From Synechococcus sp. (GTDB lineage Bacteria; Cyanobacteriota; Cyanobacteriia; PCC-6307; Cyanobiaceae): 64,000 bases of DNA. The first letter of the stretch is position 1. Each line of letters starts with the position of its first letter. Both the position numbers and the translations under genes were made by a program. The stretch spans positions 2,517,550-2,581,549 of the forward strand of contig JBJBEO010000001.1 in NCBI GenBank assembly GCA_047284725.1, written 5' to 3'. Positions 1-64,000 of this stretch are shown piece by piece. The notes under the pieces were generated by a model. The model had not been told where the DNA came from. It saw only the letters and a list, made by a program, of their open reading frames with translations, and searched no databases.

Positions 1-207
1 CTCTTTCTCGCCCATCAGCGCCGACAGTTCCTCCTCTTCCACCGTGCTCACATCGCTGGACGAGGATTCCTCGTCTTCCACCAGGCGTCCACTGGTTTCA
101 AGCCAGCTGAGCAGATCGGGCTCTTCGCGCAGGGGCAGCACCGGTGCCGGCTCCTTGCGCCCGTAACGGGTCAGGGCTGGGTTGATGCTGTCGAGTGCGC
201 TGCTCAT
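1..207 (-). CDS. Conserved cyanobacterial acidic protein (DUF3134-like), 3' end outside window
   Basis: Manual translation from ATG 207: MSSALDSINPALTRYGRKEPAPVLPLREEPDLLSWLETSGRLVEDEE..., open to the window edge. Confidence 0.7.
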   Translation of the reverse strand, partial: MSSALDSINPALTRYGRKEPAPVLPLREEPDLLSWLETSGRLVEDEESSSSDVSTVEEEELSALMGEKE

Positions 208-284
208 CGCCGAGGACAAAGTCCAATCAGTCCAATCAATCAGCATAGTGGACGGCAATCACACCGATCGGGAGCCGGAGCGGT

Positions 285-509
285 TTGGGTAGCAAATCTC
301 TGATGTTGCTGCTGGTCTGGGGATTGGCTCTTCTGATCAGCGTCTGTCTGCGCGCCTGGGGTGCTCAGCACCCCGGGGATCCCGCCATTGATGCCACCGT
401 TGTGGCTCTGCTGGTGTTTGCCCCGTCGGGGCTGGTGCTGGCCTGGTTGTTGGTGGGGCTGACCGGCGGGGAGGGAGAATCAGACGATTGTGAACAGGAG
501 TCCCGTTGA
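285..509 (+). CDS. Small hypothetical membrane protein (2 TM)
   Basis: 74-aa ORF with two hydrophobic stretches; stop overlaps the argG start. Confidence 0.6.
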
Positions 510-1714
510 TGGGCCGTGCGAAGAAGGTCGTGCTCGCCTATTCCGGTGGAGTGGATACCAGCGTCTGTATTCCCTATCTCAAGCAGGAATGGGGCGTCGA
601 CGAGGTGATCACCTTCGCGGCCGATCTCGGTCAGGGGGATGAGCTCGAGCCGATCCGCTTGAAGGCCCTGGAAGCCGGGGCCAGCCAGTCGCTGGTGGGC
701 GACCTGATTCAGCCTTTCATCGAGGAGTTCGCGTTTCCGGCCATTCGGGCCAATGCTCTGTATGAAGGGCGCTATCCCCTCTCCACCGCTCTGGCACGCC
801 CGCTGATCGCCCGTCGCCTCGTGGAGGTGGCCCGCGAGGTGGGTGCCGATGCCGTGGCCCATGGATGCACCGGAAAGGGCAACGACCAGGTTCGCTTCGA
901 TGTGGCCATTGCTGCCCTGGCGCCGGATCTGAAGGTGCTTACCCCTGCGCGCGAGTGGGGGATGAGCCGTGAGGAAACGATCGCCTACGGCGAGCGCTGC
1001 GGGATTCCTGCGCCGGTGAGCAAGAAGTCGCCGTATTCGATCGACCTCAACCTGCTCGGTCGCAGCATCGAGGCGGGTCCCCTGGAGGATCCGATGGTGG
1101 CGCCGCCTGAGGAGGTGTTCGCCATGACCCGGTCGGTGGCCGACACCCCTGATGCCCCTGACGAGATCGAGATCAGTTTTGAGGCCGGGAATCCCGTCGC
1201 CATCAACGGTCAGCGTCTGGATCCGGTGGCCCTGATCCGCGAGGCCAACCGTCTCGCGGGAACCCATGGCATCGGCCGTCTCGACATGATCGAGAACCGG
1301 GTGGTGGGGATCAAGAGCCGCGAGATCTACGAAACGCCTGGTCTGCTGCTGCTGATTCAGGCCCACCAGGAGCTGGAAAGCCTCACCCTCGCTGCCGATG
1401 TGCTGCGCAGCAAGCGTCAGCTGGAGATGCAGTGGGCCGACCTGGTGTACCAGGGGCTCTGGTTCGGCCCCCTCAAGGATGCCCTCGACGGCTTCATGGA
1501 CCGCACGCAGCAGCACGTGAACGGCGTCGTTCGCCTGCGCCTCCACAAGGGCACCGCCACGGTCACCGGCCGGGCCTCCACCGGCAGCAGCCTCTATGTG
1601 CCGGCCATGGCCTCCTACGGCAGTGAGGATCAATTCGATCACCGTGCCGCTGAGGGCTTCATCTACGTGTGGGGTCTTCCGACCCGTCTCTGGGCTGCAA
1701 CCCATCGCCGCTGA
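509..1714 (+). CDS. argG: Argininosuccinate synthase
   Basis: [25 protein letters not shown] and GIKSREIYE motifs. Confidence 0.97.
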
Positions 1715-1763
1715 TGCAGCCAGCGGATTCTCCTCTGGCTTGCTGCCGCACCAGCTGCCGCCG

Positions 1764-2081
1764 TCAGGCGGCTTTATTGGATGCGTCGTGGTCGTCCTGC
1801 GTTCCGAGCCGGCGCATCAGAGGCCAGTTCCAACGCAAGGCAGGCCGTTGCAGGGGTTCGCGGGCCGGTTCGAGCAACTCCTGCGCCTGGGCCAGGAGGC
1901 GATAGCGCTCCAGCAGTGGTTCCAGCCGTTGCTGGAACTTGCGCTCGAACAGATCGGGCAGATCGGCCAGGAGGCTTTCATACTCAGCCACGCTGGCTTC
2001 GAGTTCTTCGACTCGGGCGCGGAGACGGATCAGCTCAGCCTGCGCAGCGCTGTTGTCGTAGATGGTGTCGTCAAGGTCCAT
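1764..2081 (-). CDS. Hypothetical coiled-coil protein
   Basis: Heptad-rich ELIRLRARVEELEASVAEYE. Start placed at ATG 2081 because the longer ORF runs through the rpsF terminator. Confidence 0.6.
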   Translation of the reverse strand: MDLDDTIYDNSAAQAELIRLRARVEELEASVAEYESLLADLPDLFERKFQQRLEPLLERYRLLAQAQELLEPAREPLQRPALRWNWPLMRRLGTQDDHDASNKAA

Positions 2082-2171
2082 GACGGGCTCTGCGGTAACT
2101 GGACTTCCATGGGATGGCTTGTCCTTCCTGTCTACAGCAGCCCAGAGCGGTGATGGCGCCTGATGGTCATC

Positions 2172-2212
2172 AAAAAAAAAGTCCATGGCCAGACGGTATC
2201 GCCCGGCCATGG
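2172..2212 (-). terminator. Intrinsic terminator of rpsF
   Basis: Minus strand CCATGGCCGGGCG-ATAC-CGTCTGGCCATGG followed by AC-T9, about 30 nt after the rpsF stop. Confidence 0.8.
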
Positions 2213-2240
2213 AGCCATCAATGCTTGGTCAGGCGATCAA

Positions 2241-2621
2241 TCAGGCGGGGGTTCCGGCGGGCTCAGCCTGGTCCTGTGCGGCGGCGGCAGGCGCGCTGCC
2301 GGGCATCACGCGGGGCTCGGGCAGAGGTCCTTCCTGCTTCACGGTGAGGTAGCGCATCACGTCTTCGCTGAGGCGCATGGCCTTCTCCAGCACAGCCACC
2401 TGCTGGCCGTCGCCGTTGTGGCTCAGCTGCACGTAGATGCCTTCCTTGTTCTTGTTGATCGCGTACGCCAGGCGACGCTTGCCGCGCATCTGGTTATCGA
2501 GCACCTCGGCGCCAGCCTCAACGAGGATGTCGCGGTACTTGGTGAGATGGGACTCAACTTCCTCTTCCGGAATGTCCGGACGGAGGATGTACATGGTCTC
2601 GTAGTAAGGCGTCTGGGTCAT
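2241..2621 (-). CDS. rpsF: 30S ribosomal protein S6
   Basis: [22 protein letters not shown] and LSEDVMRYL; start taken at MTQTPYYE. Confidence 0.95.
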
Positions 2622-2702
2622 TGGGGATCGATCCGACAGGGACTCAAGGCTCACCGAAGTGAGCGACGGATCGATCATGTTATCGCCTGGGGGGTTGACA
2701 GC

Positions 2703-3167
2703 TCAGTAGAGCTGCATGCGTACGGCCTGGCTGATGCCCGGTAGATCCGGCTCCCGGCCGCCCAGACACTCGATCAGGGCGAAAATCACGATGGCAAGAA
2801 CCGCCAGCAGCACCGTGCTTCCCAGGGTGTGCAGGATCAGTCCGTTGCCGAGGGGGGCGATCAGCAGCTGAAAGCCGTAGCCCAGTAGCACGACAACAAT
2901 GTCGATCAGAATGGCCTGCAGGGTGTTGAAGCGCAGGAAGTAGGGCACGTTCGGGTTGCGCGCCACGGCGAGGAAGAGCACGAAGAACACCAGCAGATTC
3001 CCGAAGGGAATGCCGCGTTCGAGGAGCACCAGCGGCAACGCCGGCAGGGTGAGCCACTGAAGCCAGGGGAATTGACCCATCAGATGGCCGCCAAAGGGGA
3101 TGGCGTCACTCCAGGGGAGCACATACACCAGCACGCCCAACAGGCGTTGCCACACGGGGATCGTCAC
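2703..3167 (-). CDS. Tic20/Ycf60 family membrane protein
   Basis: LVYVLPWSDAIPFG, VPYFLRFNTLQAILID and C-terminal ISQAVRMQLY; GTG start 3167. Confidence 0.85.
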   Translation of the reverse strand: MTIPVWQRLLGVLVYVLPWSDAIPFGGHLMGQFPWLQWLTLPALPLVLLERGIPFGNLLVFFVLFLAVARNPNVPYFLRFNTLQAILIDIVVVLLGYGFQLLIAPLGNGLILHTLGSTVLLAVLAIVIFALIECLGGREPDLPGISQAVRMQLY

Positions 3168-3196
3168 GGGAACAGCAGGCCTGGATTGCGCCGACG

Positions 3197-4096
3197 CTAG
3201 GTGTTGAGATGCTCCAGGGCAGCGGATCGCATCGCTGTAACCGGAACATCGCTTCGCTCGGTCCACAACCGCAGGGCGGCGGCCCCTTGCTGCACCAGCA
3301 TTTCGAGGCCGTCCAGCGTTCGACAGCCATGGTCGGCTGCCTGTTGCAGCAGTCGTGTGGGCCGCGGGGTGTAGATGATGTCGTACACCCAACTGCCGGG
3401 TTGGAGCCGGCGGATCTGTTCTGGGTTGAGGGGGCTGGCGTCTGCCGCTGCAGGGTTGTCCGGAGAGGCCATGCCCACCGGCGTGGTGTTCACCACCACA
3501 TCGCAGTGGTCGAGTGCCGCCGCCAGGGCCTGGTCGCTGTTCCACAGCAGGGTCTCCAGCTGGGGCGACCAGCGGCCGCAGGCGGCCATCACCGCATCCA
3601 ACACCTGTTGCCGGCGTGCGGCGATCTGGATGCGGGCGCATCCCAGTTCGGTGAGGCCGGCCACCACCGCTCTGGCACTGCCGCCGCCGCCGAGCACCAG
3701 GGCGCGGCGTTGGCTCCAGTTGGGTTCGGCCTCCTGCAGTGGCCGGTAGAACCCTTCCACGTCGGTGTTGGTGCCGAACCAACCGCCATCGTTTCGGGGT
3801 ACGAGCACGTTCACGGCTCCCAGGCGCTGAGCCAGGGGACTGAGCTCACGGCAGAGCCCGGCCACGCTCTGTTTGTGGGGGATCGTCACGTTGAGGCCGC
3901 GGCAACCGATGGCCTCCAGGCCCCGTACGACGGTTCCCAGCTGGTCCGCCGGCGTGGGCAGGGCCAGAAACACCCAGTCGAGCCCCATTACCTGGAGGGC
4001 GGCGTTGTGCATGGCCGGCGACAGTGAGTGATGCACGGGATCACCCAGGAGGCCCACCAGGCCGGTGCTGGCGCCGATCGTGCCGGGGCTGGTCAT
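3197..4096 (-). CDS. aroE: Shikimate dehydrogenase
   Basis: [30 protein letters not shown] and [10 protein letters not shown]. Confidence 0.95.
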
Positions 4097-4226
4097 GGAC
4101 TGCTGCGGGCTCAGGTCCCCCAGCCTGACTGCTGACCTGTTCGGGAACCACACCTCGTCTTGGGGCCATGGCTCTGGTGAAGATGCAGAAGTTCAAGACG
4201 ACATTTCGACGAGGAGGTGGGATCCC

Positions 4227-6134
<1,908 letters not shown>

Positions 6135-6166
6135 GCCTTCCAGACTCTGATCCGTTGGATCGTCTG

Positions 6167-6195
6167 CCCCGCCTGTCTGTCAGGCGGGGTTTTTT
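6167..6195 (+). terminator. Intrinsic terminator of dnaK
   Basis: CCCCGCCTG-TCTGT-CAGGCGGGG-TTTTTT. Confidence 0.9.
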
Positions 6196-6358
6196 GATGA
6201 GAAAAAATGCTTGTCAGAAGCAGTGCTTTACTGGGAAACAAAGAGGAACATCAATCTTGATTGGGTTGGATGTTTCATGAGGAGAATCAGGGGGTATGGA
6301 GGTATGTATGCAGGCCAGGGGTCGTTTTTGCACGCTTTAGCGGTGCAATGCTTCCCAT

Positions 6359-6384
6359 TAAAAAACCGCGGCAATAATGCCGCG
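6359..6384 (-). terminator. Orphan terminator-like hairpin in the dnaK-pstS gap
   Basis: Minus strand CGCGGCA-TTAT-TGCCGCG-G followed by a T-run. Confidence 0.5.
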
Positions 6385-6504
6385 ATTGGTGCGGTGAGTG
6401 AATGGTGAGCGTGTCTTAAGACTCTCTGAGTTGGTCCTGTCGGGTGCTGTTGGGGCCGCGCCTCCCCATCGGTTGATCGACTGCGCGGTGGGTGTTCCTG
6501 GCGC

Positions 6505-6529
6505 AAAAAAAGGGGGCGTGAGGCCCCCT
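6505..6529 (-). terminator. Intrinsic terminator of pstS
   Basis: Minus strand AGGGGGC-CTCAC-GCCCCCT-TTTTTT, about 20 nt after the pstS stop. Confidence 0.85.
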
Positions 6530-6550
6530 GTCTGAGGATCCCCTGTGGGA

Positions 6551-7552
6551 TCACTCGCTGATGCTGTTCGCCGCGGCCTTGGCTTTGCTGACCACTTCGG
6601 GGGGGAGGGAGACGTATCCGAGCTCAGGTGCTTTCGACTGGGCCTCCTCGGAGAGCATGTAGTCGAAGGTTTTCTTCAGCAACGGTTTCTTGTCGTCATT
6701 GCCGGTTTTGTAGGCCAGCACCCAGGTGAAGGTGACGATGGGATAGCCCCCCTTGGGGTTGGGGTTGCTGCCGATCAGGTCGGGGCCGAGGTCAATGGAG
6801 CCCAGGGCTTCACTGGCGGTGGCATTGGTGGGTTTCACCTGTTGCCCAGATGCGTTCTGCAGGGAAGCAGCCTGAAGCTCACCCTTCACGTAGGCCAGTT
6901 CCACATAGCCGATGCCGCCTTCAATCTGGCTGAGCTGTGCAGCCACACCTTCGTTCCCTTTGGCACCGACACCGGTGGGCCACTTCACGGATTTGTCACT
7001 GCCGACGCTGGTCTTCCACTCGGGGCTGATGGCAGCCAGGTGCTGGGTGAAGTTGTAGGTGGTGCCGGAACCGTCGGAACGATGCACCACCCGGATGGCT
7101 TGGTCACCGCAACCCAGTTCGTTGAAATTCTTGATTTGGCCGAGGAAAATCCCGGCCAACTGGTCTTGGCTGAGCGTGAGCTCACAACCGGGGTTGTTGT
7201 AAGCGACGGCAATGGCGCCGGCTGTCATCGGGATCTGCACCACGCCGCGATCCACCTTGGCGATCGCCTCGGGCTTCATGGGCTTATCAGAGGCGCCGAA
7301 GTCGACGGTGCCAGCGGTGAATTGCCGCACGCCGGCGCCGGAGCCCACCGACTGGTAGTTCACATTCAGGCCCTGGGGGGCGAGATCCTGGAACCAGCGT
7401 TGGTAGATCGCGGCGGGGAAGGAGGCGCCGGCGGCTGAGAGCCGACCTGTGAGCTTGTCGCCTTCACTGCCAGAGGAGCAGGACACCAGGCTGACGGCTG
7501 CACCGATGCCGGCGACGGCGGCGGCAGTGCGGAGCAGGAGTGAGCGAGACAT
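6551..7552 (-). CDS. pstS: Phosphate ABC transporter substrate-binding lipoprotein (stand-alone copy)
   Basis: Lipobox LVSC, AGASFPA, YQSVGSGAG, DFGASD, RSDGSGTT and YPIVTFTW. Confidence 0.95.
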   Translation of the reverse strand: MSRSLLLRTAAAVAGIGAAVSLVSCSSGSEGDKLTGRLSAAGASFPAAIYQRWFQDLAPQGLNVNYQSVGSGAGVRQFTAGTVDFGASDKPMKPEAIAKVDRGVVQIPMTAGAIAVAYNNPGCELTLSQDQLAGIFLGQIKNFNELGCGDQAIRVVHRSDGSGTTYNFTQHLAAISPEWKTSVGSDKSVKWPTGVGAKGNEGVAAQLSQIEGGIGYVELAYVKGELQAASLQNASGQQVKPTNATASEALGSIDLGPDLIGSNPNPKGGYPIVTFTWVLAYKTGNDDKKPLLKKTFDYMLSEEAQSKAPELGYVSLPPEVVSKAKAAANSISE

Positions 7553-7618
7553 GTGAGTGGGTCACATTCAGATCACCCAGATTTAGCGACGAGCCTGCCC
7601 TGCTCTTTAAAGAATGGC

Positions 7619-8740
7619 TTAAGGCTTCGTAAGCATTGTGCTGCCGATGCCGGGCTGGGGGATCTGATCAGTCACCCATTCGGCGGTGGCAGGGGCCAGC
7701 AGCACGCCATTGCGGTAATGGCCGCTGGCCAGGATCAGTCCCGGCTCCAACACTTCCAGCAGAGGTGCGGGACGACCGCTCGGCCGGGCCCGAAGTCCAT
7801 GCCACTGATCCACCACACTGGCTTGCCGCAGCCATTCGGGCGCATCCCCTTCCAGACGCCGCATCACCAGGGTGGCCCCATGGTCTGGTGCGCTACCCGG
7901 TTCAAGGGTGGCCCCCAGCCAGAGTTGATCGCGGCCCTGCCGCACCAGGTTCACGCCATGGCTGACCAGCACGGCAGGCCATTGGCTGTTGAGGGCCGCT
8001 GGGTCGTTGAGGCGCAGTTGCAGCACCTGACCCAGCACCGGTTCCAGGGGGCGTGCGTGACCAAGGGGGGCGAGGAGCTGTTGACTGGCAAGGCCGGTGC
8101 AGATCACCACCTGGTCGGTCTCCAGTCTGCTGCCATCCTTCAGGTCCAGCCGCCAACGCTGCTGGTGTCGTCCCAGTCGGAACGCCTGGGTTGCCCTCAG
8201 GGCCACGTCACGTTGGGCGAGTTTGCGGCGCAGGGCCTGCTGCAGAACGAGGGGATCCACCCGGCCATCGCGCTGTGACAGCAGTCCGCCATGACGCGCT
8301 GCGGGCCAGTCGGGATGGTCGCTTGCCAGGGAACGGGCCGAACGAAACGCCAGTCCGAGATCGCTGCGGGCCTCAGCCAGGCGTTGCTGCAGGTCGGCTT
8401 CCTGCTCGGAGGCGGCGAGCTGAACCAGCGGTGTGTGCAGGATCAGCGGTTCTTCCGCTGTGCTGAGCAGTTCCGACCACAGGGGCCACAGTTCCATGCT
8501 GCGTCGCCGCAGCCGCCAGGCGCGGCCGCTGGAACGGCGGAACACCTGGCCCATCAGGATCCCAAGGGAGGCTGTGGTGCCTGTCAGGGCAACCCCGCTG
8601 TGTCGGCTGGGATCGCGGGCCAGGGCCGGATCGATCAGGGTCACCCTGTGACCTGCTCGGGCAAGCCACCAGGCGGTGCCGGCACCGATGGCACCCGCAC
8701 CCAGAACCGCAATCGAAGGGTTCAGATCGACACCGCTCAG
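7619..8740 (-). CDS. FAD-dependent oxidoreductase, glycine oxidase/DAO family (probable CTG start)
   Basis: The Rossmann motif IAVLGAGAIGAGTAWWLA is in frame upstream of the track GTG 8644; C-terminal GLRARP and GHYRNGVLLAP. Start is CTG 8740 or 8725. Confidence 0.8.
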   Translation of the reverse strand: MSGVDLNPSIAVLGAGAIGAGTAWWLARAGHRVTLIDPALARDPSRHSGVALTGTTASLGILMGQVFRRSSGRAWRLRRRSMELWPLWSELLSTAEEPLILHTPLVQLAASEQEADLQQRLAEARSDLGLAFRSARSLASDHPDWPAARHGGLLSQRDGRVDPLVLQQALRRKLAQRDVALRATQAFRLGRHQQRWRLDLKDGSRLETDQVVICTGLASQQLLAPLGHARPLEPVLGQVLQLRLNDPAALNSQWPAVLVSHGVNLVRQGRDQLWLGATLEPGSAPDHGATLVMRRLEGDAPEWLRQASVVDQWHGLRARPSGRPAPLLEVLEPGLILASGHYRNGVLLAPATAEWVTDQIPQPGIGSTMLTKP

Positions 8741-9198
8741 TTGAGCGCTTGCTCAGGAATCACCCGGGCGTAGTTGGCAAAGCCCGTTGCCACCGACACA
8801 TAGCCCTTCTGTAGACGCGCGCCATCTTGGAGACGGGCCGCTTCGTCAAGGTTGGCCAGGCCATCTTTCAGGCTGGTGGCCAGCTGGTTGGCCTCGGCGC
8901 GATCGCCCGGCAGCAGACGCTGGTTGATGTAAAGCATTTCGCGACCCACCTCCTGCATGGGGCCGTGGATCAGGTTGCGGGTGAAGGTCCAGTCACGGGC
9001 ATTCACCAGCTTGGCCAGTTCAGGCAGGCGATCCTGAGCCGCCTTGAATTCAGTGGCATTGCGCCGGATCACGGCCATGTCATCGGGGCTGATGGTGGCA
9101 GCCTTGGCGTTGGCACCGTCTCCGCAGGCCACAAGGCTGAGGCAGAGGCAGGCACAGAGGCAGAACGAGGCTAGGCGACGCAGGGCTCTGAGTATCAC
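8737..9198 (-). CDS. psbQ: Photosystem II lipoprotein PsbQ (CyanoQ)
   Basis: Lipobox LVAC and DWTFTRNLIHGPMQEVGREM. Confidence 0.85.
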   Translation of the reverse strand: MILRALRRLASFCLCACLCLSLVACGDGANAKAATISPDDMAVIRRNATEFKAAQDRLPELAKLVNARDWTFTRNLIHGPMQEVGREMLYINQRLLPGDRAEANQLATSLKDGLANLDEAARLQDGARLQKGYVSVATGFANYARVIPEQALN

Positions 9199-9286
9199 GG
9201 AGCAGAGAAGGAGAATGGCCGCGACTTTACCCGGGTTGGTCGGCCCCCAGCGCGGTCGCGAGAATGGTTGTTCATGCGTTCGGCTT

Positions 9287-10141
9287 GTGACGTCGCCTTC
9301 CGTCATCCTGCAGTTGATCTGCCCTGACCGGCCTGGGTTGGTGAGCGAGCTGGCGGGTTGGGTGGCAGCCAACGGCGGCAACATCCGCCATGCCGACCAC
9401 CACACCGACGCGGGTGCTGGGTTGTTTCTGAGCCGCCTGGAGTGGGAGCAGCAGGGTTTCGGGCTGCCGCGGCCAGCGATCGCCCCGGCGGCCCATGCCC
9501 TGGCTGAGCGGCTGGGGGGAGAAGCCCAGCTGCATTTTTCAGATGCCTTGTCGCCGGTGGCGATCTTTGCCAGCAAGCAGAGCCATTGCCTGCTGGATCT
9601 GCTCTGGCGTGCCCGCAGTGGTGAGCTGCCGATGCAGGTGCCTCTGGTGGTGGCCAACCACCCCGATCTGGAACCGCTGTGTGCGGAGTTCGGGGTGGCC
9701 TTTGCCTGCGTGCCGGTGACGGCAGCCACCAAGCCGGAGGCGGAACGCCGCATGTTGGCGCTGCTCGAGGAGCACGGCATTGAACTGGTGGTTCTGGCCA
9801 AGTACATGCAGGTGCTCAGTGCTGATTTCCTCAGCCGTTTCCCCACCGTGATCAACATCCACCACTCGTTTCTGCCGGCGTTCAAAGGAGCGCAGCCCTA
9901 TCACCGCGCCTGGGAGCGGGGGGTGAAGTTGATTGGAGCCACGGCTCATTACGTCACCGAAGACCTCGATGATGGTCCGATCATCGAGCAGACCACGGCG
10001 CACGTCGGTCACCGCGATGAGGTGGAGGATCTGATCCGTAAAGGCCGGGATACGGAGCGGTTGGCCCTGGCAAGGGCGGTCCGTTTGCACCTTCGCCGTC
10101 AGGTGATGGTGTATCGCGGTCGAACGGCAGTGTTCGCCTGA
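9287..10141 (+). CDS. purU: Formyltetrahydrofolate deformylase
   Basis: ACT domain CPDRPGLV, INIHHSFLPAFKGAQPY and GVKLIGATAHYVT. Confidence 0.95.
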   Translation: MTSPSVILQLICPDRPGLVSELAGWVAANGGNIRHADHHTDAGAGLFLSRLEWEQQGFGLPRPAIAPAAHALAERLGGEAQLHFSDALSPVAIFASKQSHCLLDLLWRARSGELPMQVPLVVANHPDLEPLCAEFGVAFACVPVTAATKPEAERRMLALLEEHGIELVVLAKYMQVLSADFLSRFPTVINIHHSFLPAFKGAQPYHRAWERGVKLIGATAHYVTEDLDDGPIIEQTTAHVGHRDEVEDLIRKGRDTERLALARAVRLHLRRQVMVYRGRTAVFA

Positions 10142-10237
10142 TCGGGGCGACGGCATGCGGGCGCGGCTGGGTTGGTGCGTTGTCTGGTGTTTGCATGGGT
10201 CGTTGCTCTGATGCGTGTGCCTGGCGTCCTCGCCGTT

Positions 10238-11518
10238 GTGAACCAGCGCCTCCGGGCTGGTTGTCCGCAGGCGGCTTCGCCCGTGGGTTGGCTGCTGTTC
10301 CAGCTCGGCTTGCTGCTGCTGCCCTCAACCGTGCTCCTTGCCAGCCTGCTGCTGTTTCCCGCGTTGATTCTGGGCAGCCTGCGGCGGCAAGGCGCCTATT
10401 GGCAGGACCCCTGGAACTGGCCTCTGCTGGCGGCCGGCGGCTTGATGCTGATCGGGTGTTGGACCGCCACCCGCACCGATCTGGCCTGGGCCGGACTGGC
10501 CAACTGGCTGCCGTTTTTCTGGGGGTTCTGGGGGTTTCAGCCCTATCTGGCGGATGCCGCTGCCCGTCGCCGCTCGGCCCTCTGGTTGGTGGCAGGCACC
10601 GTTCCGGTGGTGGTGACCGGTCTGGGTCAGCTGTGGGGCGGCTGGCAGGGGCCCTGGCAGTTGCTGGGAGGTTTGGTGATCTGGTTCGTGGCGCCTGGCG
10701 GCGAGCCCGAGGGCCGTTTGTCGGGCCTGTTTGATTACGCCAACATCGCCGCCGCCTGGTTGGCTCTGGTGTGGCCCTTCAGCCTTGCGGCGTTGGTGCA
10801 GCCCGGTCTGCCCAGGATCCGTCGGCTGGTGGTGCTGGTGTTGGCGGTCACTTTGGTGACGGCCCTCGTGCTCACCGACTCCCGCAACGGCTGGGGGGCG
10901 CTGGTGCTGGCGGTGCCTCTGGTGCTGGGGCCGGTGAGTTGGCCCTGGCTGTTGCCCTTGCTGGCCCTTGCGTTGGTGCCAGTGGTGCTGGCCGTGGTGC
11001 CGGGGGTTCCGCCTCTGTTGCAGGACCCAGCCAGGGCCCTGGTGCCGGAGTCGGTGTGGTCGCGCCTCAGCGACAGTCGTTATGCCTCCGAACGGGCGTT
11101 GGCCTCCACCCGGTTGAGCCAGTGGGGCGTCGCCCTTGATCTGATTGCGGAGCGGCCCTGGCTGGGTTGGGGGGCTGCCGCTTTCTCCGTGCTCTATCCC
11201 CTGCGGACCGGTCAGTGGCATGGCCATTCCCACAATCTGCCGTTGGAACTGGCCGTGGGCCATGGGCTGCCGGTGGCGGTGGCGGTGGTGGGTGTGGTGC
11301 TGGCCCTGCTGGTGGTGAGCCTGCGTTGCGGCCGCATCGGCCTGTTCGATCGGGCCTGGTGGGCCGCTGTGCTGATCCTTGTCGTGCTGCATGGCACGGA
11401 CATGCCGTTTTTTGATAGCCGGCTCAACATCGCCGGTTGGGTGTTGCTGGCGGGGTTGCGCAGCCGCATCCGCGACCATCACCGACAGGAGCAGACGTTG
11501 ACCCTCACCCCTGGCTGA
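10238..11518 (+). CDS. O-antigen ligase (Wzy_C)/IctB-like membrane protein; start uncertain
   Basis: Multi-TM; RLSGLFDYANIA, TDSRNGW, RPWLGWG and HSHNLPLE. Confidence 0.8.
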   Translation: MNQRLRAGCPQAASPVGWLLFQLGLLLLPSTVLLASLLLFPALILGSLRRQGAYWQDPWNWPLLAAGGLMLIGCWTATRTDLAWAGLANWLPFFWGFWGFQPYLADAAARRRSALWLVAGTVPVVVTGLGQLWGGWQGPWQLLGGLVIWFVAPGGEPEGRLSGLFDYANIAAAWLALVWPFSLAALVQPGLPRIRRLVVLVLAVTLVTALVLTDSRNGWGALVLAVPLVLGPVSWPWLLPLLALALVPVVLAVVPGVPPLLQDPARALVPESVWSRLSDSRYASERALASTRLSQWGVALDLIAERPWLGWGAAAFSVLYPLRTGQWHGHSHNLPLELAVGHGLPVAVAVVGVVLALLVVSLRCGRIGLFDRAWWAAVLILVVLHGTDMPFFDSRLNIAGWVLLAGLRSRIRDHHRQEQTLTLTPG

Positions 11519-13139
11519 GGGCATCCTGCCGGTGCTCAAGCAGTCGTTCTCGGCTGAGGGGGCCATCGAGATGGTCCCAGGGCAGCGCTGCCGATGGGTT
11601 CCAGGCGTCGTGCACGACGCTGTCCCAGCTCGGTGGGAGCGGCAGGCTCACACCGGCGCTGCGCGCATCGGGCAACTCACCGGCGCGGGCCGCCCGGTAG
11701 GCCTTTTTCCACCCCCCCAGGCTGTCCTGGGAGCCGCGGACCGCTGCGATCACGGGAGCCAGTCGCCTGTCGCTGCGGGAGAGCAGGGCCTGGATCACAC
11801 TCCAGCCATAGCTTTCCGGTCGCAGGTCGATGCCTTTGGGCTTGAGCCGTTTGGCCAGCAGCTTCAGTCGTTTCTCCGCCTCCGGTCTGACGCCTTGCCA
11901 CTGGAACGGGGTGTGGGCCTTGGGCACAAAGGTGCTCACCCCAAGGGTGAAACGCAGGCCTGGTGTGGCTTTCTTGAGGTGCAGCAGCAGGGCGGCGGTG
12001 GTTTCGACGTCGTCGTCGTTTTCGCAGGGCAGCCCCACCATTCCGTAGAGCTTCAGCGCTTTCAGACCCCCTTGTTTGGCATGGCTGGCGGCTGCTTCGA
12101 TCTCCTCTCCGCTCAGCTTCTTGTTCACCACTCGGCGCATCCGCTCGCTGCCGCTTTCAATCGCGATCGTGAGGGATTTGCTGCCCCGGGCGGCCAGCAC
12201 GGCGGCCAGCTCTGGGGTAACGGTGGCGGCCCGCACGGAGCTGACGCTGACGCGCAGGTCATCAAACCGGTCGTGGCCCAGCCAACGCAGCAGGTCGTTG
12301 AACTGGGGGTGCTGGGTCACGGAGGCCCCGAGCAGGCCCAGGCGTTTGGTGGCCGTCAGCCCTTTCTCCACGGCCGGGATGAGGCCGTCGTCGAGCGATG
12401 GGGTGCGGAACGGCAGGGTGAGGTAGCTGGCCAGACAGAAGCGGCAGAGTTCCGGGCAGCTGCGCACCACCTCCACCATGTGGATGTCGGGCCAGGCGGC
12501 GTCGGGGGTGATCACGGTGGAGTGGCTGAGGCTGTTGCCCCGCCAGGTCTGTTTCGCGATCCGAGCTGGCAGGGCCGGATCCACCGGCTCCACCCCCAGC
12601 AGCGTTCCTCCGGCGTCGTACCGGGGGGCGTGCAGGTCGGGCACGTAGAGGCCTGGCACCTGGGCCAGATGGGTCAGGCGCTCCTGGCGTGGTCGGTCCT
12701 TCACGGCCTGGAGGGCGTCGATGAAGGCCGGCAGCAGATCCTCGCCATCCCCCAGCAGCACCACATCGAAGAACGGCGCCAGTGGTTCGGGGTTGGCGGT
12801 GAGCACGGGTCCGCCGCCGAACACGATCGGGTGCTCGTCGGTGCGCTCGTGGCTCCAGATCGGAATGCGCTGCTGGTCCAGCAGATCGAGCAGCACGGGG
12901 CCGTCCAGTTCCCAGCTCAGGGAGAGGCCGAACAGATCGCACGACCGATGCGGCGGGTCGCTCTGGTCGGTGAACAGACGGCGCACGTCGAGATCCGGGC
13001 GCATCGCCAGGGTGGCCCAGACGAGTTGGTAGCCAAGGCTGGTGATGCCAACGGTGTAGGTGCTGGGAAACGCCAGCACCGTGCGCAGGGCACCGGGCTC
13101 CGGCACAGCCGGATCAAACAGCAGGGTTTCGTTGTTCAG
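11505..13139 (-). CDS. Radical SAM protein, B12-binding-domain type (probable CTG start)
   Basis: CPELCRFC motif, AFPSTYTVGITSLGYQ and FVPKAHTPFQW; frame extends to CTG 13139, which overlaps the ClC stop. Confidence 0.85.
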   Translation of the reverse strand: MNNETLLFDPAVPEPGALRTVLAFPSTYTVGITSLGYQLVWATLAMRPDLDVRRLFTDQSDPPHRSCDLFGLSLSWELDGPVLLDLLDQQRIPIWSHERTDEHPIVFGGGPVLTANPEPLAPFFDVVLLGDGEDLLPAFIDALQAVKDRPRQERLTHLAQVPGLYVPDLHAPRYDAGGTLLGVEPVDPALPARIAKQTWRGNSLSHSTVITPDAAWPDIHMVEVVRSCPELCRFCLASYLTLPFRTPSLDDGLIPAVEKGLTATKRLGLLGASVTQHPQFNDLLRWLGHDRFDDLRVSVSSVRAATVTPELAAVLAARGSKSLTIAIESGSERMRRVVNKKLSGEEIEAAASHAKQGGLKALKLYGMVGLPCENDDDVETTAALLLHLKKATPGLRFTLGVSTFVPKAHTPFQWQGVRPEAEKRLKLLAKRLKPKGIDLRPESYGWSVIQALLSRSDRRLAPVIAAVRGSQDSLGGWKKAYRAARAGELPDARSAGVSLPLPPSWDSVVHDAWNPSAALPWDHLDGPLSRERLLEHRQDALSQG

Positions 13140-14680
13140 AGACTGTCTCGCGTCGGTGGGGTGTCGGGTAGTGGGGTGTCGGGCCGTGGGGCGTCGGGAG
13201 GTGAGGCGCTGGGGGGTGTGGGTTTGGGGGGAGGCGGTGGCGTGAAGGCCCGCCGCCGCACCGATCCCATCCAGGCGTGGTGAATGCCGCCTCGGCGCTC
13301 CCGCTTGGCTTCGAGGCGGTCTTCGTCCGCCAGCTCCATGCCCAGCTGACGTTCGTAGATCGAGCGTTCATCAAACAACCGGGCCACCAGGAAGCTGGCC
13401 AGGCAGGCCACCAGGATCGGCTTGAGGATGAGCAGATCCTTCGTGAGCGCAAAGGCCAGGAACATGGCCGTGATCGGTGTGCGTGAGCAGCTGGCCACAA
13501 AGGCCCCCATGCCGGCGAACACGTAGGTGCTGGGCACATGGCCGGTGAGCGCCTCCACCCAGATGCCGCACGCCAGGCCAATGGCGCCCCCCAGGGTGAG
13601 CATCGGGAAGAACAGCCCCCCCGGTGCCCCGGATGCGGCCGCCAGCCCGGTGCTGAAGAACAGCACCACGAATGTGCCCAGGGCCATCGGGATGTCGACT
13701 TCGCGCGCGGCGATCAGATCCTTGAGGCCGTCGAGGTTGTGGAAGGCTTCGGGCAGGAAGGCGTACACGGCCCCCAGCACCCCGCCGCTGAGCACCATGC
13801 GCAGCACGAGGCGATCCCCAAACCAGGCATCACCTTTGCGCTGCATCGCCAGCACATAGCGGCAATAGAACTCCGCCAGCACCCCCACCACCATGCCCAG
13901 GGCGATCAGGTAGCCCAGGTCGATCGGCAGAAAACTGACCGAGGGGGTGTATTGCCGCTCCAGCTGGAACCCCTGGGTGGCATCGAGCCCCCCGGTGGCC
14001 GGACTGATGCCCACCAGGCCGAGCACATCGGCCCAGGCATCGGCCCAGAAGGTGGTGACGATCACCAGGAGCAGCACCACAGGCCTGGCCGAGTGCAGCA
14101 ATTCCTCTACCGCGTAGATGAAGCCACCGATCGGGGCGCTGAACACGGCGGCGATGCCGGCACCGCCGCCCGCGGCCACGATCACGCGACGGAAGGCCAC
14201 CGGTGCCTTGAGCCAGCGGGCCATCTGCCAGGCCACCGATCCGCCCATCTGCACCGCCGGGCCCTCAGGACCCAGGGGAAAGCCACTGCCGATGGCCACG
14301 ATGCCGGCCACCAGTTTCACCAGGCCCACCTGCAGGCCCATCGGCACCGCCCGGTGTTTGAGGAATCCCATGATGTGGGTGATGCCGGAGCCGCCGGCCG
14401 CCGGTGCCAGCCGTGACACCAGCAGCCCTGAGATCAGACCGCCGCCTGCCCCCAGGCTGGGCAGCACGGCCCAGGCGGGAAACTCCGCCAGTAAGTCGAG
14501 TCGCCAGCCCCCCAGCAGTTTCAGACCCGCCTTGAACAGCACGCCGGTGAGCGCCGCCCCCAGGCCGGTGAACATCAGGGCGAGAACCACCACCCACCAG
14601 CGCCGCTCCAGCAGACGGCGGATGCTGCGGCTGGAGCCGAGCTGATGGCGGCGTTGTTTCAGTTCGCTGAGGACGACCAT
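13136..14680 (-). CDS. ClC family H+/Cl- transporter with Pro-rich tail
   Basis: GSGIT, GPEGP (gating Glu), AVEEL, GGLFFP and SIYE. Confidence 0.9.
   Translation of the reverse strand: MVVLSELKQRRHQLGSSRSIRRLLERRWWVVVLALMFTGLGAALTGVLFKAGLKLLGGWRLDLLAEFPAWAVLPSLGAGGGLISGLLVSRLAPAAGGSGITHIMGFLKHRAVPMGLQVGLVKLVAGIVAIGSGFPLGPEGPAVQMGGSVAWQMARWLKAPVAFRRVIVAAGGGAGIAAVFSAPIGGFIYAVEELLHSARPVVLLLVIVTTFWADAWADVLGLVGISPATGGLDATQGFQLERQYTPSVSFLPIDLGYLIALGMVVGVLAEFYCRYVLAMQRKGDAWFGDRLVLRMVLSGGVLGAVYAFLPEAFHNLDGLKDLIAAREVDIPMALGTFVVLFFSTGLAAASGAPGGLFFPMLTLGGAIGLACGIWVEALTGHVPSTYVFAGMGAFVASCSRTPITAMFLAFALTKDLLILKPILVACLASFLVARLFDERSIYERQLGMELADEDRLEAKRERRGGIHHAWMGSVRRRAFTPPPPPKPTPPSASPPDAPRPDTPLPDTPPTRDSL
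13156..13230 (+). repeat. 15-bp G-rich tandem repeat (3 good and 2 degenerate copies)
   Basis: GTGGGGTGTCGGGTA / GTGGGGTGTCGGGCC / GTGGGGCGTCGGGAG / GTGAGGCGCTGGGGG / GTGTGGGTTTGGGGG. Confidence 0.8.
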
Positions 14681-14714
14681 AGGTTGAGCTCGACCACGCA
14701 GGGCCGGTGGGGAA

Positions 14715-17315
14715 TCAGGCCCCCGCCAGCACTTTCGCTTCGTCGTCGGCGCTCACGACCCGGCCCTCGTCCTCGAAGCCGGAGATCTGGTCGAAGTTCA
14801 GATAGCGGTACAGCTCATCGGAGAGGGGATCGATTTTCGCGGCGGCAATGCTGCGGTACTCATCCGCGGTGGGGATCCGGCCCAGTTGGGCACACACGGC
14901 GGCCAGTTCGGCGCTTCCCAGATACACCTGGGCCCCTTTGCCGAGGCGGTTGTTGAAGTTGCGGGTGCTGGTGGAGAACACCGTGGTGTTGTCGTCGACG
15001 CGAGCCTGATTGCCCATGCAAAGCGAGCAACCGGGCATCTCCATCCGGGAGCCGGCGGCCTCGAAGGTGGCGTAATAGCCCTCCTGCTTGAGCATGTCCT
15101 CATCCATGCGCGTGGGGGGGCAGACCCACAACCTCGCCTTGTTCTCACCAGCCCCTTCCAGGACTTTGGCGGCGGCACGGTAGTGGCCGATGTTGGTCAT
15201 GCAGGAGCCGATGAACACTTCCTGCACCGGGTCGCCAGACACCTCGCTCAGCAGCTTGACGTTGTCGGGATCGTTGGGGCAGGCCACCACGGGTTCGGTG
15301 AGCTCATCCAGGTTGATCTCCAGCACCTCGGCGTATTCGGCGTCGCTGTCGGCGCTGAGCAGCTGAGGGTTGGCCAACCAGGCCTCCATCGCCTTGATCC
15401 GACGGGCGAGGGTGCGGGCGTCGCTGTAGCCCCGGGCGATCATGTTCTTGAGCAGGGCCACGTTGCTGCGCAGGTATTCGCTCACGGTGTCTTCCGAGAG
15501 CTTGATCGTGCAGCCCGCACAGGAGCGCTCGGCGCTGGCATCGGTGAGTTCGAAGGCCTGTTCCAGCTTCAGGTCGGGGAGACCTTCGATCTCCATGATC
15601 CGGCCGTTGAAGAGGTTCTTCTTGTTGGCCTTCTCCACGGTGAGCAGCCCGCGCTGGATGGCGACCCAGGGGATGGCATTCACCACATCGCGCAGGGTGA
15701 CGCCCGGCTGCAGAGAGCCGCTGAAGCGCACCAGCACCGATTCCGGCATGTCGAGGGGCATGGCGCCGATGGCGGCGGCGAAGGCCACCACACCGGAGCC
15801 CCCCGGGAAGGAGATGCCGAGGGGGAAGCGGGTGTGGCTGTCACCACCGGTGCCCACCGTGTCGGGCAGCAGCATGCGGTTGAGCCAGCTGTGGATGATG
15901 CCGTCTCCGGGGCGGAGGGCCACACCGCCGCGCTGGGCGAAGAAGTCGGGCAGGTCTTTCTGGGTCTGCAGGTCGACCGGCTTGGGGTAGGCCGCCGTGT
16001 GGCAGAAGCTCTGCATCACCAGATCGGAGGAGAAGCCCAGGCAGGCCAGCTCCTTCATCTCATCGCGGGTCATCGGCCCGGTGGTGTCCTGGGAGCCCAC
16101 GGTGGTCATCAGAGGCTCGCAGCTGGTGCCGGGTCTGACTCCGGGCAGACCACAGGCTTTGCCCACCATCTTCTGGGCCAGGGTGAAGCCCTTGCCGGTG
16201 TCGGCCGGAGCGGACGGACGGATGAACAGATCGGAGGCGGGCAACCCCAGCTGATTGCGCACCTTGTCGGTGAGGGCACGGCCGATCATCAGGGGGATGC
16301 GGCCACCGGCGCGCACTTCGTCGCTGATGGTGCTCGGTTTCAACGCAAACCGCGCCACGATCTCGCCGGCCGCGGCTTCACCAGCCGCGCGTTCAATCGT
16401 GCCGGCATGGGGGCGGATCGTGATCACATCACCCGTGTTGAGCTGGGTGACATCGCATTCGATCGGCAGGGCGCCGGAGTCTTCGGCGGTGTTGAAAAAG
16501 ATGGGGGCGATCTTGCCGCCCAGAATCACGCCGCCAGCACGCTTGTTGGGCACGTGGGGAATGTCGTTGCCCGTGTGCCACAGCACTGAGTTGATCGCTG
16601 ATTTACGGGAACTCCCCGTTCCGACCACATCGCCCACATAGGCCACGGGGTGACCTTTCTGTTTGAGCGCAGCCAGGGTGGTCAGTCCTTCCGGGTCACG
16701 GGTCTCCAGCATCGCCAGAGCGTGCAGGGGGATGTCCGGCCGGGTGGTGGCGTGGGTGGCAGGGGACAGATCGTCTGTGTTGGTCTCTCCATCCACCTTG
16801 AACACGGTGACGGTGATCTCCTTGGCCAGTTCGGGCTTGCTGGTGAACCATTCACCGGCTGCCCAGCTGTCGACCACCTGTTGAGCGAAGCGGTTGCTGG
16901 CGGCCAGCTCCATCACTTCGTTGTAGGCGTCGTAGACGAGCAGGGTGCGGCTCAGGCCTTCGGCGGCACAACCGGCCAGGGCGGAATCGCTGTGCTGCAG
17001 CAGCTCGATCAGGGCTGCGACGTTGTAGCCGCCCACCATGGTTCCGAGCAGACGAACGGCGTCGAGGGGTGACACCAGGGGGCTGCTGGCCGTGCCCTGG
17101 GCGACGGCGCTGAGCCAGGTGGCTTTGACGTAGGCGGCTTCGTCCACACCAGGGGGAATCCGTTCACTGAGCAGATGCAGCAGCTCCTGTTCCTCGCCAG
17201 CGGGAGGGGCTTGCAGCAGTTCGGTGAGTGCCTGGGTCTGTTCGGCAGTCAGCGGCAGGGGAGGGATCCCCTGGGCGGTCCGTTCAGCGGCGCTTGCGCG
17301 GTAGGCACTCAGCAT
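14715..17315 (-). CDS. acnB: Aconitate hydratase B
   Basis: [39 protein letters not shown] and [10 protein letters not shown]; start at MLSAYR. Confidence 0.97.
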
Positions 17316-17430
17316 CGGGATGGGTCCTCGGACAGTGGTCGTTGCATCCATTCTTCTTCCTGACGGGTCCGCTCCTGGTGATGAATGCATCCAGAGGCAT
17401 ACGTAACCTGGGATTTTCTCGGCCAGGGGT

Positions 17431-18492
17431 ATGACCACCACTTCCGATCTCCATGTGGTGGACACCCGCCCTTTGCTGGCTCCTCAACTGCTCCACGGCG
17501 ATCTTCCCCTGGAAGTCGGCGCTGCCCAGACGGTGTCGGATGCCCGCCTGCGCATCCAGGACATTCTCAGTGGGGATGACCGTCGACTGCTGGTGATCGT
17601 CGGGCCGTGTTCGGTCCACGACGTGGATGCCGCGCGGGAGTACGCCCGACGGCTGGCCCCCCTGAGGGACCGTCACCGTGGGGAGCTGGAAGTGGTGATG
17701 CGGGTGTATTTCGAGAAGCCACGCACCACCGTTGGTTGGAAGGGCCTGATCAATGACCCCCATCTCGATGGTTCGTACGACATCAACACCGGACTGCGTC
17801 TGTCGAGGGGGTTGCTGCTCGATCTGGCCCGGGAGGGGATGCCCACCGCCACGGAATTGCTGGATCCCGTGGTGCCCCAGTACATCGCTGATCTGATCAG
17901 CTGGACCGCCATCGGTGCCCGCACCACCGAGAGCCAGACCCACCGCGAGATGGCGTCCGGCCTGTCGATGCCGATCGGCTACAAGAACAGCACCGATGGC
18001 AGTGCCACCATCGCCATCAATGCGATGCAGGCTGCGTCGAAGCCGCACCATTTTCTTGGGATCAATCAGGGCGGTCAGGCGTCGATCGTGAGCACCACTG
18101 GCAATCCCTATGGCCATCTGGTGCTGCGGGGTGGCAACAGGGGCACGAACTATCACCCGGAAGCGATTGCCTCGGCCGCGGCTGAGCTCAGCAAGGCCGG
18201 TCTGCCGGATCGTCTGATGGTGGATTGCAGCCATGGCAATTCCAACAAGGACTATCGCCGTCAACGTGAGGTGCTGCAGGCCATTGCCGACCAGGTGCGC
18301 CAGGGGTCAACGCATGTGATGGGGGTGATGCTCGAGAGCCATCTGGTGGAAGGCAATCAGAAGCTCAGTGCTGACCGCACAGCGATGACCTATGGCCAGA
18401 GCGTGACCGATGCCTGCATCAGTTTCGACACCACGGCGGATCTGTTGGATCAGCTGGCGGCGGCGGTGGCCGCCTCGCGCACTGCCGCATGA
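17431..18492 (+). CDS. aroG: DAHP synthase, class I (AroF/G/H type)
   Basis: [32 protein letters not shown] and DCSHGNS. Confidence 0.93.
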
Positions 18493-18530
18493 GCTGGCAC
18501 TCTCGTCCTCCGAGTGCCAGCTTTGTTTTT
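18492..18530 (+). terminator. Intrinsic terminator after DAHP synthase
   Basis: AGCTGGCACTC-n9-GAGTGCCAGCT-TTGTTTTT. Confidence 0.85.
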
Positions 18531-18618
18531 AATTAGTGCCTCGATGTAAGGCTTGTTGTTGATTCGTTCGTGATGAACTTCGCCCGCGTTTGTGATCACT
18601 AAATTGTGCACAGAGCGC

Positions 18619-18954
18619 ATGGAGCCTTGGTTCTTGATGTTCCTCCATTTTTTTGGTTTTGCAGACTCACTGCGTCTGTTTGAGCTGGAGCAGACCACGG
18701 GGCTGTGCCTGCGCGGCTTTCGTCCCCTCCAGCTCGATGCGTTGCTGCTGTGGAGTCAAGGCGTGGCTGGGCAGCAGCATTGGGATCAAGAGGCTCTTCA
18801 GCAGCAGGTGATGCAGACCTGGATGGAGCGTGCTGATCAGATTGTTCGGTGGCAGGCAGGGCTGCAGCGTCTTCCCGATGACCAGGTGCTGGTGGCTGGC
18901 CTGGGAAGTCAGGGGGACTGGCGTCGCCATTGGGAGCGAATGCTGCGGAGTTAG
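18619..18954 (+). CDS. Hypothetical protein whose 3' end is duplicated downstream
   Basis: 111-aa ORF with host-like codon usage; ends in RHWERMLRS. Confidence 0.7.
   Translation: MEPWFLMFLHFFGFADSLRLFELEQTTGLCLRGFRPLQLDALLLWSQGVAGQQHWDQEALQQQVMQTWMERADQIVRWQAGLQRLPDDQVLVAGLGSQGDWRRHWERMLRS
18927..18950 (+). repeat. Direct repeat copy 1 (att-like)
   Basis: CCATTGGGAGCGAATGCTGCGGAG, identical to 20095-20118. Confidence 0.9.
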
Positions 18955-19051
18955 TTTGGGACTCGTTAAGAAGGTAGATACGGCCTTCAAGCGGCTCTCT
19001 GTTAAGGGTCTTGACCGCCAGGGTTGATAATCTCGCCGACGAGTTGGCATT

Positions 19052-19080
19052 AAAAAAGCCGGGAGGGACTCCCGGCTTTT
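19052..19080. terminator. Bidirectional intrinsic terminator
   Basis: AAAAAA-GCCGGGAG-GGA-CTCCCGGC-TTTT. Confidence 0.85.
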
Positions 19081-19101
19081 ACATCTAATCCTTATCAGTA
19101 A

Positions 19102-19362
19102 TCAAAGGATGACTGTGGGATTGCCAGGTGAAGAATTGTCTTCATTAACACCAAAGAGCGTGTCTCCAACGGAACCAATTTGATTGTCGAGAATGTCAAG
19201 AATGTTTCCAGTCCCTGAACCCATACCTGGAAACATCCCTTCAGCCGGGGCGAAAACGTCTGTGATTTGTTCCTTGATGCCTTCCGTTACGTCAGTGAAA
19301 AGCTCAAAATTTTCGCCGGTAATAGAGTCTGGAATGTTTGCTCGAAAATTGTCAGGGCGCAT
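19102..19362 (-). CDS. Small acidic ORFan protein (86 aa)
   Basis: MRPDNFRANIPDSITGENFELF...; directly followed by a terminator. Confidence 0.5.
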   Translation of the reverse strand: MRPDNFRANIPDSITGENFELFTDVTEGIKEQITDVFAPAEGMFPGMGSGTGNILDILDNQIGSVGDTLFGVNEDNSSPGNPTVIL

Positions 19363-19528
19363 TAAATATTGAAAAATCAATTTATATTTTCAGGCCCAAC
19401 AGGCTGGTGTCTGCTGATATTTTGCAAAGTAAATCGTGAGAATATCCTGATCTCTGCGCTGATCATGCTCCCGGAGTCGTCGGAAGTGCTTGGCGAGGCA
19501 TTGGCGTTACCTGAGCTACAAGCGACCC

Positions 19529-19816
19529 TTAGCCCTGAGCGACGACTGGGCCGAGCTCAACGTTGATGAGTACCAGTTCGAACTGTGGATGGGCTGCCAC
19601 CCAAGCCTTCGCGACCGTATTTGAGGCCTCGGCATGCTCTGGCGTATCAAACACACTCACCGACAGCATGCGGCGCCCCTCCTCATTGGGATCGATCCAC
19701 ATGTAAGAGACGTACCCGGGCAACCCTTGGATCTGAGGGACGAAGCTCTCCTGAATAGCCTGACTTAAAGCGTGCGGATCACCGGTCACCTCGTATTGAC
19801 GGATGGTGGCGTGCAT
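19529..19816 (-). CDS. ABM-like (dimeric alpha+beta barrel) small protein
   Basis: 95 aa; FVPQIQGLPGYVSY and SVSVFDTPEHAEASN..AKAWV pattern. Confidence 0.65.
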   Translation of the reverse strand: MHATIRQYEVTGDPHALSQAIQESFVPQIQGLPGYVSYMWIDPNEEGRRMLSVSVFDTPEHAEASNTVAKAWVAAHPQFELVLINVELGPVVAQG

Positions 19817-20094
19817 GTCGTCTGGGGGGAATGTCGGAGGTATAGCTGCCGTCAGGACAAGCCCAAAGCCTTAGGCCTGATCTCTTCCAAATCAAGCGTT
19901 AGGACGTGTCGTCATCGTTGTCGGAGCGAGAGCACCCCTTAAGCCATCGATAGGGCTGCACCGTCTGTCTGGCGGTGCAGCTTATGTTGGTTTGTGGTTA
20001 TCGCTCAGGTCTCTTGGTTGATGTTTGGGTTGATATTTTGCGTATCAACACTCGGCTAAAGCCGTTGCAATGACTGGGTTTTTGAGATCATAGC

Positions 20095-20118
20095 CCATTG
20101 GGAGCGAATGCTGCGGAG
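20095..20118 (+). repeat. Direct repeat copy 2 (att-like)
   Basis: Identical 24-mer, continuing CTAGTT versus TTAGTT in copy 1. Confidence 0.9.
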
Positions 20119-20332
20119 CTAGTTGGATCTCTCGTCATTCCCCTGCTTCAAAGGGCGCAGCGCGTCGACTGACCTGTCGAATCCCGTTGCATGCAATGCG
20201 TGATTCATCGCTGACTATTTTGATTGCGCTCTCAGACCACTCATCTGCTGCGTCCAAGTTCAAAGATTTGGTCAGCAAAGTCTGGCTGAAGAGCTGAAAT
20301 GGTATAAAATAGACAAAATAGATCAGTAAATC

Positions 20333-23300
20333 ATGTCTGCGCTTTTAGATCTTGGCTTCTTTGGTTCAAAGAAAAAGAATCATCTTCTCGACACTCTCGA
20401 CGGTCAGTTCGTTAATCCCAGCAATGCTCAATCTCGGTCTAATTTTGCTGTAAATAGTGAGATTGTAGATTTATCTTACCCTACTCTTTGTAGTTGTTCG
20501 TATTGTTGCGGCCAAGTAGCTACAACGAGTCATTTCGATAACAGGCCAGGTCAAGCTGATGATAAGATTCCGCCGTTTGTTGATGTAGGAAATGGCAAAA
20601 AAGTAGCCGAGCTTGATGCATACAACGCAGCAACTGACTACTCTTTTAGCAGCACATCTCAGCAGCAGTCCTGGAGTGAAGGCGAAAGTATCACGCTGAC
20701 CTGGAGCATTGTTCTGGATGGCACAACAATTTTTGCAGCCTATCCAGGCGAAGGACAAGAGACGGGAGGGAGCAATCTTCAGGCAAAACTGACCGCACTC
20801 TATGGAAGCGAGGAGATTTGGCTGTCTTTATTCCAGCAATCATTTGACCGAATATCATCGATCAGTGGCGTTAATTATGTTTATGTCGACTATGACGATG
20901 GCGCATCCATAGGTGGCACTAATAATACCGGGGTGGATGGAGTAAGGGCGGATATTCGCATTGGCGGTATAACAATAGACGGCGCTGGTGGGATTTTAGC
21001 TTACAATTATTTTCCCGATTACGGTGATATGGTTATAGATACTTCAGAGCTTGAAGGTCAAGGATATTTCACAAGCACGGGTTCAAATTCACTGGCTTTT
21101 AGGAATATGATCCAACATGAAGCTCTCCATGGCTTAGGAATTTCCCATACAGAAAGCTCTGATTCCAGTTTTCTCATGGAGCCATTCATTAATACAAGCT
21201 TTGATGGCGTTCAATACGATGACATCTCGGCTGTGCAGAGTCGGTATGGTGATGCCCTTGAGCAAGGTGCAGGAAATAACAGTTTTTCAACAGCATACGA
21301 TCTTGGCCTGGCGAGTTCCAGCTTGAGCATTGGTTTTGATTCCATTGATATGCGCGTTGAGCCTGATGAGGTCAGTTTTTACTCGATTCATAATGCCTCT
21401 GATGTTGATTATTTTTATTTCGGTATCAGCCAAGCCTCTATACTATCTCTCACGCTGACGCCTACTGGGCCTAGCTATCGACAATCACCTCAAGGAGGTG
21501 ATGAGTTTTTCTATGACGCCTCGAGTCAGAACAATCTTGGCTTTAATGTTTATGACTCCAGCCAAAATCTAATTGTAGAAGTTGACAATGGGTCGCTTGG
21601 TTTTCAGGATGCTTGGAGCAGTGATTTTGCTCTTGCCGGCAATTATTACGTAAAAATCTTTGGGACGTCTGGTGTGTTTGACACATACCAGAGTTATCAA
21701 TTTGATATTGCTTTAGAACCAGCGACTCCTAATCAATCACCAACAGCAAGCAATGATGATGTGCAGATACAGGAAGATACATCGGTTAGCATTGATGTTT
21801 TGTTGAATGATAGCGATCCAGATGCCGATATCCTCGTGATTTCAAGCTTTGACACGAATTCATTGCAGGGGGGGCAAGTTGTTCTCAATCAGGTCACTAA
21901 TGAGCTTGAGTATACCCCAGTCTTGAATTTTTTTGGTACAGATCAATTCACGTATCAAGTCAGTGATGGTAACGGTGGCTTCGACACTGCAACTGTTCAG
22001 ATTAATGTGCTCGCTGTCAATGACGATCCTGTTGCCAATAATGACACAGCCACAACAGAACAAGAAACTCCGGTCATCGTCAATGTTCTTGCCAACGATG
22101 AGGATGTAGATGGTGATGCATTAGAGCTGATGAGCACCTCAGAGCCGTTAAATGGGTCGGTATCCATTAGCAATGGAGAAGTTGTGTACACTCCCAATTC
22201 GGGTTTTACGGGTGATGATTCATTCACTTATATCGTGTCTGATGGTCTACTCAGCAGCTCTGCCGAAGTGACCATTACTGTTAATCCTATGAGCGAAGTG
22301 GTCACCGCTCTAGATGCTGAGCGAGTAGATGGTGATTTCGGTAATTACATTGAAAATACCAGTGTTGAAGGAACTTTTGTCAAAGGTGATGGAATTAGCG
22401 CAGTGCTTAGAGAGGAGATTCAGCCGGTCACTGGAGGGAGAAAGCCAAAAAACGGCAGTGTCTTAGATCGCGTTTGGGAATTTTCAGGGCTTAATTCAGC
22501 AACTTCCTTCACGGTTACTGCATCGCTTGATGGTTTCGATCAAGATGAGATCCAGTTCTCTTATTCAACGGATCTTTCTGGTGGATGGATCGATTTCTCG
22601 GCTATCCGAGTCAATTCATCCTCTTTGACCACCTATACACAAGAAGGCCTTTCCCTGTCGGGAACAGTGTATGTAAGAGCTGTTGACACTGACCGATCTC
22701 CATCCAATGGCAATAGCACGCCAGATCTTTCTGAACTTTCCATTGATTTTATGGGTTTTGAGCAGGTGAATGATCCCAGTAATGGTGGGCCCGGGTCTCT
22801 GACAGCCATCGGTGGAGATCCAGTCGTTGGTTCAACACTAGTCGCGCCTGAAGTGATTGGGGATCCAGATGGATTTACCAAGTATCTTGAATACAAGTGG
22901 TATGTCAGCGGTACTGAAGTAAAAACGTATGTTCCAGGTTCTGAGGGTAATCCAGATCTATTGGTTTCTGAAGATTATTTAGATTTAGGTAAAGAGATTA
23001 CTGTTGTAGTCAGATACTTAGATGGTGAAGGATACGAGGAGAGTGTGACATCCGAATCAGTGACAATTTCTCTCCCGGCTCCTGGTAATGTTATTGAATT
23101 CACCGCTGACAGAGATGAGTTGTTGGGAGTAGAAAATAGCGTCGATTTGTTTACGTTGAATAATCTGACTGACGCGCTTGTTGGCGGTGGCAGGAATCCA
23201 AGCACTGACAGCATTACTGGGCTTGAGCTCAGTTCAGATAAGTTGGATTTTACTTCTGCAAATCAAGCCGCAGACTGGAGGGGCGATGGAAGATATGTAG

Positions 23301-23521
23301 GTGATGCGCGAAGCCTCAAGAATCGTGATCTAGGGCGTTTGCTGACATCTTCGGCTTTTCAAGCAAACGATATTGTTGCATTTTCTGTGAGTGGTGACAA
23401 TCAATCGATTTATTTGGCTGTCAATGATCAATTCAATGGGTTTGATAACTCCACTGACGCCATTATAAGATTGATCGGCATTGAACAGTCAGATGTGAAT
23501 AATATTATGCTCGTAGCCTAA
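20333..23521 (+). CDS. Large multidomain M10/matrixin-type zinc metalloprotease with PPC-like, tandem Ig/cadherin-like and bluetail-like C-terminal domains
   Basis: HEALHGLGISH (HExxHxxGxxH), Met-turn FLMEP, GILAYNYFP, two NxxPxAxxD...YTP..F.G.D.FTY.VSDG repeats and C-terminal YLAVND..GF....DAII.L.G. Confidence 0.85.
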   Translation: MSALLDLGFFGSKKKNHLLDTLDGQFVNPSNAQSRSNFAVNSEIVDLSYPTLCSCSYCCGQVATTSHFDNRPGQADDKIPPFVDVGNGKKVAELDAYNAATDYSFSSTSQQQSWSEGESITLTWSIVLDGTTIFAAYPGEGQETGGSNLQAKLTALYGSEEIWLSLFQQSFDRISSISGVNYVYVDYDDGASIGGTNNTGVDGVRADIRIGGITIDGAGGILAYNYFPDYGDMVIDTSELEGQGYFTSTGSNSLAFRNMIQHEALHGLGISHTESSDSSFLMEPFINTSFDGVQYDDISAVQSRYGDALEQGAGNNSFSTAYDLGLASSSLSIGFDSIDMRVEPDEVSFYSIHNASDVDYFYFGISQASILSLTLTPTGPSYRQSPQGGDEFFYDASSQNNLGFNVYDSSQNLIVEVDNGSLGFQDAWSSDFALAGNYYVKIFGTSGVFDTYQSYQFDIALEPATPNQSPTASNDDVQIQEDTSVSIDVLLNDSDPDADILVISSFDTNSLQGGQVVLNQVTNELEYTPVLNFFGTDQFTYQVSDGNGGFDTATVQINVLAVNDDPVANNDTATTEQETPVIVNVLANDEDVDGDALELMSTSEPLNGSVSISNGEVVYTPNSGFTGDDSFTYIVSDGLLSSSAEVTITVNPMSEVVTALDAERVDGDFGNYIENTSVEGTFVKGDGISAVLREEIQPVTGGRKPKNGSVLDRVWEFSGLNSATSFTVTASLDGFDQDEIQFSYSTDLSGGWIDFSAIRVNSSSLTTYTQEGLSLSGTVYVRAVDTDRSPSNGNSTPDLSELSIDFMGFEQVNDPSNGGPGSLTAIGGDPVVGSTLVAPEVIGDPDGFTKYLEYKWYVSGTEVKTYVPGSEGNPDLLVSEDYLDLGKEITVVVRYLDGEGYEESVTSESVTISLPAPGNVIEFTADRDELLGVENSVDLFTLNNLTDALVGGGRNPSTDSITGLELSSDKLDFTSANQAADWRGDGRYVGDARSLKNRDLGRLLTSSAFQANDIVAFSVSGDNQSIYLAVNDQFNGFDNSTDAIIRLIGIEQSDVNNIMLVA

Positions 23522-23622
23522 TTTGATGTTCGCTAAATAAGTTTGTCCTCATGCTGATGAGGGTCCTCGACCCTATTAATAGTCATTGTGGCCATTGTGA
23601 GAATGAACCGCTGAGATTTGGC

Positions 23623-24273
23623 CTACGTGCTCAACCATTGCCAGCTCAGGCCGACAGCCAGAGGCACCGTGAGATTGTCGATGCCCCAGCGGCTCACCTG
23701 TTCCAGTCCCACCGCCAGCAGACTGATCAGCAGCAAGCCTGTGGCATCCGGATGGTGAGGGCTGAACAGGCTCAAACCAACTAGAACTCCAAGGCTGACC
23801 ACGGCCATGGTGAGGGTTCCCGCGATTGATTTTGTCTGCCCCCAGATCTGCCATCTGGCTGATGGCACGGCTCGGCCGATCAGTCCAGCCAGTCCATCGG
23901 CGGCAGCCATCACCAGCAAGCCAGCACAGGCGGCCTGCGGATGCTCTGGCCAGAACAGCACCAGCAGGATTGTGATGGCCAATCCATACGCGACCGTGCC
24001 ATAACTTCGGCGATCCACATCCTCAACGGCTGGCAGCAATCGCCAGCGGTGGTTGATCAAGGCCACCACGGTGATCGCCCCGGCAATGGGTACGGCCCAT
24101 CCCACAGGAATTGCAAAGTGCCACGCCAGGGGGAGCACCATGCCGCTGCCGATGTGCACGATCTTGCGGCTCAGTTCCCGCTGCTCTGGCCAGCGGCTGC
24201 GGGCGAGCACCGCCGCGATCAGCACGCTACCGATCCATGCGGTGATCACACCGATGCCGACCAGGGGAGGCAA
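23623..24273 (-). CDS. Phytol/dolichol kinase (CTP-dependent) family
   Basis: ELSRKIVHIGSG, ADGLAGLIG, KSIAGT and GIDNLTVP. Confidence 0.9.
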   Translation of the reverse strand: MPPLVGIGVITAWIGSVLIAAVLARSRWPEQRELSRKIVHIGSGMVLPLAWHFAIPVGWAVPIAGAITVVALINHRWRLLPAVEDVDRRSYGTVAYGLAITILLVLFWPEHPQAACAGLLVMAAADGLAGLIGRAVPSARWQIWGQTKSIAGTLTMAVVSLGVLVGLSLFSPHHPDATGLLLISLLAVGLEQVSRWGIDNLTVPLAVGLSWQWLST

Positions 24274-24304
24274 GGCAGAGAGAGCAGAGAAGGCCTGAAG
24301 AATG

Positions 24305-25333
24305 TCAGGCCGCCTGCTGATGGTTCGTCATCGTGCGCAGCTTGAGGATGGCCTTGGCTTCCAGCTGGCGCACCCGCTCGCGCGAGACATTGATCTGGCG
24401 ACCAATCTCCGCAAGGGTGAGGGGTTCTTCGCCATCGAGGCCGAAGCGCAGCCGCAGGATCTTCTGTTCCCGTTCGTTCAACTGCGAGAGCCAGCCGCCC
24501 AGGTGCTCCTTCTGGATGCTGCGGTCCATGCCCTCCATCGGCTCGTTGCCGTTGGGGTCGGGAATCAGTTCACCCAGGGTGCTGCGATCTTCTTCGCCAC
24601 GGGCGTGAGCATCCAGCGAGGCGCAAGGAGCACTCTGGGAAATCAGGTCTTCCAGGTCTCGGGGTTCGATGCCCATGGCATTGGCCAGTTCGAGACGGTT
24701 CGGTTGACGACCGAAGCGGTGCGAGAGCTCCCTGGAGATGCGACGCATCTTGGAGAGTTTTTCGCTGATGTGAATGGGCAGGCGGATGGTGCGTGCGCTG
24801 TTGTCAATCGCTCGGGTCATGCCCTGGCGGATCCACCAGTAGGCATAGGTGGAAAATTTGTAGCCCATCGCCGGATCGAACTTGTCCACGGCGCGTTCCA
24901 GGCCGATGGCCCCTTCCTGCACCAGATCGAGCAGTTCCAGGCCCTGGTTCTGATACTTCTTGGCAACACTCACCACAAGGCGAAGGTTGGCCGCCATCAT
25001 CCGGTCACGGGCGCGTTTGCCCATGCGGATCTTGTGGCGATCCCGCGGGCTGCGCTCGTCTTCAGGCGTCTCCAGAAGTTGTTTCATCGCCTGCACATGG
25101 TGGGCAAGCTCAATTTCTTCGGCCGCTGTGAGGAGCGGAATCCTTCCGATACTGCTGAGGTAGTAGGCAATGGAGTCGGTGGAGAGTCGTCCACCCTGTT
25201 TGATCTGACGTGCCGCTTGTGAAGCACGACGTGACTCAGCAGTGTTGCGAACACGGTTGGCGTTCGGCAACACAGGCTCCGACGGAGTGATGCGTTGGGC
25301 ATCATCCGTGGATTCCAGAGGGATCCCCATCAC
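24305..25333 (-). CDS. Group 2 RNA polymerase sigma-70 factor
   Basis: ANLRLVVSVAKKY, FDPAMGYKFSTYAYWWIRQ and SRERVRQLE; lacks region 1.1. Confidence 0.93.
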   Translation of the reverse strand: MMGIPLESTDDAQRITPSEPVLPNANRVRNTAESRRASQAARQIKQGGRLSTDSIAYYLSSIGRIPLLTAAEEIELAHHVQAMKQLLETPEDERSPRDRHKIRMGKRARDRMMAANLRLVVSVAKKYQNQGLELLDLVQEGAIGLERAVDKFDPAMGYKFSTYAYWWIRQGMTRAIDNSARTIRLPIHISEKLSKMRRISRELSHRFGRQPNRLELANAMGIEPRDLEDLISQSAPCASLDAHARGEEDRSTLGELIPDPNGNEPMEGMDRSIQKEHLGGWLSQLNEREQKILRLRFGLDGEEPLTLAEIGRQINVSRERVRQLEAKAILKLRTMTNHQQAA

Positions 25334-25527
25334 CCTGGCCTCCTGAAATTAGATTTGGGCGCAACTTAGCACCCGCTGAGCCAGCTGTTGCCCTTGATTC
25401 TGAAAATTTCACGAACAAATTCTTCCTGGGTTTTTGTGCTCATGCGGCGCGAATTAGCTGTAATTTTTGCTTTGTTTTCGGTTTGTCTTGATCGCTTCTT
25501 GTGATTGTGAAGTAGCAATGATCACGT

Positions 25528-27696
25528 TCAGCTGATCTGGCTGGGCTCGGGTTTGCTGTTGGTGGTGGGCGCGGGTAGTCCTTGTCGCCAGAGCTCGCTG
25601 AGGGCGGACTGGGCATGGAGGCTGTGGCGGCCGGGTTTGCGTTGGCTGAAGCTGCCGTCACTGTTCATGTCCCAGGCGCCACTGTTGTCTTGGAGGTACA
25701 GCTCGAGCAGTCTCTCCAGTTGCTGACGCAAGGCCGGCTCTTCCACGGGGCTGAGGGCTTCCACCCTGCGGTCGAGATTGCGTGGCATCCAGTCGGCGCT
25801 GCCGATGAAGACCTCCGGTTCTCCATTGTTGGCGAACCAGAAGATGCGTGAGTGCTCGAGATAGCGCCCAATAATGCTCACCACTGTGATGGTTTCGCTC
25901 AGTCCTTCCCTGCCCGGATACAGGCAGCACATGCCCCGAATCACCAGGTCGATGGTGACCCCTGCCTGGGACGCTTCATACAGGAGCGCAACGATCGCTG
26001 GATCCACCAGTGAATTCATCTTGGCTCGGATATGGCCCCCGAGGCCTTGCTTCGCATGCTTCATCTCCCGTCGGATCAGGTCTTCCATGCCTTTGCGCAG
26101 GGTGACCGGTGCCACCAGCAATTTGCGGAAGCTCTGCTGCTTGGAGAAACCGGTGAGGTAATTGAACAGTTCCACCAGGTCTTGCCCCAGTTCTGGCTCA
26201 GCCGACAGCAGGCCGATATCGGTATAGAGCTTCGATGTTTTGGAGTTGTAGTTGCCTGTGCCGATGTGCACATAGCTGCGGAGTCGTTGTTTCTCTTTCC
26301 GCACCACCAGAACAATCTTCGTATGGGTCTTGAGTCCGATCACGCCATAGACCACATGCACGCCTGAACTTTCCAGGTGCTTGGCCCACTGGATGTTGTT
26401 GTCTTCATCGAAACGGGCTTTCAGCTCCACCAGTGCCATCACCTGTTTGCCGTTTTCGGCTGCACGGATCAGGGCCGCGATGATCGGGGAGTCCTTCGAT
26501 GTGCGGTAGAGCGTCATCTTGATGCCCATCACCTGCGGGTCATCGGCTGCCTGGTTGATGAATTCCTCCACGGAGGTGGAGAACAGGTCGTAGGGATGGT
26601 GCAGCAGCACATCGCCCCGTCGGATCACCGAGAAGATGCTTTGGAACTCCTCTTCCTTGATCGAGCCGTCGTCCAGCTTGCTGCGTTGGGTTCGGGTGAG
26701 TGATTTGGCTGTGTAGCTGTTGAGTGGTTCGTCTTTGAGCGCGTCGAGCGGGAGCGCCAGCAAACTGAACAGATCGTCGAGACCGAGTGGACCATCAATG
26801 CGATAGAGGTCGTCTTCCGCCACTGACATGCCATCCATCAACATCTCGACCACGTCATCCGGCATTTCGTTGGCCACCTCAAGTCGCACCACTTCTCCCC
26901 CCATCCGGCGTTTGTGAAGGCCCTGCTCAATCGCGATCATCAGATCGTCGGCTTCCAGGTCTCGCAGCTCCAGGTCCGCATCCCGGGTGACGCGAAAAAA
27001 GTAGTGGCCCTCCACGGTCATCCCTGGAAACAGAAGGCTGAGGTTGAAGGCCACCACCTGCTCCAGGGGGACCGCGGTGTGAACCGGTTCAGCCTCCGTA
27101 TCGCCCAAGTCGGTGGGCATCGCCACGAAGCGCGGCAGGATTTTCTGCGGCACCTTCACCCGAGCCAGCAGCCGTTGACCGCTGTCGGGATCGACCACAA
27201 GAGCCGCCACATTGAGGCTGAGGTTGCTGACAAAGGGGAAGGGGTGGGCCGGGTCCACTGCCAAGGGCGTCAGCACCGGGAAGATGGCGGTGAGGAAGAA
27301 GTTGTCGATCCACAGCCGCTGGCGCTCGTTCAGCTGGGCGTAATCGAGGAGTTGAACGTCGTGCTTGTGAAGCTCCGTCTTGAGATGGCTCCGGTAATGC
27401 CGCTGCTGCTGTTCCAGCAGCGGGATCAGGGCGGTGCGAATGGCCTTCAGCTGCTGTTGCGGTGTGCGGCCGTCGGCACTGGTGCGGCTGATCCCGGCCT
27501 CCACCTGAGATTTCAGTGAGGCCACCCTCACCATGAAAAATTCATCGAGGTTGTTGCTGAAGATCGCGCTGAATTTCGCCTGTTCCAACAGAGGCGTGCG
27601 TTGGTCGAGGGCCTGGGCCAACACCCGTTGGTTGAAGGCAATCCAGCTCAGTTCCCTGTTGATGTACAGCTCGGGATCCAGGGAACGAACGGCCAT
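25528..27696 (-). CDS. ppk: Polyphosphate kinase 1
   Basis: NRELSWIAFN.RVL, LHHPY, ELKARFDE, KTHTK, GTGNYN and SADWMPRNLDRRVE. Confidence 0.97.
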   Translation of the reverse strand: MAVRSLDPELYINRELSWIAFNQRVLAQALDQRTPLLEQAKFSAIFSNNLDEFFMVRVASLKSQVEAGISRTSADGRTPQQQLKAIRTALIPLLEQQQRHYRSHLKTELHKHDVQLLDYAQLNERQRLWIDNFFLTAIFPVLTPLAVDPAHPFPFVSNLSLNVAALVVDPDSGQRLLARVKVPQKILPRFVAMPTDLGDTEAEPVHTAVPLEQVVAFNLSLLFPGMTVEGHYFFRVTRDADLELRDLEADDLMIAIEQGLHKRRMGGEVVRLEVANEMPDDVVEMLMDGMSVAEDDLYRIDGPLGLDDLFSLLALPLDALKDEPLNSYTAKSLTRTQRSKLDDGSIKEEEFQSIFSVIRRGDVLLHHPYDLFSTSVEEFINQAADDPQVMGIKMTLYRTSKDSPIIAALIRAAENGKQVMALVELKARFDEDNNIQWAKHLESSGVHVVYGVIGLKTHTKIVLVVRKEKQRLRSYVHIGTGNYNSKTSKLYTDIGLLSAEPELGQDLVELFNYLTGFSKQQSFRKLLVAPVTLRKGMEDLIRREMKHAKQGLGGHIRAKMNSLVDPAIVALLYEASQAGVTIDLVIRGMCCLYPGREGLSETITVVSIIGRYLEHSRIFWFANNGEPEVFIGSADWMPRNLDRRVEALSPVEEPALRQQLERLLELYLQDNSGAWDMNSDGSFSQRKPGRHSLHAQSALSELWRQGLPAPTTNSKPEPSQIS

Positions 27697-27808
27697 CAGA
27701 GCAGTTGAGGAGGGCGGGAACCCTTTGTCGGAAACGTAGCAATCGCCTGGGAGTGGGCGAGAGCGCTGGTGGTTCAGCTGTGGAGGGCGTGTCCGCTGTG
27801 GTGATCGG

Positions 27809-28888
27809 TCACCCGCCCACTGATGCTCTCCACTGGATCAGCTGTTCGAGCACGGCCAGGCCACGTCCCTGGCTGAGGAGATCTGCAGCCTGGTGAAGGC
27901 CTGCTTCCAGGCTTGTGCTTGCTCCAGCCATCCACAGGTAGACGCCAGCGTTCCAGCGCAGGGCTGAGGCCAGCGGGCCACGGTTCTCCAGGGCTTCATG
28001 CGCCTGCTGCGTCCACTGCGCCAGGTCAGTCCATTCCTGGTCGCCGCCGAAGCAGGCATGGTCACGGGGATGCAGGATCAGTCGTTCGGCGGCTCGGCCT
28101 CGTCGCAGTCGTGCGGTGATGCAGGCGCGGCTAATCGGTAGATCCGTGCCACCTTCCTGACCCTTCACGGTGATGACATCGTGTTCTCCAGCCAGGATCA
28201 GGGCCTCCCAGGCTCGGCTTTCCGTCGGGGGATGCACGAAACCGCTCACCAGCAGATGGTCGCCGTCATGGGCGGTCCAGAGCAGTTCCGCACTGGCGAT
28301 CGGTGGGCGTTTGCCCAGGTCATCACGATGGGGAATGAGGTGCTCGGCCAACGGGAAATGGGTGGGTTGATGCACCAGGGCCAGGCCATGGCTGTTGAAG
28401 CCTGATTGCACGGCTTCAAGGGGAAGATCAGCGAGCTGCAGGCCGAGGGCTTCAAACAGTTCAGCGGCTGTGATGCCGTATTTCACCGGCATCCGGCCCC
28501 CCGCCTGGAGCACCACCGGTTGACCAACACTGAGCAGAACCAGCGTTGTCAACGGATAGAGCGGCGCTGTGCGCTTGCGGCCGTCGAAGGGCATGCCGAA
28601 ACAGATCGGTCGCGCCTGCTCAGGGGCACTGGTGAGTCGGGGTCCAAGACGCCGATAGGTATCCACCATGCCGGTCAGTTCCTGCGGCTCAGGTCGACGG
28701 ATTCGATGGGCGATCAGAAACGCTCCGATCTGGGCGTCGGAGGCTTCGCCGGTGAGCATGAGCTCGAAAGCTTCATCGGCTTCGGCACGGCTCAGCCCTG
28801 TGCTGGTGTGCTCACCACTGCCAACCTTGCGCAGCAGCTCCTTGAAGCGTTCCCGCGAGGAACGCTCAGCTGGCTTGGTTTGCAGCAC
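27809..28888 (-). CDS. cnaT: Anthranilate phosphoribosyltransferase-like protein (CnaT/YbiB type)
   Basis: QIGAFLIAHRI, GMPFDGRKRT and SGFVHPPTE; lacks the TrpD GTGGD motif; lies in the nitrate cluster like Anabaena cnaT. Confidence 0.7.
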   Translation of the reverse strand: MLQTKPAERSSRERFKELLRKVGSGEHTSTGLSRAEADEAFELMLTGEASDAQIGAFLIAHRIRRPEPQELTGMVDTYRRLGPRLTSAPEQARPICFGMPFDGRKRTAPLYPLTTLVLLSVGQPVVLQAGGRMPVKYGITAAELFEALGLQLADLPLEAVQSGFNSHGLALVHQPTHFPLAEHLIPHRDDLGKRPPIASAELLWTAHDGDHLLVSGFVHPPTESRAWEALILAGEHDVITVKGQEGGTDLPISRACITARLRRGRAAERLILHPRDHACFGGDQEWTDLAQWTQQAHEALENRGPLASALRWNAGVYLWMAGASTSLEAGLHQAADLLSQGRGLAVLEQLIQWRASVGG

Positions 28889-28942
28889 GACAGGTGACCA
28901 CCGAATAGAGGTAATCCTCCAAGGTCGCGCGACGGCCTGGAA

Positions 28943-28956
28943 GTAGCAGTTGCTAC
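28943..28956. promoter_or_regulatory. NtcA box upstream of the cnaT-like gene
   Basis: GTA-GCAGTTGC-TAC, perfect match, intergenic. Confidence 0.75.
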
Positions 28957-29323
28957 CAGCAGCCCAGGCCTGCCTGACTGCCATGGCGTGGATGATCAGG
29001 GTGATGGCGACCTTCGGCGTAGTAGAGGCGCTCGATGATCAGATTGGGGAACGCCGGTGTGGCGTGATTGGTGGCGGTGGACAGTGTGAATCCACGGTTG
29101 ACGCGTTCAGCCAAACGTTTGAACATGGGATTAATTCAAAGTAAATTTATTTCCGCACCATTGCGTCATCCTTGCTGTCGCGATTGCTGCAAAATCGATT
29201 GCAAGTTTTCTGGGTTTTGGTAGCAAGTATTTCATTTTGAGGCTGGGCTTGCAGCAAAGGTTGATAGGCCGTTCAAGGCTCCTGCGAGGGAGCTTTGCGG
29301 TCGAGATTCCGCAATCAGGTTTT

Positions 29324-29803
29324 ATGACTGCTTCCACGTTGACGTCTTCGTTGGCTGCGCCTTCCCAGGCCACTGTGACTGCTTCACTGATGGCTGCGAA
29401 GAAGGCGAAAGGGCTGAGTTTTGCTGATCTTGAGACTGCTCTGGGTCTGGATGAAGTCTGGATTGCCTCACTGTTTTATGGTCAGGCCACCGCGTCTCCT
29501 GAAGAAGCAGACAAGCTGGCTTCCTTGCTGTCGCTCGATCCTGCCATCACTGCGGCGTTGCAGGAGTATCCCACCAAGGGAAGCCTTGAGCCAGTGATCC
29601 CGACGGATCCACTGATCTATCGCTTCTACGAGATCATGCAGGTGTATGGCATGCCGCTCAAGGATGTGATCCAGGAGAAATTCGGTGATGGCATCATGAG
29701 CGCCATCGATTTCACCCTGGATGTTGACAAGGTCGAAGATCCAAAGGGTGATCGCGTGAAAATCACCATGTGCGGAAAATTCCTTCCTTACAAAAAATGG
29801 TGA
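29324..29803 (+). CDS. cynS: Cyanase
   Basis: [25 protein letters not shown] and GKFLPY. Confidence 0.97.
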
Positions 29804-29830
29804 TGGTCTGACGACAAGGGGGAGCATTGC

Positions 29831-29854
29831 AGCCCGGGATTCCCGGGCTTTTTT
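29831..29854 (+). terminator. Terminator after cynS
   Basis: AGCCCGGG-ATT-CCCGGGCT-TTTTT. Confidence 0.8.
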
Positions 29855-29863
29855 CATGCTTGC

Positions 29864-30604
29864 TCAGGTGCGGTATTGCTGCTGCAATTGCTTGCAAGCC
29901 AGCTGCCTGCGTTCTCCGACTGGAAGGTTTTGGCTTAATTCCAGTAGCCAGCTCTGACTGCTTGGGGTGGCGATGCAACCCAGGGCGCGCAGAGCAGCAG
30001 CGGCCACGGTGTCGGACCCTGTGCCACTCAATTGCGCGAGGCGTTCACTGACCTCAGCTCCATCCCGGCGTTGCAGCAGCCGGATTGCCGCGAGCGCCAC
30101 GGGGTCTCGAAAGTCGTTGAGCAGTGGTTCGCAGAGTTGCAACAACGTGGTGTCGTTGAGTTGGTAAGCGTGGAAGCTGAGCAACTGCAGACCTGCGAGC
30201 CGAAGTTGCAGACCCGGCAAGCTCAAGGTGTGTTGGATCAATCCCAGCGGGAGTTCCCCTCCCCAACAGGCCAATGCCTGCAGCACCACCAGGGCTTGGT
30301 CGGCATCCAATTCGCTGTCGATCTCATCAAGCCGCTGAAGCAGCCAATCCCGGCTTTCCGGTTGATGGGTGAGCCCTGCGGCCAGGATCAATTCGTCTTG
30401 CACGCCGTGGCAAGCGATCAGCTCCTGCACGAGGGGCCAACCCGTTTCGGCCAACATGCCGATTTTCTCGGCGAGGGCCCGACGCAGCCCAAGAGAAAGG
30501 CTGGGAGAGTAAACCTCCCCCAGCCATTCGGGCTCCAGAGGAGCTCGTCGTGATGATTTGGAAAGCCGCTCCCAGAGAGCGGCTTCATGGACATCGCTGT
30601 GCAC
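29864..30604 (-). CDS. HEAT-repeat-like protein downstream of focA (NirX/NirB-like nitrite reductase accessory)
   Basis: Leu/Ala helical repeats (LRLAGLQLL, VALAAIRLL, VAAAALRALG); probably co-transcribed with focA; GTG 30604. Confidence 0.65.
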   Translation of the reverse strand: MHSDVHEAALWERLSKSSRRAPLEPEWLGEVYSPSLSLGLRRALAEKIGMLAETGWPLVQELIACHGVQDELILAAGLTHQPESRDWLLQRLDEIDSELDADQALVVLQALACWGGELPLGLIQHTLSLPGLQLRLAGLQLLSFHAYQLNDTTLLQLCEPLLNDFRDPVALAAIRLLQRRDGAEVSERLAQLSGTGSDTVAAAALRALGCIATPSSQSWLLELSQNLPVGERRQLACKQLQQQYRT

Positions 30605-30614
30605 GGAATCCTGA

Positions 30615-31577
30615 TCAGCGGGCACCGAGTTCGGCAGCCAGTTCACGCTCCAGCTTGTCATCGTGCTCGGTCGGCAGCACGTTCTCAACTTTGGTGCGGT
30701 GGGTGCTGTAGAAGAGCATGCCGATGAAGACCATGCCGCCCACAATGTTGCCCAGGGTGACAGGCAGCCAGTTCCAGAAAATCACTTGAAGAGGGCTCAC
30801 GCCGGAACCCAGAATCGGGCCCATGGTGTGCAGGAACTGGTTCACCACGATGTGCTCCATGCCCATCGTTTGGAAGGCGGTAATCGGCAGCCAGCAAGCC
30901 AGGATTTTGCCAGGCACGCTCTTGCTCACGAGTGCCATGGTCACGCCCAGGCACACCAGCCAGTTGGCAACAACTCCGCGCAGAAATGCGAGGAAAAAGC
31001 CCATGGAGCCAAGGTCCTGGTACTTCTTGACGACGTTGGCGATGTTGAGGTCGATGATTTTCTGAGCAACCTGCTGCCACATGCTGGCTTTGATGACGGT
31101 TGCATCACCGGCAACTGCAGCTGCTTTGGTCGCCGCTGCGGCAGCAGCAGCAGATAGAGGCTCAACATTGAAGCCGTTGGTGAGGCTGATGGCCATGATC
31201 ACGGCCACCACAGCGGTGCCGATCCAGTTGCCGAGCCAAACCCAAGCCCAGTTGCGGAAGGTGGCACCCCAGGTGCTTTTTCCGGCCCAGGTGGCCATGG
31301 GGAGCAGGGCAAAGTTGCCGGTGACCAGCTCCATGCCGAACAGCACGATGCTGGCGAAGCCGAAGGGGAAAAGTAGGGAGCCCACAAAGGGAGCTTTGAC
31401 GGTCAATCCCACGGTGAGAGCGAGGATCACGGCAAGGCCGAGAATCGCGCCGGAATAGAACCCACGCAGCAGGAGATTTTTAACGCTGACGGTGGCTTTT
31501 TTGCCGCCGGCGGCAATCATGCCGTCGACGAGCTCATTGGGTAGGACGTAGTCCATCTGTGAGGCAGAAACGCTCAT
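30615..31577 (-). CDS. focA: Formate/nitrite transporter (FNT; FocA/NitM)
   Basis: LFPFGF, GMELVTGN, GNWIG, ANWLVC, EHIVVN and VTLGNIVGG. Confidence 0.93.
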   Translation of the reverse strand: MSVSASQMDYVLPNELVDGMIAAGGKKATVSVKNLLLRGFYSGAILGLAVILALTVGLTVKAPFVGSLLFPFGFASIVLFGMELVTGNFALLPMATWAGKSTWGATFRNWAWVWLGNWIGTAVVAVIMAISLTNGFNVEPLSAAAAAAATKAAAVAGDATVIKASMWQQVAQKIIDLNIANVVKKYQDLGSMGFFLAFLRGVVANWLVCLGVTMALVSKSVPGKILACWLPITAFQTMGMEHIVVNQFLHTMGPILGSGVSPLQVIFWNWLPVTLGNIVGGMVFIGMLFYSTHRTKVENVLPTEHDDKLERELAAELGAR

Positions 31578-31819
31578 GTCGAGGTGAGAAAGAGTTTGAG
31601 GAGGGGAAGACGTGTTGTTCTCGCCTTTTGATCCAGCGATCAGCCGCTGATTTTGTTCATCAATTTGGAGAACACATCGCGCTGATTGGCGGGACGAACA
31701 ATCGGAGTCTTTTCACTGCCGCTTGCACTAAACCAATTGACGAAGCGGGAAAACAGATCGCGGTTTTGAGACATGGATCCTGTGGGGTGAGGGGAGGGGA
31801 GAGCGCTGAACGGCGAGCC

Positions 31820-31857
31820 AAAACAGCCATGGCTTCAAAAGAAAGCGCCACGGCCGT
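31820..31857 (-). terminator. Hairpin after the nirA stop (terminator or stabiliser)
   Basis: Minus strand ACGGCCGTGGC...GCCATGGCTGT-TT, an 11-bp stem with G-U pairs. Confidence 0.5.
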
Positions 31858-31868
31858 GGAAGGCGGAT

Positions 31869-33410
31869 TCAGCTGCGGGGTTTTGCGCCGTACTTCTCGA
31901 TCAGGAGTTGCTTCAACACGCCATGAATGTCTTCCGCGGGAACGGCTTTTTGATGCAGTTCACCGATCTGGGGGTCGGCGCCCTGAGAGCCGCCCACGGT
32001 GAGGGTGTAGCCCTCACCCATCACGCCGTCTTTGTTTTTGGCTTTGGTTCCAGTGAGGCCGATGGCGCCCATATAGGCCTGGCCGCAGCTGTTGGGGCAG
32101 CCGGTCCAGTGGATCTTCAGCTCTTCGGGCAGTTCCAGTTCCGCATCGAGTTTTTTGGCGATGTCCGCTGCCTGGTCTTTGGTGTTCACCAAGGCGAAAT
32201 GGCAATAGGAGCTGCCTGTGCAGGAGACGGTGCCAGCGGAGACAGCACCGGGTTCCAACGGGAAGCGTTGGAGGAGTGCATCGCTCTGGAGGGCCTCAAG
32301 TTTGTCGTTGGGCAAGCCCACCAGGATCACGTTTTGATCTTCGGTGAGGCGCACCTCGCCGTTTCCGTAATTGAGGCTTGCGGTGGCGAGGTCTTGAAGA
32401 TCCTCAGCAGTGAGCCGCCCGACGGGAACGTGCAATCCGGCGTAGTGGAGCCCCTCCTGTTTCTGGGCATGAATGCCGTAGTGGGAACGGGGGGTTTCGT
32501 CGAAGACCGAGCCGGGGTCTGGGGTCAGCGGACCGAAGATCTCCTCCACCATCGAGCGGAAGGCCTCAAGGCCCACCTGATCGAGGTACATCCGGAAGCG
32601 TCCCTTGGGGCGCTTGTCACGCTCTCCGTTGTCCCGCCAAGGGCGAATCACCGCGTCGGTGATTTTACAGAGTTCATCAGGCTTGACCCAGGCATTGAGG
32701 GGCAAGGCGTAGGCATTCATCTGCGATGACAGGACGCCGCCGATCCAGACCCCGAAGCCCAGCTCACCGTTGTTTTCAACGGGGTGGAAGATGATGTCGT
32801 TGTGGAGCAGGAAGTTGTCCTTGGCCCCTGCAACAGCGGTGTTCCACTTGCGCGGCAGATTGGAATATTCGGAGTTCCCTTCTTCGTTGTTGGTCAGGAA
32901 GTTGTTCAGTTCACGGGTGTAAGGACGGGTGTCAACGATCTCCTGGGGATCGATGCCAGCAAGAGGGTTGCCGGTGACGTTGCGTGGGTTGTCAAAGCCC
33001 GACTGAATCGTGCTTAATCCAGCTTCTTTGAGGCGCTTGAGGATTTCTGGAAGATCATTGAGCAGCACGCCGCGCAGCTGCAGGTTCTGGCGGGTGGTGA
33101 TATCGCAGCTACCGTTTTCGCCGTAGCGCTCAACGATGGAACCCACAACGCGCAGTTGCTGGGCGCTGAGAATGCCGTTGGGAACGCGCAAGCGCAGCAT
33201 GAACTTGCCAGGCGTCTTGGGTCGCCAGAACATCCCGTACCACTTCAGTCGCAGTTGCAGATCCGTTTCGTCCACCTGCTCCCAGCCCATTTCGGCAAAT
33301 TTGTCGATCTCGCTGCCGACAAGCAGGCCATCTTTATTGGCTTTGTTCTGCTCAATTTTGTTGAGCTTTTTGCCTTCCAGATAAGGGCGTGAGAGAGCGC
33401 TGCTGGTCAT
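31869..33410 (-). CDS. nirA: Ferredoxin-nitrite reductase
   Basis: FMLRLRVP, ITTRQNLQ, NLPRKWN, CTGSSYC and TGCPNSC. Confidence 0.97.
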   Translation of the reverse strand: MTSSALSRPYLEGKKLNKIEQNKANKDGLLVGSEIDKFAEMGWEQVDETDLQLRLKWYGMFWRPKTPGKFMLRLRVPNGILSAQQLRVVGSIVERYGENGSCDITTRQNLQLRGVLLNDLPEILKRLKEAGLSTIQSGFDNPRNVTGNPLAGIDPQEIVDTRPYTRELNNFLTNNEEGNSEYSNLPRKWNTAVAGAKDNFLLHNDIIFHPVENNGELGFGVWIGGVLSSQMNAYALPLNAWVKPDELCKITDAVIRPWRDNGERDKRPKGRFRMYLDQVGLEAFRSMVEEIFGPLTPDPGSVFDETPRSHYGIHAQKQEGLHYAGLHVPVGRLTAEDLQDLATASLNYGNGEVRLTEDQNVILVGLPNDKLEALQSDALLQRFPLEPGAVSAGTVSCTGSSYCHFALVNTKDQAADIAKKLDAELELPEELKIHWTGCPNSCGQAYMGAIGLTGTKAKNKDGVMGEGYTLTVGGSQGADPQIGELHQKAVPAEDIHGVLKQLLIEKYGAKPRS

Positions 33411-33449
33411 GGTGAAGGGGGTAAAGGTGAAGGGGGTAAAGGGGATAAA
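33411..33449 (-). repeat. 15-bp tandem duplication abutting the nirA ATG
   Basis: Plus strand (GGTGAAGGGGGTAAA)x2 followed by GGGGATAAA. Confidence 0.85.
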
Positions 33450-33555
33450 GATTGGAAGTGAGGTGGATCGGGGCGGCCCGTTTCAGTGTCTGCAGCACCT
33501 CAACATCCGAGAGCGCTGGTAGGGGTTCTCTAGCGATCAGCCGTGGTGCATTTCG

Positions 33556-33612
33556 GTAACAGATGGAACCAAAATCGATGGACTTTGACTCGAATTTGGT
33601 GCCTGTTGATAC
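33556..33612. promoter_or_regulatory. Two NtcA-like boxes upstream of nirA
   Basis: GTA-ACAGATGG-AAC (33556-33569) and GTG-CCTGTTGA-TAC (33599-33612). Confidence 0.6.
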
Positions 33613-33667
33613 ATGCAAAGTTGCGGCAATCTGCATTGGCAACCCAATGCGGGAGCTCAGGCTGCGC

Positions 33668-34234
33668 TCAGTACTGGCGTCCGACTTCGCCCAGCATGCG
33701 AACGGCTCCCTGGCGAATCATTGACCACACCTTGCCCATCGCTTCCAGGTCTTGGTCAAGTTCGGAGCGTCCGCGGCTTTGGCCGTAGGGCTCACGCGAA
33801 TTCCAGGCGTCTGGTTGGCGATAGCTGTCATCGGCATCGTTGGAATAACGACGGTTGTCCATCCGCTCGTCCCAATGGCTGTCGTGGGCGTCATGGCTGT
33901 CGTACGCATTGCTGAAGCGGCGGCTGTCGTCCATCCGTTGGTCCCGATAGCGGTCGTCGTGGTCGCCGAAGCCGCTGTGCTTGATGTGCTGCGCGTGTTC
34001 GATCTCGTATCTGCTGGTTTGGAAGTGGTCAGCGTGGTGCTCGTCGTCGTAATCGGATCTGAAGGATGGTCTGACGGGCTCTTCAAGGCTGTTGTCGTCG
34101 CGATAGCTCTCACGCTCCCAGTGTTCCTCACGGCGCCCACTTGTGCTGGCACTGGATGCGCGGCTGCGTCTCGAGCTGGCTTGGATGGCCAGACGGCGTT
34201 GGGTTTGCTCCGGGCGGCGACGCTGACTCGTCAT
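33668..34234 (-). CDS. Hypothetical D/H/R/S-rich low-complexity protein with internal repeat
   Basis: 188-aa ORF with a probable helical C-terminus ELDQDLEAMGKVWSMIRQGAVRMLGEVGRQY. Confidence 0.7.
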   Translation of the reverse strand: MTSQRRRPEQTQRRLAIQASSRRSRASSASTSGRREEHWERESYRDDNSLEEPVRPSFRSDYDDEHHADHFQTSRYEIEHAQHIKHSGFGDHDDRYRDQRMDDSRRFSNAYDSHDAHDSHWDERMDNRRYSNDADDSYRQPDAWNSREPYGQSRGRSELDQDLEAMGKVWSMIRQGAVRMLGEVGRQY

Positions 34235-34294
34235 GATGCAGATCGATATGGCTAATGATTCACAGACTTCATCAGCTCAGGGGGCCCAGCATCC

Positions 34295-34308
34295 GTGGCG
34301 GTTGTTAC
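34295..34308. promoter_or_regulatory. NtcA-like box in a divergent promoter
   Basis: GTG-GCGGTTGT-TAC. Confidence 0.45.
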
Positions 34309-34343
34309 GGAAGCCCGCTTTTTTGTGTCCATCGCCACGGGGC

Positions 34344-34970
34344 GTGGACGCTTCCGTCGTTCATTCCCCAACGGTTTTGCGCCTGGTGGTGCATGGGCGC
34401 AGTGGTGGAGAAATTCCTGGTTGCTTGGTGGATTTTGCGCAGGAGCTGGCCGCACAGCGCCAGGGGCCGGTGGAGCTGGAAGCGCTCACGGCAGAGCCCC
34501 CTCCGACCCAACCGGGCAGGCGCTATTGGTTGATGCCCTTGCTGTTGTTGCCGGGCAGCCATGCCCGATCGGATCTGCCGCAGATTCGCGAGCGGATGCG
34601 CCGCGCAGGGGCCGAGGTCACCATGGTGCCTTTTCTCGGGGCCTGGCCCCAATGGTGGGATTTGTTGCGGGGCTGGATCGAGGCTGGCAAGGCTGATGGG
34701 CAAAGGGTGGTGGTGGTGCACCACCCTTTGCGGCCTGGATTGGCCAGCCGCTATCTGTCGTTGTTGGGAGCCCAGCTGGGATGCGGTTTGGTGTCTGCTG
34801 ATACCTGGGAGGTGCACGCCAGGCAGCATCCTTCCGCCTGTCCCCTTCCTCTGGCCCTCGCTCCAAACCGCATGGCGGAGGCGTTGCGGCAGGCTGGTGG
34901 ATTGCCCTCGCTGCTGGACGATGCACAGCTGCGTTCCGGTCTGATTTCCCTTCTTTCTCTCCTCCCGTGA
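34344..34970 (+). CDS. CbiX/SirB-like sirohydrochlorin chelatase; start uncertain
   Basis: LVVHGRSGG and PLLLLPGSHARSDLP; GTGA-coupled to cobA. Confidence 0.75.
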   Translation: MDASVVHSPTVLRLVVHGRSGGEIPGCLVDFAQELAAQRQGPVELEALTAEPPPTQPGRRYWLMPLLLLPGSHARSDLPQIRERMRRAGAEVTMVPFLGAWPQWWDLLRGWIEAGKADGQRVVVVHHPLRPGLASRYLSLLGAQLGCGLVSADTWEVHARQHPSACPLPLALAPNRMAEALRQAGGLPSLLDDAQLRSGLISLLSLLP

Positions 34971-35782
34971 CTGATTCCTCTGCGGACCTTGTTGCATCTG
35001 AGGGCACAGCTGCACGAACCGTGTATCTGGTGGGAGCAGGACCCGGAGATCCTGAGTTGCTCACCCTGAAGGCCCATCGGCTGCTGGAATGCTGCGACGC
35101 CCTGGTCTACGACTCGCTGGTGCCGAAAGAGGTGCTCGATCTGGTGCCAGAAGGCTGTGAGCGTCATTTCGTGGGCAAGCGTCGCGGTCACCATTCGGTG
35201 CCCCAGCCGAGCACGAATGCGGTGTTGGTGGAGCTCGCTCAGCGCCATTCCTGTGTGGTGCGTCTCAAGGGAGGGGACCCTTTTCTGTTTGGTCGCGGTG
35301 GAGAAGAAGCTGCTCACCTCACGGCCCGGGGTGTTGCCGTGGAGGTGGTGCCGGGTGTGACTTCAGGCATTGCGGCCCCTGCTTACGCCGGTATCCCTGT
35401 GACCCATCGCCGGGCCGGCTCATCCGTCACGTTCGTGACCGGTCATGAGGAGATCGATAAGCGTCGCCCTTCGGTGAACTGGCGTGCTCTGGCCACCGCG
35501 AGCGATGGTCTGGTGATTTACATGGGCTTGCACAATCTCCCGCGCATTGCTGACGAGCTGATGGCGGGTGGATTAGCGGCAGAGACTCCTGTGGCGTTGA
35601 TTCAGCAGGGCACCGTGGAGGGTCAGCGTTGCCTCACTTCCACCCTGACGTCGGTCGCGGAGGAGGCACGGGCCCAGGCTTTTGCTTCCCCTTCCATCGT
35701 GGTGGTGGGTGAGGTGGTGAATCAGCGCATCTCGGCCTGCTCCCCCCAACCGGCTCCTGTCACCATGCCCATCCCGTTTTAG
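34967..35782 (+). CDS. cobA: Uroporphyrinogen-III C-methyltransferase
   Basis: LVGAGPGDPELLTLKA, VRLKGGDPFLFGRGGEE and GIPVTHR. Confidence 0.95.
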   Translation: MTDSSADLVASEGTAARTVYLVGAGPGDPELLTLKAHRLLECCDALVYDSLVPKEVLDLVPEGCERHFVGKRRGHHSVPQPSTNAVLVELAQRHSCVVRLKGGDPFLFGRGGEEAAHLTARGVAVEVVPGVTSGIAAPAYAGIPVTHRRAGSSVTFVTGHEEIDKRRPSVNWRALATASDGLVIYMGLHNLPRIADELMAGGLAAETPVALIQQGTVEGQRCLTSTLTSVAEEARAQAFASPSIVVVGEVVNQRISACSPQPAPVTMPIPF

Positions 35783-36300
35783 GGATTGGCTGGTTTGTCT
35801 GCTGGCTCCCGCAGCCGTGGCATCAGTTGCGCCAGGTTGCAGGGACGGGTGTCGGCATTCAGCTGAGCCTGAATCAAGCGTGCCCAGGCGGTTTGAACCG
35901 CATCCAGAGATCCAGGCAGCACAAACACAATCGTGCCGTTGGCAACGCCGGCCAGGCAGCGGCTCTGCAGGGTGCTGGTGCCGATGGTCTCGAAGGACAG
36001 CACCCGGAAGAGTTCTCCAAAGCCTTCGATGTGTTTGTCCAGCAGCGGCTGGATGGCTTCGGGGGTTCCATCCCTGCCGGTCAGTCCTGTTCCGCCGCTG
36101 GTGATCACCACATCGACGCTGTCTGAGGCGATCCACTGGCTCACTACCGCCCGCACCCGGTAGCGGTCATCCGGACAGATGCTGCGTTCCGCCAAGGCAT
36201 GACCGGCCTGTTGGAGTTGATCCTGGAGGCAGTCACCGCTGGGATCATCGGCGAGGGTGCGGCGATCCGACACCGTGAGCAGGGCGATTCGAAGGGTCAG
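35779..36300 (-). CDS. moaB: Molybdopterin adenylyltransferase MoaB/Mog (probable CTG start)
   Basis: (M)TLRIALLTVSD, TSGGTGLTGRDGTPEA, GFGELFR and LPGS. Confidence 0.9.
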   Translation of the reverse strand: MTLRIALLTVSDRRTLADDPSGDCLQDQLQQAGHALAERSICPDDRYRVRAVVSQWIASDSVDVVITSGGTGLTGRDGTPEAIQPLLDKHIEGFGELFRVLSFETIGTSTLQSRCLAGVANGTIVFVLPGSLDAVQTAWARLIQAQLNADTRPCNLAQLMPRLREPADKPANP

Positions 36301-36359
36301 GGCCGGCGGTTGTGGCTGGGGTGGACGCTAAAACCAACCTGGACCTGCTGGAGTTGGGG

Positions 36360-36614
36360 ATGGCGCAGAACGATGGGGGCTCCGTGAAGGTGTTGTTGTT
36401 TGCGGCTCTTCGTGATCAGGCGGGCTGGGAAGAGCGACGGCTGCCCTTGCCATCGGCGGGCACCACTTCAGCCCTGGATCTGTGGTCGTCCTTGGGTCTG
36501 GGGCCTTGGTCGGATTCGTTGCGGGTGGCGGTGAATCAAGTGCTGGTGGATCCGCAATCGTCTGTGGTTGCAGGGGATGAACTGGCCTTTCTGCCCCCAT
36601 TCACCGGTGGTTGA
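36360..36614 (+). CDS. moaD: Molybdopterin synthase sulfur carrier
   Basis: VLLFAALRD, VAVNQ and C-terminal PPFTGG. Confidence 0.9.
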   Translation: MAQNDGGSVKVLLFAALRDQAGWEERRLPLPSAGTTSALDLWSSLGLGPWSDSLRVAVNQVLVDPQSSVVAGDELAFLPPFTGG

Positions 36615-36615
36615 G

Positions 36616-37077
36616 ATGGCGATACAGCGGCAGGTGCAGGGGAGCGGGGGAGCCTTTGTGGAGGTGGTGATTCACCCGCAGCCCTTCAACCCCTGGTCGG
36701 TTTTGGCGGATTGGTTGCCAGAAGCTGCTGCAAGCGCTGTGTTCCTCGGTCGGGTGCGTCCGGAGGATCAACGGGGCAATGGGCTCGACGCTCTGGAATT
36801 GGTTCATTACCCGGGCATGTGTGAGCAACGGATTCGCGATGACGCCGAGCGGTTGCGCCAGCAGCATGGAGCTGATCGCGTGTTGGTGCTGCACCGGGTT
36901 GGCAAGCTCCCTCCTGGCGAACCGATCGTGCTCGTTGCTGTCACGGCGGATCGACGCGGTGTGGCTCAACGCTGTTGTGCTGCGGTGCTGGAAGCGCTGA
37001 AACACGACGCCCCGTTCTGGAAACGGGAATGGCGCGGGGGGCAAGGCACCTGGGTGGAGGCCAATACGCCGCTTTAG
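36616..37077 (+). CDS. moaE: Molybdopterin synthase catalytic subunit
   Basis: FLGRVR, HYPGM, LHRVG and LKHDAPFWKRE. Confidence 0.93.
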   Translation: MAIQRQVQGSGGAFVEVVIHPQPFNPWSVLADWLPEAAASAVFLGRVRPEDQRGNGLDALELVHYPGMCEQRIRDDAERLRQQHGADRVLVLHRVGKLPPGEPIVLVAVTADRRGVAQRCCAAVLEALKHDAPFWKREWRGGQGTWVEANTPL

Positions 37078-37084
37078 GGCAGGT

Positions 37085-38341
37085 TCAGAACAGGCTGCGG
37101 CGCAGCAGCTGAGCCCAGAGCTGGCTTCCGGCCTCCAGTGGTCCTGCGTCAGCGGGAATCTCCAGCAGCAGGTCGGCGCCCTGGAGGGAACCGATGCGCG
37201 ATGACGCTTGTGACCCGTCGATGCGGGCGCGTAAGCGGCCATCACTGGTGATCTCCAGTCGGGCACGGGCCAGCTCCGGTCGTCCCGGTCGCCGTTTGTA
37301 GAGATCCCCCAGCTCCACCTGGATGCGGGGAAACAACTCGGGGGTTTGCTGCCCTTCAAGGCGTTGCAGCGCCGGCCATAGCAGTTGCAGCGCGGTGATC
37401 GCTGCCGCCACAGGATTGCCCGGTAACCCGAAAAAGGGCACGTGGTCGCCGATCCAGCCAAAGGCGAAGGGGCGACCCGGCTTCAGGAACAGCTTCCAGA
37501 AGTTCACTTCCCCGAGTTCAGCCACCAGAGGGCGGATCCAGTCGCTGTCGCCGGCGGAGACGCCCCCCGTGGTCACCACCACATCGCAGAGAGTCGCGAG
37601 GTCGCGCAAGGCGTGCCGCAATGCCTCCGGTTGATCGGGTGCGACGCGTTTGTGCTGGATGCTGTAGCCGAGTTGCTGCAACATCGCCTCCAGCAGGGTG
37701 CTGTTGCTTTCCCAGATCGCTCCTTCCGGTCGTCGTTCCCCGGGAGGGATCAATTCATCGCCGCTCACCAACAGACCAATGCGTGGTTTTGGGCTCACGG
37801 TGAGTCTGGAAACACCGCACCCGGCCAGGCGACCGAGATCGGCAGCCCTGAGGCGTACCCCAGCGGGCAGCAGGCTGTCGCCGCTGCGGCACTCTTCATC
37901 GGCAGGTCGGATCCAGGGTGATGGCGAGGCGTCTCGCGCCAGGGTGATGGCTTCGGAGGAGGCCTCCACCAGTTCTTGCGGCAGAACCCAGTCGGCACCG
38001 GGAGGTAAGGGGGCTCCGGTGAGAATGCGGATTGCCTCGCCCGGATTCAGGGTTCCAGGGAAGGGGCTGCCGGCTGCGGACCGGCCTTTGAGGTTCCACT
38101 GATCCCCCACTTGGGGTTGATGGGCCTGCCCCAGGGCGTAGCCATCCATGACCGAGGCGCGAAACCCCGGCACTGCGGCTGTGGCTTTGACGATGCTGCA
38201 GTTGACGCGGCCCAGGCAATCGGCGAGGGGCAGGGTCTCTTCACCGCGTTGCAGGCTGGATGGCAGCGCATTCAGCAGCCGTTGGCGGGCCTGATCGAGG
38301 GGGAGACCCTCGCGGCCATAGGGTTCAGCGGGTCCAGACAC
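37085..38341 (-). CDS. moeA: Molybdopterin molybdotransferase
   Basis: [29 protein letters not shown] and GLPGNP. Confidence 0.95.
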
Positions 38342-38801
38342 CGTTGCGCCCCCCTGCTTTGCGCACCAATCGAATCTCGCTGAGGGTCATGCCTGGGTCG
38401 ACGGCTTTGAGCATGTCGTAAAGGGTCAGTAGTCCTACCGACACGGCGGTCATCGCTTCCATTTCCACGCCGGTCTGGTTGGTGGTGCGGCAGCAACAGG
38501 TGATGGTGAGCCCTGGCAGCTGCCCATCCGGTTTGATGGTCACCTCCATGCCGCTGAGGGGTAGGGGGTGACAAAGGGGGATCAGCTCCCAGGTGCGCTT
38601 GGCGGCTTGGATCGCCGCCACGCGGGCGACCGCCAACACATCCCCTTTCGGGGTTTCGCCCCGCTCGATCAAGCCAAGGGTGGCTGCATCCATGCGGATG
38701 CAGCCCTGAGCGATGGCTTCACGTTTGGTGGCTGGGCGGTCGCCCACCTCCACCATGTGCACCTCTCCGTCTTGATTGAGGTGACTGAGGGTCTCACCCA
38801 T
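38325..38801 (-). CDS. moaC: Cyclic pyranopterin monophosphate synthase
   Basis: [25 protein letters not shown] and YDMLKAVD. Confidence 0.96.
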
Positions 38802-38839
38802 CTGTGGATGGTGGTCACAGTTGAAATCAGCCTGGCAGA

Positions 38840-39595
38840 TCAGAGCAGGGTGACGGTGCCTGAATGAATGTCGAAATAGCTCGCCACGATCTTGAGTTGG
38901 CCCTTTTTCACGGCATCTGCAAGAACAGTGCTGCGTTGGGGGAGTTGCTGGGCGGTGTAACGCGCGTTGCCTTTCACCGCCGCTTCCAGGTCTTCCCCTG
39001 GGGTGAGGCTGGAGCGGATCGGCGTGACCAGTTGTTCCAGCAGAGGGGTCAGAGGCGCGTCATTCCGTGCTGCTTTCACGGCGCCGCAGCCGCTGTGGCC
39101 CATCACCATGATCAGGGGTGTGTTCAGCGCAGACACCGTGAACTCCATCGAGGCGATGGCGTCATCGAATGCGGTGTTGCCTGCACTGCGGACAACGAAC
39201 AGATCGGAGGGGGCTGCATCGAACACCCATTCCGGTGAGACGCGCGAATCGGCACAGCTGAGGATCCCTGCCCAGGGAGCCTGACCTGTGGAGAGAACGT
39301 CAGCTGAGAGGAAACAGTCGTGTTGCCAAAGCCCTGCCATCGCTTCTGCTCTGGCGGCCATGGTGGTGGCTTGATTCTTTCTTTCCCAGGCAGTCACGAA
39401 GCGCTTGTTCCCGTCCATCAGGGTGGCGAGTGGATCCTCAGGTCGGCACGACCTGGGGTTCTCGTCAGCAGGGATTGTTAAGTTCGCGAGATCAGTGATC
39501 GGAGCCGCTTCGGCTTTCGCCGACTCGCCCAAGCCGGAGCTGATCAGCCCGGCAGCGGTCAAGCCGCTACCCAACAGAAACGATCGTCGGTTCAT
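38840..39595 (-). CDS. Beta-carbonic anhydrase with Tat signal peptide
   Basis: MNRRSFLL twin-arginine motif and AKA cleavage site; CADSR, RSAGN and GHSGCGAV Zn ligands. Confidence 0.9.
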
Positions 39596-39671
39596 GCCTC
39601 CACCCCACGTCTGCAGGCTTTGCGGACGCTAGTCACCATCTGTCGTGTGGAGGGGCCTTCGCCTTGGGGAT

Positions 39672-39986
39672 TCAGCGCTCGCCGAGGGGTGCCCAGAGGG
39701 TGGCTTCCGAACCCACGACAGGCTTGACGCTGGCAGCGGAAGACACCGGTGCTGCAGGGGTGGGATTTTGGATGGGGGTCGCTTCAAGATCCCGTGCCCC
39801 GAGATCGGCCCAGAGGGTGGCCGGACTGGCGATCACGGGCTCAACACCCTTGACTTCAGGAGTGACGGCAACGCCCTGGGTTCGGATGAGTTGCACGGCC
39901 AGAGAGCCCACGACGAAAGCGCCGAGAAAGCCTGCGGCAATGGTGAGTGGGCTCCGTCCGACACGGACAGCGGTGCTGCTGAACAC
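39672..39986 (-). CDS. Small membrane-anchored protein with duplicated motif
   Basis: N-terminal TM; VEPVIASPATLWADLGAR and VKPVVGSEATLWAPLGER. Confidence 0.7.
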   Translation of the reverse strand: MFSSTAVRVGRSPLTIAAGFLGAFVVGSLAVQLIRTQGVAVTPEVKGVEPVIASPATLWADLGARDLEATPIQNPTPAAPVSSAASVKPVVGSEATLWAPLGER

Positions 39987-40026
39987 GACTGAAAGTCACA
40001 ACCGAATTTCAGTATGGGAGCTCGCT

Positions 40027-40203
40027 GTATGAATTGCTACCGAACAGGGGCTGATTGGTATCGAAATACACGGCTTTAGCCGAATTGATGAACGCGTTGC
40101 CTGCTGGCTCAGGGCTCTCGGCCATCACCCAGCCATGGGTCATTCCCAGAAGCATCCCGAGGGAAATTGCGAATCGCACGGTGTTTTATGTATCGCCACA
40201 AAC
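40027..40203. promoter_or_regulatory. Cluster of NtcA boxes in a divergent promoter
   Basis: GTA-TGAATTGC-TAC (40027-40040, perfect), GTA-TCGAAATA-CAC (40058-40071) and GTA-TCGCCACA-AAC (40190-40203). Confidence 0.7.
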
Positions 40204-40245
40204 ATCCTTGGACACGCTTTTTCTTGTTGTCATCATTGACACCAA

Positions 40246-40728
40246 ATGGCCCTGAACGGCATGGATTCGCGGAGTGATTGCTCAAGTCACTGTTTCTCTT
40301 TTGAGCAGGATTTCATTGGTAACTGGCGTTGTATCCCCCTTTGCGTGCGCCGCAAATTGGATTTGGTCGGCATCAAGCTGAAGCTCAATCACTGGATGGC
40401 CCTCGAGCAGCAGCAGCGTCAGCAACTGGTGGATTGGTCCGATGCCCCGACCGAGTGGGCTGGGTTTCGTCAGCACCTCCGTGATCTCACGGTCGGGATG
40501 GCGGATGGGGTGGCCAAGGATTTGCCGCCTGCGGAGGATGAACCTTGGCAGTGCGTGGATCAGGTGCCGCTGGCGATTGCCGCAGCAGCGGATCAGCGTG
40601 GTGTGGCGCTCAGCATTGAGGCCTGGGTTCGTTTGTCGGAGTTGGACCGGTTTGCGTTGTGCAAACTGGCCCGGCCCGGCCATGACCACCACAACCTGGA
40701 GGTGGCCTTCACTGAGCTGCTGGGCTGA
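40246..40728 (+). CDS. narM: Nitrate reductase-associated protein
   Basis: FEQDFIGNWRCIPLCVRRKLD and RFALCKLARPGHDH.NL. Confidence 0.88.
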   Translation: MALNGMDSRSDCSSHCFSFEQDFIGNWRCIPLCVRRKLDLVGIKLKLNHWMALEQQQRQQLVDWSDAPTEWAGFRQHLRDLTVGMADGVAKDLPPAEDEPWQCVDQVPLAIAAAADQRGVALSIEAWVRLSELDRFALCKLARPGHDHHNLEVAFTELLG

Positions 40729-42937
40729 ACCAGCGCCGCAGTTTCACCAATCGGTTGCTCACCTGTTCAGGCGGTTTGATGGCAGATACCGCGGGGGCCG
40801 CAATCACAGCGCAGGCCTTGAGTTCTGGTTGTTTGGATACCGGGCAGGCCTGGTCATGCATCAGGGCGTTCACTTCGCAGGCTTGTTCCTGGGTGAAGCC
40901 CCAGTGCATGGGCAAAAACAGGCTGCCCTTGCGGATCCGGTCGGTGATCTTCGCCCGTGCCGTGAGGTGTCCCCGCCGTGAGCTCACGGCCGTCAAGGCT
41001 CCGTCCTTGATCTGCAAGCCCTGGGCATCCTCAGGATGAATCTCCAGCAGCGGTTCTGGATGCATGGTCTGCAGCCGTTTCACCTTGCCGGTGCGCGTCA
41101 TCGTGTGCCATTGCCCCAGATACCGCCCCACGGTGAGCACGAGCGGGTAGGTGTCGCAGGGGGGTTCCGCTAAGCCCTGGGGAAGGTCAGTGCTGAAGCG
41201 GGCTTTGCCGCTGGGGGTTGGGAACTGATGGTCGCAGTAGAGGCGCTTGGCCTCTTGGCTGGGTTCGCTGCCGTGGGGGAAGGGCCATTGCTGTGGGCCC
41301 GATTCGCGCAGCAGGTCATGGCTGAGGCCCGACACGTCACACACCCGCCCACGGGTGAGCTGGGTGAATTCGGCGTACACCTCCGCTGCCGAGTCGTAGC
41401 TGAAGTGTTGTTCGAATCCAAGACGCTGGCCCACTTCGGCGAAGACCTCCCAGTCGGGCCGACTTTGCCCATGGCGCGGTCGATAGGCCGGGCAATACGT
41501 GACCCGGCGCTCGGAATTGGTCATGGCACCAGCCTTTTCGCTCCATTGCGATGCCGGCAACAGCAAATGGGCGTAGTGGGAGGTTTCCGAGTCGGCATAG
41601 GCCTCACTCACCACCACCAGGGCGCAGTTCTGCATCGCCGCTTTGACGCGGTCGAGTTCGGGCATGCTCACCAGCGGGTTGGTGGCGGCCACCCACCAGA
41701 GGTCGAGTTCACCTCGCTCCATCGCCTCCACCTGTTGCCAGGCCCCGAGCCCAGGGGTTGAAGCGATCTGCCCCTGGGGGAACCCCCAGGCCTGCTCCAC
41801 CTCACCGCGGTGCTGGTCATTGGTGACCAGCCGGTAGCCGGGCAGGAGATGGGCCAAGCCACCTGCTTCTCTGCCCCCCATCGCATTCGGTTGGCCGGTG
41901 AGGGAGAAGGGGCCGGCACCTTCTTTACCGATCTGGCCCGTGAGCAGGTGCAGGTTGATCAGGCCCTGCACCACGGCGGTGCCTTCGCGGCGTTGGTTCA
42001 CACCCATCGACCAGAGGCTCAACACCCGTTGGTTGCGGTGGAAGAGCTCGGCCACCTCCCGCAAGCGTTTTTCAGGGATGCCACAGAAGCGCGCCACCTT
42101 GCGGGGGGTCCAGCGGGCCACCACATCGAAGAAGGGTTTGTAGTTCTCGGTGTGATCGTCGATAAAGGCCACGTCCTGGCCGTTCTCGCGAAGCACCAGG
42201 TGGGCAATCCCATGCAGCAGGGCCAGATCGGTGCCCGGTGCAATCGGCAGATGGATGTCGGCGGCTTTGGCGGTGTCGGTGTGGCGCGGATCGATCACCA
42301 CGATCGTGACGCTGCCGGGGTTGCGTTTTTTGCGTTTGATCAGGCGCTGAAACAGCACCGGATGGCATTCGGCTGTGTTGGTGCCGATCAGCACCGCCAC
42401 GCTGCAGTGATCAATGTCGTCGTAGCAGGCCGGAGGGCCATCGGAACCCAGGCTGCGGGTGTAGCCAGCCACCGCCGAGCTCATGCAGAGGCGGGAATTG
42501 GCATCGAAGTTGTTGGTGCCGAGAGCTCCTTTCAGCAGTTTTTGGGCGAGGTAATAGTCCTCGGTGTGGAACTGGCCAGAGCCATACATGGCGATGGCGT
42601 TGGCCCCTTTGGTGGCCAGGGTGGTCTGGATCTGATCGGTGATCGTCTGTAGCGCTGTGTCCCAGCTGACCGGTTGAAAGTCTTGATCGAGGCTGGAGCG
42701 ATACAGCGGTTTATGCAGTCGTCCGCGGGCCAAGGTTTCGCCCACGGTGGCCCCTTTGATGCACACCTGGCCCTGACTGGAGGGGTGGCTGCGATCGCCG
42801 CGCGCCGTCCACATCGGGTTGCCGTCTTCGTCTTTTTTCACTGCCTGGCCGGGTTGGGCCGGAGGAAGCAATTCAAGCCCGCAGCCCACACCGCAGTAGG
42901 GGCACTGGCTGCGCACGGAAGGTGTCGGTGTGGGCAT
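40709..42937 (-). CDS. narB: Ferredoxin-nitrate reductase
   Basis: CPYCGVGCG...C.KG, GSGQ..TEDYY, NSRLCMSSA, GQPNAMGGRE and WHTMTRTG. Confidence 0.96.
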   Translation of the reverse strand: MPTPTPSVRSQCPYCGVGCGLELLPPAQPGQAVKKDEDGNPMWTARGDRSHPSSQGQVCIKGATVGETLARGRLHKPLYRSSLDQDFQPVSWDTALQTITDQIQTTLATKGANAIAMYGSGQFHTEDYYLAQKLLKGALGTNNFDANSRLCMSSAVAGYTRSLGSDGPPACYDDIDHCSVAVLIGTNTAECHPVLFQRLIKRKKRNPGSVTIVVIDPRHTDTAKAADIHLPIAPGTDLALLHGIAHLVLRENGQDVAFIDDHTENYKPFFDVVARWTPRKVARFCGIPEKRLREVAELFHRNQRVLSLWSMGVNQRREGTAVVQGLINLHLLTGQIGKEGAGPFSLTGQPNAMGGREAGGLAHLLPGYRLVTNDQHRGEVEQAWGFPQGQIASTPGLGAWQQVEAMERGELDLWWVAATNPLVSMPELDRVKAAMQNCALVVVSEAYADSETSHYAHLLLPASQWSEKAGAMTNSERRVTYCPAYRPRHGQSRPDWEVFAEVGQRLGFEQHFSYDSAAEVYAEFTQLTRGRVCDVSGLSHDLLRESGPQQWPFPHGSEPSQEAKRLYCDHQFPTPSGKARFSTDLPQGLAEPPCDTYPLVLTVGRYLGQWHTMTRTGKVKRLQTMHPEPLLEIHPEDAQGLQIKDGALTAVSSRRGHLTARAKITDRIRKGSLFLPMHWGFTQEQACEVNALMHDQACPVSKQPELKACAVIAAPAVSAIKPPEQVSNRLVKLRRWFSPAAQ

Positions 42938-42952
42938 CGGGGTACAGAACTG

Positions 42953-42980
42953 AAAAGACCCGGGACATCGGTCCCGGGTC
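42953..42980 (-). terminator. Terminator-like hairpin between nrtP and narB
   Basis: Minus strand GACCCGGGAC-CGAT-GTCCCGGGTC-TTTT. Confidence 0.65.
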
Positions 42981-43019
42981 GTGCGGGTGCCTTTCGGCGT
43001 TGAGGAGGAAGGGTGGAGA

Positions 43020-44606
43020 TCAGCGACCAGCCATCGCAGGCAGGCGCTCGTCTTGGATCGCCACAGCCGGGCTTTCGCCCTCATGCAGCTCTGCGAAGGA
43101 TCCCTTCGGCTCCTTGAGGAAGAAGAAGCAGAAGAAGGCCACCACAAGACCCGCAACACCGAGGATCTGGAAGAAGGCGCTGTTGGAGGCGGCGATCACT
43201 TCGGGAGAAGGATCGCTGCCGCCGCCCATCCACATCGGCAGGAGACTGAAGATCGTCAGGTAAGCCACGGCACCGACGTTGCCGTAGGCGCCCACCAGAC
43301 CTGCCACCTGACCGGTGACGCGGCGCTTCACCAGGGGGACCAGAGCGAAGGTTGCGCCTTCACCGGACTGCACAAAGAAGGAGGCGAGCATGGTGATCAC
43401 CACGGCCACGATGATGCCGGTGGTGCCGGAGAAGGTGCCGGGTTTGATCATGCTCATCACCAAATAGCCGAAGCCGAGCCCGGCGGTGAGGAAGCCCATG
43501 GTGTTCTTGCGGCTGCCGACCTTGTCGGAGATCAGGCCGCCTGCAGGGCGCGCGATCAAGTTCACGAAGGCAAAGCAGGAAGCCAGCAGGCCAGCGGTTG
43601 CCTTCGGCAGATCGAAGGTGGTTTCGAAGAAGGCGGGCAGCATCGACACCACAGCCAGTTCGGAGCCGAAATTGACGATGTAGGTGAGCTCCAGAATCGC
43701 CACCTGGCGGAACTCGTAGCGATCCTCCTTGGGATACACCTTGTTACCCAGGATCAGATCGCGGTTGGTGCGGACGATCCCCCAGGTCTGGAAGGCAAAC
43801 CACACAGCAACGGCAGCCAGGGCCAGGGGATAGGTGCCGGCATTGAGGAAGCCGACTTTCTGCAGGCGCCAGCAGAGCACACACAGGATGGCGGCGAAGG
43901 GCACATTCATGCCCAGCAGGCCCCAGAAATCCCGCATGGAGGTGACTTCAAGGCCAGCCGATTTCGCTGGCTTCTGATACACCTTGCCGGGGGGCGTGTC
44001 GGTGACGTTGAAGAAGTAGAAGATGCCGTAGGCAGCGGAGATGATGCCGCTCAAGGCAATGGCGCCGCGCCAGTTGAGAACGTCACCCGTGGGTAGGGTG
44101 AAACCGCCGGAGAAGGAGAGGAACCCAGCCAGCAGCACCATGGTGAGGGCCGAGAAGGCAGAGCCGAAATTGCCCCAGCCGCCGTAGATGCCTTCTGCCA
44201 GACCGATTTCCTTGGGAGGGAACCATTCCGCCACCATGCGGATGCCGATCACGAAGCCGGCACCCACGATGGACAGCAGCAGGCGAGCCACCACCAGCTG
44301 GTTGAAATCCTGGGCGGCAGCAAACAGCAGGCAGGGAATCGCCGAGAAGACCAGAATCGACGAATAGGTGATACGAGGCCCGAACTTGTCGAGCAGCATG
44401 CCGATCAGTACGCGGGCTGGAATGGTGAGGGCCACATTGCAAATGGCCACAGTGCGGATCTGACCAAGATCAAGGCCGAGATCTGCTCTCACGGTTGTGG
44501 CCAGAGGGGCCAGATTGAACCAGACGACAAACGTCAGGAAAAAAGCGATCCAAGTGAGATGAAGGGTTCGATATCTCCCTTGGAACGACCAAAGATCGCC
44601 AAGCAT
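43020..44606 (-). CDS. nrtP: MFS nitrate/nitrite permease (NrtP/NapA, NarK family)
   Basis: WFPPKEIGLAEGIYGGWGNFG, FGSELA, RPAGG.ISD and GLVGAYGNVG. Confidence 0.95.
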   Translation of the reverse strand: MLGDLWSFQGRYRTLHLTWIAFFLTFVVWFNLAPLATTVRADLGLDLGQIRTVAICNVALTIPARVLIGMLLDKFGPRITYSSILVFSAIPCLLFAAAQDFNQLVVARLLLSIVGAGFVIGIRMVAEWFPPKEIGLAEGIYGGWGNFGSAFSALTMVLLAGFLSFSGGFTLPTGDVLNWRGAIALSGIISAAYGIFYFFNVTDTPPGKVYQKPAKSAGLEVTSMRDFWGLLGMNVPFAAILCVLCWRLQKVGFLNAGTYPLALAAVAVWFAFQTWGIVRTNRDLILGNKVYPKEDRYEFRQVAILELTYIVNFGSELAVVSMLPAFFETTFDLPKATAGLLASCFAFVNLIARPAGGLISDKVGSRKNTMGFLTAGLGFGYLVMSMIKPGTFSGTTGIIVAVVITMLASFFVQSGEGATFALVPLVKRRVTGQVAGLVGAYGNVGAVAYLTIFSLLPMWMGGGSDPSPEVIAASNSAFFQILGVAGLVVAFFCFFFLKEPKGSFAELHEGESPAVAIQDERLPAMAGR

Positions 44607-44720
44607 GACAGGGAAAGGTTTGGCCCTCAGGCTTCAAAACAAGGGTGCCGAGGAAGAAAAGACGGTGCTGAACAAAGGCCGTCAACTTGATTAGTGAAGA
44701 TCAGTGCCTGCACTTGCTGG

Positions 44721-44806
44721 GTTGCGTTTGTTACCAAAGCAGCGCATTCCTGCGGCTGGAGGTCTCCATTGAGGGCATTGATTTTGCCGTCTGTAGTGAT
44801 AGTTAC
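44721..44806. promoter_or_regulatory. NtcA boxes in the nrtP/mobA divergent promoter
   Basis: tGTA-GTGATAGT-TACa (44793-44806, perfect) and GTT-GCGTTTGT-TAC (44721-44734). Confidence 0.8.
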
Positions 44807-44864
44807 AAGGCTGTGGAATGATTCAGGAAAGTGTTCACCCTTGAAGCATGGTGTTTGCTCTCTG

Positions 44865-45452
44865 ATGGCCTTTCCCGGTCTTCAGGCTTGTGTTCTCAGT
44901 GGCGGCGCCAGTGAGCGGATGGGACGTGACAAGGCGCTGTTGCCTCACCCCCGGGGTGGTGTTTGGTTAACGGCGTTGGTGGATCAGCTCATCGCGGTGC
45001 CGTTGCCGGTGCTGGTGGTAAGCCGGCATGGGGAACACAGCCGACTGTTGCAGGGGTGGCCTCAGGTGGACGTGATGGTGGAGCCGCCTCCTTTTGGTGG
45101 GCCCTTGCGGGCGCTGGCCAAGGTGTTGCATCCGGGGGGTGGGCATCCCTTGCTCGTGGCACCCGTGGATATGCCGATGCTGTCGTCGGCGGTGCTGCAG
45201 CAACTGATCCATGCCTGGCAGCAGGATCCCCACTGCGCTGCAGTGGCCCACGATGGCCAGCGGTTGCAACCGCTGTTGGGGATCTACCCATCCGGCGTGC
45301 CCTTCACCCCATCCCTCCATCAGCAGTTGGGGGAGGGGAATCGGCGTTGGTTGTCCTGGTTGGCTCAGATCCCTTATCAGAGCGTTCGTCTTCCAGAGCC
45401 GGCGCTGCGGAATGTGAATGCGCCATGCGATCTGGCAGCGTTGAGGGCATGA
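44865..45452 (+). CDS. mobA: Molybdenum cofactor guanylyltransferase
   Basis: VLSGGASERMGRDKA, GGPL, PVDMP and NVNAP.DL. Confidence 0.9.
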   Translation: MAFPGLQACVLSGGASERMGRDKALLPHPRGGVWLTALVDQLIAVPLPVLVVSRHGEHSRLLQGWPQVDVMVEPPPFGGPLRALAKVLHPGGGHPLLVAPVDMPMLSSAVLQQLIHAWQQDPHCAAVAHDGQRLQPLLGIYPSGVPFTPSLHQQLGEGNRRWLSWLAQIPYQSVRLPEPALRNVNAPCDLAALRA

Positions 45453-46498
45453 CTGCTGGCTCTGTCACCGATCGCCGGGAGCGACCTCTCGGCGTCCTGC
45501 GTCTTTCGCTCACCGCCCGCTGCAATCTGGCCTGCCCTTATTGCTGTCCGGATGTCAACGAACCGGCCGGCTTGCTCAGTCTTGATGCTCAGTTGGCGGT
45601 GGTGCGAGCCGCCTGTGCGTTGGGCGCTCATGTGCTTCGGCTCACGGGTGGGGAACCGTTTTTGAGTGATCGTTTATGGCCTTTGCTCGAAGCGATCGCT
45701 CTCGACCGTGGTGATGGCTCCGGTGCATTTCACGCTCTTCAGCAGATCGCTCTCACCACCAATGGCGTGCTGCTTTCAGCGCAGCGGGCGCAGCGGCTCC
45801 GGCAGCTCGGGGTGAATCGACTCACCATCAGCCTTGATGCTGTGCAGCCTGCTTGTGTGGCTCGGATGGCTGGCCTGCAGGGCGGAGCCGCGGCGGGGGA
45901 ACGGCTGTTTGATCAAGTGATGCGAGGGATTGAGGCGGCCCGCCAGGCTGGCTTCGATCCAGCCAGGGGTGAGCTGAAACTCAACAGCGTGATTCAGAAG
46001 GGCGTCAATGACGATCAATTGATTCCCCTGGCGACCTTGGCACGACAGCAGGGCTTGGAGTTGCGGCTGATCGAATACATGGATGTGGGCAACCGCAATG
46101 GCTGGACTGCAGACCAGGTGTTGTCAGCCGCTGAGATGGTGGCGCGGCTTCAGTCGTTCTGGCCGCTTGAACCACAGGGCCGTGGCCGCCACGCCACGGC
46201 GCAGCGTTGGCGTTACCGCGACGGCGGAGGCGTTGTCGGGGTGATTGCCTCGATCACTGAGCCGTTCTGCGGGGATTGCAACCGGTTGCGAGTCACTGCC
46301 GATGGTCAGGCGTTCACCTGTTTATTTGCTGCAGAAGGGGTGGATCTGAAGACCTGGTTGACGCCGGTGCTGGATCAGCCGGCGCTGACGGACGCTCTCA
46401 GGGGGCTTTGGCAGCGGCGCGATGATCGTTTCAGCGAGCTGCGCACCCAGTTGGGAGCTGATGCTGCCCATGCCGAAATGGCTTATTTAGGCGGTTGA
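45449..46498 (+). CDS. moaA: GTP 3',8-cyclase
   Basis: CNLACPYC, RLTGGEP, FCGDCNRLR..ADG...CLF and C-terminal MAYLGG. Confidence 0.95.
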   Translation: MTAGSVTDRRERPLGVLRLSLTARCNLACPYCCPDVNEPAGLLSLDAQLAVVRAACALGAHVLRLTGGEPFLSDRLWPLLEAIALDRGDGSGAFHALQQIALTTNGVLLSAQRAQRLRQLGVNRLTISLDAVQPACVARMAGLQGGAAAGERLFDQVMRGIEAARQAGFDPARGELKLNSVIQKGVNDDQLIPLATLARQQGLELRLIEYMDVGNRNGWTADQVLSAAEMVARLQSFWPLEPQGRGRHATAQRWRYRDGGGVVGVIASITEPFCGDCNRLRVTADGQAFTCLFAAEGVDLKTWLTPVLDQPALTDALRGLWQRRDDRFSELRTQLGADAAHAEMAYLGG

Positions 46499-46581
46499 GT
46501 TGGACGAGGTTTGGTTGCATTCAGCACCGGCGAGCAGGGCTGAATCCTCTACAGAAGTTCAGTTGCGAGGCGACCTGCACC

Positions 46582-47073
46582 GTGTACGAACTTCTTTCCT
46601 ACGAACGCTTCCGCGATACGCCGTCGGTGCGGTTTTTTGATGTCACTGTTGCCAGCTCCAACGCTCGTGATTTAGTGATTCATTCCGGCCCCGCGGTCAG
46701 CCCACCGGATGATGCTGAGACGGGTGCCTGGCAGTTCTATCTGCATCCCCACCAGGAAGACAATCTGCTTGCAGCTGGTGGAGGCCGCACCTTTTATCTG
46801 GTCAATCTCTCCTGGGATGAGCCGTTTCACATCGTTCGTCTTGAAAGCGGAGGAGACATCCTGCGGATTCCCCCTGGCACATTTCATCGCTCTATTTCTG
46901 ATCCTGAGGGTTCCGTGGTGCTGAACCAGGCCGTGCGCGAGGCGGGAGTTTCCCTTGTGCGTGAATTCCGTGTCTACAACAGTGCACGCATTCCGGCGTT
47001 GATGGCGGCTACCTCGATCGACGCTCCCAAACCATTGCTCCATGGTGTGGAGCCCATTCTTCAGGCCGCCTGA
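46582..47073 (+). CDS. Cupin-fold hypothetical protein
   Basis: FYLHPHQEDNL and LRIPPGTFHRS resemble cupin motifs 1 and 2. Confidence 0.65.
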   Translation: MYELLSYERFRDTPSVRFFDVTVASSNARDLVIHSGPAVSPPDDAETGAWQFYLHPHQEDNLLAAGGGRTFYLVNLSWDEPFHIVRLESGGDILRIPPGTFHRSISDPEGSVVLNQAVREAGVSLVREFRVYNSARIPALMAATSIDAPKPLLHGVEPILQAA

Positions 47074-47957
47074 AGCTGTGGCTCCAGGGTGGTTTGGTTG
47101 GAACCTTCCTCGGTCACGCTGATGCACCAATCCAATGTGCTGCGGGCGTTGGCCGGTCCGCTGAAACTGCCGCTCACGGCTGCCGTGAGATCAGGGTTGG
47201 AGGAGGTGGCGAGCACCACATAGCGTTCATTCACTTCACGGCCTGCACTGGGGTCGAACCCCCGCCACCCTGCCCCTGGCAGGTACACCTCAGCCCAGGC
47301 ATGAAGGTCGTAGTGCTCCGGAGCAGGATCGAGTAGTTGGTAGCCGCTCACAAACCGCGCCGGCAGTCCTACGACGCGGCAGCAGGTGACCATCAGCATC
47401 GCCAGATCCCGGCAGGAGCCGATCCTTTCCCTCAGCGTTCGACCCGCTGGCCAGGCGGGACCAACGTGGCGCTGGGTGTATTTCACACGGTCTTGAATCA
47501 GATCGATCAGTTGGTGGAGGAAGGCCAGGGTCTGTTGGTCGCTCCCCATCAGTGCCTCCTGGGTGAGCTCGATGGCAGACGGTTCGTGTTGGCCATTGGG
47601 GAGCCATCCCTCCAAAGCGCCGAGGAGATCCTGGTTGAGGTGGCCCCGGGGATAGGGCAGAGGCGGCTCAATGCCGTTGAAGCAGGTGTCCAGAGCAGGA
47701 GCTTCACGGGTTTCCACCCAACTGTTGGCTTCAAAGCAGAGACGGTCGGTGCTGCCGCAAAACCTGAGTCTGAGAATTTCGTCACCGCTGGCTGCCAGGA
47801 GTTCCCGTTGTTGGCTTGGTTCCGGCAGGACCAAAAGGGTGTGGTTGAGCAACCGTTGAAACCCCTGTCCCCGTGGCTTGAGGCAAAGGCGGTGGTCCCC
47901 CAGGGTCACCGGGGTGTCGTAGCGATACGTCAGGCGGTGAACGATGTGGGCACGCAT
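47061..47957 (-). CDS. Transglutaminase-like protein with N-terminal bacterial transglutaminase domain
   Basis: H.L.YRY N-terminus; triad GSCRD (Cys), HAWAEVY (His) and GWRGFDP (Asp); ARFVSGY. Confidence 0.92.
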   Translation of the reverse strand: MRAHIVHRLTYRYDTPVTLGDHRLCLKPRGQGFQRLLNHTLLVLPEPSQQRELLAASGDEILRLRFCGSTDRLCFEANSWVETREAPALDTCFNGIEPPLPYPRGHLNQDLLGALEGWLPNGQHEPSAIELTQEALMGSDQQTLAFLHQLIDLIQDRVKYTQRHVGPAWPAGRTLRERIGSCRDLAMLMVTCCRVVGLPARFVSGYQLLDPAPEHYDLHAWAEVYLPGAGWRGFDPSAGREVNERYVVLATSSNPDLTAAVSGSFSGPANARSTLDWCISVTEEGSNQTTLEPQLQAA

Positions 47958-48937
47958 AGGGGTGTGTTGGAGGGACCGGAGGGCGTCGCTGTTGCCTCGG
48001 GCGAGGTGAAGTAGCGGTCGTGAATGAGGCCGTGGAGCCGGTTGAGATCCACTTGCAGTTGGTCAATCGCTTCGTGCAGCCCTGTGCTGATCAGGGTGTC
48101 GATCCGTACGTAACTCCAGCGGGCCAGCAATTGACCGCGCAGACAATCGAGGTCATCGGGAGGCCCCTGCACAGGCTGTTGCTGAAGTTGTGCCAGCGTG
48201 CCGTTGATGCCTTGCAGGCAGAAGCGCACCGACCGAGGGAAGATGGGATCCAGCAACAGGAAGTCGGCAACGGAGGCCGGCGTGATCGCCTGCTGCTGGC
48301 TTTGGCGATACATCTGATAAGCACCGGCCGTGCGCAGGACCGTGATCCACTGCAGCTCGTCGAGCACGCCTCCGACGTCATCCGGGCTCGGCAACAGCAG
48401 GAAGTACTTCATGTCAAGGATGCGCGACGTTTTGTCGGCCCTTTCGATCAGACGACCCAGCTGACTGAACAACCAGCTCACATCGCGGCTCAGGGTGGCA
48501 TCCGTGATGCCGTACACCATCTGGCATCCCCGCCGAATGATGCGCAGTTGCTCCTGCACCGGTTCGCTCCAGATCGCTTCGCCAGTCTGGAGACTCCAAT
48601 GCAGATCATTCAGTTGCTCCCACATTTCGCTGGTGATCACGTCTCGGATCTGGCGTGCGTTTTCGCGGGCGATGGCGATGCAGCTGACGATGCTGTTCGG
48701 GTTGTCACGGTCGTGGAGCAGAAACCTCAGCACATCCCCAGGTGTGCCGGCTGGATAGGCCTGATCGAACCGTTGACGATCAGCGGTGGCGTCAACGAGA
48801 GGCAGCCATGGTTCGGCACTGCCTGGTGGGCAGTCGAGGGCCATCGCTTCACTCACTTCCAGAAACCGGGAAATGTTTTCAGCCCGTTCCAGATAGCGAT
48901 GGATCCAATAGAGCGAATCGGCAACGCGGCTCAGCAC
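47930..48937 (-). CDS. Alpha-E domain protein (DUF403)
   Basis: MLSRVADSLYW..RYLERAEN, ARENAR, GRLIERADKT.R and FPRSV. Confidence 0.92.
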   Translation of the reverse strand: MLSRVADSLYWIHRYLERAENISRFLEVSEAMALDCPPGSAEPWLPLVDATADRQRFDQAYPAGTPGDVLRFLLHDRDNPNSIVSCIAIARENARQIRDVITSEMWEQLNDLHWSLQTGEAIWSEPVQEQLRIIRRGCQMVYGITDATLSRDVSWLFSQLGRLIERADKTSRILDMKYFLLLPSPDDVGGVLDELQWITVLRTAGAYQMYRQSQQQAITPASVADFLLLDPIFPRSVRFCLQGINGTLAQLQQQPVQGPPDDLDCLRGQLLARWSYVRIDTLISTGLHEAIDQLQVDLNRLHGLIHDRYFTSPEATATPSGPSNTPLCVPTSFTA

Positions 48938-50406
48938 GGCACAGCCTCCCGGTTGCGCTCTGCCACCACCTGTTGCTCATCCACGATCCAGGTGTCTTTG
49001 CAGCCACCCCCCTGGGAGGAGTTCACCACCAGTGATCCCCGTTTGAGCGCCACCCGGGTGAGGCCTCCCGGACTGACCCAACTGTTGCGACCCCGCAGCA
49101 CATAGGGCCGCAGATCCACATGGCAGGGATACAGCTCACCGTCGCTCAGGGAGGGAACGGTGGAGAGTTGCAGGGTGGGTTGCGCGATGAAGTTGCGCGG
49201 GTTGGCTCGGATCTGTGCGTCGAAATGGGCGATTTCAGAGCGGCTGGCCTGGGGGCCGATCAGCATCCCGTAGCCGCCGGCTTCGGCAACGGATTTCACC
49301 ACCAGGTGTTCGAGGTTGGCCAAGACGAACGTGCGGTCGCGTTCCCGTGAGCACAGATAGGTGGGGACGTTCTCGATGATCGGCTCTTCGTTGAGGTAGT
49401 AGCGGATCATGGCCGGCACATGGGCATAGATCAGCTTGTCGTCGGCAACCCCGGTGCCCGGTGCATTGGCGATGGCGATGCGACCCTGGCGCATCACGTC
49501 GATCAGACCAGCCACCCCAAGCATCGAATCACCACGGAACACCGTCGGGTCGAGGAAGTCGTCATCGATGCGCCGATAGATCACATCCACGCCTTGGAGG
49601 CCATTGGTGGTGCGCATCCAGACCCGGCCGTTGTCGCAGATCAGATCGCGCCCCTCCACCAGGGGAATGCCCATCTGTTGGGCCAGGTAGCTGTGTTCGA
49701 AATAGGCGCTGTTGTACACGCCTGGTGTCAGCAGGACCACCCGTGGGGCATCACTCCAGGGAGCCATGTCCTGCAGGGTGCGCAGCAGGTGGCAGGGGTA
49801 GGCATCGATCGGTTGCACCGTGCGACCTTCGAACAGGCTTGGGAACAACCGCTTCATCACCTGGCGGTTTTCCAGGAAATAGGCAACACCAGAAGGGCAA
49901 CGCAGGTTGTCCTCCAGCACACGCCAGGTGCCTTCGCCATCGCGGATCAGGTCGAGTCCGGAGATTTGGCACCAGCGGTTGAGGGGGACCTGCACGCCCT
50001 GCATCTCAGGCCGCCAGCCTGAGGAGCTCTCCACGTCTTCCCTGGGAATGACTCCATCCCGCAGGATCTGTTGTCCGCTGTAAACGTCGACCAGAAAACA
50101 ATCGATTGCTTCCAACCGTTGCAGCAGTCCGCGTTCCAGTCGCTCCCATTCCTGGCTGCCGATCAGCCGGGGCAGGGGATCGAACGGCAGGATCCGTTCG
50201 CCACTGTGCAGATCACCGCCATTGAGGCGAAAGGTGGCGCCCAGACGCTTGAGTAAATGGCTGGCTGCAGCGTGGTTGCGGTTCAGTTCGATGATCCCCA
50301 TCTGGCCCAGGGATGAGAGCAGCGGCTGCAACGATGGCCTCGGAGCAGCGTTGTCTTGGCAGAAATATTCGTCGTAGCCGGCCGTGGGCCTGTAGTTGGA
50401 AAACAT
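48931..50406 (-). CDS. Circularly permuted type 2 ATP-grasp protein
   Basis: VLEDNLRCPSGVAY, NSAYFEH, YRRIDDDFLDP, VADDK, VDLRP and VVNSSQGGG.KDTW. Confidence 0.93.
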   Translation of the reverse strand: MFSNYRPTAGYDEYFCQDNAAPRPSLQPLLSSLGQMGIIELNRNHAAASHLLKRLGATFRLNGGDLHSGERILPFDPLPRLIGSQEWERLERGLLQRLEAIDCFLVDVYSGQQILRDGVIPREDVESSSGWRPEMQGVQVPLNRWCQISGLDLIRDGEGTWRVLEDNLRCPSGVAYFLENRQVMKRLFPSLFEGRTVQPIDAYPCHLLRTLQDMAPWSDAPRVVLLTPGVYNSAYFEHSYLAQQMGIPLVEGRDLICDNGRVWMRTTNGLQGVDVIYRRIDDDFLDPTVFRGDSMLGVAGLIDVMRQGRIAIANAPGTGVADDKLIYAHVPAMIRYYLNEEPIIENVPTYLCSRERDRTFVLANLEHLVVKSVAEAGGYGMLIGPQASRSEIAHFDAQIRANPRNFIAQPTLQLSTVPSLSDGELYPCHVDLRPYVLRGRNSWVSPGGLTRVALKRGSLVVNSSQGGGCKDTWIVDEQQVVAERNREAVPC

Positions 50407-50457
50407 CCTTTGTTCTGATGCCCGATGCATCCAATCGGTCGGATGAACCCACTCCTG

Positions 50458-50531
50458 GTTTCAGTTGCTACACATTCCGCAATTTCGCTCACATCGCAGT
50501 GCATCACTGCTGTTTTGGTATCTGTAGACAC
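50458..50531. promoter_or_regulatory. Two NtcA-like boxes in the ATP-grasp/symporter divergent promoter
   Basis: GTT-TCAGTTGC-TAC (50458-50471) and GTA-TCTGTAGA-CAC (50518-50531). Confidence 0.6.
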
Positions 50532-50617
50532 CGCTTGTATCGGTGAGTGCTTGGGGGTTCGGCCCGCATTTGCTTAGGTGTCTGCAAGTCACTGAGGCAG
50601 GTTCAGTGAGTGAACTG

Positions 50618-50731
50618 ATGTGGGCGCGCTTGATCTTTGCCATGGGGGCAGTGGTCACAGGGGCAACCGTGGCGATGATCGTGCGCGGTCATCTGTACTG
50701 GCAGCACCGGGATTCAAGCCATGTCCGCTAG
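50618..50731 (+). CDS. Candidate 37-aa single-TM micro-protein overlapping the symporter start
   Basis: MWARLIFAMGAVVTGATVAMIVRGHLYWQHRDSSHVR; alternative GTG at 50606. Confidence 0.5.
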   Translation: MWARLIFAMGAVVTGATVAMIVRGHLYWQHRDSSHVR

Positions 50732-52151
50732 CGCTGCACCGTTTCTCCAGCCTGGTGTCGCCTGGGCCCTGGTGGTGGTGTTCGCCGTGCTCTGGATCGC
50801 ATTGGGGATCGCCTGGGGCCGTCGGGGCAAAGGCGATGCCGATGACTACATGCTGGCTGGTCGCAACATCGGTTTAGCCCTCAGCACCGCCACCTTGATG
50901 GCCTCCTGGGTGACCGGGAACACCACCCTTCTGGCGCCTGAATTCGGGTACAAAACCGGTCTCTGGGGCATGTTCAGCTATGCCCTGGCAGGTTTGGGGC
51001 TGATCCTGTTTGCGCCTTTGGCGCTGCGGATCAAGCAACTGATGCCCTTTGGCCGCACCAGCGGCGATTTCATTCGCCTTCGCTACGGCCGGCTGGCCTG
51101 GTCGGTGTTCATGCTGATCACGGCGGTTTACACCCTGGGTTTCCTGATGACTCAGGCCATGGGCGCAGGCTTGTTGCTCCAAGCGTTGTCGGGGTTTGAC
51201 TACCACGTGGGAATGGTGGTTGTGCTTGGTGTGGCAACCCTTTACACCTTGTTCGGCGGGATGCGGGCTGTGATCGGCACCGACTTCATCCAATCCCTGT
51301 TGATCATGGTGCTCCTGGCCGTGGTGGCGGTGCTGGCGTTTCAGCAGTTCCCGATGCCCGAGGTCCATGCCGCCTTGAGCCGCGAGCATCCCGATCGCCT
51401 CGACCTGTTGCTGCCTGCGGGGCTCCTGATCGCCTGGAACTCAGCTCTGTTCTCGATGGGCGAGGTGTTTCACAACAACATCTGGTGGTCGCGCGTGTTT
51501 GCGTCCCGTCGTTCGGTGGTGATGGCGTCATTCGTGCTGGGTGGTCTGGCCTGGATGAGCGTGCCGATGGTGACGGGCTCCATCGGGCTGGTCGCATTGG
51601 CCCGGAATCTGCAGCTGGATCAGGTCAACATGGTGTTTCCGGTGATGGCGGCGGATCTGCTTGGTGCCGGTGGGGCCGCACTGGTGTTTGTCGTGGTGTT
51701 CGCCTCGTTGACCTCCACCTTGGACTCCCTGCTCGCGTCCACCGCTGATCTGCTCGCGGAGGATGTCTACTTCCGCTTGTTGCGCCCCCAGGCCAGCGAT
51801 GCCCAGCTCAAGCAGGCAGCGAGGCTGCTGGTGGTGGGCCTGGCTGTGGTGACCTTGGCGCTCTCCTGGCCGCGGCTGGATTCCCTCGCTTCCGTGTTGT
51901 TCTTCACCGGTGCGCTCGTGGCATCCACCGTGTGGCCTGTGGCGTGTGGGCTGTATTGGCGCACGGCCAACCGTCGAGCAGCGATTGTCGCGATGCTCAG
52001 CGGTAGTGCCGTGGGGTTGACGGCCTATGGGCTGATCGCTCCGTACTGCGCGGCGGTGTTTTCGGCTGCGGTATCGGCGCTGGTGATGGTGGTGGGTAGC
52101 CAGTGCTGGCCTGAACGGTTTGATTTCGTTTTATTGAAGGAGGAGGCATGA
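50721..52151 (+). CDS. Sodium:solute symporter, DUR3/urea-transporter-like
   Basis: DYMLAGRNIG, MASWVTGNT, YTLFGGMRAVIGTDFIQ and ASLTSTLDS; about 13 TM. Confidence 0.9.
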   Translation: MSASAAPFLQPGVAWALVVVFAVLWIALGIAWGRRGKGDADDYMLAGRNIGLALSTATLMASWVTGNTTLLAPEFGYKTGLWGMFSYALAGLGLILFAPLALRIKQLMPFGRTSGDFIRLRYGRLAWSVFMLITAVYTLGFLMTQAMGAGLLLQALSGFDYHVGMVVVLGVATLYTLFGGMRAVIGTDFIQSLLIMVLLAVVAVLAFQQFPMPEVHAALSREHPDRLDLLLPAGLLIAWNSALFSMGEVFHNNIWWSRVFASRRSVVMASFVLGGLAWMSVPMVTGSIGLVALARNLQLDQVNMVFPVMAADLLGAGGAALVFVVVFASLTSTLDSLLASTADLLAEDVYFRLLRPQASDAQLKQAARLLVVGLAVVTLALSWPRLDSLASVLFFTGALVASTVWPVACGLYWRTANRRAAIVAMLSGSAVGLTAYGLIAPYCAAVFSAAVSALVMVVGSQCWPERFDFVLLKEEA

Positions 52152-52297
52152 ACGTTGTGATGCCGATGCTGGCGACCTTGATCGATGCCACCTGGTTCAC
52201 GATCGTGCTTGCGGGCAGTCAAGTGGCGTTGGTGGCATCCGTGGTGGTGTTGCTGGTGATCTGGTGGGTGGAGTGGCGTAAGGGCCGGGTGTGGTGA
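52148..52297 (+). CDS. 49-aa single-TM micro-protein coupled to the symporter (not in the ORF track)
   Basis: AGGAGGAGG RBS and ATGA overlap; MNVVMPMLATLIDATWFTIVLAGSQVALVASVVVLLVIWWVEWRKGRVW. Confidence 0.75.
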   Translation: MNVVMPMLATLIDATWFTIVLAGSQVALVASVVVLLVIWWVEWRKGRVW

Positions 52298-52320
52298 AGC
52301 AGGCACGCCGGGACTATTCA

Positions 52321-52334
52321 GTAGCAGTTGTTAC
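52321..52334. promoter_or_regulatory. NtcA box upstream of the carbamoyltransferase operon
   Basis: GTA-GCAGTTGT-TAC, perfect match; weaker GCA-CTCGTTGC-TAC at 52384-52397. Confidence 0.75.
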
Positions 52335-52467
52335 GAGATTGGCCGTTCACTTCGAAGAAAGCGGCGTTTTTCTGGCCTGATGGGCACTCGTTGCTACAGG
52401 GTGAAACAAGCCTCCGGTTGCTTATGCGGTTTTTCGGAGTGTCGGTACGCAAGCCTGGAGGTCTGTT

Positions 52468-53580
52468 TTGGTAACTCAGCCGGCCGTCCTCGACTTGGAT
52501 GACGAGCAATTGCGTTTTGCTCCACTAGGCCCTGACGTGTACGGCAGAACGCATCCGCAGACCCTGCTGACCACGATTGAGGAAGACGCGGAACCGCTGT
52601 TGGATCTGGTCGGCCAGCACGTGGTCTCGATTCAGACGTTTCGACCGCAAACGCTGTTGCAGTTGTTTCGATTGGCGGCGAAGTACGAAAGCAACCCAGG
52701 GCGTTACATCACCCATAGCGTTCCGCTGCGGGGCAAGATCCTGATCAATGCGTTCTACGAGCCCAGCACGCGCACGCGTCTGTCCTTCGATAGTGCCTGG
52801 CATCGGCTCGGTGGCAGCTCGATCAACATCACAGACCGTGCCACCACAGGCATTGCGAAGGGCGAGTCGCTAGAAGATATCGCCCATATGTTCAACAACT
52901 ACGGCGATTGCGTCGTGCTGCGTGACGGCGATGCCGATGCTGTGTATGCGATGTCGCAGACGTTGCGGATTCCGATCATCAACGCCGGCAATGGCATCGA
53001 TGAACATCCCACCCAGGCGATGGCGGATCTGTTCACGATCCTGAAGTGGCGCCCAGCTCTCGTGGAGCAGCAGGTGGCTCCGGAGCAACGGATTCGCATC
53101 GGTGTGATCGGAGTGCCAGCTCGGATGCGCACGGTGCGATCACTGCTGCGGATTCTGGCCAAGTTTCCGCAGATGGTGGAGGAAGTGGTGGTGATCCACG
53201 CCTCGGAAGCCAATCCTGAAGAGTCGTTATTTGATCCCGGTCAGCGTGAGGAGTTGCGTGAGGCGGGCTTGAAGTTGCGCATCAGCACCGATCTGCTGGC
53301 GGAACTTCCCGATCTCGACGTCACCTACATCAATGCCATCGCCTGGGTGGGTGACAGCTTTGAAGTGCATGGTGACCAGTTCAGGCTCACCAAGGATCTT
53401 CCCTACAAACCAGGATCGATTGTTCTGCATCCGCTGGCGCGGGGGGCGGAGTTGAGCACCTGCATGGATGACACCCCCCAGAACTGGTATTTCAGTCAGG
53501 CCCGGGGTGCGGTGTTTCTGCGAATGGCCCTGCTCACTTGCATGGTGGATCGGGCCGAACGGGTCATGGATGTCGTCTGA
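52468..53580 (+). CDS. Aspartate carbamoyltransferase-like paralogue with divergent substrate site
   Basis: FYEPSTRTRLSF, AKGES, NAGNG..EHPTQ, RTVRS and HPLAR; TRVQKER-type loop absent. Confidence 0.85.
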   Translation: MVTQPAVLDLDDEQLRFAPLGPDVYGRTHPQTLLTTIEEDAEPLLDLVGQHVVSIQTFRPQTLLQLFRLAAKYESNPGRYITHSVPLRGKILINAFYEPSTRTRLSFDSAWHRLGGSSINITDRATTGIAKGESLEDIAHMFNNYGDCVVLRDGDADAVYAMSQTLRIPIINAGNGIDEHPTQAMADLFTILKWRPALVEQQVAPEQRIRIGVIGVPARMRTVRSLLRILAKFPQMVEEVVVIHASEANPEESLFDPGQREELREAGLKLRISTDLLAELPDLDVTYINAIAWVGDSFEVHGDQFRLTKDLPYKPGSIVLHPLARGAELSTCMDDTPQNWYFSQARGAVFLRMALLTCMVDRAERVMDVV

Positions 53581-53589
53581 GTCGGGCTT

Positions 53590-55614
53590 ATGTGTGGAAT
53601 CGGTGGCGTCTTCAATGCTGACCAGCAACAGGCGGTTGACCCGCAGCTGCTGGTCAACATGGCGGCGATTCAGTCCCATCGCGGCCCGGATGGGTTCGGG
53701 GTCGAAACCCTTGATGAGGCGGGCGTGGGTTTCTGTCATGCGCGCCTCTCAATCATCGATCTGAACGAGTCGCGAGCCCGTCAGCCCTTCCTCACCGATG
53801 ACGGTCAGGTGCTGATGGCCCATAACGGTGAGTTTTACGACTTTCAGCGCATTCGCGCCGACCTCACGGCCCAGGGGGTGCGGTTCAGTTCCAAAAGTGA
53901 TTCAGAGATTCTGTTGCGTCTCTATCAGCGCCAGGGGCTTGAGGCGACCCTGCCGCTGCTGCGCGGGGAATTTGCTTTTGCCCTGTTTGATCGAGCCCAG
54001 GACTGCTTGTATCTCGTGCGCGATCGCTTCGGCATCAAGCCCCAGTACTGGGCGATGACGCCCCAGGGCCTGGTGTTTGGCTCTGAGCTCAAGGTGCTGT
54101 TTGCCCATCCGGCAGTGGAACGACGTTTCACCTCGGAGGGCCTTTTTCATCAGTTGATGCAAACGATGGTCCCCGGCACAACCGCGTTTGCTGGGGTCCA
54201 TCAGGTGAAGCCCGGGCATGTGCTCAAGGTGCAGCGGACGGATGGCCGGCTTGAGGTGTCCGAGTGGACCTACTGGGATGTGAATTTCCCGCGAAAACAC
54301 GAGCGGGATCGCAGCCTCACGGAGGCCGATCACATCACGGCTGTACGGGCTGCCCTCCTGGAGGCGGTTGAGTTGCGGATGGTGGCGGATGTGCCGGTGG
54401 GGTGTTACCTCTCCGGTGGCATCGACAGTTGTTCAATCCTTGGTTTGGCGTCTGCGGTGAGTCAGTCGCCGGTGAAGGCCTTCACCATCGGTTTCGATGA
54501 TGCCCGCTACGACGAATCGCCGATCGCCCGGGAGATGGCCGATGCCACCGGAGCTGAGCAGGATCTGATGCGCCTTTCAGGGCGTGAGTTGTATGGACAC
54601 ATGGAGCGCACGCTCTGGCATGCCGAACGGACGATCTACAACACGCTGGCGGTGGCGAAATTTCTGATGAGCCGCCATGTCAACAGCGTTGACTACAAGG
54701 TGGTGATGACCGGTGAAGGCTCTGACGAGCTGTTTGGTGGTTATCCCGCTTTCCGGCGCGACATGTTCCTGCACGGTTTGGATGACCTCCCCGAAGGGGA
54801 ACGCCAGGCCTGGGAAACCCTGCTGCAGCAATCGAACTCCCTGGTGCAGGGCGCGATGCTGGCCGCCGATCAGGTGGATGACCCCGACCTCGATGCCGTG
54901 GTGGGGTTCACCCCCAGTTGTTTGCAGCCCTGGCTGGCATGTGCTCCATTGGTGCCCGCCTTGCTGGCCGATGAACATCGCCAGGCGCTCGTTGGCTATT
55001 CCCCCGGTCAGGCGATCGCGGCTCAGCTGGACCCTGATCAGCTCGATGGTCGCCACGCTTTGGATAAGGCGCAATACGTCTGGATCAAGACGATGTTGGA
55101 AGGCCAGATCCTCACCTGGGGTGGGGACAGGGTTGACATGGCCAACTCCATGGAGGCGCGGCCCGCATTCCTCGATCACCATCTCGCAGCAGCGGCGGTT
55201 CAGGTGCCGCCGGAGTTGCGGATCAAGGGAAAAACGGAGAAGTACGTCCTGCGTGAGGCCATGGCCGGGCTTCTCCCTGAGGTGCTCTACAAGCGTGAGA
55301 AATTTGCCTTCATGGCGCCTCCGGCCCACACCGAACCGGAGAAGTGGGCTCAGATGAAGCAGTTGGCGGATGACTACCTCAGCCACCAGGCGATCGATGA
55401 CGCCGGCTTGCTCAGCAAGGAGGGAGTGGGTGCCCTGTTTGCGCGTCACGATGATCCAGCCACCACCGACGCTGATCGTGTGCAGATGGACGCCGTGATC
55501 AACCACCTGCTCGGCGTTCAGATGCTGCATCGCATGTTCGTGGCCGCGGATGTGCCGGCGCAGGCCCAGGCGGAAGCCGAGCGTCTCGGCTGGCGGGTGC
55601 CCGTGACGGCCTGA
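53590..55614 (+). CDS. AsnB-family glutamine-dependent amidotransferase
   Basis: MCGI Ntn nucleophile, HRGPD, HNGEFY, RDRFGIKP, LSGGIDS, GEGSDELFGGY and EARPAFLD. Confidence 0.92.
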   Translation: MCGIGGVFNADQQQAVDPQLLVNMAAIQSHRGPDGFGVETLDEAGVGFCHARLSIIDLNESRARQPFLTDDGQVLMAHNGEFYDFQRIRADLTAQGVRFSSKSDSEILLRLYQRQGLEATLPLLRGEFAFALFDRAQDCLYLVRDRFGIKPQYWAMTPQGLVFGSELKVLFAHPAVERRFTSEGLFHQLMQTMVPGTTAFAGVHQVKPGHVLKVQRTDGRLEVSEWTYWDVNFPRKHERDRSLTEADHITAVRAALLEAVELRMVADVPVGCYLSGGIDSCSILGLASAVSQSPVKAFTIGFDDARYDESPIAREMADATGAEQDLMRLSGRELYGHMERTLWHAERTIYNTLAVAKFLMSRHVNSVDYKVVMTGEGSDELFGGYPAFRRDMFLHGLDDLPEGERQAWETLLQQSNSLVQGAMLAADQVDDPDLDAVVGFTPSCLQPWLACAPLVPALLADEHRQALVGYSPGQAIAAQLDPDQLDGRHALDKAQYVWIKTMLEGQILTWGGDRVDMANSMEARPAFLDHHLAAAAVQVPPELRIKGKTEKYVLREAMAGLLPEVLYKREKFAFMAPPAHTEPEKWAQMKQLADDYLSHQAIDDAGLLSKEGVGALFARHDDPATTDADRVQMDAVINHLLGVQMLHRMFVAADVPAQAQAEAERLGWRVPVTA

Positions 55615-55676
55615 ATTCTTTGATCAGGTTGAAACCGTTGCATTGACGACAGGCGTTTCTTCTGGCTCCAGCGAGA

Positions 55677-56999
55677 GTGAATTTCCCTTTGAAGGAAAGG
55701 TCACGACCCTTGCCTCAGTTGCTGTCCAGCCGTCATCAGGTTTCTGTTCCAGCCGATCAGATTGGCTGCTTGGCCACGGCCCCTGATCGTGGTCGTTTGA
55801 TCGGAACCCTTGATCGCATGGCCTCCATCGGCCGTCAGGCCGACGGAGCGGTTTGTCGCCGCGGGTTCAGCGCCGCCGATGTGGAAGGCCGCGAGCAGGT
55901 GGCCCTGTGGATGCGTGAAGCCGGGATGGAGGTGCGGGTGGATCCCGCTGGCAACTTGATCGGTCGATTGGAGGGTCTTCAGCCGCACTTGCCTTCGCTG
56001 GTGACCGGCTCCCATCTCGACACCGTGCCGACGGGTGGTCGTTTCGATGGCGTGTTGGGAGTGCTGGCCGGCCTTGAGGCGGTGCGCTCTCTTGGTGATC
56101 AGAACCTGCGACTGCGTCACCCCCTTGAAGTGATCGCTTTCGCTGATGAAGAGTCGACGATGGTGGGTTGCAAAGGGATGGCCGGCACCGCGTCAGCCGA
56201 TCCTCAGGCCTATGCCACCAGTAATGGGGAGCCCATTGCTGTGAATCTCGAGCGCATCGGGGGCCACTGGCCTTCCCTGGCATCGGCTGCCCGCAGGGAT
56301 CGGGCCATGGCCGCTTTCCTTGAGCTGCATGTGGAACAGGGTGCTGTGCTGGAGCACCGCGGTGACGTTATTGGCGTCGTGCAGGGGATTGTTGGTCAGC
56401 GGCGGTTCAGTATCCATGTGAACGGACAGGCCAATCACGCTGGAACCACTCCCATGGCGATGCGTCAGGACGCTCTGGCCACGGCTGCCCAGGTGGTCTT
56501 GGCGGTGCAGGCGATGGCCGCTGATCATCCCGGCGATCCTGTGGCCACGGTCGGCAAGCTCGATGTCTGGCCCAATGCCGCCAACGTTGTTCCCGGTTCT
56601 GTGACCCTCACCGTGGATCTACGCGATCTTGATCCAGCTGTGTTGGATGAACTTGTCACCACCCTGATGGAGCGCCTCGAAGGGATTGGTGAAGCGTCTG
56701 GCTGCACCATCGAGCTCGAACCCCAGTTTTCGGTTGACCCCACGCCCGCCGATTCCAGGGTTATCGAGACCCTTGAGCAGGTGGCTCAGGATCTTGGTTT
56801 CAGCAACAGCAGGCTTCCCAGCCGTGCCAGCCATGACGCCCAAGAGCTGGGCCGACGCTGGCCGATGGGGATGATTTTCGTTCCCAGTCGGGGTGGCCTG
56901 AGTCATTCGGCCGCTGAATACACCAGCGATGAGCAGTGCTGGGCAGGCACGGCCGTGCTTCTGGAAGCCCTCCTGAGGCTGGATCGTGGGTTGGGATGA
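55677..56999 (+). CDS. M20 Zn hydrolase, N-carbamoyl-L-amino acid/allantoate amidohydrolase family; start uncertain
   Basis: GSHLDTV..GG.FDG.LG, DEE, ELHVEQG, NHAGTTPM, SHDA and GLSH. Confidence 0.9.
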   Translation: MNFPLKERSRPLPQLLSSRHQVSVPADQIGCLATAPDRGRLIGTLDRMASIGRQADGAVCRRGFSAADVEGREQVALWMREAGMEVRVDPAGNLIGRLEGLQPHLPSLVTGSHLDTVPTGGRFDGVLGVLAGLEAVRSLGDQNLRLRHPLEVIAFADEESTMVGCKGMAGTASADPQAYATSNGEPIAVNLERIGGHWPSLASAARRDRAMAAFLELHVEQGAVLEHRGDVIGVVQGIVGQRRFSIHVNGQANHAGTTPMAMRQDALATAAQVVLAVQAMAADHPGDPVATVGKLDVWPNAANVVPGSVTLTVDLRDLDPAVLDELVTTLMERLEGIGEASGCTIELEPQFSVDPTPADSRVIETLEQVAQDLGFSNSRLPSRASHDAQELGRRWPMGMIFVPSRGGLSHSAAEYTSDEQCWAGTAVLLEALLRLDRGLG

Positions 57000-57670
57000 C
57001 CTTCTCGATCGTTGCCAGAGACCCGAGTAACGGCCGATTCGGTGTGGCAGTCGCCACCTGCCACCTCGCAGTTGGCTCAACGGTCCCCCATATTCGTTCT
57101 GGGGTCGGTGCCGTGGCGACGCAAGCCCACACCAATCCTTATCTGGGCATCTGTGGCCTCGAGCGTCTTGAACAGCGTGCGGATGCGGAGGTCGTGCTTC
57201 AGAGTCTTCTGGCTGACGATCCCCACCGCGACCGCCGGCAGTTTCATTTGATTGATCTCCAGGGACGCACGGCCTGTTGGACCGGCACCGATTGTGGTGG
57301 CTGGGCTGGTCATCGCCATCATCAAAACGTATCCGTGGCGGGCAATTATCTGGTTGGCGAACAGGTTTTGACGGTCATGGAGCAGGCCTTTTTTGACAGT
57401 GACGCCACCTGGAAACTGGGGCGGCGTTTGATGCATGCCCTTCAGGCAGGAGAAGCCGCTGGCGGTGATCAGCGCTTGCCGAGCGCAACATCGGCCGCTC
57501 TCCAGATCAGTGGCGAAGCGGCATTCCCTTTGCTCGATTTACGCGTTGATTTTCGTGATGCTGCCGTGGCCGAACTGATGCAGGTCTATGAGCGCAGTCA
57601 GGATCTCTGGGCCCAGCAATGGCGCGATCAGTTATCGGAAGCGCCGGTGCTGAATCGGCTCGTGGCCTAA
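56996..57670 (+). CDS. DUF1028 family Ntn-hydrolase-like protein
   Basis: MTFSIVARD, GAVATQA, AGN.L, AGGD.R, SAAL and DLRVD; ATGA overlap. Confidence 0.88.
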   Translation: MTFSIVARDPSNGRFGVAVATCHLAVGSTVPHIRSGVGAVATQAHTNPYLGICGLERLEQRADAEVVLQSLLADDPHRDRRQFHLIDLQGRTACWTGTDCGGWAGHRHHQNVSVAGNYLVGEQVLTVMEQAFFDSDATWKLGRRLMHALQAGEAAGGDQRLPSATSAALQISGEAAFPLLDLRVDFRDAAVAELMQVYERSQDLWAQQWRDQLSEAPVLNRLVA

Positions 57671-57695
57671 GACTTCAACGGATGCCAGGTTCATG

Positions 57696-58447
57696 TCAAT
57701 CAACCAATTGTTGATCGAACAGATCAAACACGTTGGTGAAGAATGTTCTGCCTTGTTGTTGGATCTCCGGCTCGAGTCGCTGCCAATGGCTGCGCAGTTG
57801 AGACGGGCCTTCACTCCCTAATGCACCCACCACATAGCCGTGGTCTTCCTGGATCCACCGTTCCAGGGATTCGCTGCTGAGTTCCCAGTGACACTGCACG
57901 CCGATCGCGTGCTGTCCGATGCGGAACACCTGCTCGGGGCAGTGCAGGGAGGAGCCCAGCAGGGTGGCTTCTGCGGGCAGTCGCGCCCGATCACCGTGCC
58001 AGTGCAGAACGGCTTCGCTCGGATTCAATCCTTGCAGCAACGGCTCATGCTCAGGTGGCATCCACCAATGGATGGCGCCAAAGCCCACTTCTTTGAGCGG
58101 TTGTTGGGGCTCCCCCACCTGAAGGGGCTCCACTCGCCCGCCAACCGCCACCGCCAGCAGCTGGGCTCCAAGGCAGATCCCCAGCATGGGTCTGCGCTGT
58201 TCGTGCCAGCTGCGGATCCAACTGAGCTCGCTGTTCAGCCAGGTCATGCCGGGCTTGTGGCGTTCATTCACCCCCATGGGGCCACCCAGCACCAGGGCGA
58301 CTGTGCTCGCGCAGGTGGCGGGATCGGGGAAGGGATCACCGCGATCGGGGCGAATGGTGTGAATGGCCATCCCTCGTTCCCGGGCGAGGGCGGCGATCAC
58401 TCCTGGACCCTCCCGGTCCACGTGTTGAACCACCAGGAGCCTCTGGG

Positions 58448-58451
<4 letters not shown>
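57696..58451 (-). CDS. Stand-alone class I glutamine amidotransferase
   Basis: LGGPM, GICLGAQ (Cys), WHGD and QCHWE (His-x-Glu); GTGA overlap with ureC. Confidence 0.88.
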
Positions 58452-60157
<1,706 letters not shown>

Positions 60158-60160
60158 GGG

Positions 60161-60481
60161 TCAGGCGTCGAGGGGTCCGTTGATCTGGCCGTTGAAGCCG
60201 ATCACCCGACGCGCACCCGCGAATGGGATCAGGTTCACGTCGCGGCTGTCGCCGGGTTCGAAGCGAATTGCAGTGCCGGCGGGGATGTCGAGCCGCTGGC
60301 CGCGCGCGGCGGTGCGGTCGAACTGCAGCGCTGCATTGGCTTCGGCGAAGTGGAAGTGGGAGCCCACCTGCACAGGGCGATCGCCGCGGTTGGCCACATG
60401 GAGAGTGGTGATGGGTCGGCCGGCATTGAGTTCGAGTTCGCCGGGTTCGGGCAGCAGTTCGCCCGGGATCAGGGATGCCAT
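60161..60481 (-). CDS. ureB: Urease beta subunit
   Basis: [13 protein letters not shown] and [15 protein letters not shown]. Confidence 0.97.
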
Positions 60482-60491
60482 CAGGTGAGCC

Positions 60492-60794
60492 TCAGCGGAT
60501 CGGGTCATGCAGGGTGACGAGCTTGGTGCCGTCGGGGAAGACCGCTTCGATCTGCACCTCGTGCACCAGTTCTGGAATGCCGTCCATCACTTGATTGCGG
60601 TTCAGCCAGGTGCTGCCCTCCTGCATCAGCTCCGCCACGCTTTTGCCATCTCTGGCGCCTTCGAGCACCAGGAAGCTGAGCCAGGCCACTGCCTCCGGGT
60701 GGTTGAGCTTCAGGCCGCGGTTGAGTCGCCGTTCCGCCAGCAAGGCTGCGGTGACGATCAGCAGTTTGTCTTTTTCCTGGGGACTGAGATGCAT
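60492..60794 (-). CDS. ureA: Urease gamma subunit
   Basis: [17 protein letters not shown] and [13 protein letters not shown]. Confidence 0.98.
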
Positions 60795-60812
60795 GGGCTG
60801 GATCGGTCGTCT

Positions 60813-61772
60813 TCAGTGTGTCTTCGCTGGGGCCACGTGCGTGTTCGTGGTGAACGCTGGTCGCTGTAAGGGCTCTTCTTGCAGAGGCCAGACCCGCGGG
60901 ATCCGTGGTGCACTCAAGCCGCGAACGGCGCGGGTGTGAGCCCAGATGCGACTGAACCAGAAGCGGGCATCACGGCTGGATGGGCCGATATAGCGGGCGA
61001 CCAGACCCTGATCAAGGGCACTGCATCGCAGCGTTCCAATCAATCCCTGCCGGTCCTGGCGGACCAGCTCCAGCAACTGCGTCATGGTGTCGTGGTCCAG
61101 GGCCATCGGTGCGGCCCACACCATCGAGCCGAACACGGGCTGTTGATGCAGGCCGTGTTGGTCGGCCAAGGCCTCACCCCCCAGCTCCAGCCTGTCCACC
61201 AGCTCCCATTGGTCAGGTTGGCGACGGTCTTCACCGTGGCGCTGAATGCTCAGGGCTGAACGCCAACGGCCCTGCTGCAGGGTCTCTCCGGCGGCGGTGC
61301 GGCCCAGCCGCACGATTTCAGCGCTGAGAAACGAGGCATCGTGGGGCAGCTGCACCGTGAGGTGCTGCTCGAAGAGCGCATCGGCGTAGAGCACCAGTTC
61401 CTGGGGAAGCCACTCCAGATCGCTGCCGCCTGCCAGCGCGCAGTTCACCTGTTGGCGTGCCCATTGGCCTTTGGGATATAGGTGGCTGCGGCCGATCGAG
61501 CCATACACCTTCTGGGCAGCCACGCTGGTGATCAGGCTGCGGCTGCCGGTCTCCAGGTTGAGGTTGATGCTGAGTTGATCGCCGCCCACCAGTCCGCCAG
61601 CGGTATGCAGGATCGGCAGTTCGCAGCGGCCGTTGTCGCCCTGTTCGGCGCGCAGCAACTTGAATGGCGCCGTGCAGCCACCCTGGTGGACGCTGCGATC
61701 TTCAGCTTGCGCAACCTGGCGCTGTTCAAACCTCAGGTCGCAGCTGCCGTGCCAGGAATCGAGGCGTTGCAT
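60813..61772 (-). CDS. ureD: Urease accessory protein D
   Basis: HTAGGLVGGD, AAQKVY, LEWLPQE and PRVW. Confidence 0.93.
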   Translation of the reverse strand: MQRLDSWHGSCDLRFEQRQVAQAEDRSVHQGGCTAPFKLLRAEQGDNGRCELPILHTAGGLVGGDQLSINLNLETGSRSLITSVAAQKVYGSIGRSHLYPKGQWARQQVNCALAGGSDLEWLPQELVLYADALFEQHLTVQLPHDASFLSAEIVRLGRTAAGETLQQGRWRSALSIQRHGEDRRQPDQWELVDRLELGGEALADQHGLHQQPVFGSMVWAAPMALDHDTMTQLLELVRQDRQGLIGTLRCSALDQGLVARYIGPSSRDARFWFSRIWAHTRAVRGLSAPRIPRVWPLQEEPLQRPAFTTNTHVAPAKTH

Positions 61773-61806
61773 CTCAGCAGGCTCGGCGCCCAGGCGGCGA
61801 TCACTT

Positions 61807-61820
61807 GTAGCAGCCGATAC
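61807..61820. promoter_or_regulatory. NtcA box in the ureD/ureE divergent promoter
   Basis: tGTA-GCAGCCGA-TAC, perfect match. Confidence 0.8.
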
Positions 61821-61869
61821 CAAACGTGGCCTGGGGTCTGGGCAGGCTCAGGGAGGAAGCGGAGCAGAC

Positions 61870-62382
61870 TTGGACGACAGCGTGATCGTGCTGGAGCATC
61901 GCCAGGCGGGAGTGGCCGTTGGTGATCTGAGGCCACAGTGCTGCCTGCAGTTGCCCTTAACGGCGGAAGAACGCACGGTCTTGCGTGGTCGTCGCCGCAG
62001 CTGCTGCGGACGAGCTCTGCTCCTTCAGTTGCCAAGGGATGGTGCCCTCCAGCCTGGTGATCTCTTGTGGGATGGAGCACGGCGTTGGCAGGTGGAAGTG
62101 CTGGCGGCACCGGAGCCGCTGTTGCGGGTGCAGGCTGAGTCCACCCTGGCGTTGCTGCAAGCGGCCTATCACCTTGGCAACCGCCATGTGGCCTTGGAGC
62201 TGCACGACGAGGAGTTGCTCCTGCTGGAGGATTCGGTTCTGGAGGCCATGCTGCGGAGCCGTGGTTTGCACGTCACTGTCTGTGAACGGCCGTTCGTCCC
62301 CGAAGGTGGTGCCTATGGAGGTGGCCACAGCCATGCCCATGGTGCTTCCCCTGCCCACTCCCACGGCCCTTCCGCGCGATGA
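61870..62382 (+). CDS. ureE: Urease accessory protein E
   Basis: AAYHLGNRH, PFVPEGGAY and His-rich tail; TTG start assumed. Confidence 0.93.
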   Translation: MDDSVIVLEHRQAGVAVGDLRPQCCLQLPLTAEERTVLRGRRRSCCGRALLLQLPRDGALQPGDLLWDGARRWQVEVLAAPEPLLRVQAESTLALLQAAYHLGNRHVALELHDEELLLLEDSVLEAMLRSRGLHVTVCERPFVPEGGAYGGGHSHAHGASPAHSHGPSAR

Positions 62383-63050
62383 GCTCCCTGGCATTGCTGC
62401 AACTGGTGAGTCCTGCCTTGCCGGTGGGAGCCTTCAGTTATTCGGAAGGGTTGGAAGCTCTGATTCAGGCTGGGGCCCTGAAGGATGAGTCCGGCCTCGA
62501 GCAGTGGTTGAGGGCTGAGCTGGAGCGCGGTGCCTTGCGGTTGGAGGCTGCCGCTCTCACGGAGCTGATCGTTGACCTGAATGCCTGGGCCACCCGCTCC
62601 GACGAGAAGGCGCGGGGGCGCGTGCTGCATCTGGATGGTTGGCTGTTGGCGAGCCGTGAAGCGGCGGAGATGCGTGCCCAGCAGCGCCAGATGGGGGGCT
62701 CTCTTCTGCAGTTGTTGGCCGATATGGGTTATTCCCTGCCGCATCCACTTCCCCTGGCCTGGCCGGCTGCCTGGGCTTGGGCGGCACTGTCATTGCAGGT
62801 GCCGGAGTTGGAGATGGTTGAGGGGTATCTCTACGGCTGGGTTGCCAATCAGCTCAGTGCGGCGGTGCGACTGTTGCCCTTGGGCCCCACGCGGGCGCAG
62901 GTGATGCAACAACGCCTGTTGCCTTGCATCGCCGCTGAAGCCGCCCGGCTTTGTGCGAGTGATCCATGTCAGTTGTGGTCAGCAGGTGTGGGGGCCTCCT
63001 TGGCGCAGTTGTCCCATGCTGAGTTGTATTCCCGTTTGTTCCGAAGCTGA
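62379..63050 (+). CDS. ureF: Urease accessory protein F
   Basis: [16 protein letters not shown] and C-terminal [11 protein letters not shown]. Confidence 0.95.
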
Positions 63051-63682
63051 TGGGTAGCAAGTTGCGCCTTGGCATTGCCGGGCCTGTGGGTTCCGGCAAA
63101 ACCGCTCTGGTGGAGGCGCTCTGCCGGCGGCTGCGGGAGCAGTTGCAACTGGCGGTGGTCACCAATGACATTTACACCCAGGAAGATGCCCAGTTCCTGA
63201 CGCGGGCTGGGGCTCTGGAGCCGGCACGCATCCGTGGCGTGGAGACCGGTGGGTGTCCGCATACGGCGATTCGTGAGGATTGCTCGATCAACAGGGCGGC
63301 AGTGGCTGATCTGGAAGCGCAGTTCCCAGGCCTCGATCTGGTGCTGGTGGAAAGCGGTGGCGACAATCTGGCCGCCAGCTTCAGTCCGGAGTTGGTGGAT
63401 CTCTGCATCTATGTAATTGATGTCGCTGCCGGCGACAAGATCCCCCGTAAGGGAGGTCCAGGGATCACACGCTCGGATCTGTTGGTGATCAACAAGATCG
63501 ATCTGGCTCCTCTCGTGGGGGCGGATCTAGCGGTGATGGAGCGCGACACTCTGCGCATGCGTGGCGACTGCCCTTGGTGTTTCACCAATCTCCACAGCGG
63601 CGAAGGTCTCGATCGGGTGGTGGAGTTTGTGTTGCAACAACTACCAAATGTCACGGCTTCAGGTATGAATAAGGCGCCTTGA
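63050..63682 (+). CDS. ureG: Urease accessory GTPase G
   Basis: [20 protein letters not shown] and NKID. Confidence 0.97.
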
Positions 63683-63692
63683 TTGCTGTTCC

Positions 63693-63706
63693 GTAACGAG
63701 TGCTAC
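63693..63706. promoter_or_regulatory. NtcA box upstream of urtA
   Basis: GTA-ACGAGTGC-TAC, perfect match; a second, GTT-GCAACAAC-TAC, lies at 63631-63644 inside the ureG 3' end. Confidence 0.8.
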
Positions 63707-63775
63707 TTGCAGGGATGCCGCTGGCTGGGACTGTCAAATTGCGCTTAGCGCAGCAGTTATCGCTGTCAACACACC

Positions 63776-64000
63776 ATGTCTCAATCGTTGTCAAAACGCA
63801 TCCTGATCAGCCTGGCGGCGACGTCCCTGGGCGTCAGTGTCACGGCCTGTGGCAGTGGTGACCAAGCTGCCGATGTTCAGTACGACGACACCGTGAAGGT
63901 GGGCATCCTTCACTCCCTCACCGGCACCATGGCCATCTCGGAGTCCACCCTTGTGGATACCGAGAAAATGGCGATCGATGAGATCAATGCCGCTGGCGGT
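63776..64000 (+). CDS. urtA: Urea ABC transporter substrate-binding lipoprotein, 5' part only
   Basis: Manual translation [28 protein letters not shown]...[17 protein letters not shown]...IDEINAAGG. Confidence 0.92.

Follow-up and report, generated by a model that had tools for sequence, protein, structure and literature searches.

The window, a 64,000-nucleotide stretch of a Synechococcus sp. genome (GCA_047284725.1, JBJBEO010000001.1:2517550-2581549), carries a block of seven genes, all on the plus strand, as the first-pass annotation had stated:

50606 or 50618 to 50731, plus strand: mini1, a single-helix membrane protein of 37-41 aa
50721-52151, plus strand: SSS symporter of the DUR3 branch (PF00474; Cyanorak ureP/DUR3, CK_00001890)
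52148-52297, plus strand: mini2, a 49-aa single-helix membrane protein
52468-53580, plus strand: ATCase paralogue, or pseudo-ATCase (PF02729 and PF00185; pyrB2, CK_00001891)
53590-55614, plus strand: AsnB-family glutamine-dependent amidotransferase (TIGR01536, 422 bits; asnB, CK_00001822)
55677-56999 (start uncertain), plus strand: M20 amidohydrolase of the hydantoinase/carbamoylase family (TIGR01879, 401 bits, above cut-off; pydC, CK_00001892)
56996-57670, plus strand: DUF1028 protein, annotated as an Ntn hydrolase (PF06267; CK_00001893)

The ATGA overlaps (SSS/mini2 and M20/DUF1028) and the 9-bp gap between the ATCase-like and AsnB genes are present as described, but the tight spacing does not extend to the mini2-ATCase interval (~170 nt) or to the AsnB-M20 interval (at least 62 nt). 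Similarly, the block had been placed between nar and ure genes: a class I GATase gene and ureC do lie to the right, and a NarK-family transporter gene and moaA to the left, but neither of the latter is the immediate neighbor, which is a divergent operon for circularly permuted ATP-grasp, alpha-E and transglutaminase proteins (47061-50430). The sole Rfam match in the window is a 5′ ureB sRNA, with no riboswitch within the block. The block had no match in the plasmid collection at E 1e-50, and none of seven pattern matches in viral contigs was confirmed.

Motifs and gene order identify the block with the marine pseudo-ATCase cluster described by Barba et al. 2013 and with the ureP-pyrB2-asnB-pydC island that Doré et al. 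2023 reported. As the cluster has been in print twice under other readings, calling it undescribed was an overstatement. Barba et al. (PMC4016543) characterize the marine subgroup, which includes Synechococcus WH8102 and Nitrosococcus oceani, by shared STRT, HPTQ, HPLA and AIA/SIA motifs, and by a synteny block with a Na+ symporter on one side and an N-carbamoyl-amino-acid hydrolase nearby, as here; their text numbers it subgroup 3, and their Table 1 gives the same motifs under “pseudo-ATCase 1.” The present locus shows STRT, HPTQ, HPLA, and AIA/AIS/SIA replacing RxQ, together with a genuine pyrB elsewhere and the same flanking symporter and hydrolase. The passages of that paper on the marine group propose and test no function, and name the downstream gene a “putative asparaginase.” Doré et al. 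(PMC10119275) list ureP/DUR3, a small membrane protein, pyrB2, asnB, pydC and an Ntn hydrolase, as here, under SynCAG_003/ProCAG_007 and island Syn_GI119; their passages on this cluster interpret it as an alternative pyrimidine pathway and draw no link to salinity, to N-carbamoyl-glutamine amide (CGA) or to a gammaproteobacterial operon. In the literature searched, we found no expression or functional data for the cluster, whose genes go unmentioned in PMC11851481 and PMC13645077; an Antarctic asnB paper from the N-starvation literature makes no mention of carbamoyl.

The pseudo-ATCase of the window retains S100-T-R-T103, K131, R152, H180-P-T-Q183, R221 and H321-P-L-A, while the positions of ATCase R229 and Q231 are occupied by alanines (A290-I-A292), such that the carbamoyl-phosphate and alpha-carboxylate residues are kept and the aspartate RxQ motif is gone. 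Across 355 family sequences, RxQxER, which PMC4581275 reports for every known ATCase, never occurs, N-x-I-x-W is found in 345 and STRTR in 349. The protein scores 181 bits against the ATCase model TIGR00670 (cut-off 237) and passes none of the NCBIfam cut-offs for ATCase or OTCase models; in place of the DxxxSMG and HCLP motifs of ornithine/putrescine carbamoyltransferases, it has NAIAWVG and HPLA. Its nearest solved relatives are ATCases, and an ESM Atlas search returned only ATCase-named clusters. An AlphaFold model of a soda-lake-type homologue, with a mean pLDDT of 67 and a poor active-site region, was not used. Separate PyrB and ArgF proteins are encoded in the same genome. These residues lead us to predict an amino-acid N-carbamoyltransferase with a substrate other than aspartate. 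Ordinary PyrB and AsnB roles were rejected; R229/Q231 are absent in all 355 sequences, and a canonical PyrB is present besides.

The AsnB-like protein carries Cys2 and the SGGIDS and TGEGSDE motifs, and is predicted to amidate an alpha-carboxylate. The M20 protein, whose best PDB match is L-carbamoylase 3n5f (E 9e-83), with beta-ureidopropionases also among its matches, is a predicted N-carbamoyl-amino-acid hydrolase, and the DUF1028 protein, with a Thr at position 2, a predicted amidase. The expectation that similar gene sets exist in related genomes was borne out: among the 182 loci with 300 nt or more of downstream sequence, 179 have an AsnB orthologue; of the 109 loci flanked by 4.2 kb or more on each side, 107 have AsnB and M20 together, and M20 is accompanied by one amidase in 106 of these 109, either DUF1028 (45) or an isochorismatase-type cysteine hydrolase (61), which replaces DUF1028 in gammaproteobacteria; the two never occur together (0 of 202 loci). 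These are tblastn tallies; the loci, like the strains counted below, are related to one another and in part duplicates, and such counts overstate their independence. Among the exceptions, locus L078 has a pseudo-ATCase gene in a genome with no AsnB orthologue (best 36%), and locus L221 has one apart from AsnB, a 65% AsnB orthologue being encoded elsewhere in the same genome (G707).

The nearest solved structure to the symporter is DUR3 (E 4e-30), followed by SGLT1 (E 2e-11). Its neighbor mini2 ends in [DE]W[RK]xGxxW, and the strict mini2 pattern is present in 91 of 135 loci with an SSS gene beside the ATCase paralogue, in both cyanobacteria and gammaproteobacteria. A complex model of mini2 with the symporter scored 0.84, compared with 0.00 for the best control, with at least 96% contact agreement between runs and a partner pLDDT of at least 77; 116 of the 157 solved complexes reached the mark for such models, as did 2 of the 215 mismatched pairs. 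We regard mini2 as a probable accessory subunit of the symporter. As for mini1, it is conserved in Synechococcus/Cyanobium loci, and the gammaproteobacterial SSS gene is preceded by that of a ~160-aa protein (F5) with a signal peptide, a beta-rich domain that is FN3-like by eye, and a C-terminal helix. The F5 profile matches the mini1 position in cyanobacterial loci (E 2e-5 to 1e-2), and its sole match in this genome is mini1, a weak one (E 0.11), so we regard mini1 as probably a truncated counterpart of F5.

NtcA binds sites of consensus GTA-N8-TAC, and NtcA-activated promoters have a −10 box ~22 nt downstream of the site. We found the following candidate sites:

52321-52334: perfect NtcA-type box, GTAGCAGTTGTTAC, fitting GTA-N8-TAC, upstream of the carbamoyltransferase gene
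52384-52397: one-mismatch NtcA-like site, upstream of the carbamoyltransferase gene
50458-50471: one-mismatch NtcA-like site, GTTTCAGTTGCTAC, in the divergent promoter region upstream of mini1
50518-50531 and 50537-50550: one-mismatch NtcA-like sites, upstream of mini1

The perfect box is real, but lies between mini2 and the ATCase-like gene rather than ahead of the block, so that there are probably two promoters. With 77 GTA-N8-TAC sites genome-wide, 0.005 would be expected in the ~170-nt gap; the window holds 6 (1.9 expected). The three sites upstream of mini1 may serve either this block or the divergent ATP-grasp operon, and several Synechococcus loci have similar sites ~260 and ~200 nt upstream of the SSS gene. 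At up to one mismatch, a site is present in 41 of 42 Synechococcus/Cyanobium loci (shuffles: mean 12.4, maximum 22) and in 29 of 30 Prochlorococcus loci (mean 18.8, maximum 25), with 7 and 11 perfect sites, respectively, against 0.43 and 1.22 in shuffles. A sigma-70 scan of 50300-57800 returned no promoter-like site, and the pattern GTA.{8}TAC.{20,24}TA...T, which joins the NtcA site to a −10 box, had no match within the window. No sequencing run contained more than 0.16 of the region's words, the best runs being mostly probable DNA. The proposal of NtcA control draws on a conserved upstream motif, and gammaproteobacterial copies have a MarR gene instead; our best reading would be NtcA-like control, whether activating or repressing.

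CGA was reported from Ectothiorhodospira marismortui, now E. mobilis (PMC1224877), and described as a compatible solute in 1991. The named members of the pseudo-ATCase family comprise E. mobilis (three sequences), E. magna, Ectothiorhodosinus mongolicus and Thiorhodospira sibirica; according to Imhoff 2020, the last three lack betaine/ectoine synthesis, and CGA is a candidate solute for the last two. E. mobilis P0340 has a 100% identical counterpart in genome G661, where the gene order reads sucrose synthase (divergent)-MarR-M20-cysteine hydrolase-ATC-AsnB. In the family of genome G126, the pseudo-ATCase gene is present in 49 of 55 genomes, and 20 loci show MarR (18), sucrose synthase (11) and MscS (6). 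Only three ATCase/OTCase-fold genes were found in G661, with no NodU/CmcH match and no other spare carbamoyltransferase; since it is a draft of many contigs, this absence is only a not-found. G661 also encodes a separate NAGGN-type AsnO, which could perform the amidation instead. The operon is present in the species reported to make CGA, a link at species level only. The window's enzyme is 62% identical to that of E. mobilis and falls into a separate subclade in a quick tree with SH-aLRT support only and long outgroup branches, so the amino acid may differ. Our literature search found no gene assigned to CGA and no report of CGA in a cyanobacterium.

The distribution of pyrB2 in picocyanobacteria tracks salinity: we counted it in 1 of 67 freshwater, 10 of 17 brackish and 32 of 48 marine strains, and, within subcluster 5.2, in 1 of 60 freshwater against 6 of 11 brackish strains (PMC9361551 Table S7). 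Glucosylglycerol genes occur in only two strains, one of them ATX 6A2, the sole freshwater strain with pyrB2; the asnB cluster is scored in four freshwater subcluster 5.3 strains without pyrB2. Sixteen of the 48 marine strains, like most Prochlorococcus, do without pyrB2, so the gene is not needed in seawater. Published passages note the cluster in Red Sea Prochlorococcus and its enrichment in N- and P-depleted water, where a four-nitrogen osmolyte would be costly, which counts against a solute. The pseudo-ATCase gene occurs in ~6% of sampled Gammaproteobacteria (23 of 399).

Based on these observations, we favor a model in which the block probably serves to make, take back up and recycle an N-carbamoyl amino-acid amide solute. 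With carbamoyl phosphate as donor, the pseudo-ATCase would carbamoylate a neutral amino acid, probably Gln, at its alpha-amine; the still free alpha-carboxylate would be held by the R167/K84 equivalents, and the side chain would enter a pocket devoid of R229/Q231. The AsnB-like enzyme, with ATP and Gln, would then amidate the carboxylate. For breakdown, an amidase (DUF1028 here, the cysteine hydrolase elsewhere) would strip the amide before the M20 enzyme frees CO2, NH3 and the amino acid, and leaked or external solute would be recovered by the DUR3-type symporter together with the two small membrane proteins. The build/strip logic of the first-pass annotation is supported by the lost aspartate motif with a kept carbamoyl-phosphate site, the AsnB adjacency, the interchangeable amidases beside M20, the scarcity of carbamate kinase, the operon in the genome encoding the E. 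mobilis protein and the salinity tracking; the chemistry itself is predicted. The cluster is common to marine Synechococcus and salt-loving bacteria, and its product is most likely a small N-rich salt-protection compound. That it is CGA itself we rate slightly below an even chance. The ancestral role would be that of a compatible solute, and, as the Synechococcus module sits in a nitrogen island behind NtcA-type boxes, it probably doubles as an N store or scavenged N source.

The same chemistry might instead have a different acceptor (Asn, Gly, Ala, or Glu with two amidations), or yield a pure NtcA-governed N store without osmotic role, which we consider unlikely; this alternative overlaps our model, and differs in product and purpose. 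It accords with the A-I-A-W pocket change, which excludes only aspartate-type binding, with the nitrogen-island position and the NtcA-like sites, with the reported enrichment in N-depleted waters, and with a glucosylglycerol-phosphate synthase already encoded in this genome. However, near-absence from freshwater strains is hard to explain through nitrogen alone, the 240s-loop NAIAW is identical in the window's and the E. mobilis enzymes, and the AsnB-like protein aligns without gaps to the L211 copy at 66% identity. Catabolic scavenging, in which imported ureido compounds undergo phosphorolysis by the pseudo-ATCase, hydrolases free ammonia and AsnB re-assimilates it, appears quite improbable. 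The ureidoglycine carbamoyltransferase Rxyl_2847, given in the text of PMC4016543 as the only pseudo-ATCase tested, is indeed catabolic, the symporter belongs to the DUR3 branch and the block adjoins urease; yet a carbamate kinase gene, which typically accompanies catabolic transcarbamylases (PMC6022934), is close to just 3 of 202 loci (L146, L147 and L194, on the downstream side), so that the direction looks biosynthetic. A catabolic UGTCase-type role was rejected as the main reading. Carbamate kinase was not found in this genome, G661, G660, G707 or G126; moreover, an M20 carbamoylase would be redundant beside a catabolic transcarbamylase, and 34 of 107 well-flanked AsnB loci, including L211 and Prochlorococcus loci, lack the symporter with ATC and AsnB still together. 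Finally, we give very little credence to the pyrimidine biosynthesis/recycling annotation in the cluster passages of Doré et al., which assigns carbamoyl-aspartate synthesis to PyrB2 and a beta-ureidopropionase role to PydC, as the ATCase structural relatives and beta-ureidopropionase matches would allow, against the missing R229/Q231, the sub-cut-off ATCase score, the canonical PyrB of this genome and all 132 strains tabulated in PMC9361551, and the absence of dihydroorotase and dihydropyrimidinase among annotated recurring neighbor families.

If our model of a recycled carbamoyl amino-acid amide holds, the transcarbamylase family would gain a substrate and DUF1028 a function, and the pyrB2/asnB/pydC/ureP annotations would be corrected. 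Given that one published table has the gene in about two-thirds of the marine Synechococcus in culture, and that ~6% of sampled Gammaproteobacteria have it, the metabolite could matter for marine N storage and cross-feeding. More tentatively, and on balance doubtfully, the operon may be the missing CGA pathway, with a new glutamine carbamoyltransferase specificity and a DUR3-type symporter with small-protein subunits, acquired from marine proteobacteria by marine picocyanobacteria and placed under NtcA. On that reading, many ocean Synechococcus and some Prochlorococcus would make and trade a four-nitrogen solute so far unrecognized, concealed within dissolved organic nitrogen.

Among known systems, the NAGGN system consists of asnO-ngg with a peptidase, and makes a solute with an acetyl plus peptide-bond cap and a carboxylate amidated by an AsnB-family enzyme. 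The present cluster likewise groups an N-capping enzyme, an AsnB-family amidotransferase and a hydrolase (107 of 109 well-flanked loci), but the cap would be a carbamoyl from a transcarbamylase. The AsnB-like protein scores 301 bits against TIGR03104 (cut-off 570), no ngg (GNAT plus ATP-grasp) is adjacent, the divergent ATP-grasp being of the circularly permuted family, and the NAGGN system itself was rejected; true AsnO genes lie apart from the cluster in four Ectothiorhodospira-family genomes. Like Rxyl_2847 as described in the text of Barba et al., the window's enzyme is a pseudo-ATCase with a predicted non-aspartate substrate (ureido in Rxyl_2847), whereas the carbamate kinase and allantoinase neighbors and the 240s-loop and HxLP motifs of Rxyl_2847 are absent here. 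As for CGA, its structure is exactly the product expected of a carbamoyltransferase and an amidotransferase acting on Gln, and the operon in L211 has no symporter.

The ORF check bore out all seven ORFs of the first-pass annotation, along with its pair of ATGA overlaps and its 9-bp gap, in a source genome of 2.58 Mb on one contig. The perfect NtcA-type box reported there is also present, lying inside the block in the gap between mini2 and the carbamoyltransferase gene, where 0.005 GTA-N8-TAC sites would be expected at the genome-wide rate. Features of the block and its surroundings are as follows.

20333-23521, + strand, ORF of 1062 aa, where the GC content of the window is lower
47061-50430, - strand, circularly permuted ATP-grasp, alpha-E and transglutaminase operon, oriented divergently to the block, which it adjoins in many Synechococcus loci
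50721-52151, + strand, SSS symporter, preceded by mini1 and followed by mini2
52321-52334, perfect GTA-N8-TAC box between mini2 and the carbamoyltransferase gene
52468-53580, + strand, carbamoyltransferase (pseudo-ATCase, pyrB2)
53590-55614, + strand, AsnB-like amidotransferase
55677-56999, + strand, M20 enzyme
56996-57670, + strand, DUF1028 protein
57696-58451, - strand, class I glutamine amidotransferase-like gene overlapping the ureC end, convergent with the block and kept in several Synechococcus loci
59716-60002, + strand, Rfam 5' ureB sRNA, antisense to urease genes

Three one-mismatch boxes lie 5' of mini1, in the region common to the block and the divergent operon, and five more perfect GTA-N8-TAC sites occur in the nitrogen island (window 28943, 40027, 44793, 61807 and 63693). 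NtcA-activated promoters carry a -10 box at a usual distance from the NtcA box; a pattern scan of the window found none at that distance from GTA-N8-TAC. In related loci, sites with no more than one mismatch exceed shuffles in the 240 nt upstream of the carbamoyltransferase gene: 41 of 42 Synechococcus/Cyanobium loci carry one (shuffle mean 12.4, maximum 22), as do 29 of 30 Prochlorococcus loci (shuffle mean 18.8, maximum 25). Perfect sites number 7 versus 0.43 in shuffles and 11 versus 1.22, respectively. The excess is overstated because the tested loci are kin. The high-light Prochlorococcus loci L025-L050 run carbamoyltransferase-AsnB-M20-DUF1028 without a symporter and with varying neighbors, and share a conserved TGTAGTTAT..G[TC]ACA site ~90 nt upstream.

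The genome holds three genes of the ATCase/OTCase fold, namely ArgF, PyrB and the block's carbamoyltransferase, whose closest relatives (85-95% identical) are marine Synechococcus records. In ATCase, R167 and K84 position the alpha-carboxylate and R229-x-Q231 anchors the beta-carboxylate of aspartate (PMC4581275). The block's enzyme retains the carbamoyl-phosphate motifs and the R167 and K84 equivalents, and has A-I-A at the R229-x-Q231 position. Across 355 partly redundant sequences of the family, made up of 240 proteins from databases and 115 ORFs from the loci, RxQxER occurs in none, N-x-I-x-W and HPLAR in 345 each, and STRTR in 349. Judged by these motifs, the enzyme is not a PyrB; it belongs to the group of marine pseudo-ATCases that Barba et al. 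(2013) described without giving it a function. The alternative pyrimidine route suggested by Doré et al. (2023), in whose catalogue these genes form an island, fails on the missing RxQxER motif. One related genome, G549, carries two pseudo-ATCase copies (C1:2535827-2536927, 80% to the window's; C1:1682796-1683869, 74%).

A neighborhood check over 202 loci (79 from named GTDB records, 80 from metagenomes, 23 from a sampling of Gammaproteobacteria and 20 belonging to a single halophilic family; the L080 fragment, short duplicates and the window's own genome were left out) confirmed that AsnB, M20 and amidase genes recur beside the carbamoyltransferase gene, as the first-pass annotation had anticipated. 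Among the 182 loci with 300 nt or more downstream, 179 have AsnB; it is missing from L078, L221 and L155, the last with just 305 nt of sequence on that side. Where at least 4.2 kb is available on each side, AsnB and M20 both occur in 107 of 109 loci, the symporter in 73, and an amidase of either the DUF1028 type (45) or the isochorismatase-type cysteine hydrolase type (61), never together. Asp-Lys-Cys is the catalytic triad of isochorismatase-type cysteine hydrolases, and all three motifs are present in 63 of 73 copies. Between the two lineages, M20 (37-39% identity) diverges more than the carbamoyltransferase (54-62%) and AsnB (64-67%), which suggests that the carbamoylase and amidase pair may have been recruited twice; a product from which a ureido group and an amide group must both be removed would call for such a pair.

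Some loci depart from this arrangement. Cyanobium-type loci (L056-L062, L074, L079) have DUF1028 inverted between AsnB and M20. At L221 (G707:C4) the pseudo-ATCase stands alone, with a 65% AsnB orthologue elsewhere on that contig, at a distance of ~700 kb. In a SAR324 record (L078:5905-12858), a long-branch pseudo-ATCase with NSIIW precedes genes for an MFS-HEAT-cNMP protein, an enzyme with an amidase signature and a TauD-like product; no AsnB orthologue was found in its genome, and the locus possibly represents a different pathway.

An adjacent carbamate kinase is treated in PMC6022934 as the mark of catabolic transcarbamylases, and the pseudo-ATCase relative tested by Barba et al. (2013) is catabolic and adjoins such a gene. 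Carbamate kinase lies near 3 of the 202 loci and was not found in the window's genome. The three genes are on the same strand, one or two genes 3' of AsnB (L146:12891-13823, L147:11886-12797, L194:4770-5735), and could be a carbamoyl phosphate supplier or consumer, or a chance neighbor.

A structure search gave the urea transporter DUR3 as the nearest solved relative of the symporter. By strict pattern, mini2 lies 3' of the symporter in 91 of 135 loci, across phyla. The complex model of the two scored 0.84 versus 0.00 for the best control (controls were not picked as membrane helices), with runs agreeing in at least 96% of contacts and a partner pLDDT of at least 77; the mark for such models was reached by 116 of 157 solved pairs and 2 of 215 mismatched pairs. 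The modeling supports mini2 as a candidate binding partner of the symporter. Mini1 resembles the C-terminal helix of F5, a ~160-aa protein 5' of the symporter in gammaproteobacteria that never occurs without it in the 202 loci; the F5 profile match to mini1 in the window's genome is weak (E 0.11). F5 (L071:1917-2414 and homologues) has a signal peptide, an FN3-like domain by eye and the C-terminal helix, and L071:1917-2414 gave no Pfam or NCBIfam match.

The carbamoyltransferase gene occurs in 59 of 250 genomes of the window's own family, in none of the 286 cyanobacteria sampled from other families and, besides the center genome, in 23 of 399 Gammaproteobacteria (one genome unscored). Because a quick tree nests the cyanobacterial copies as one clade (98) within a clade (97) with Thiothrix, Idiomarina, Pseudoalteromonas and Emcibacter, transfer from proteobacteria to cyanobacteria is a lead. 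Copies of Synechococcus or Prochlorococcus type also turn up in L016, L026 and L080, which are labeled Gammaproteobacteria, Trichodesmium and Halieaceae; binning contamination is the probable cause.

N-carbamoyl-glutamine amide (CGA; C6H12N4O3, calculated [M+H]+ 189.098) is a solute reported from Ectothiorhodospira mobilis. Three E. mobilis-named proteins fall in database clusters of the carbamoyltransferase family, along with E. magna, E. shaposhnikovii, E. marina, E. lacustris, Ectothiorhodosinus mongolicus, Thiorhodospira sibirica, Thioalkalivibrio and Nitrosococcus. For E. magna, Ets. mongolicus and Trs. sibirica, each represented by a named protein and no named locus, Imhoff (2020) reports a lack of betaine and ectoine synthesis, and gives CGA as one candidate solute for the latter two. 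In the halophilic family to which G126 belongs, 49 of 55 genomes have the gene; the six lacking it are small (1.6-2.4 Mb, completeness not given). Among 20 loci of this family, MarR accompanies 18, sucrose synthase 11 and MscS 6, versus 7, 1 and 3 of 23 broader gammaproteobacterial loci. One genome, G661, encodes a carbamoyltransferase identical to E. mobilis P0340, in the order MarR-M20-cysteine hydrolase-carbamoyltransferase-AsnB with a divergent sucrose synthase and no symporter; its AsnB is 66% identical to the window's, without gaps. Besides the pseudo-ATCase, G661 holds two genes of the ATCase/OTCase fold and gave no NodU/CmcH match, so the pseudo-ATCase is the only spare carbamoyltransferase found there. 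Exclusion does not settle which enzyme would amidate, since G661 encodes a distinct AsnO as well. No gene assignment for CGA appeared in the literature searched, in which subscription journals were poorly covered.

The strain distribution points to salt: by our count of Table S7 of PMC9361551, pyrB2 is present in 1 of the 67 freshwater strains, 10 of the 17 brackish ones and 32 of the 48 marine ones; within subcluster 5.2 the figures are 1 of 60 for freshwater and 6 of 11 for brackish strains. Synechococcus WH7803 and WH8102 both score positive. The freshwater exception, ATX 6A2, shares the presence of glucosylglycerol genes with just one other freshwater strain. Several observations tell against a purely osmotic role: one third of marine strains lack pyrB2, Doré et al. 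(2023) place the cluster in warm, Fe-replete, N- and P-depleted water, the block sits behind NtcA-type boxes, and the window's genome already has a glucosylglycerol-phosphate synthase. A possible dual role, in which the product would serve as a solute when nitrogen allows and otherwise as a reserve or scavenged source, fits both the salt and the nitrogen facts.

A carbamoyl-amide solute pathway is the probable function of the block, and CGA itself has somewhat under an even chance of being the solute. The block put forward as an undescribed pathway is real, although the cluster had already been catalogued by Barba et al. (2013) and Doré et al. (2023). The block would work along the lines of the NAGGN osmolyte system with AsnO, but it is not a member of that system.

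Follow-up and report, generated by a model that had tools for sequence, protein, structure and literature searches.

The 64,000 nucleotides of Synechococcus sp. DNA analysed here (the window) contain a gene whose product resembles aspartate transcarbamylase (ATCase). This raises the question of which acceptor the protein carbamoylates, and to what end. A sequence-only reading had proposed that the carbamoyl-phosphate residues are kept and the aspartate side-chain clamp is lost, so that the acceptor would be an alpha-amino acid with a non-acidic side chain, for example an amide supplied by the adjacent AsnB.

Sequence and predicted structure of the transcarbamylase

The transcarbamylase gene (Table 1) has a GGAGG motif 8 nt 5' of its TTG start at 52468, and Pfam recognized OTCace_N (136 bits) and OTCace (43 bits) in its product. 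From the translation and the alignments, the motifs STRT (residues 100-103), KGE (131-133), VLRD (150-153), HPTQ (180-183), RTVRS (221-225), YINAIAW (287-293) and HPLA (321-324) could be placed, in agreement with the sequence-only reading, which had listed STRT, KGE, VLR, HPTQ and HPL. In ATCases, Arg229 and Gln231 of the RxQxER motif in the 240s loop bind the beta-carboxylate of aspartate (PMC4581275). Residues were equated by matching the motifs to Table 1 in that paper: R167 corresponds to R221, as had been supposed from the likeness of RTVRS to the Arg167 motif of E. coli, T228 is replaced by N289, R229 by A290, Q231 by A292 and P268 by A324. In an HMMER alignment to Arabidopsis PYRB (6yw9), YINAIAW--VG stands against YQTRIQRERFG and HPLAR against HPLPR; the same alignment pairs GVPARMRTVRSL of the query with GDLANGRTVRSL of PYRB.

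The AlphaFold model had a mean pLDDT of 90.3, and its top Foldseek matches were ATCases (TM by target 0.80-0.90). When compared with E. coli PyrB (PDB 1d09; TM 0.87, rmsd 2.1 Å, 31% identity), the carbamoyl-phosphate site and the equivalents of Arg167 and Lys84 are kept, but Arg229 is replaced by Ala or Ser, Gln231 by Ala, Pro268 by Ala and GDL by G(V/I)P. The protein also differs by an N-terminal extension of 48 residues and by a 240s region that is modelled as a short beta-hairpin. The missing clamp, the changes from HPLP to HPLA and from GDL to GVP, and the long extension had all been claimed beforehand and were borne out.

A separate canonical pyrB, whose existence the sequence-only reading had left to be checked, was found in the same genome (locus L003, with TLRLQKER), together with argF. 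The gene studied here is therefore a third transcarbamylase of this genome.

Conservation across the family

The exchanged positions were counted in 296 family sequences. Ala (198), Ser (96) or Thr (2) occupied the position of Arg229, and Lys or Arg was found there in none; the position of Gln231 was held by Ala in 290 members, Ser in 3, Thr in 2 and another residue in 1. By comparison, 60 of 62 ATCase representatives have Arg at the first position, 58 of 62 have Gln at the second, and position 324 is Pro in 100% of them. HPLAR and STRT were each present in 295/296 members and HPTQ in 296/296, and R152 and K131 are invariant or nearly so in both cyanobacteria and proteobacteria. Since the substitutions are fixed across the family, chance is ruled out as their source. 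Judged from these alignments, the predicted carbamoyl-phosphate site is kept and the putative aspartate side-chain clamp is replaced in all 296 members.

The loop replacing RxQ is neutral to acidic, with D296 in 272 and E299 in 283 of the 296 members. A non-acidic alpha-amino acid would fit this loop as well as the counterparts of Arg167 and Lys84, which are kept; a basic side chain would be equally compatible with the acidic residues D296 and E299. Judged by sequence, three positions were rejected as the site of a compensating Arg: R346, which at first seemed peculiar to the family but is shared by some ATCases, pyrB of this genome among them; R224, which is also Arg in 13/62 ATCases; and, with more reserve, position 306, which is Lys or Arg in only 68% of members but might reach the site. 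Within the N-terminal extension (about 48 residues), G26, P30, L33, E39, L44 and L47 are kept at a level of at least 97%.

A tree had also been suggested as a check. In a quick tree with uncertain root, a superclade of 36 rows separated from the 20 ATCase representatives with an SH-aLRT of 100, and the family clade received 96. A sister clade is clearly without the STRT, KGE and HPLx motifs. This, and the change of the HxLP cis-proline to Ala in 295/296 members, could indicate a non-catalytic pseudoenzyme that supports the AsnB-type enzyme as a scaffold or regulates it. The near-invariance of the carbamoyl-phosphate residues would be unexpected without catalysis, which makes this explanation hardly credible.

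The sequence comparisons also support the exclusion of an ordinary ATCase. All ATCase equivalog cut-offs were missed (181.1 vs 236.95 bits for TIGR00670 and 178.1 vs 263 bits for NF002032). The available text of Doré et al. 2023 (ISME J, PMC10119275) puts forward an alternative pyrimidine pathway, which the gene would supply as a second ATCase; this agrees with the ATCase fold and the database names. However, the missing aspartate clamp, with RxQ absent from every family member, argues against this pathway, as do the canonical pyrB elsewhere in the genome and the lack of a pyrC-type gene among the Pfam and NCBIfam matches of the module. We consider a second ATCase extremely unlikely.

Relation to known transcarbamylases

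The gene is a genuine, highly conserved member of a published family. In the available text of Barba, Dutoit, Legrain & Labedan 2013 (BMC Syst Biol 7:99, PMC4016543), 'pseudo-ATCases' with HPLA and AIA/AIS/SIA are described, with Synechococcus WH 8102 and Nitrosococcus oceani as examples; the marine subgroup is listed without a function, and the numbering of table rows disagrees with that of the subgroups in the text. STRT, HPTQ, HPLA and AIA/AIS/SIA in place of RXQ are all found in the protein studied here. The gene order also matches: the gene is flanked by a Na+ symporter and, on its other side, by an AsnB-type gene (called 'asparaginase' there), with a HyuC-like amidohydrolase nearby. Nothing substantive differs, so that the transcarbamylase is one more member of this subgroup. 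The non-acidic specificity of the sequence-only reading is consistent with the lost clamp, the preserved counterparts of Arg167 and Lys84 and the replacement loop; its claim to be new does not stand, since the group had already been described in 2013 in that paper, as far as its available text goes.

The same cluster in marine picocyanobacteria, listed as asnB-pyrB2-pydC and patchy within the genus, is reported mainly from N- and P-depleted waters in the accessible part of Doré et al. 2023 (PMC10119275); the genes described there do not include the symporter, the micro-ORFs or DUF1028. A literature search on pyrB2, in the text available to it, returned no functional study of the family.

Ureidoglycine transcarbamylase (UGTCase; Rxyl_2847 of Rubrobacter xylanophilus) and the transcarbamylase family group together in a wider clade basal to the ATCases (PMC4016543, available text, and our quick tree, the root of which is uncertain). 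Like the protein studied here, UGTCase is an ATCase-branch paralogue with kept carbamoyl-phosphate motifs, a lost RxQ and an N-terminal extension, and the alpha-amino acid that serves as its acceptor has a neutral side chain. The family could thus catalyse the ureidoglycine transcarbamylase reaction (allantoate + phosphate to ureidoglycine + carbamoyl phosphate), and the neighbouring M20 protein indeed passes the 'allantoate amidohydrolase' subfamily model, although barely (402 vs 399 bits). The signature of UGTCase is H(T/S)LP (PMC4581275), whereas the family has HPLA. UGTCase also stands in a context of purine catabolism and carbamate kinase, neither of which is seen here: allantoinase and uricase were absent from the Pfam and NCBIfam matches of the neighbouring ORFs, and the best score for a carbamate kinase (arcC) anywhere in the genome was 30.9 bits, against a cut-off of 358. 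As the AsnB-type enzyme would also be left unexplained, we rate this reaction as very unlikely.

Genes of the module

Table 1. Features of the transcarbamylase module (positions in the window)
Feature	Position	Strand	Remark
37-aa hydrophobic micro-ORF	50618..50731	+	overlaps symporter start
DUR3-like Na+/solute symporter	50721..52151	+	Pfam SSF 105 bits
49-aa membrane micro-protein	52148..52297	+	ATG overlaps symporter stop (ATGA)
NtcA-type box GTAGCAGTTGTTAC	52321..52334	+	134 nt upstream of transcarbamylase start
PyrB2/'pseudo-ATCase' transcarbamylase ORF	52468..53580	+	TTG start, 370 aa
Long AsnB-type glutamine amidotransferase	53590..55614	+	Asn_synthase 307 bits + GATase_6/7
M20 hydantoinase/carbamoylase-family amidohydrolase	55677..56999	+	TIGR01879 401 bits, cut-off 204
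DUF1028 protein	56996..57670	+	Pfam DUF1028 225 bits

The recurrence of the partners was counted in 80 loci. The AsnB-type gene begins 9 nt past the transcarbamylase stop and lies directly 3' of it in 75/80 loci, in cyanobacteria as well as gammaproteobacteria. Its product has an intact MCGIGG N-terminus (Cys2) and SGGIDS PP-loop, and scored below the cut-off of the AsnO-type model TIGR03104 (301 vs 570 bits). A partner that consumes ATP and glutamine points to biosynthesis.

The symporter gene is found upstream of the transcarbamylase in 45/80 loci. Among solved structures the urea-proton symporter DUR3 matches its product best (108 bits), followed by SGLT1 (47 bits); this closeness to DUR3 would fit a neutral, ureido-capped solute. 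According to tblastn, the 37-aa micro-ORF, which has no Pfam match, occurs at the same place in 36/80 loci, and the 49-aa micro-protein in 45/80, three of them weak gammaproteobacterial matches.

The M20 gene is the 'pydC' of Doré et al. and is present in 64/80 loci. The best model for its product is the N-carbamoyl-L-glutamate amidohydrolase ErtE, at 420 bits and thus under the cut-off of 520. The DUF1028 protein, which we take to have an Ntn-hydrolase fold, is encoded in 58/80 loci. It likely starts at MTFSIV..., with an ATGA overlap with the M20 stop, and query residue 20 aligns from chain residue 2 of PDB 2imh. A literature search on DUF1028 yielded nothing relevant.

Putative regulation, genomic context and possible nitrogen scavenging

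Six perfect GTA-N8-TAC sites were found in the window, compared to 0.71 expected. One of them is the box at 52321, and the remaining five lie near cynS, in the nitrate reductase region, near nrtP/moaA, near ureD/ureE and just after ureG. By our own count, GTA-N8-NAC occurs at the same alignment columns in 11/13 close relatives, with an A-rich block about 20 nt further on; in three Prochlorococcus loci the box is followed by TATTTT after 17-18 nt. These motifs point to nitrogen control through the box at 52321, presumably via NtcA. Rfam (50300-52600, E ≤ 1) gave no riboswitch in the 5' leader, only two chance-level matches, and a sigma-70 promoter scan of 50350-52480 gave 0 sites. Five sequencing runs contained 8-16% of the sampled words; four of these are classed as 'probably DNA', being synthetic metagenomes in the form of contigs, from which transcript starts and levels cannot be read.

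The transcarbamylase cluster is patchy, being present in 11/36 other genomes of the same genus. The module lies inside a nitrate/urease island in this window and in 14/80 loci, and a second copy in a genome of the same genus adjoins a type III glutamine synthetase gene (glnN). In L017 and L027 (2/80 loci), the module has genes for a betaine-type ABC transporter with two methyltransferases on one side and sugar-solute-like genes on the other. No transporter adjoins the module in the Prochlorococcus loci. Gammaproteobacterial loci have an isochorismatase-like hydrolase in the place of DUF1028 and an M20 protein that is just 37-38% identical. A SAR324 locus (L081) with a 53% relative was rejected as the same module; its neighbours are an MFS-HEAT-cNMP protein, an amidase and a TauD-like protein. 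The carriers show a marine/saline bias, for which the choice of sequenced organisms may be partly responsible.

Much of this context would suit the main rival explanation, namely nitrogen scavenging. Here, the DUR3-like symporter would import a ureido compound, and the module would strip its nitrogen. The transcarbamylase would run in reverse, converting the ureido compound and phosphate to amine and carbamoyl phosphate, which feeds arginine and pyrimidine synthesis directly; M20 and DUF1028 would release ammonia. In favour of it are the perfect box at 52321 with others by nitrogen genes, its counterparts in 11/13 relatives, the TATTTT of the Prochlorococcus boxes, the nitrate/urease island, the copy by glnN and the reported occurrence in N-depleted waters (PMC10119275, available text). 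In addition, just one protein of the wider pseudo-ATCase group has been assayed, UGTCase, and it is catabolic (PMC4016543, available text). However, an intact enzyme that consumes ATP and glutamine, in operon order in 75/80 loci, has no obvious catabolic role. Without a carbamate kinase, the unfavourable phosphorolysis would lack its classical pull, and the module of Prochlorococcus has no adjoining transporter. We can also name no substrate that requires all five functions in one direction. Scavenging thus appears unlikely, but it deserves more weight than any other rival.

A proposed carbamoyl amide pathway

The protein is probably a non-aspartate transcarbamylase in a carbamoyl/amide pathway. 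Carbamoyl phosphate would be bound as in ATCase, and the alpha-carboxylate of the acceptor would be clamped by the Arg167 and Lys84 equivalents, with the acidic side-chain clamp gone. The enzyme would then carbamoylate the alpha-amino group of a neutral, possibly basic, L-amino acid. With glutamine and ATP, the translationally linked AsnB-type enzyme would amidate the free carboxylate to give an uncharged N-carbamoyl amino-acid amide. This solute would be recaptured by the DUR3-like symporter and degraded by M20, acting as decarbamoylase, and the DUF1028 hydrolase.

In the NAGGN system (asnO, ngg and an M42 peptidase), a glutamine-type amino group is capped and the alpha-carboxylate is amidated by an AsnB-type enzyme. 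The module follows the same logic of capping and then amidating, with a hydrolase in the same operon (NCBIfam 'trio' models). It differs in that the cap is added by GNAT/ATP-grasp there and by a transcarbamylase here; no Ngg (GNAT plus ATP-grasp) gene was found in the module, where the transcarbamylase occupies its place. The hydrolases also belong to other families, and the amidotransferase of the module scores too low for TIGR03104. Both the analogy with AsnO and the preservation of the alpha-carboxylate clamp suggest that AsnB acts after the transcarbamylase rather than supplying its acceptor, as the sequence-only reading had it. That other proteins maintain the hydrolase functions in gammaproteobacteria also counts for the proposed pathway.

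An alternative cycle from urea to carbamoyl phosphate was considered because the symporter is DUR3-like. AsnB would ligate urea to an acid, the transcarbamylase would phosphorolyse the product and an amidase would regenerate the acid; this cycle was rejected in view of the intact glutaminase Cys2 of AsnB.

N-carbamoyl-glutamine amide (CGA) has been known as an osmolyte since 1991. Its formula is C6H12N4O3, for which we calculate an [M+H]+ of about 189.10. It was described from Ectothiorhodospira, and its producer E. marismortui is equated with E. mobilis in the available text of PMC1224877. Thiorhodospira sibirica and Ectothiorhodosinus mongolicus are without betaine and ectoine biosynthesis, with CGA as a possible solute, according to the accessible part of PMC7824335. 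The module is common: with an Ectothiorhodospira member of the transcarbamylase family as query, 1420 database proteins were matched at E ≤ 1e-100. Members carry the names of E. marina, E. magna, E. shaposhnikovii, E. lacustris and E. mobilis (three records, a match of the transcarbamylase at species level), and are also found in T. sibirica and E. mongolicus. No genes assigned to CGA were found in the available parts of the CGA literature searched. Our searches, although none was directed at this point, also yielded no record of CGA in Synechococcus or Prochlorococcus, which counts against it.

Taken as a whole, an active transcarbamylase that makes an uncharged N-carbamoyl amino-acid amide with AsnB is our best explanation, and we hold it to be evenly balanced between right and wrong. 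On the product being an N-carbamoyl amino-acid amide we lean slightly to the negative, and that it is CGA itself is doubtful. Equally tentative is the full proposal that a transcarbamylase for the alpha-nitrogen of glutamine or another neutral amino acid, together with AsnB, constitutes the missing CGA pathway and provides marine picocyanobacteria with an uncharged osmolyte and small nitrogen reserve whose synthesis, recapture and degradation would be controlled by NtcA. The betaine-transporter and sugar-solute context of L017 and L027 counts for an osmolyte. Against it count the enzymes for making and breaking in one operon, the position in the nitrate/urease island and by glnN, and the distribution in N- and P-depleted waters (PMC10119275, available text). 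Nitrogen control of a solute with four N in nitrogen-poor water would also be odd.

Implications

The observation of the family is not new, having been made by Barba et al. 2013 and Doré et al. 2023, and the database name 'aspartate carbamoyltransferase' on its proteins is misleading. If the carbamoyl amide pathway is true, a transcarbamylase specificity never assayed so far would be defined, and the osmolyte CGA would gain its genes. Among the most abundant marine phototrophs, the module has a patchy distribution that is linked to niche, as far as the available text of PMC10119275 goes, and which of the two it serves, salt tolerance or nitrogen economy, matters for the interpretation of ocean metagenomes.

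A transcarbamylase paralogue lacking the aspartate clamp

The window is the terminal 64 kb of a single-contig 2.58 Mb genome. The protein studied here is 95% identical to a Synechococcus sp. protein and contains both transcarbamylase domains (Pfam OTCace_N, 136 bits; OTCace, 43 bits). It matches all NCBIfam aspartate transcarbamylase (ATCase) equivalogs, each below cut-off (best 181.1 vs 236.95). When it was aligned by HMMER with Arabidopsis PYRB (6yw9), ATCase YQTRIQRERFG stood opposite YINAIAW--VG, GDLANGRTVRSL opposite GVPARMRTVRSL, and HPLPR opposite HPLAR. Residues were then mapped using the E. coli numbering in Table 1 of PMC4581275. The carbamoyl phosphate (CP) site is retained (Ser52-Thr55 at 100-103, Lys84 at K131, Arg105 at R152, His134/Gln137 at H180/Q183), as is the alpha-carboxylate residue Arg167 (R221). 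The side-chain clamp is replaced (Arg229 by A290, Gln231 by A292), and so is the cis-proline Pro268 (A324). A genome-wide search with the PF02729 profile returned three loci, namely this gene, argF and a separate canonical pyrB (348 aa, TLRLQKER, HPGPVNRG); the transcarbamylase is therefore not the sole pyrB. The gene is not an ordinary ATCase gene.

The sequence-only reading had described an ATCase paralogue that keeps the CP motifs but seems to have lost the aspartate side-chain clamp, and had proposed that its transcarbamylase specificity would be new. The observation is correct and holds family-wide in 296 sequences, but it has been in print since 2013. In the available excerpts of Barba et al. 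2013 (PMC4016543), these proteins are named 'pseudo-ATCases', and a table gives HPLA and 'AIA or AIS or SIA' where RXQ is expected. According to the same excerpts, one subgroup is marine, Synechococcus WH 8102 and Nitrosococcus oceani being among its hosts; its genes adjoin a Na+ symporter, an 'asparaginase' and a HyuC-like gene, and no function is assigned to it. A different subgroup was assayed as ureidoglycine transcarbamylase. The H(T/S)LP signature of the latter enzyme (PMC4581275) is absent from our protein. The cluster is called asnB-pyrB2-pydC in the excerpted text of Doré et al. 2023 (PMC10119275).

Features of the window, with positions and strands
Feature	Position	Strand	Details
Low-GC island	20001-24000		44-48% GC vs about 61%
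ORF within island	20333-23521	+	1062 aa; Big_9, cadherin-like, matrixin (M10) domains
NtcA-type palindromes	28943, 40027, 44793, 61807, 63693		GTA-N8-TAC
ATP-grasp/alpha-E/transglutaminase-like set	47061-50430	-	three genes between moaA and module; ATP-grasp circularly permuted
DUR3-like symporter	50721-52151	+	
NtcA-type palindrome at module	52321-52334		perfect GTA-N8-TAC
Leader	52335-52467		
Transcarbamylase	52468-53580	+	TTG start, GGAGG 8 nt upstream, 370 aa
AsnB-type protein	53590-55614	+	
M20 decarbamoylase	55677-56999	+	
DUF1028 hydrolase	56996-57670	+	
ureC	58448-60157	-	
Rfam 5_ureB_sRNA match	59716-60002	+	160 bits; opposite strand to ureC

Conservation, predicted structure and phylogeny

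To compare the family with ATCases, 296 members of 340-410 aa were aligned with 62 ATCase representatives. STRT is present in 295/296 members and 59/62 ATCases, and HPTQ in all 296 members and 56 ATCases, the remaining 6 having HPSQ. HPLAR occurs in 295/296 members, position 324 being 100% Pro in ATCases. At the Arg229 position the family has A (198), S (96) or T (2) and never K/R, as opposed to R in 60/62 ATCases; at the Gln231 position it has A (290), S (3), T (2) or another residue (1), as opposed to Q in 58/62. Family-specific invariant residues include N289, W293, N339, P217 and M220, and six further positions lie in the N-terminal extension. The loop replacing the clamp is neutral to acidic (D296 in 272/296, E299 in 283/296), with position 306 as its sole partly basic site (K/R in 68% of the 296). 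The family is large, with 1420 protein matches to an Ectothiorhodospira member at E <= 1e-100, and well conserved, its cyanobacterial and proteobacterial members sharing 60-67% identity.

The AlphaFold model (52-row alignment) has a mean pLDDT of 90.3. In Foldseek it matched ATCases best (TM by target 0.80-0.90, 26-33% identity), and the predicted fold superimposes on 1d09 with an rmsd of 2.1 Å. A quick maximum-likelihood tree (58 rows; root uncertain, two 'own' outgroup rows on long branches) places the 17 rows of the family in a single clade (SH-aLRT 96). It falls within a 36-row superclade, which includes HPLA-keeping relatives at 39-42% identity and separates from 20 ATCase representatives with support of 100. 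The superclade also holds a 14-row sister clade (support 100) of about 355 aa proteins that are probable pseudoenzymes, because STRT, KGE and HPLx are lost. This clade, found among the ATCase-like proteins P0130, P0136-P0154 and P0171, retains the N-terminal extension and most of HPTx.

A conserved gene module

Window proteins were compared with 80 related loci by tblastn. The AsnB-type gene lies directly downstream of the transcarbamylase in 75 loci; of the other five, four stop at or just past the transcarbamylase and the SAR324 locus L081 has other neighbours. The M20 gene was found in 64/80 loci, DUF1028 in 58/80 and the symporter, upstream of the transcarbamylase, in 45/80, though not beside Prochlorococcus-type loci. 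The module is also present at four loci of gammaproteobacteria; in three the order is M20, isochorismatase-like hydrolase, symporter, transcarbamylase, AsnB, and one, L075, has no symporter. The M20 protein of these loci is only 37-38% identical, which, together with the isochorismatase-like hydrolase, indicates that different proteins fill both hydrolase roles.

The AsnB-type gene starts 9 nt past the transcarbamylase stop. Its product should use glutamine and ATP, since it carries Cys2 (MCGIGG) and the PP-loop SGGIDS. DUF1028 most likely starts at MTFSIV, its ATGA overlapping the M20 stop. The solved structure nearest to the symporter is the urea symporter DUR3 (108 bits; runner-up 47 bits), and on either side of the symporter gene there is a conserved micro-ORF (37 and 49 aa).

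In L081 the relative is 53% identical and retains HPLA. Its partners (7905-14858) are a 1123-aa MFS-HEAT-cNMP-binding protein, an amidase-signature enzyme and a TauD-like protein; this locus may represent a different pathway on the same transcarbamylase type. Just past the downstream end of the module, two Synechococcus loci (L014, 8920-10299; L015, 13790-16957, minus strand) have a gene on the other strand for a 1055-aa hydantoinase A/B (oxoprolinase-type) fusion.

Elsewhere in the window, the low-GC island probably encodes an acquired secreted protein, and the 5_ureB_sRNA match may reflect only urease coding-sequence conservation, not antisense RNA. The ATP-grasp set is kept at the same place in loci with nitrate/urease context.

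Possible nitrogen control and a possible scavenging role

The window, a dense nitrogen-assimilation island, has six perfect NtcA-type palindromes vs 0.71 expected. One separates the symporter unit from the transcarbamylase; the five others adjoin cynS, the nitrate-reductase region, nrtP/moaA and ureD/ureE, one lying just past ureG. At the module, GTA-N8-NAC occurs at matching columns in 11/13 close relatives with an A-rich block about 20 nt on, and in three Prochlorococcus loci the box is followed 17-18 nt later by TATTTT. This pattern looks like nitrogen control, which would fit a nitrogen-scavenging role of the module and sit badly with a four-nitrogen solute made in nitrogen-poor water. The setting of the module likewise speaks against such a solute: it sits between nrtP/moaA and urease genes, as it does in 14/80 loci, which are close kin and thus not independent, and in one same-genus genome the full module occurs twice, in that island and beside glnN. 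However, we found no role for the AsnB-type enzyme under scavenging, and the genome lacks carbamate kinase (best 30.9 bits vs cut-off 358). We regard a scavenging role as rather unlikely.

Both copies in the same-genus genome are complete seven-gene modules, and the one adjoining glnN, the gene for type III glutamine synthetase, seems to interrupt a set of ZnuABC-type metal transporter genes. In the leader alignment, a conserved A-rich block is followed by a GTTGTTAC..GGTGAA block; neither block gave an Rfam match. A sigma-70 scan of 50350-52480 found no promoter at the module.

A proposed carbamoyl/amide pathway

Since the alpha-carboxylate clamp is retained and the acidic-side-chain clamp lost, the acceptor would be an L-amino acid whose side chain is neutral or basic. 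The transcarbamylase would carbamoylate its amino group and the AsnB-type enzyme would amidate its carboxylate, giving an N-carbamoyl amino-acid amide. The fixed operon order with a glutamine- and ATP-consuming partner argues for synthesis rather than breakdown. This cap-and-amidate logic parallels the NAGGN system.

The favoured candidate is N-carbamoyl-glutamine amide (CGA), described in the available parts of PMC1224877 and PMC7824335 as an osmolyte of Ectothiorhodospira marismortui; the accessible text of the literature naming CGA assigns no genes to it. Family members occur in three E. mobilis records, a species equated with E. marismortui in the excerpted PMC1224877, and in four further Ectothiorhodospira species. 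They are also present in Thiorhodospira sibirica and Ectothiorhodosinus mongolicus, both without betaine and ectoine synthesis according to the available part of PMC7824335. In loci L017 and L027, a betaine-type ABC transporter and two methyltransferases lie on one side of the module and a HAD phosphatase and an amylase-family enzyme on the other. Together with the NAGGN parallel, these points are circumstantial support for CGA. That CGA itself is the product seems rather doubtful, and an N-carbamoyl amino-acid amide in general has a nearly even chance; the family probably comprises non-aspartate transcarbamylases acting in a carbamoyl/amide pathway.
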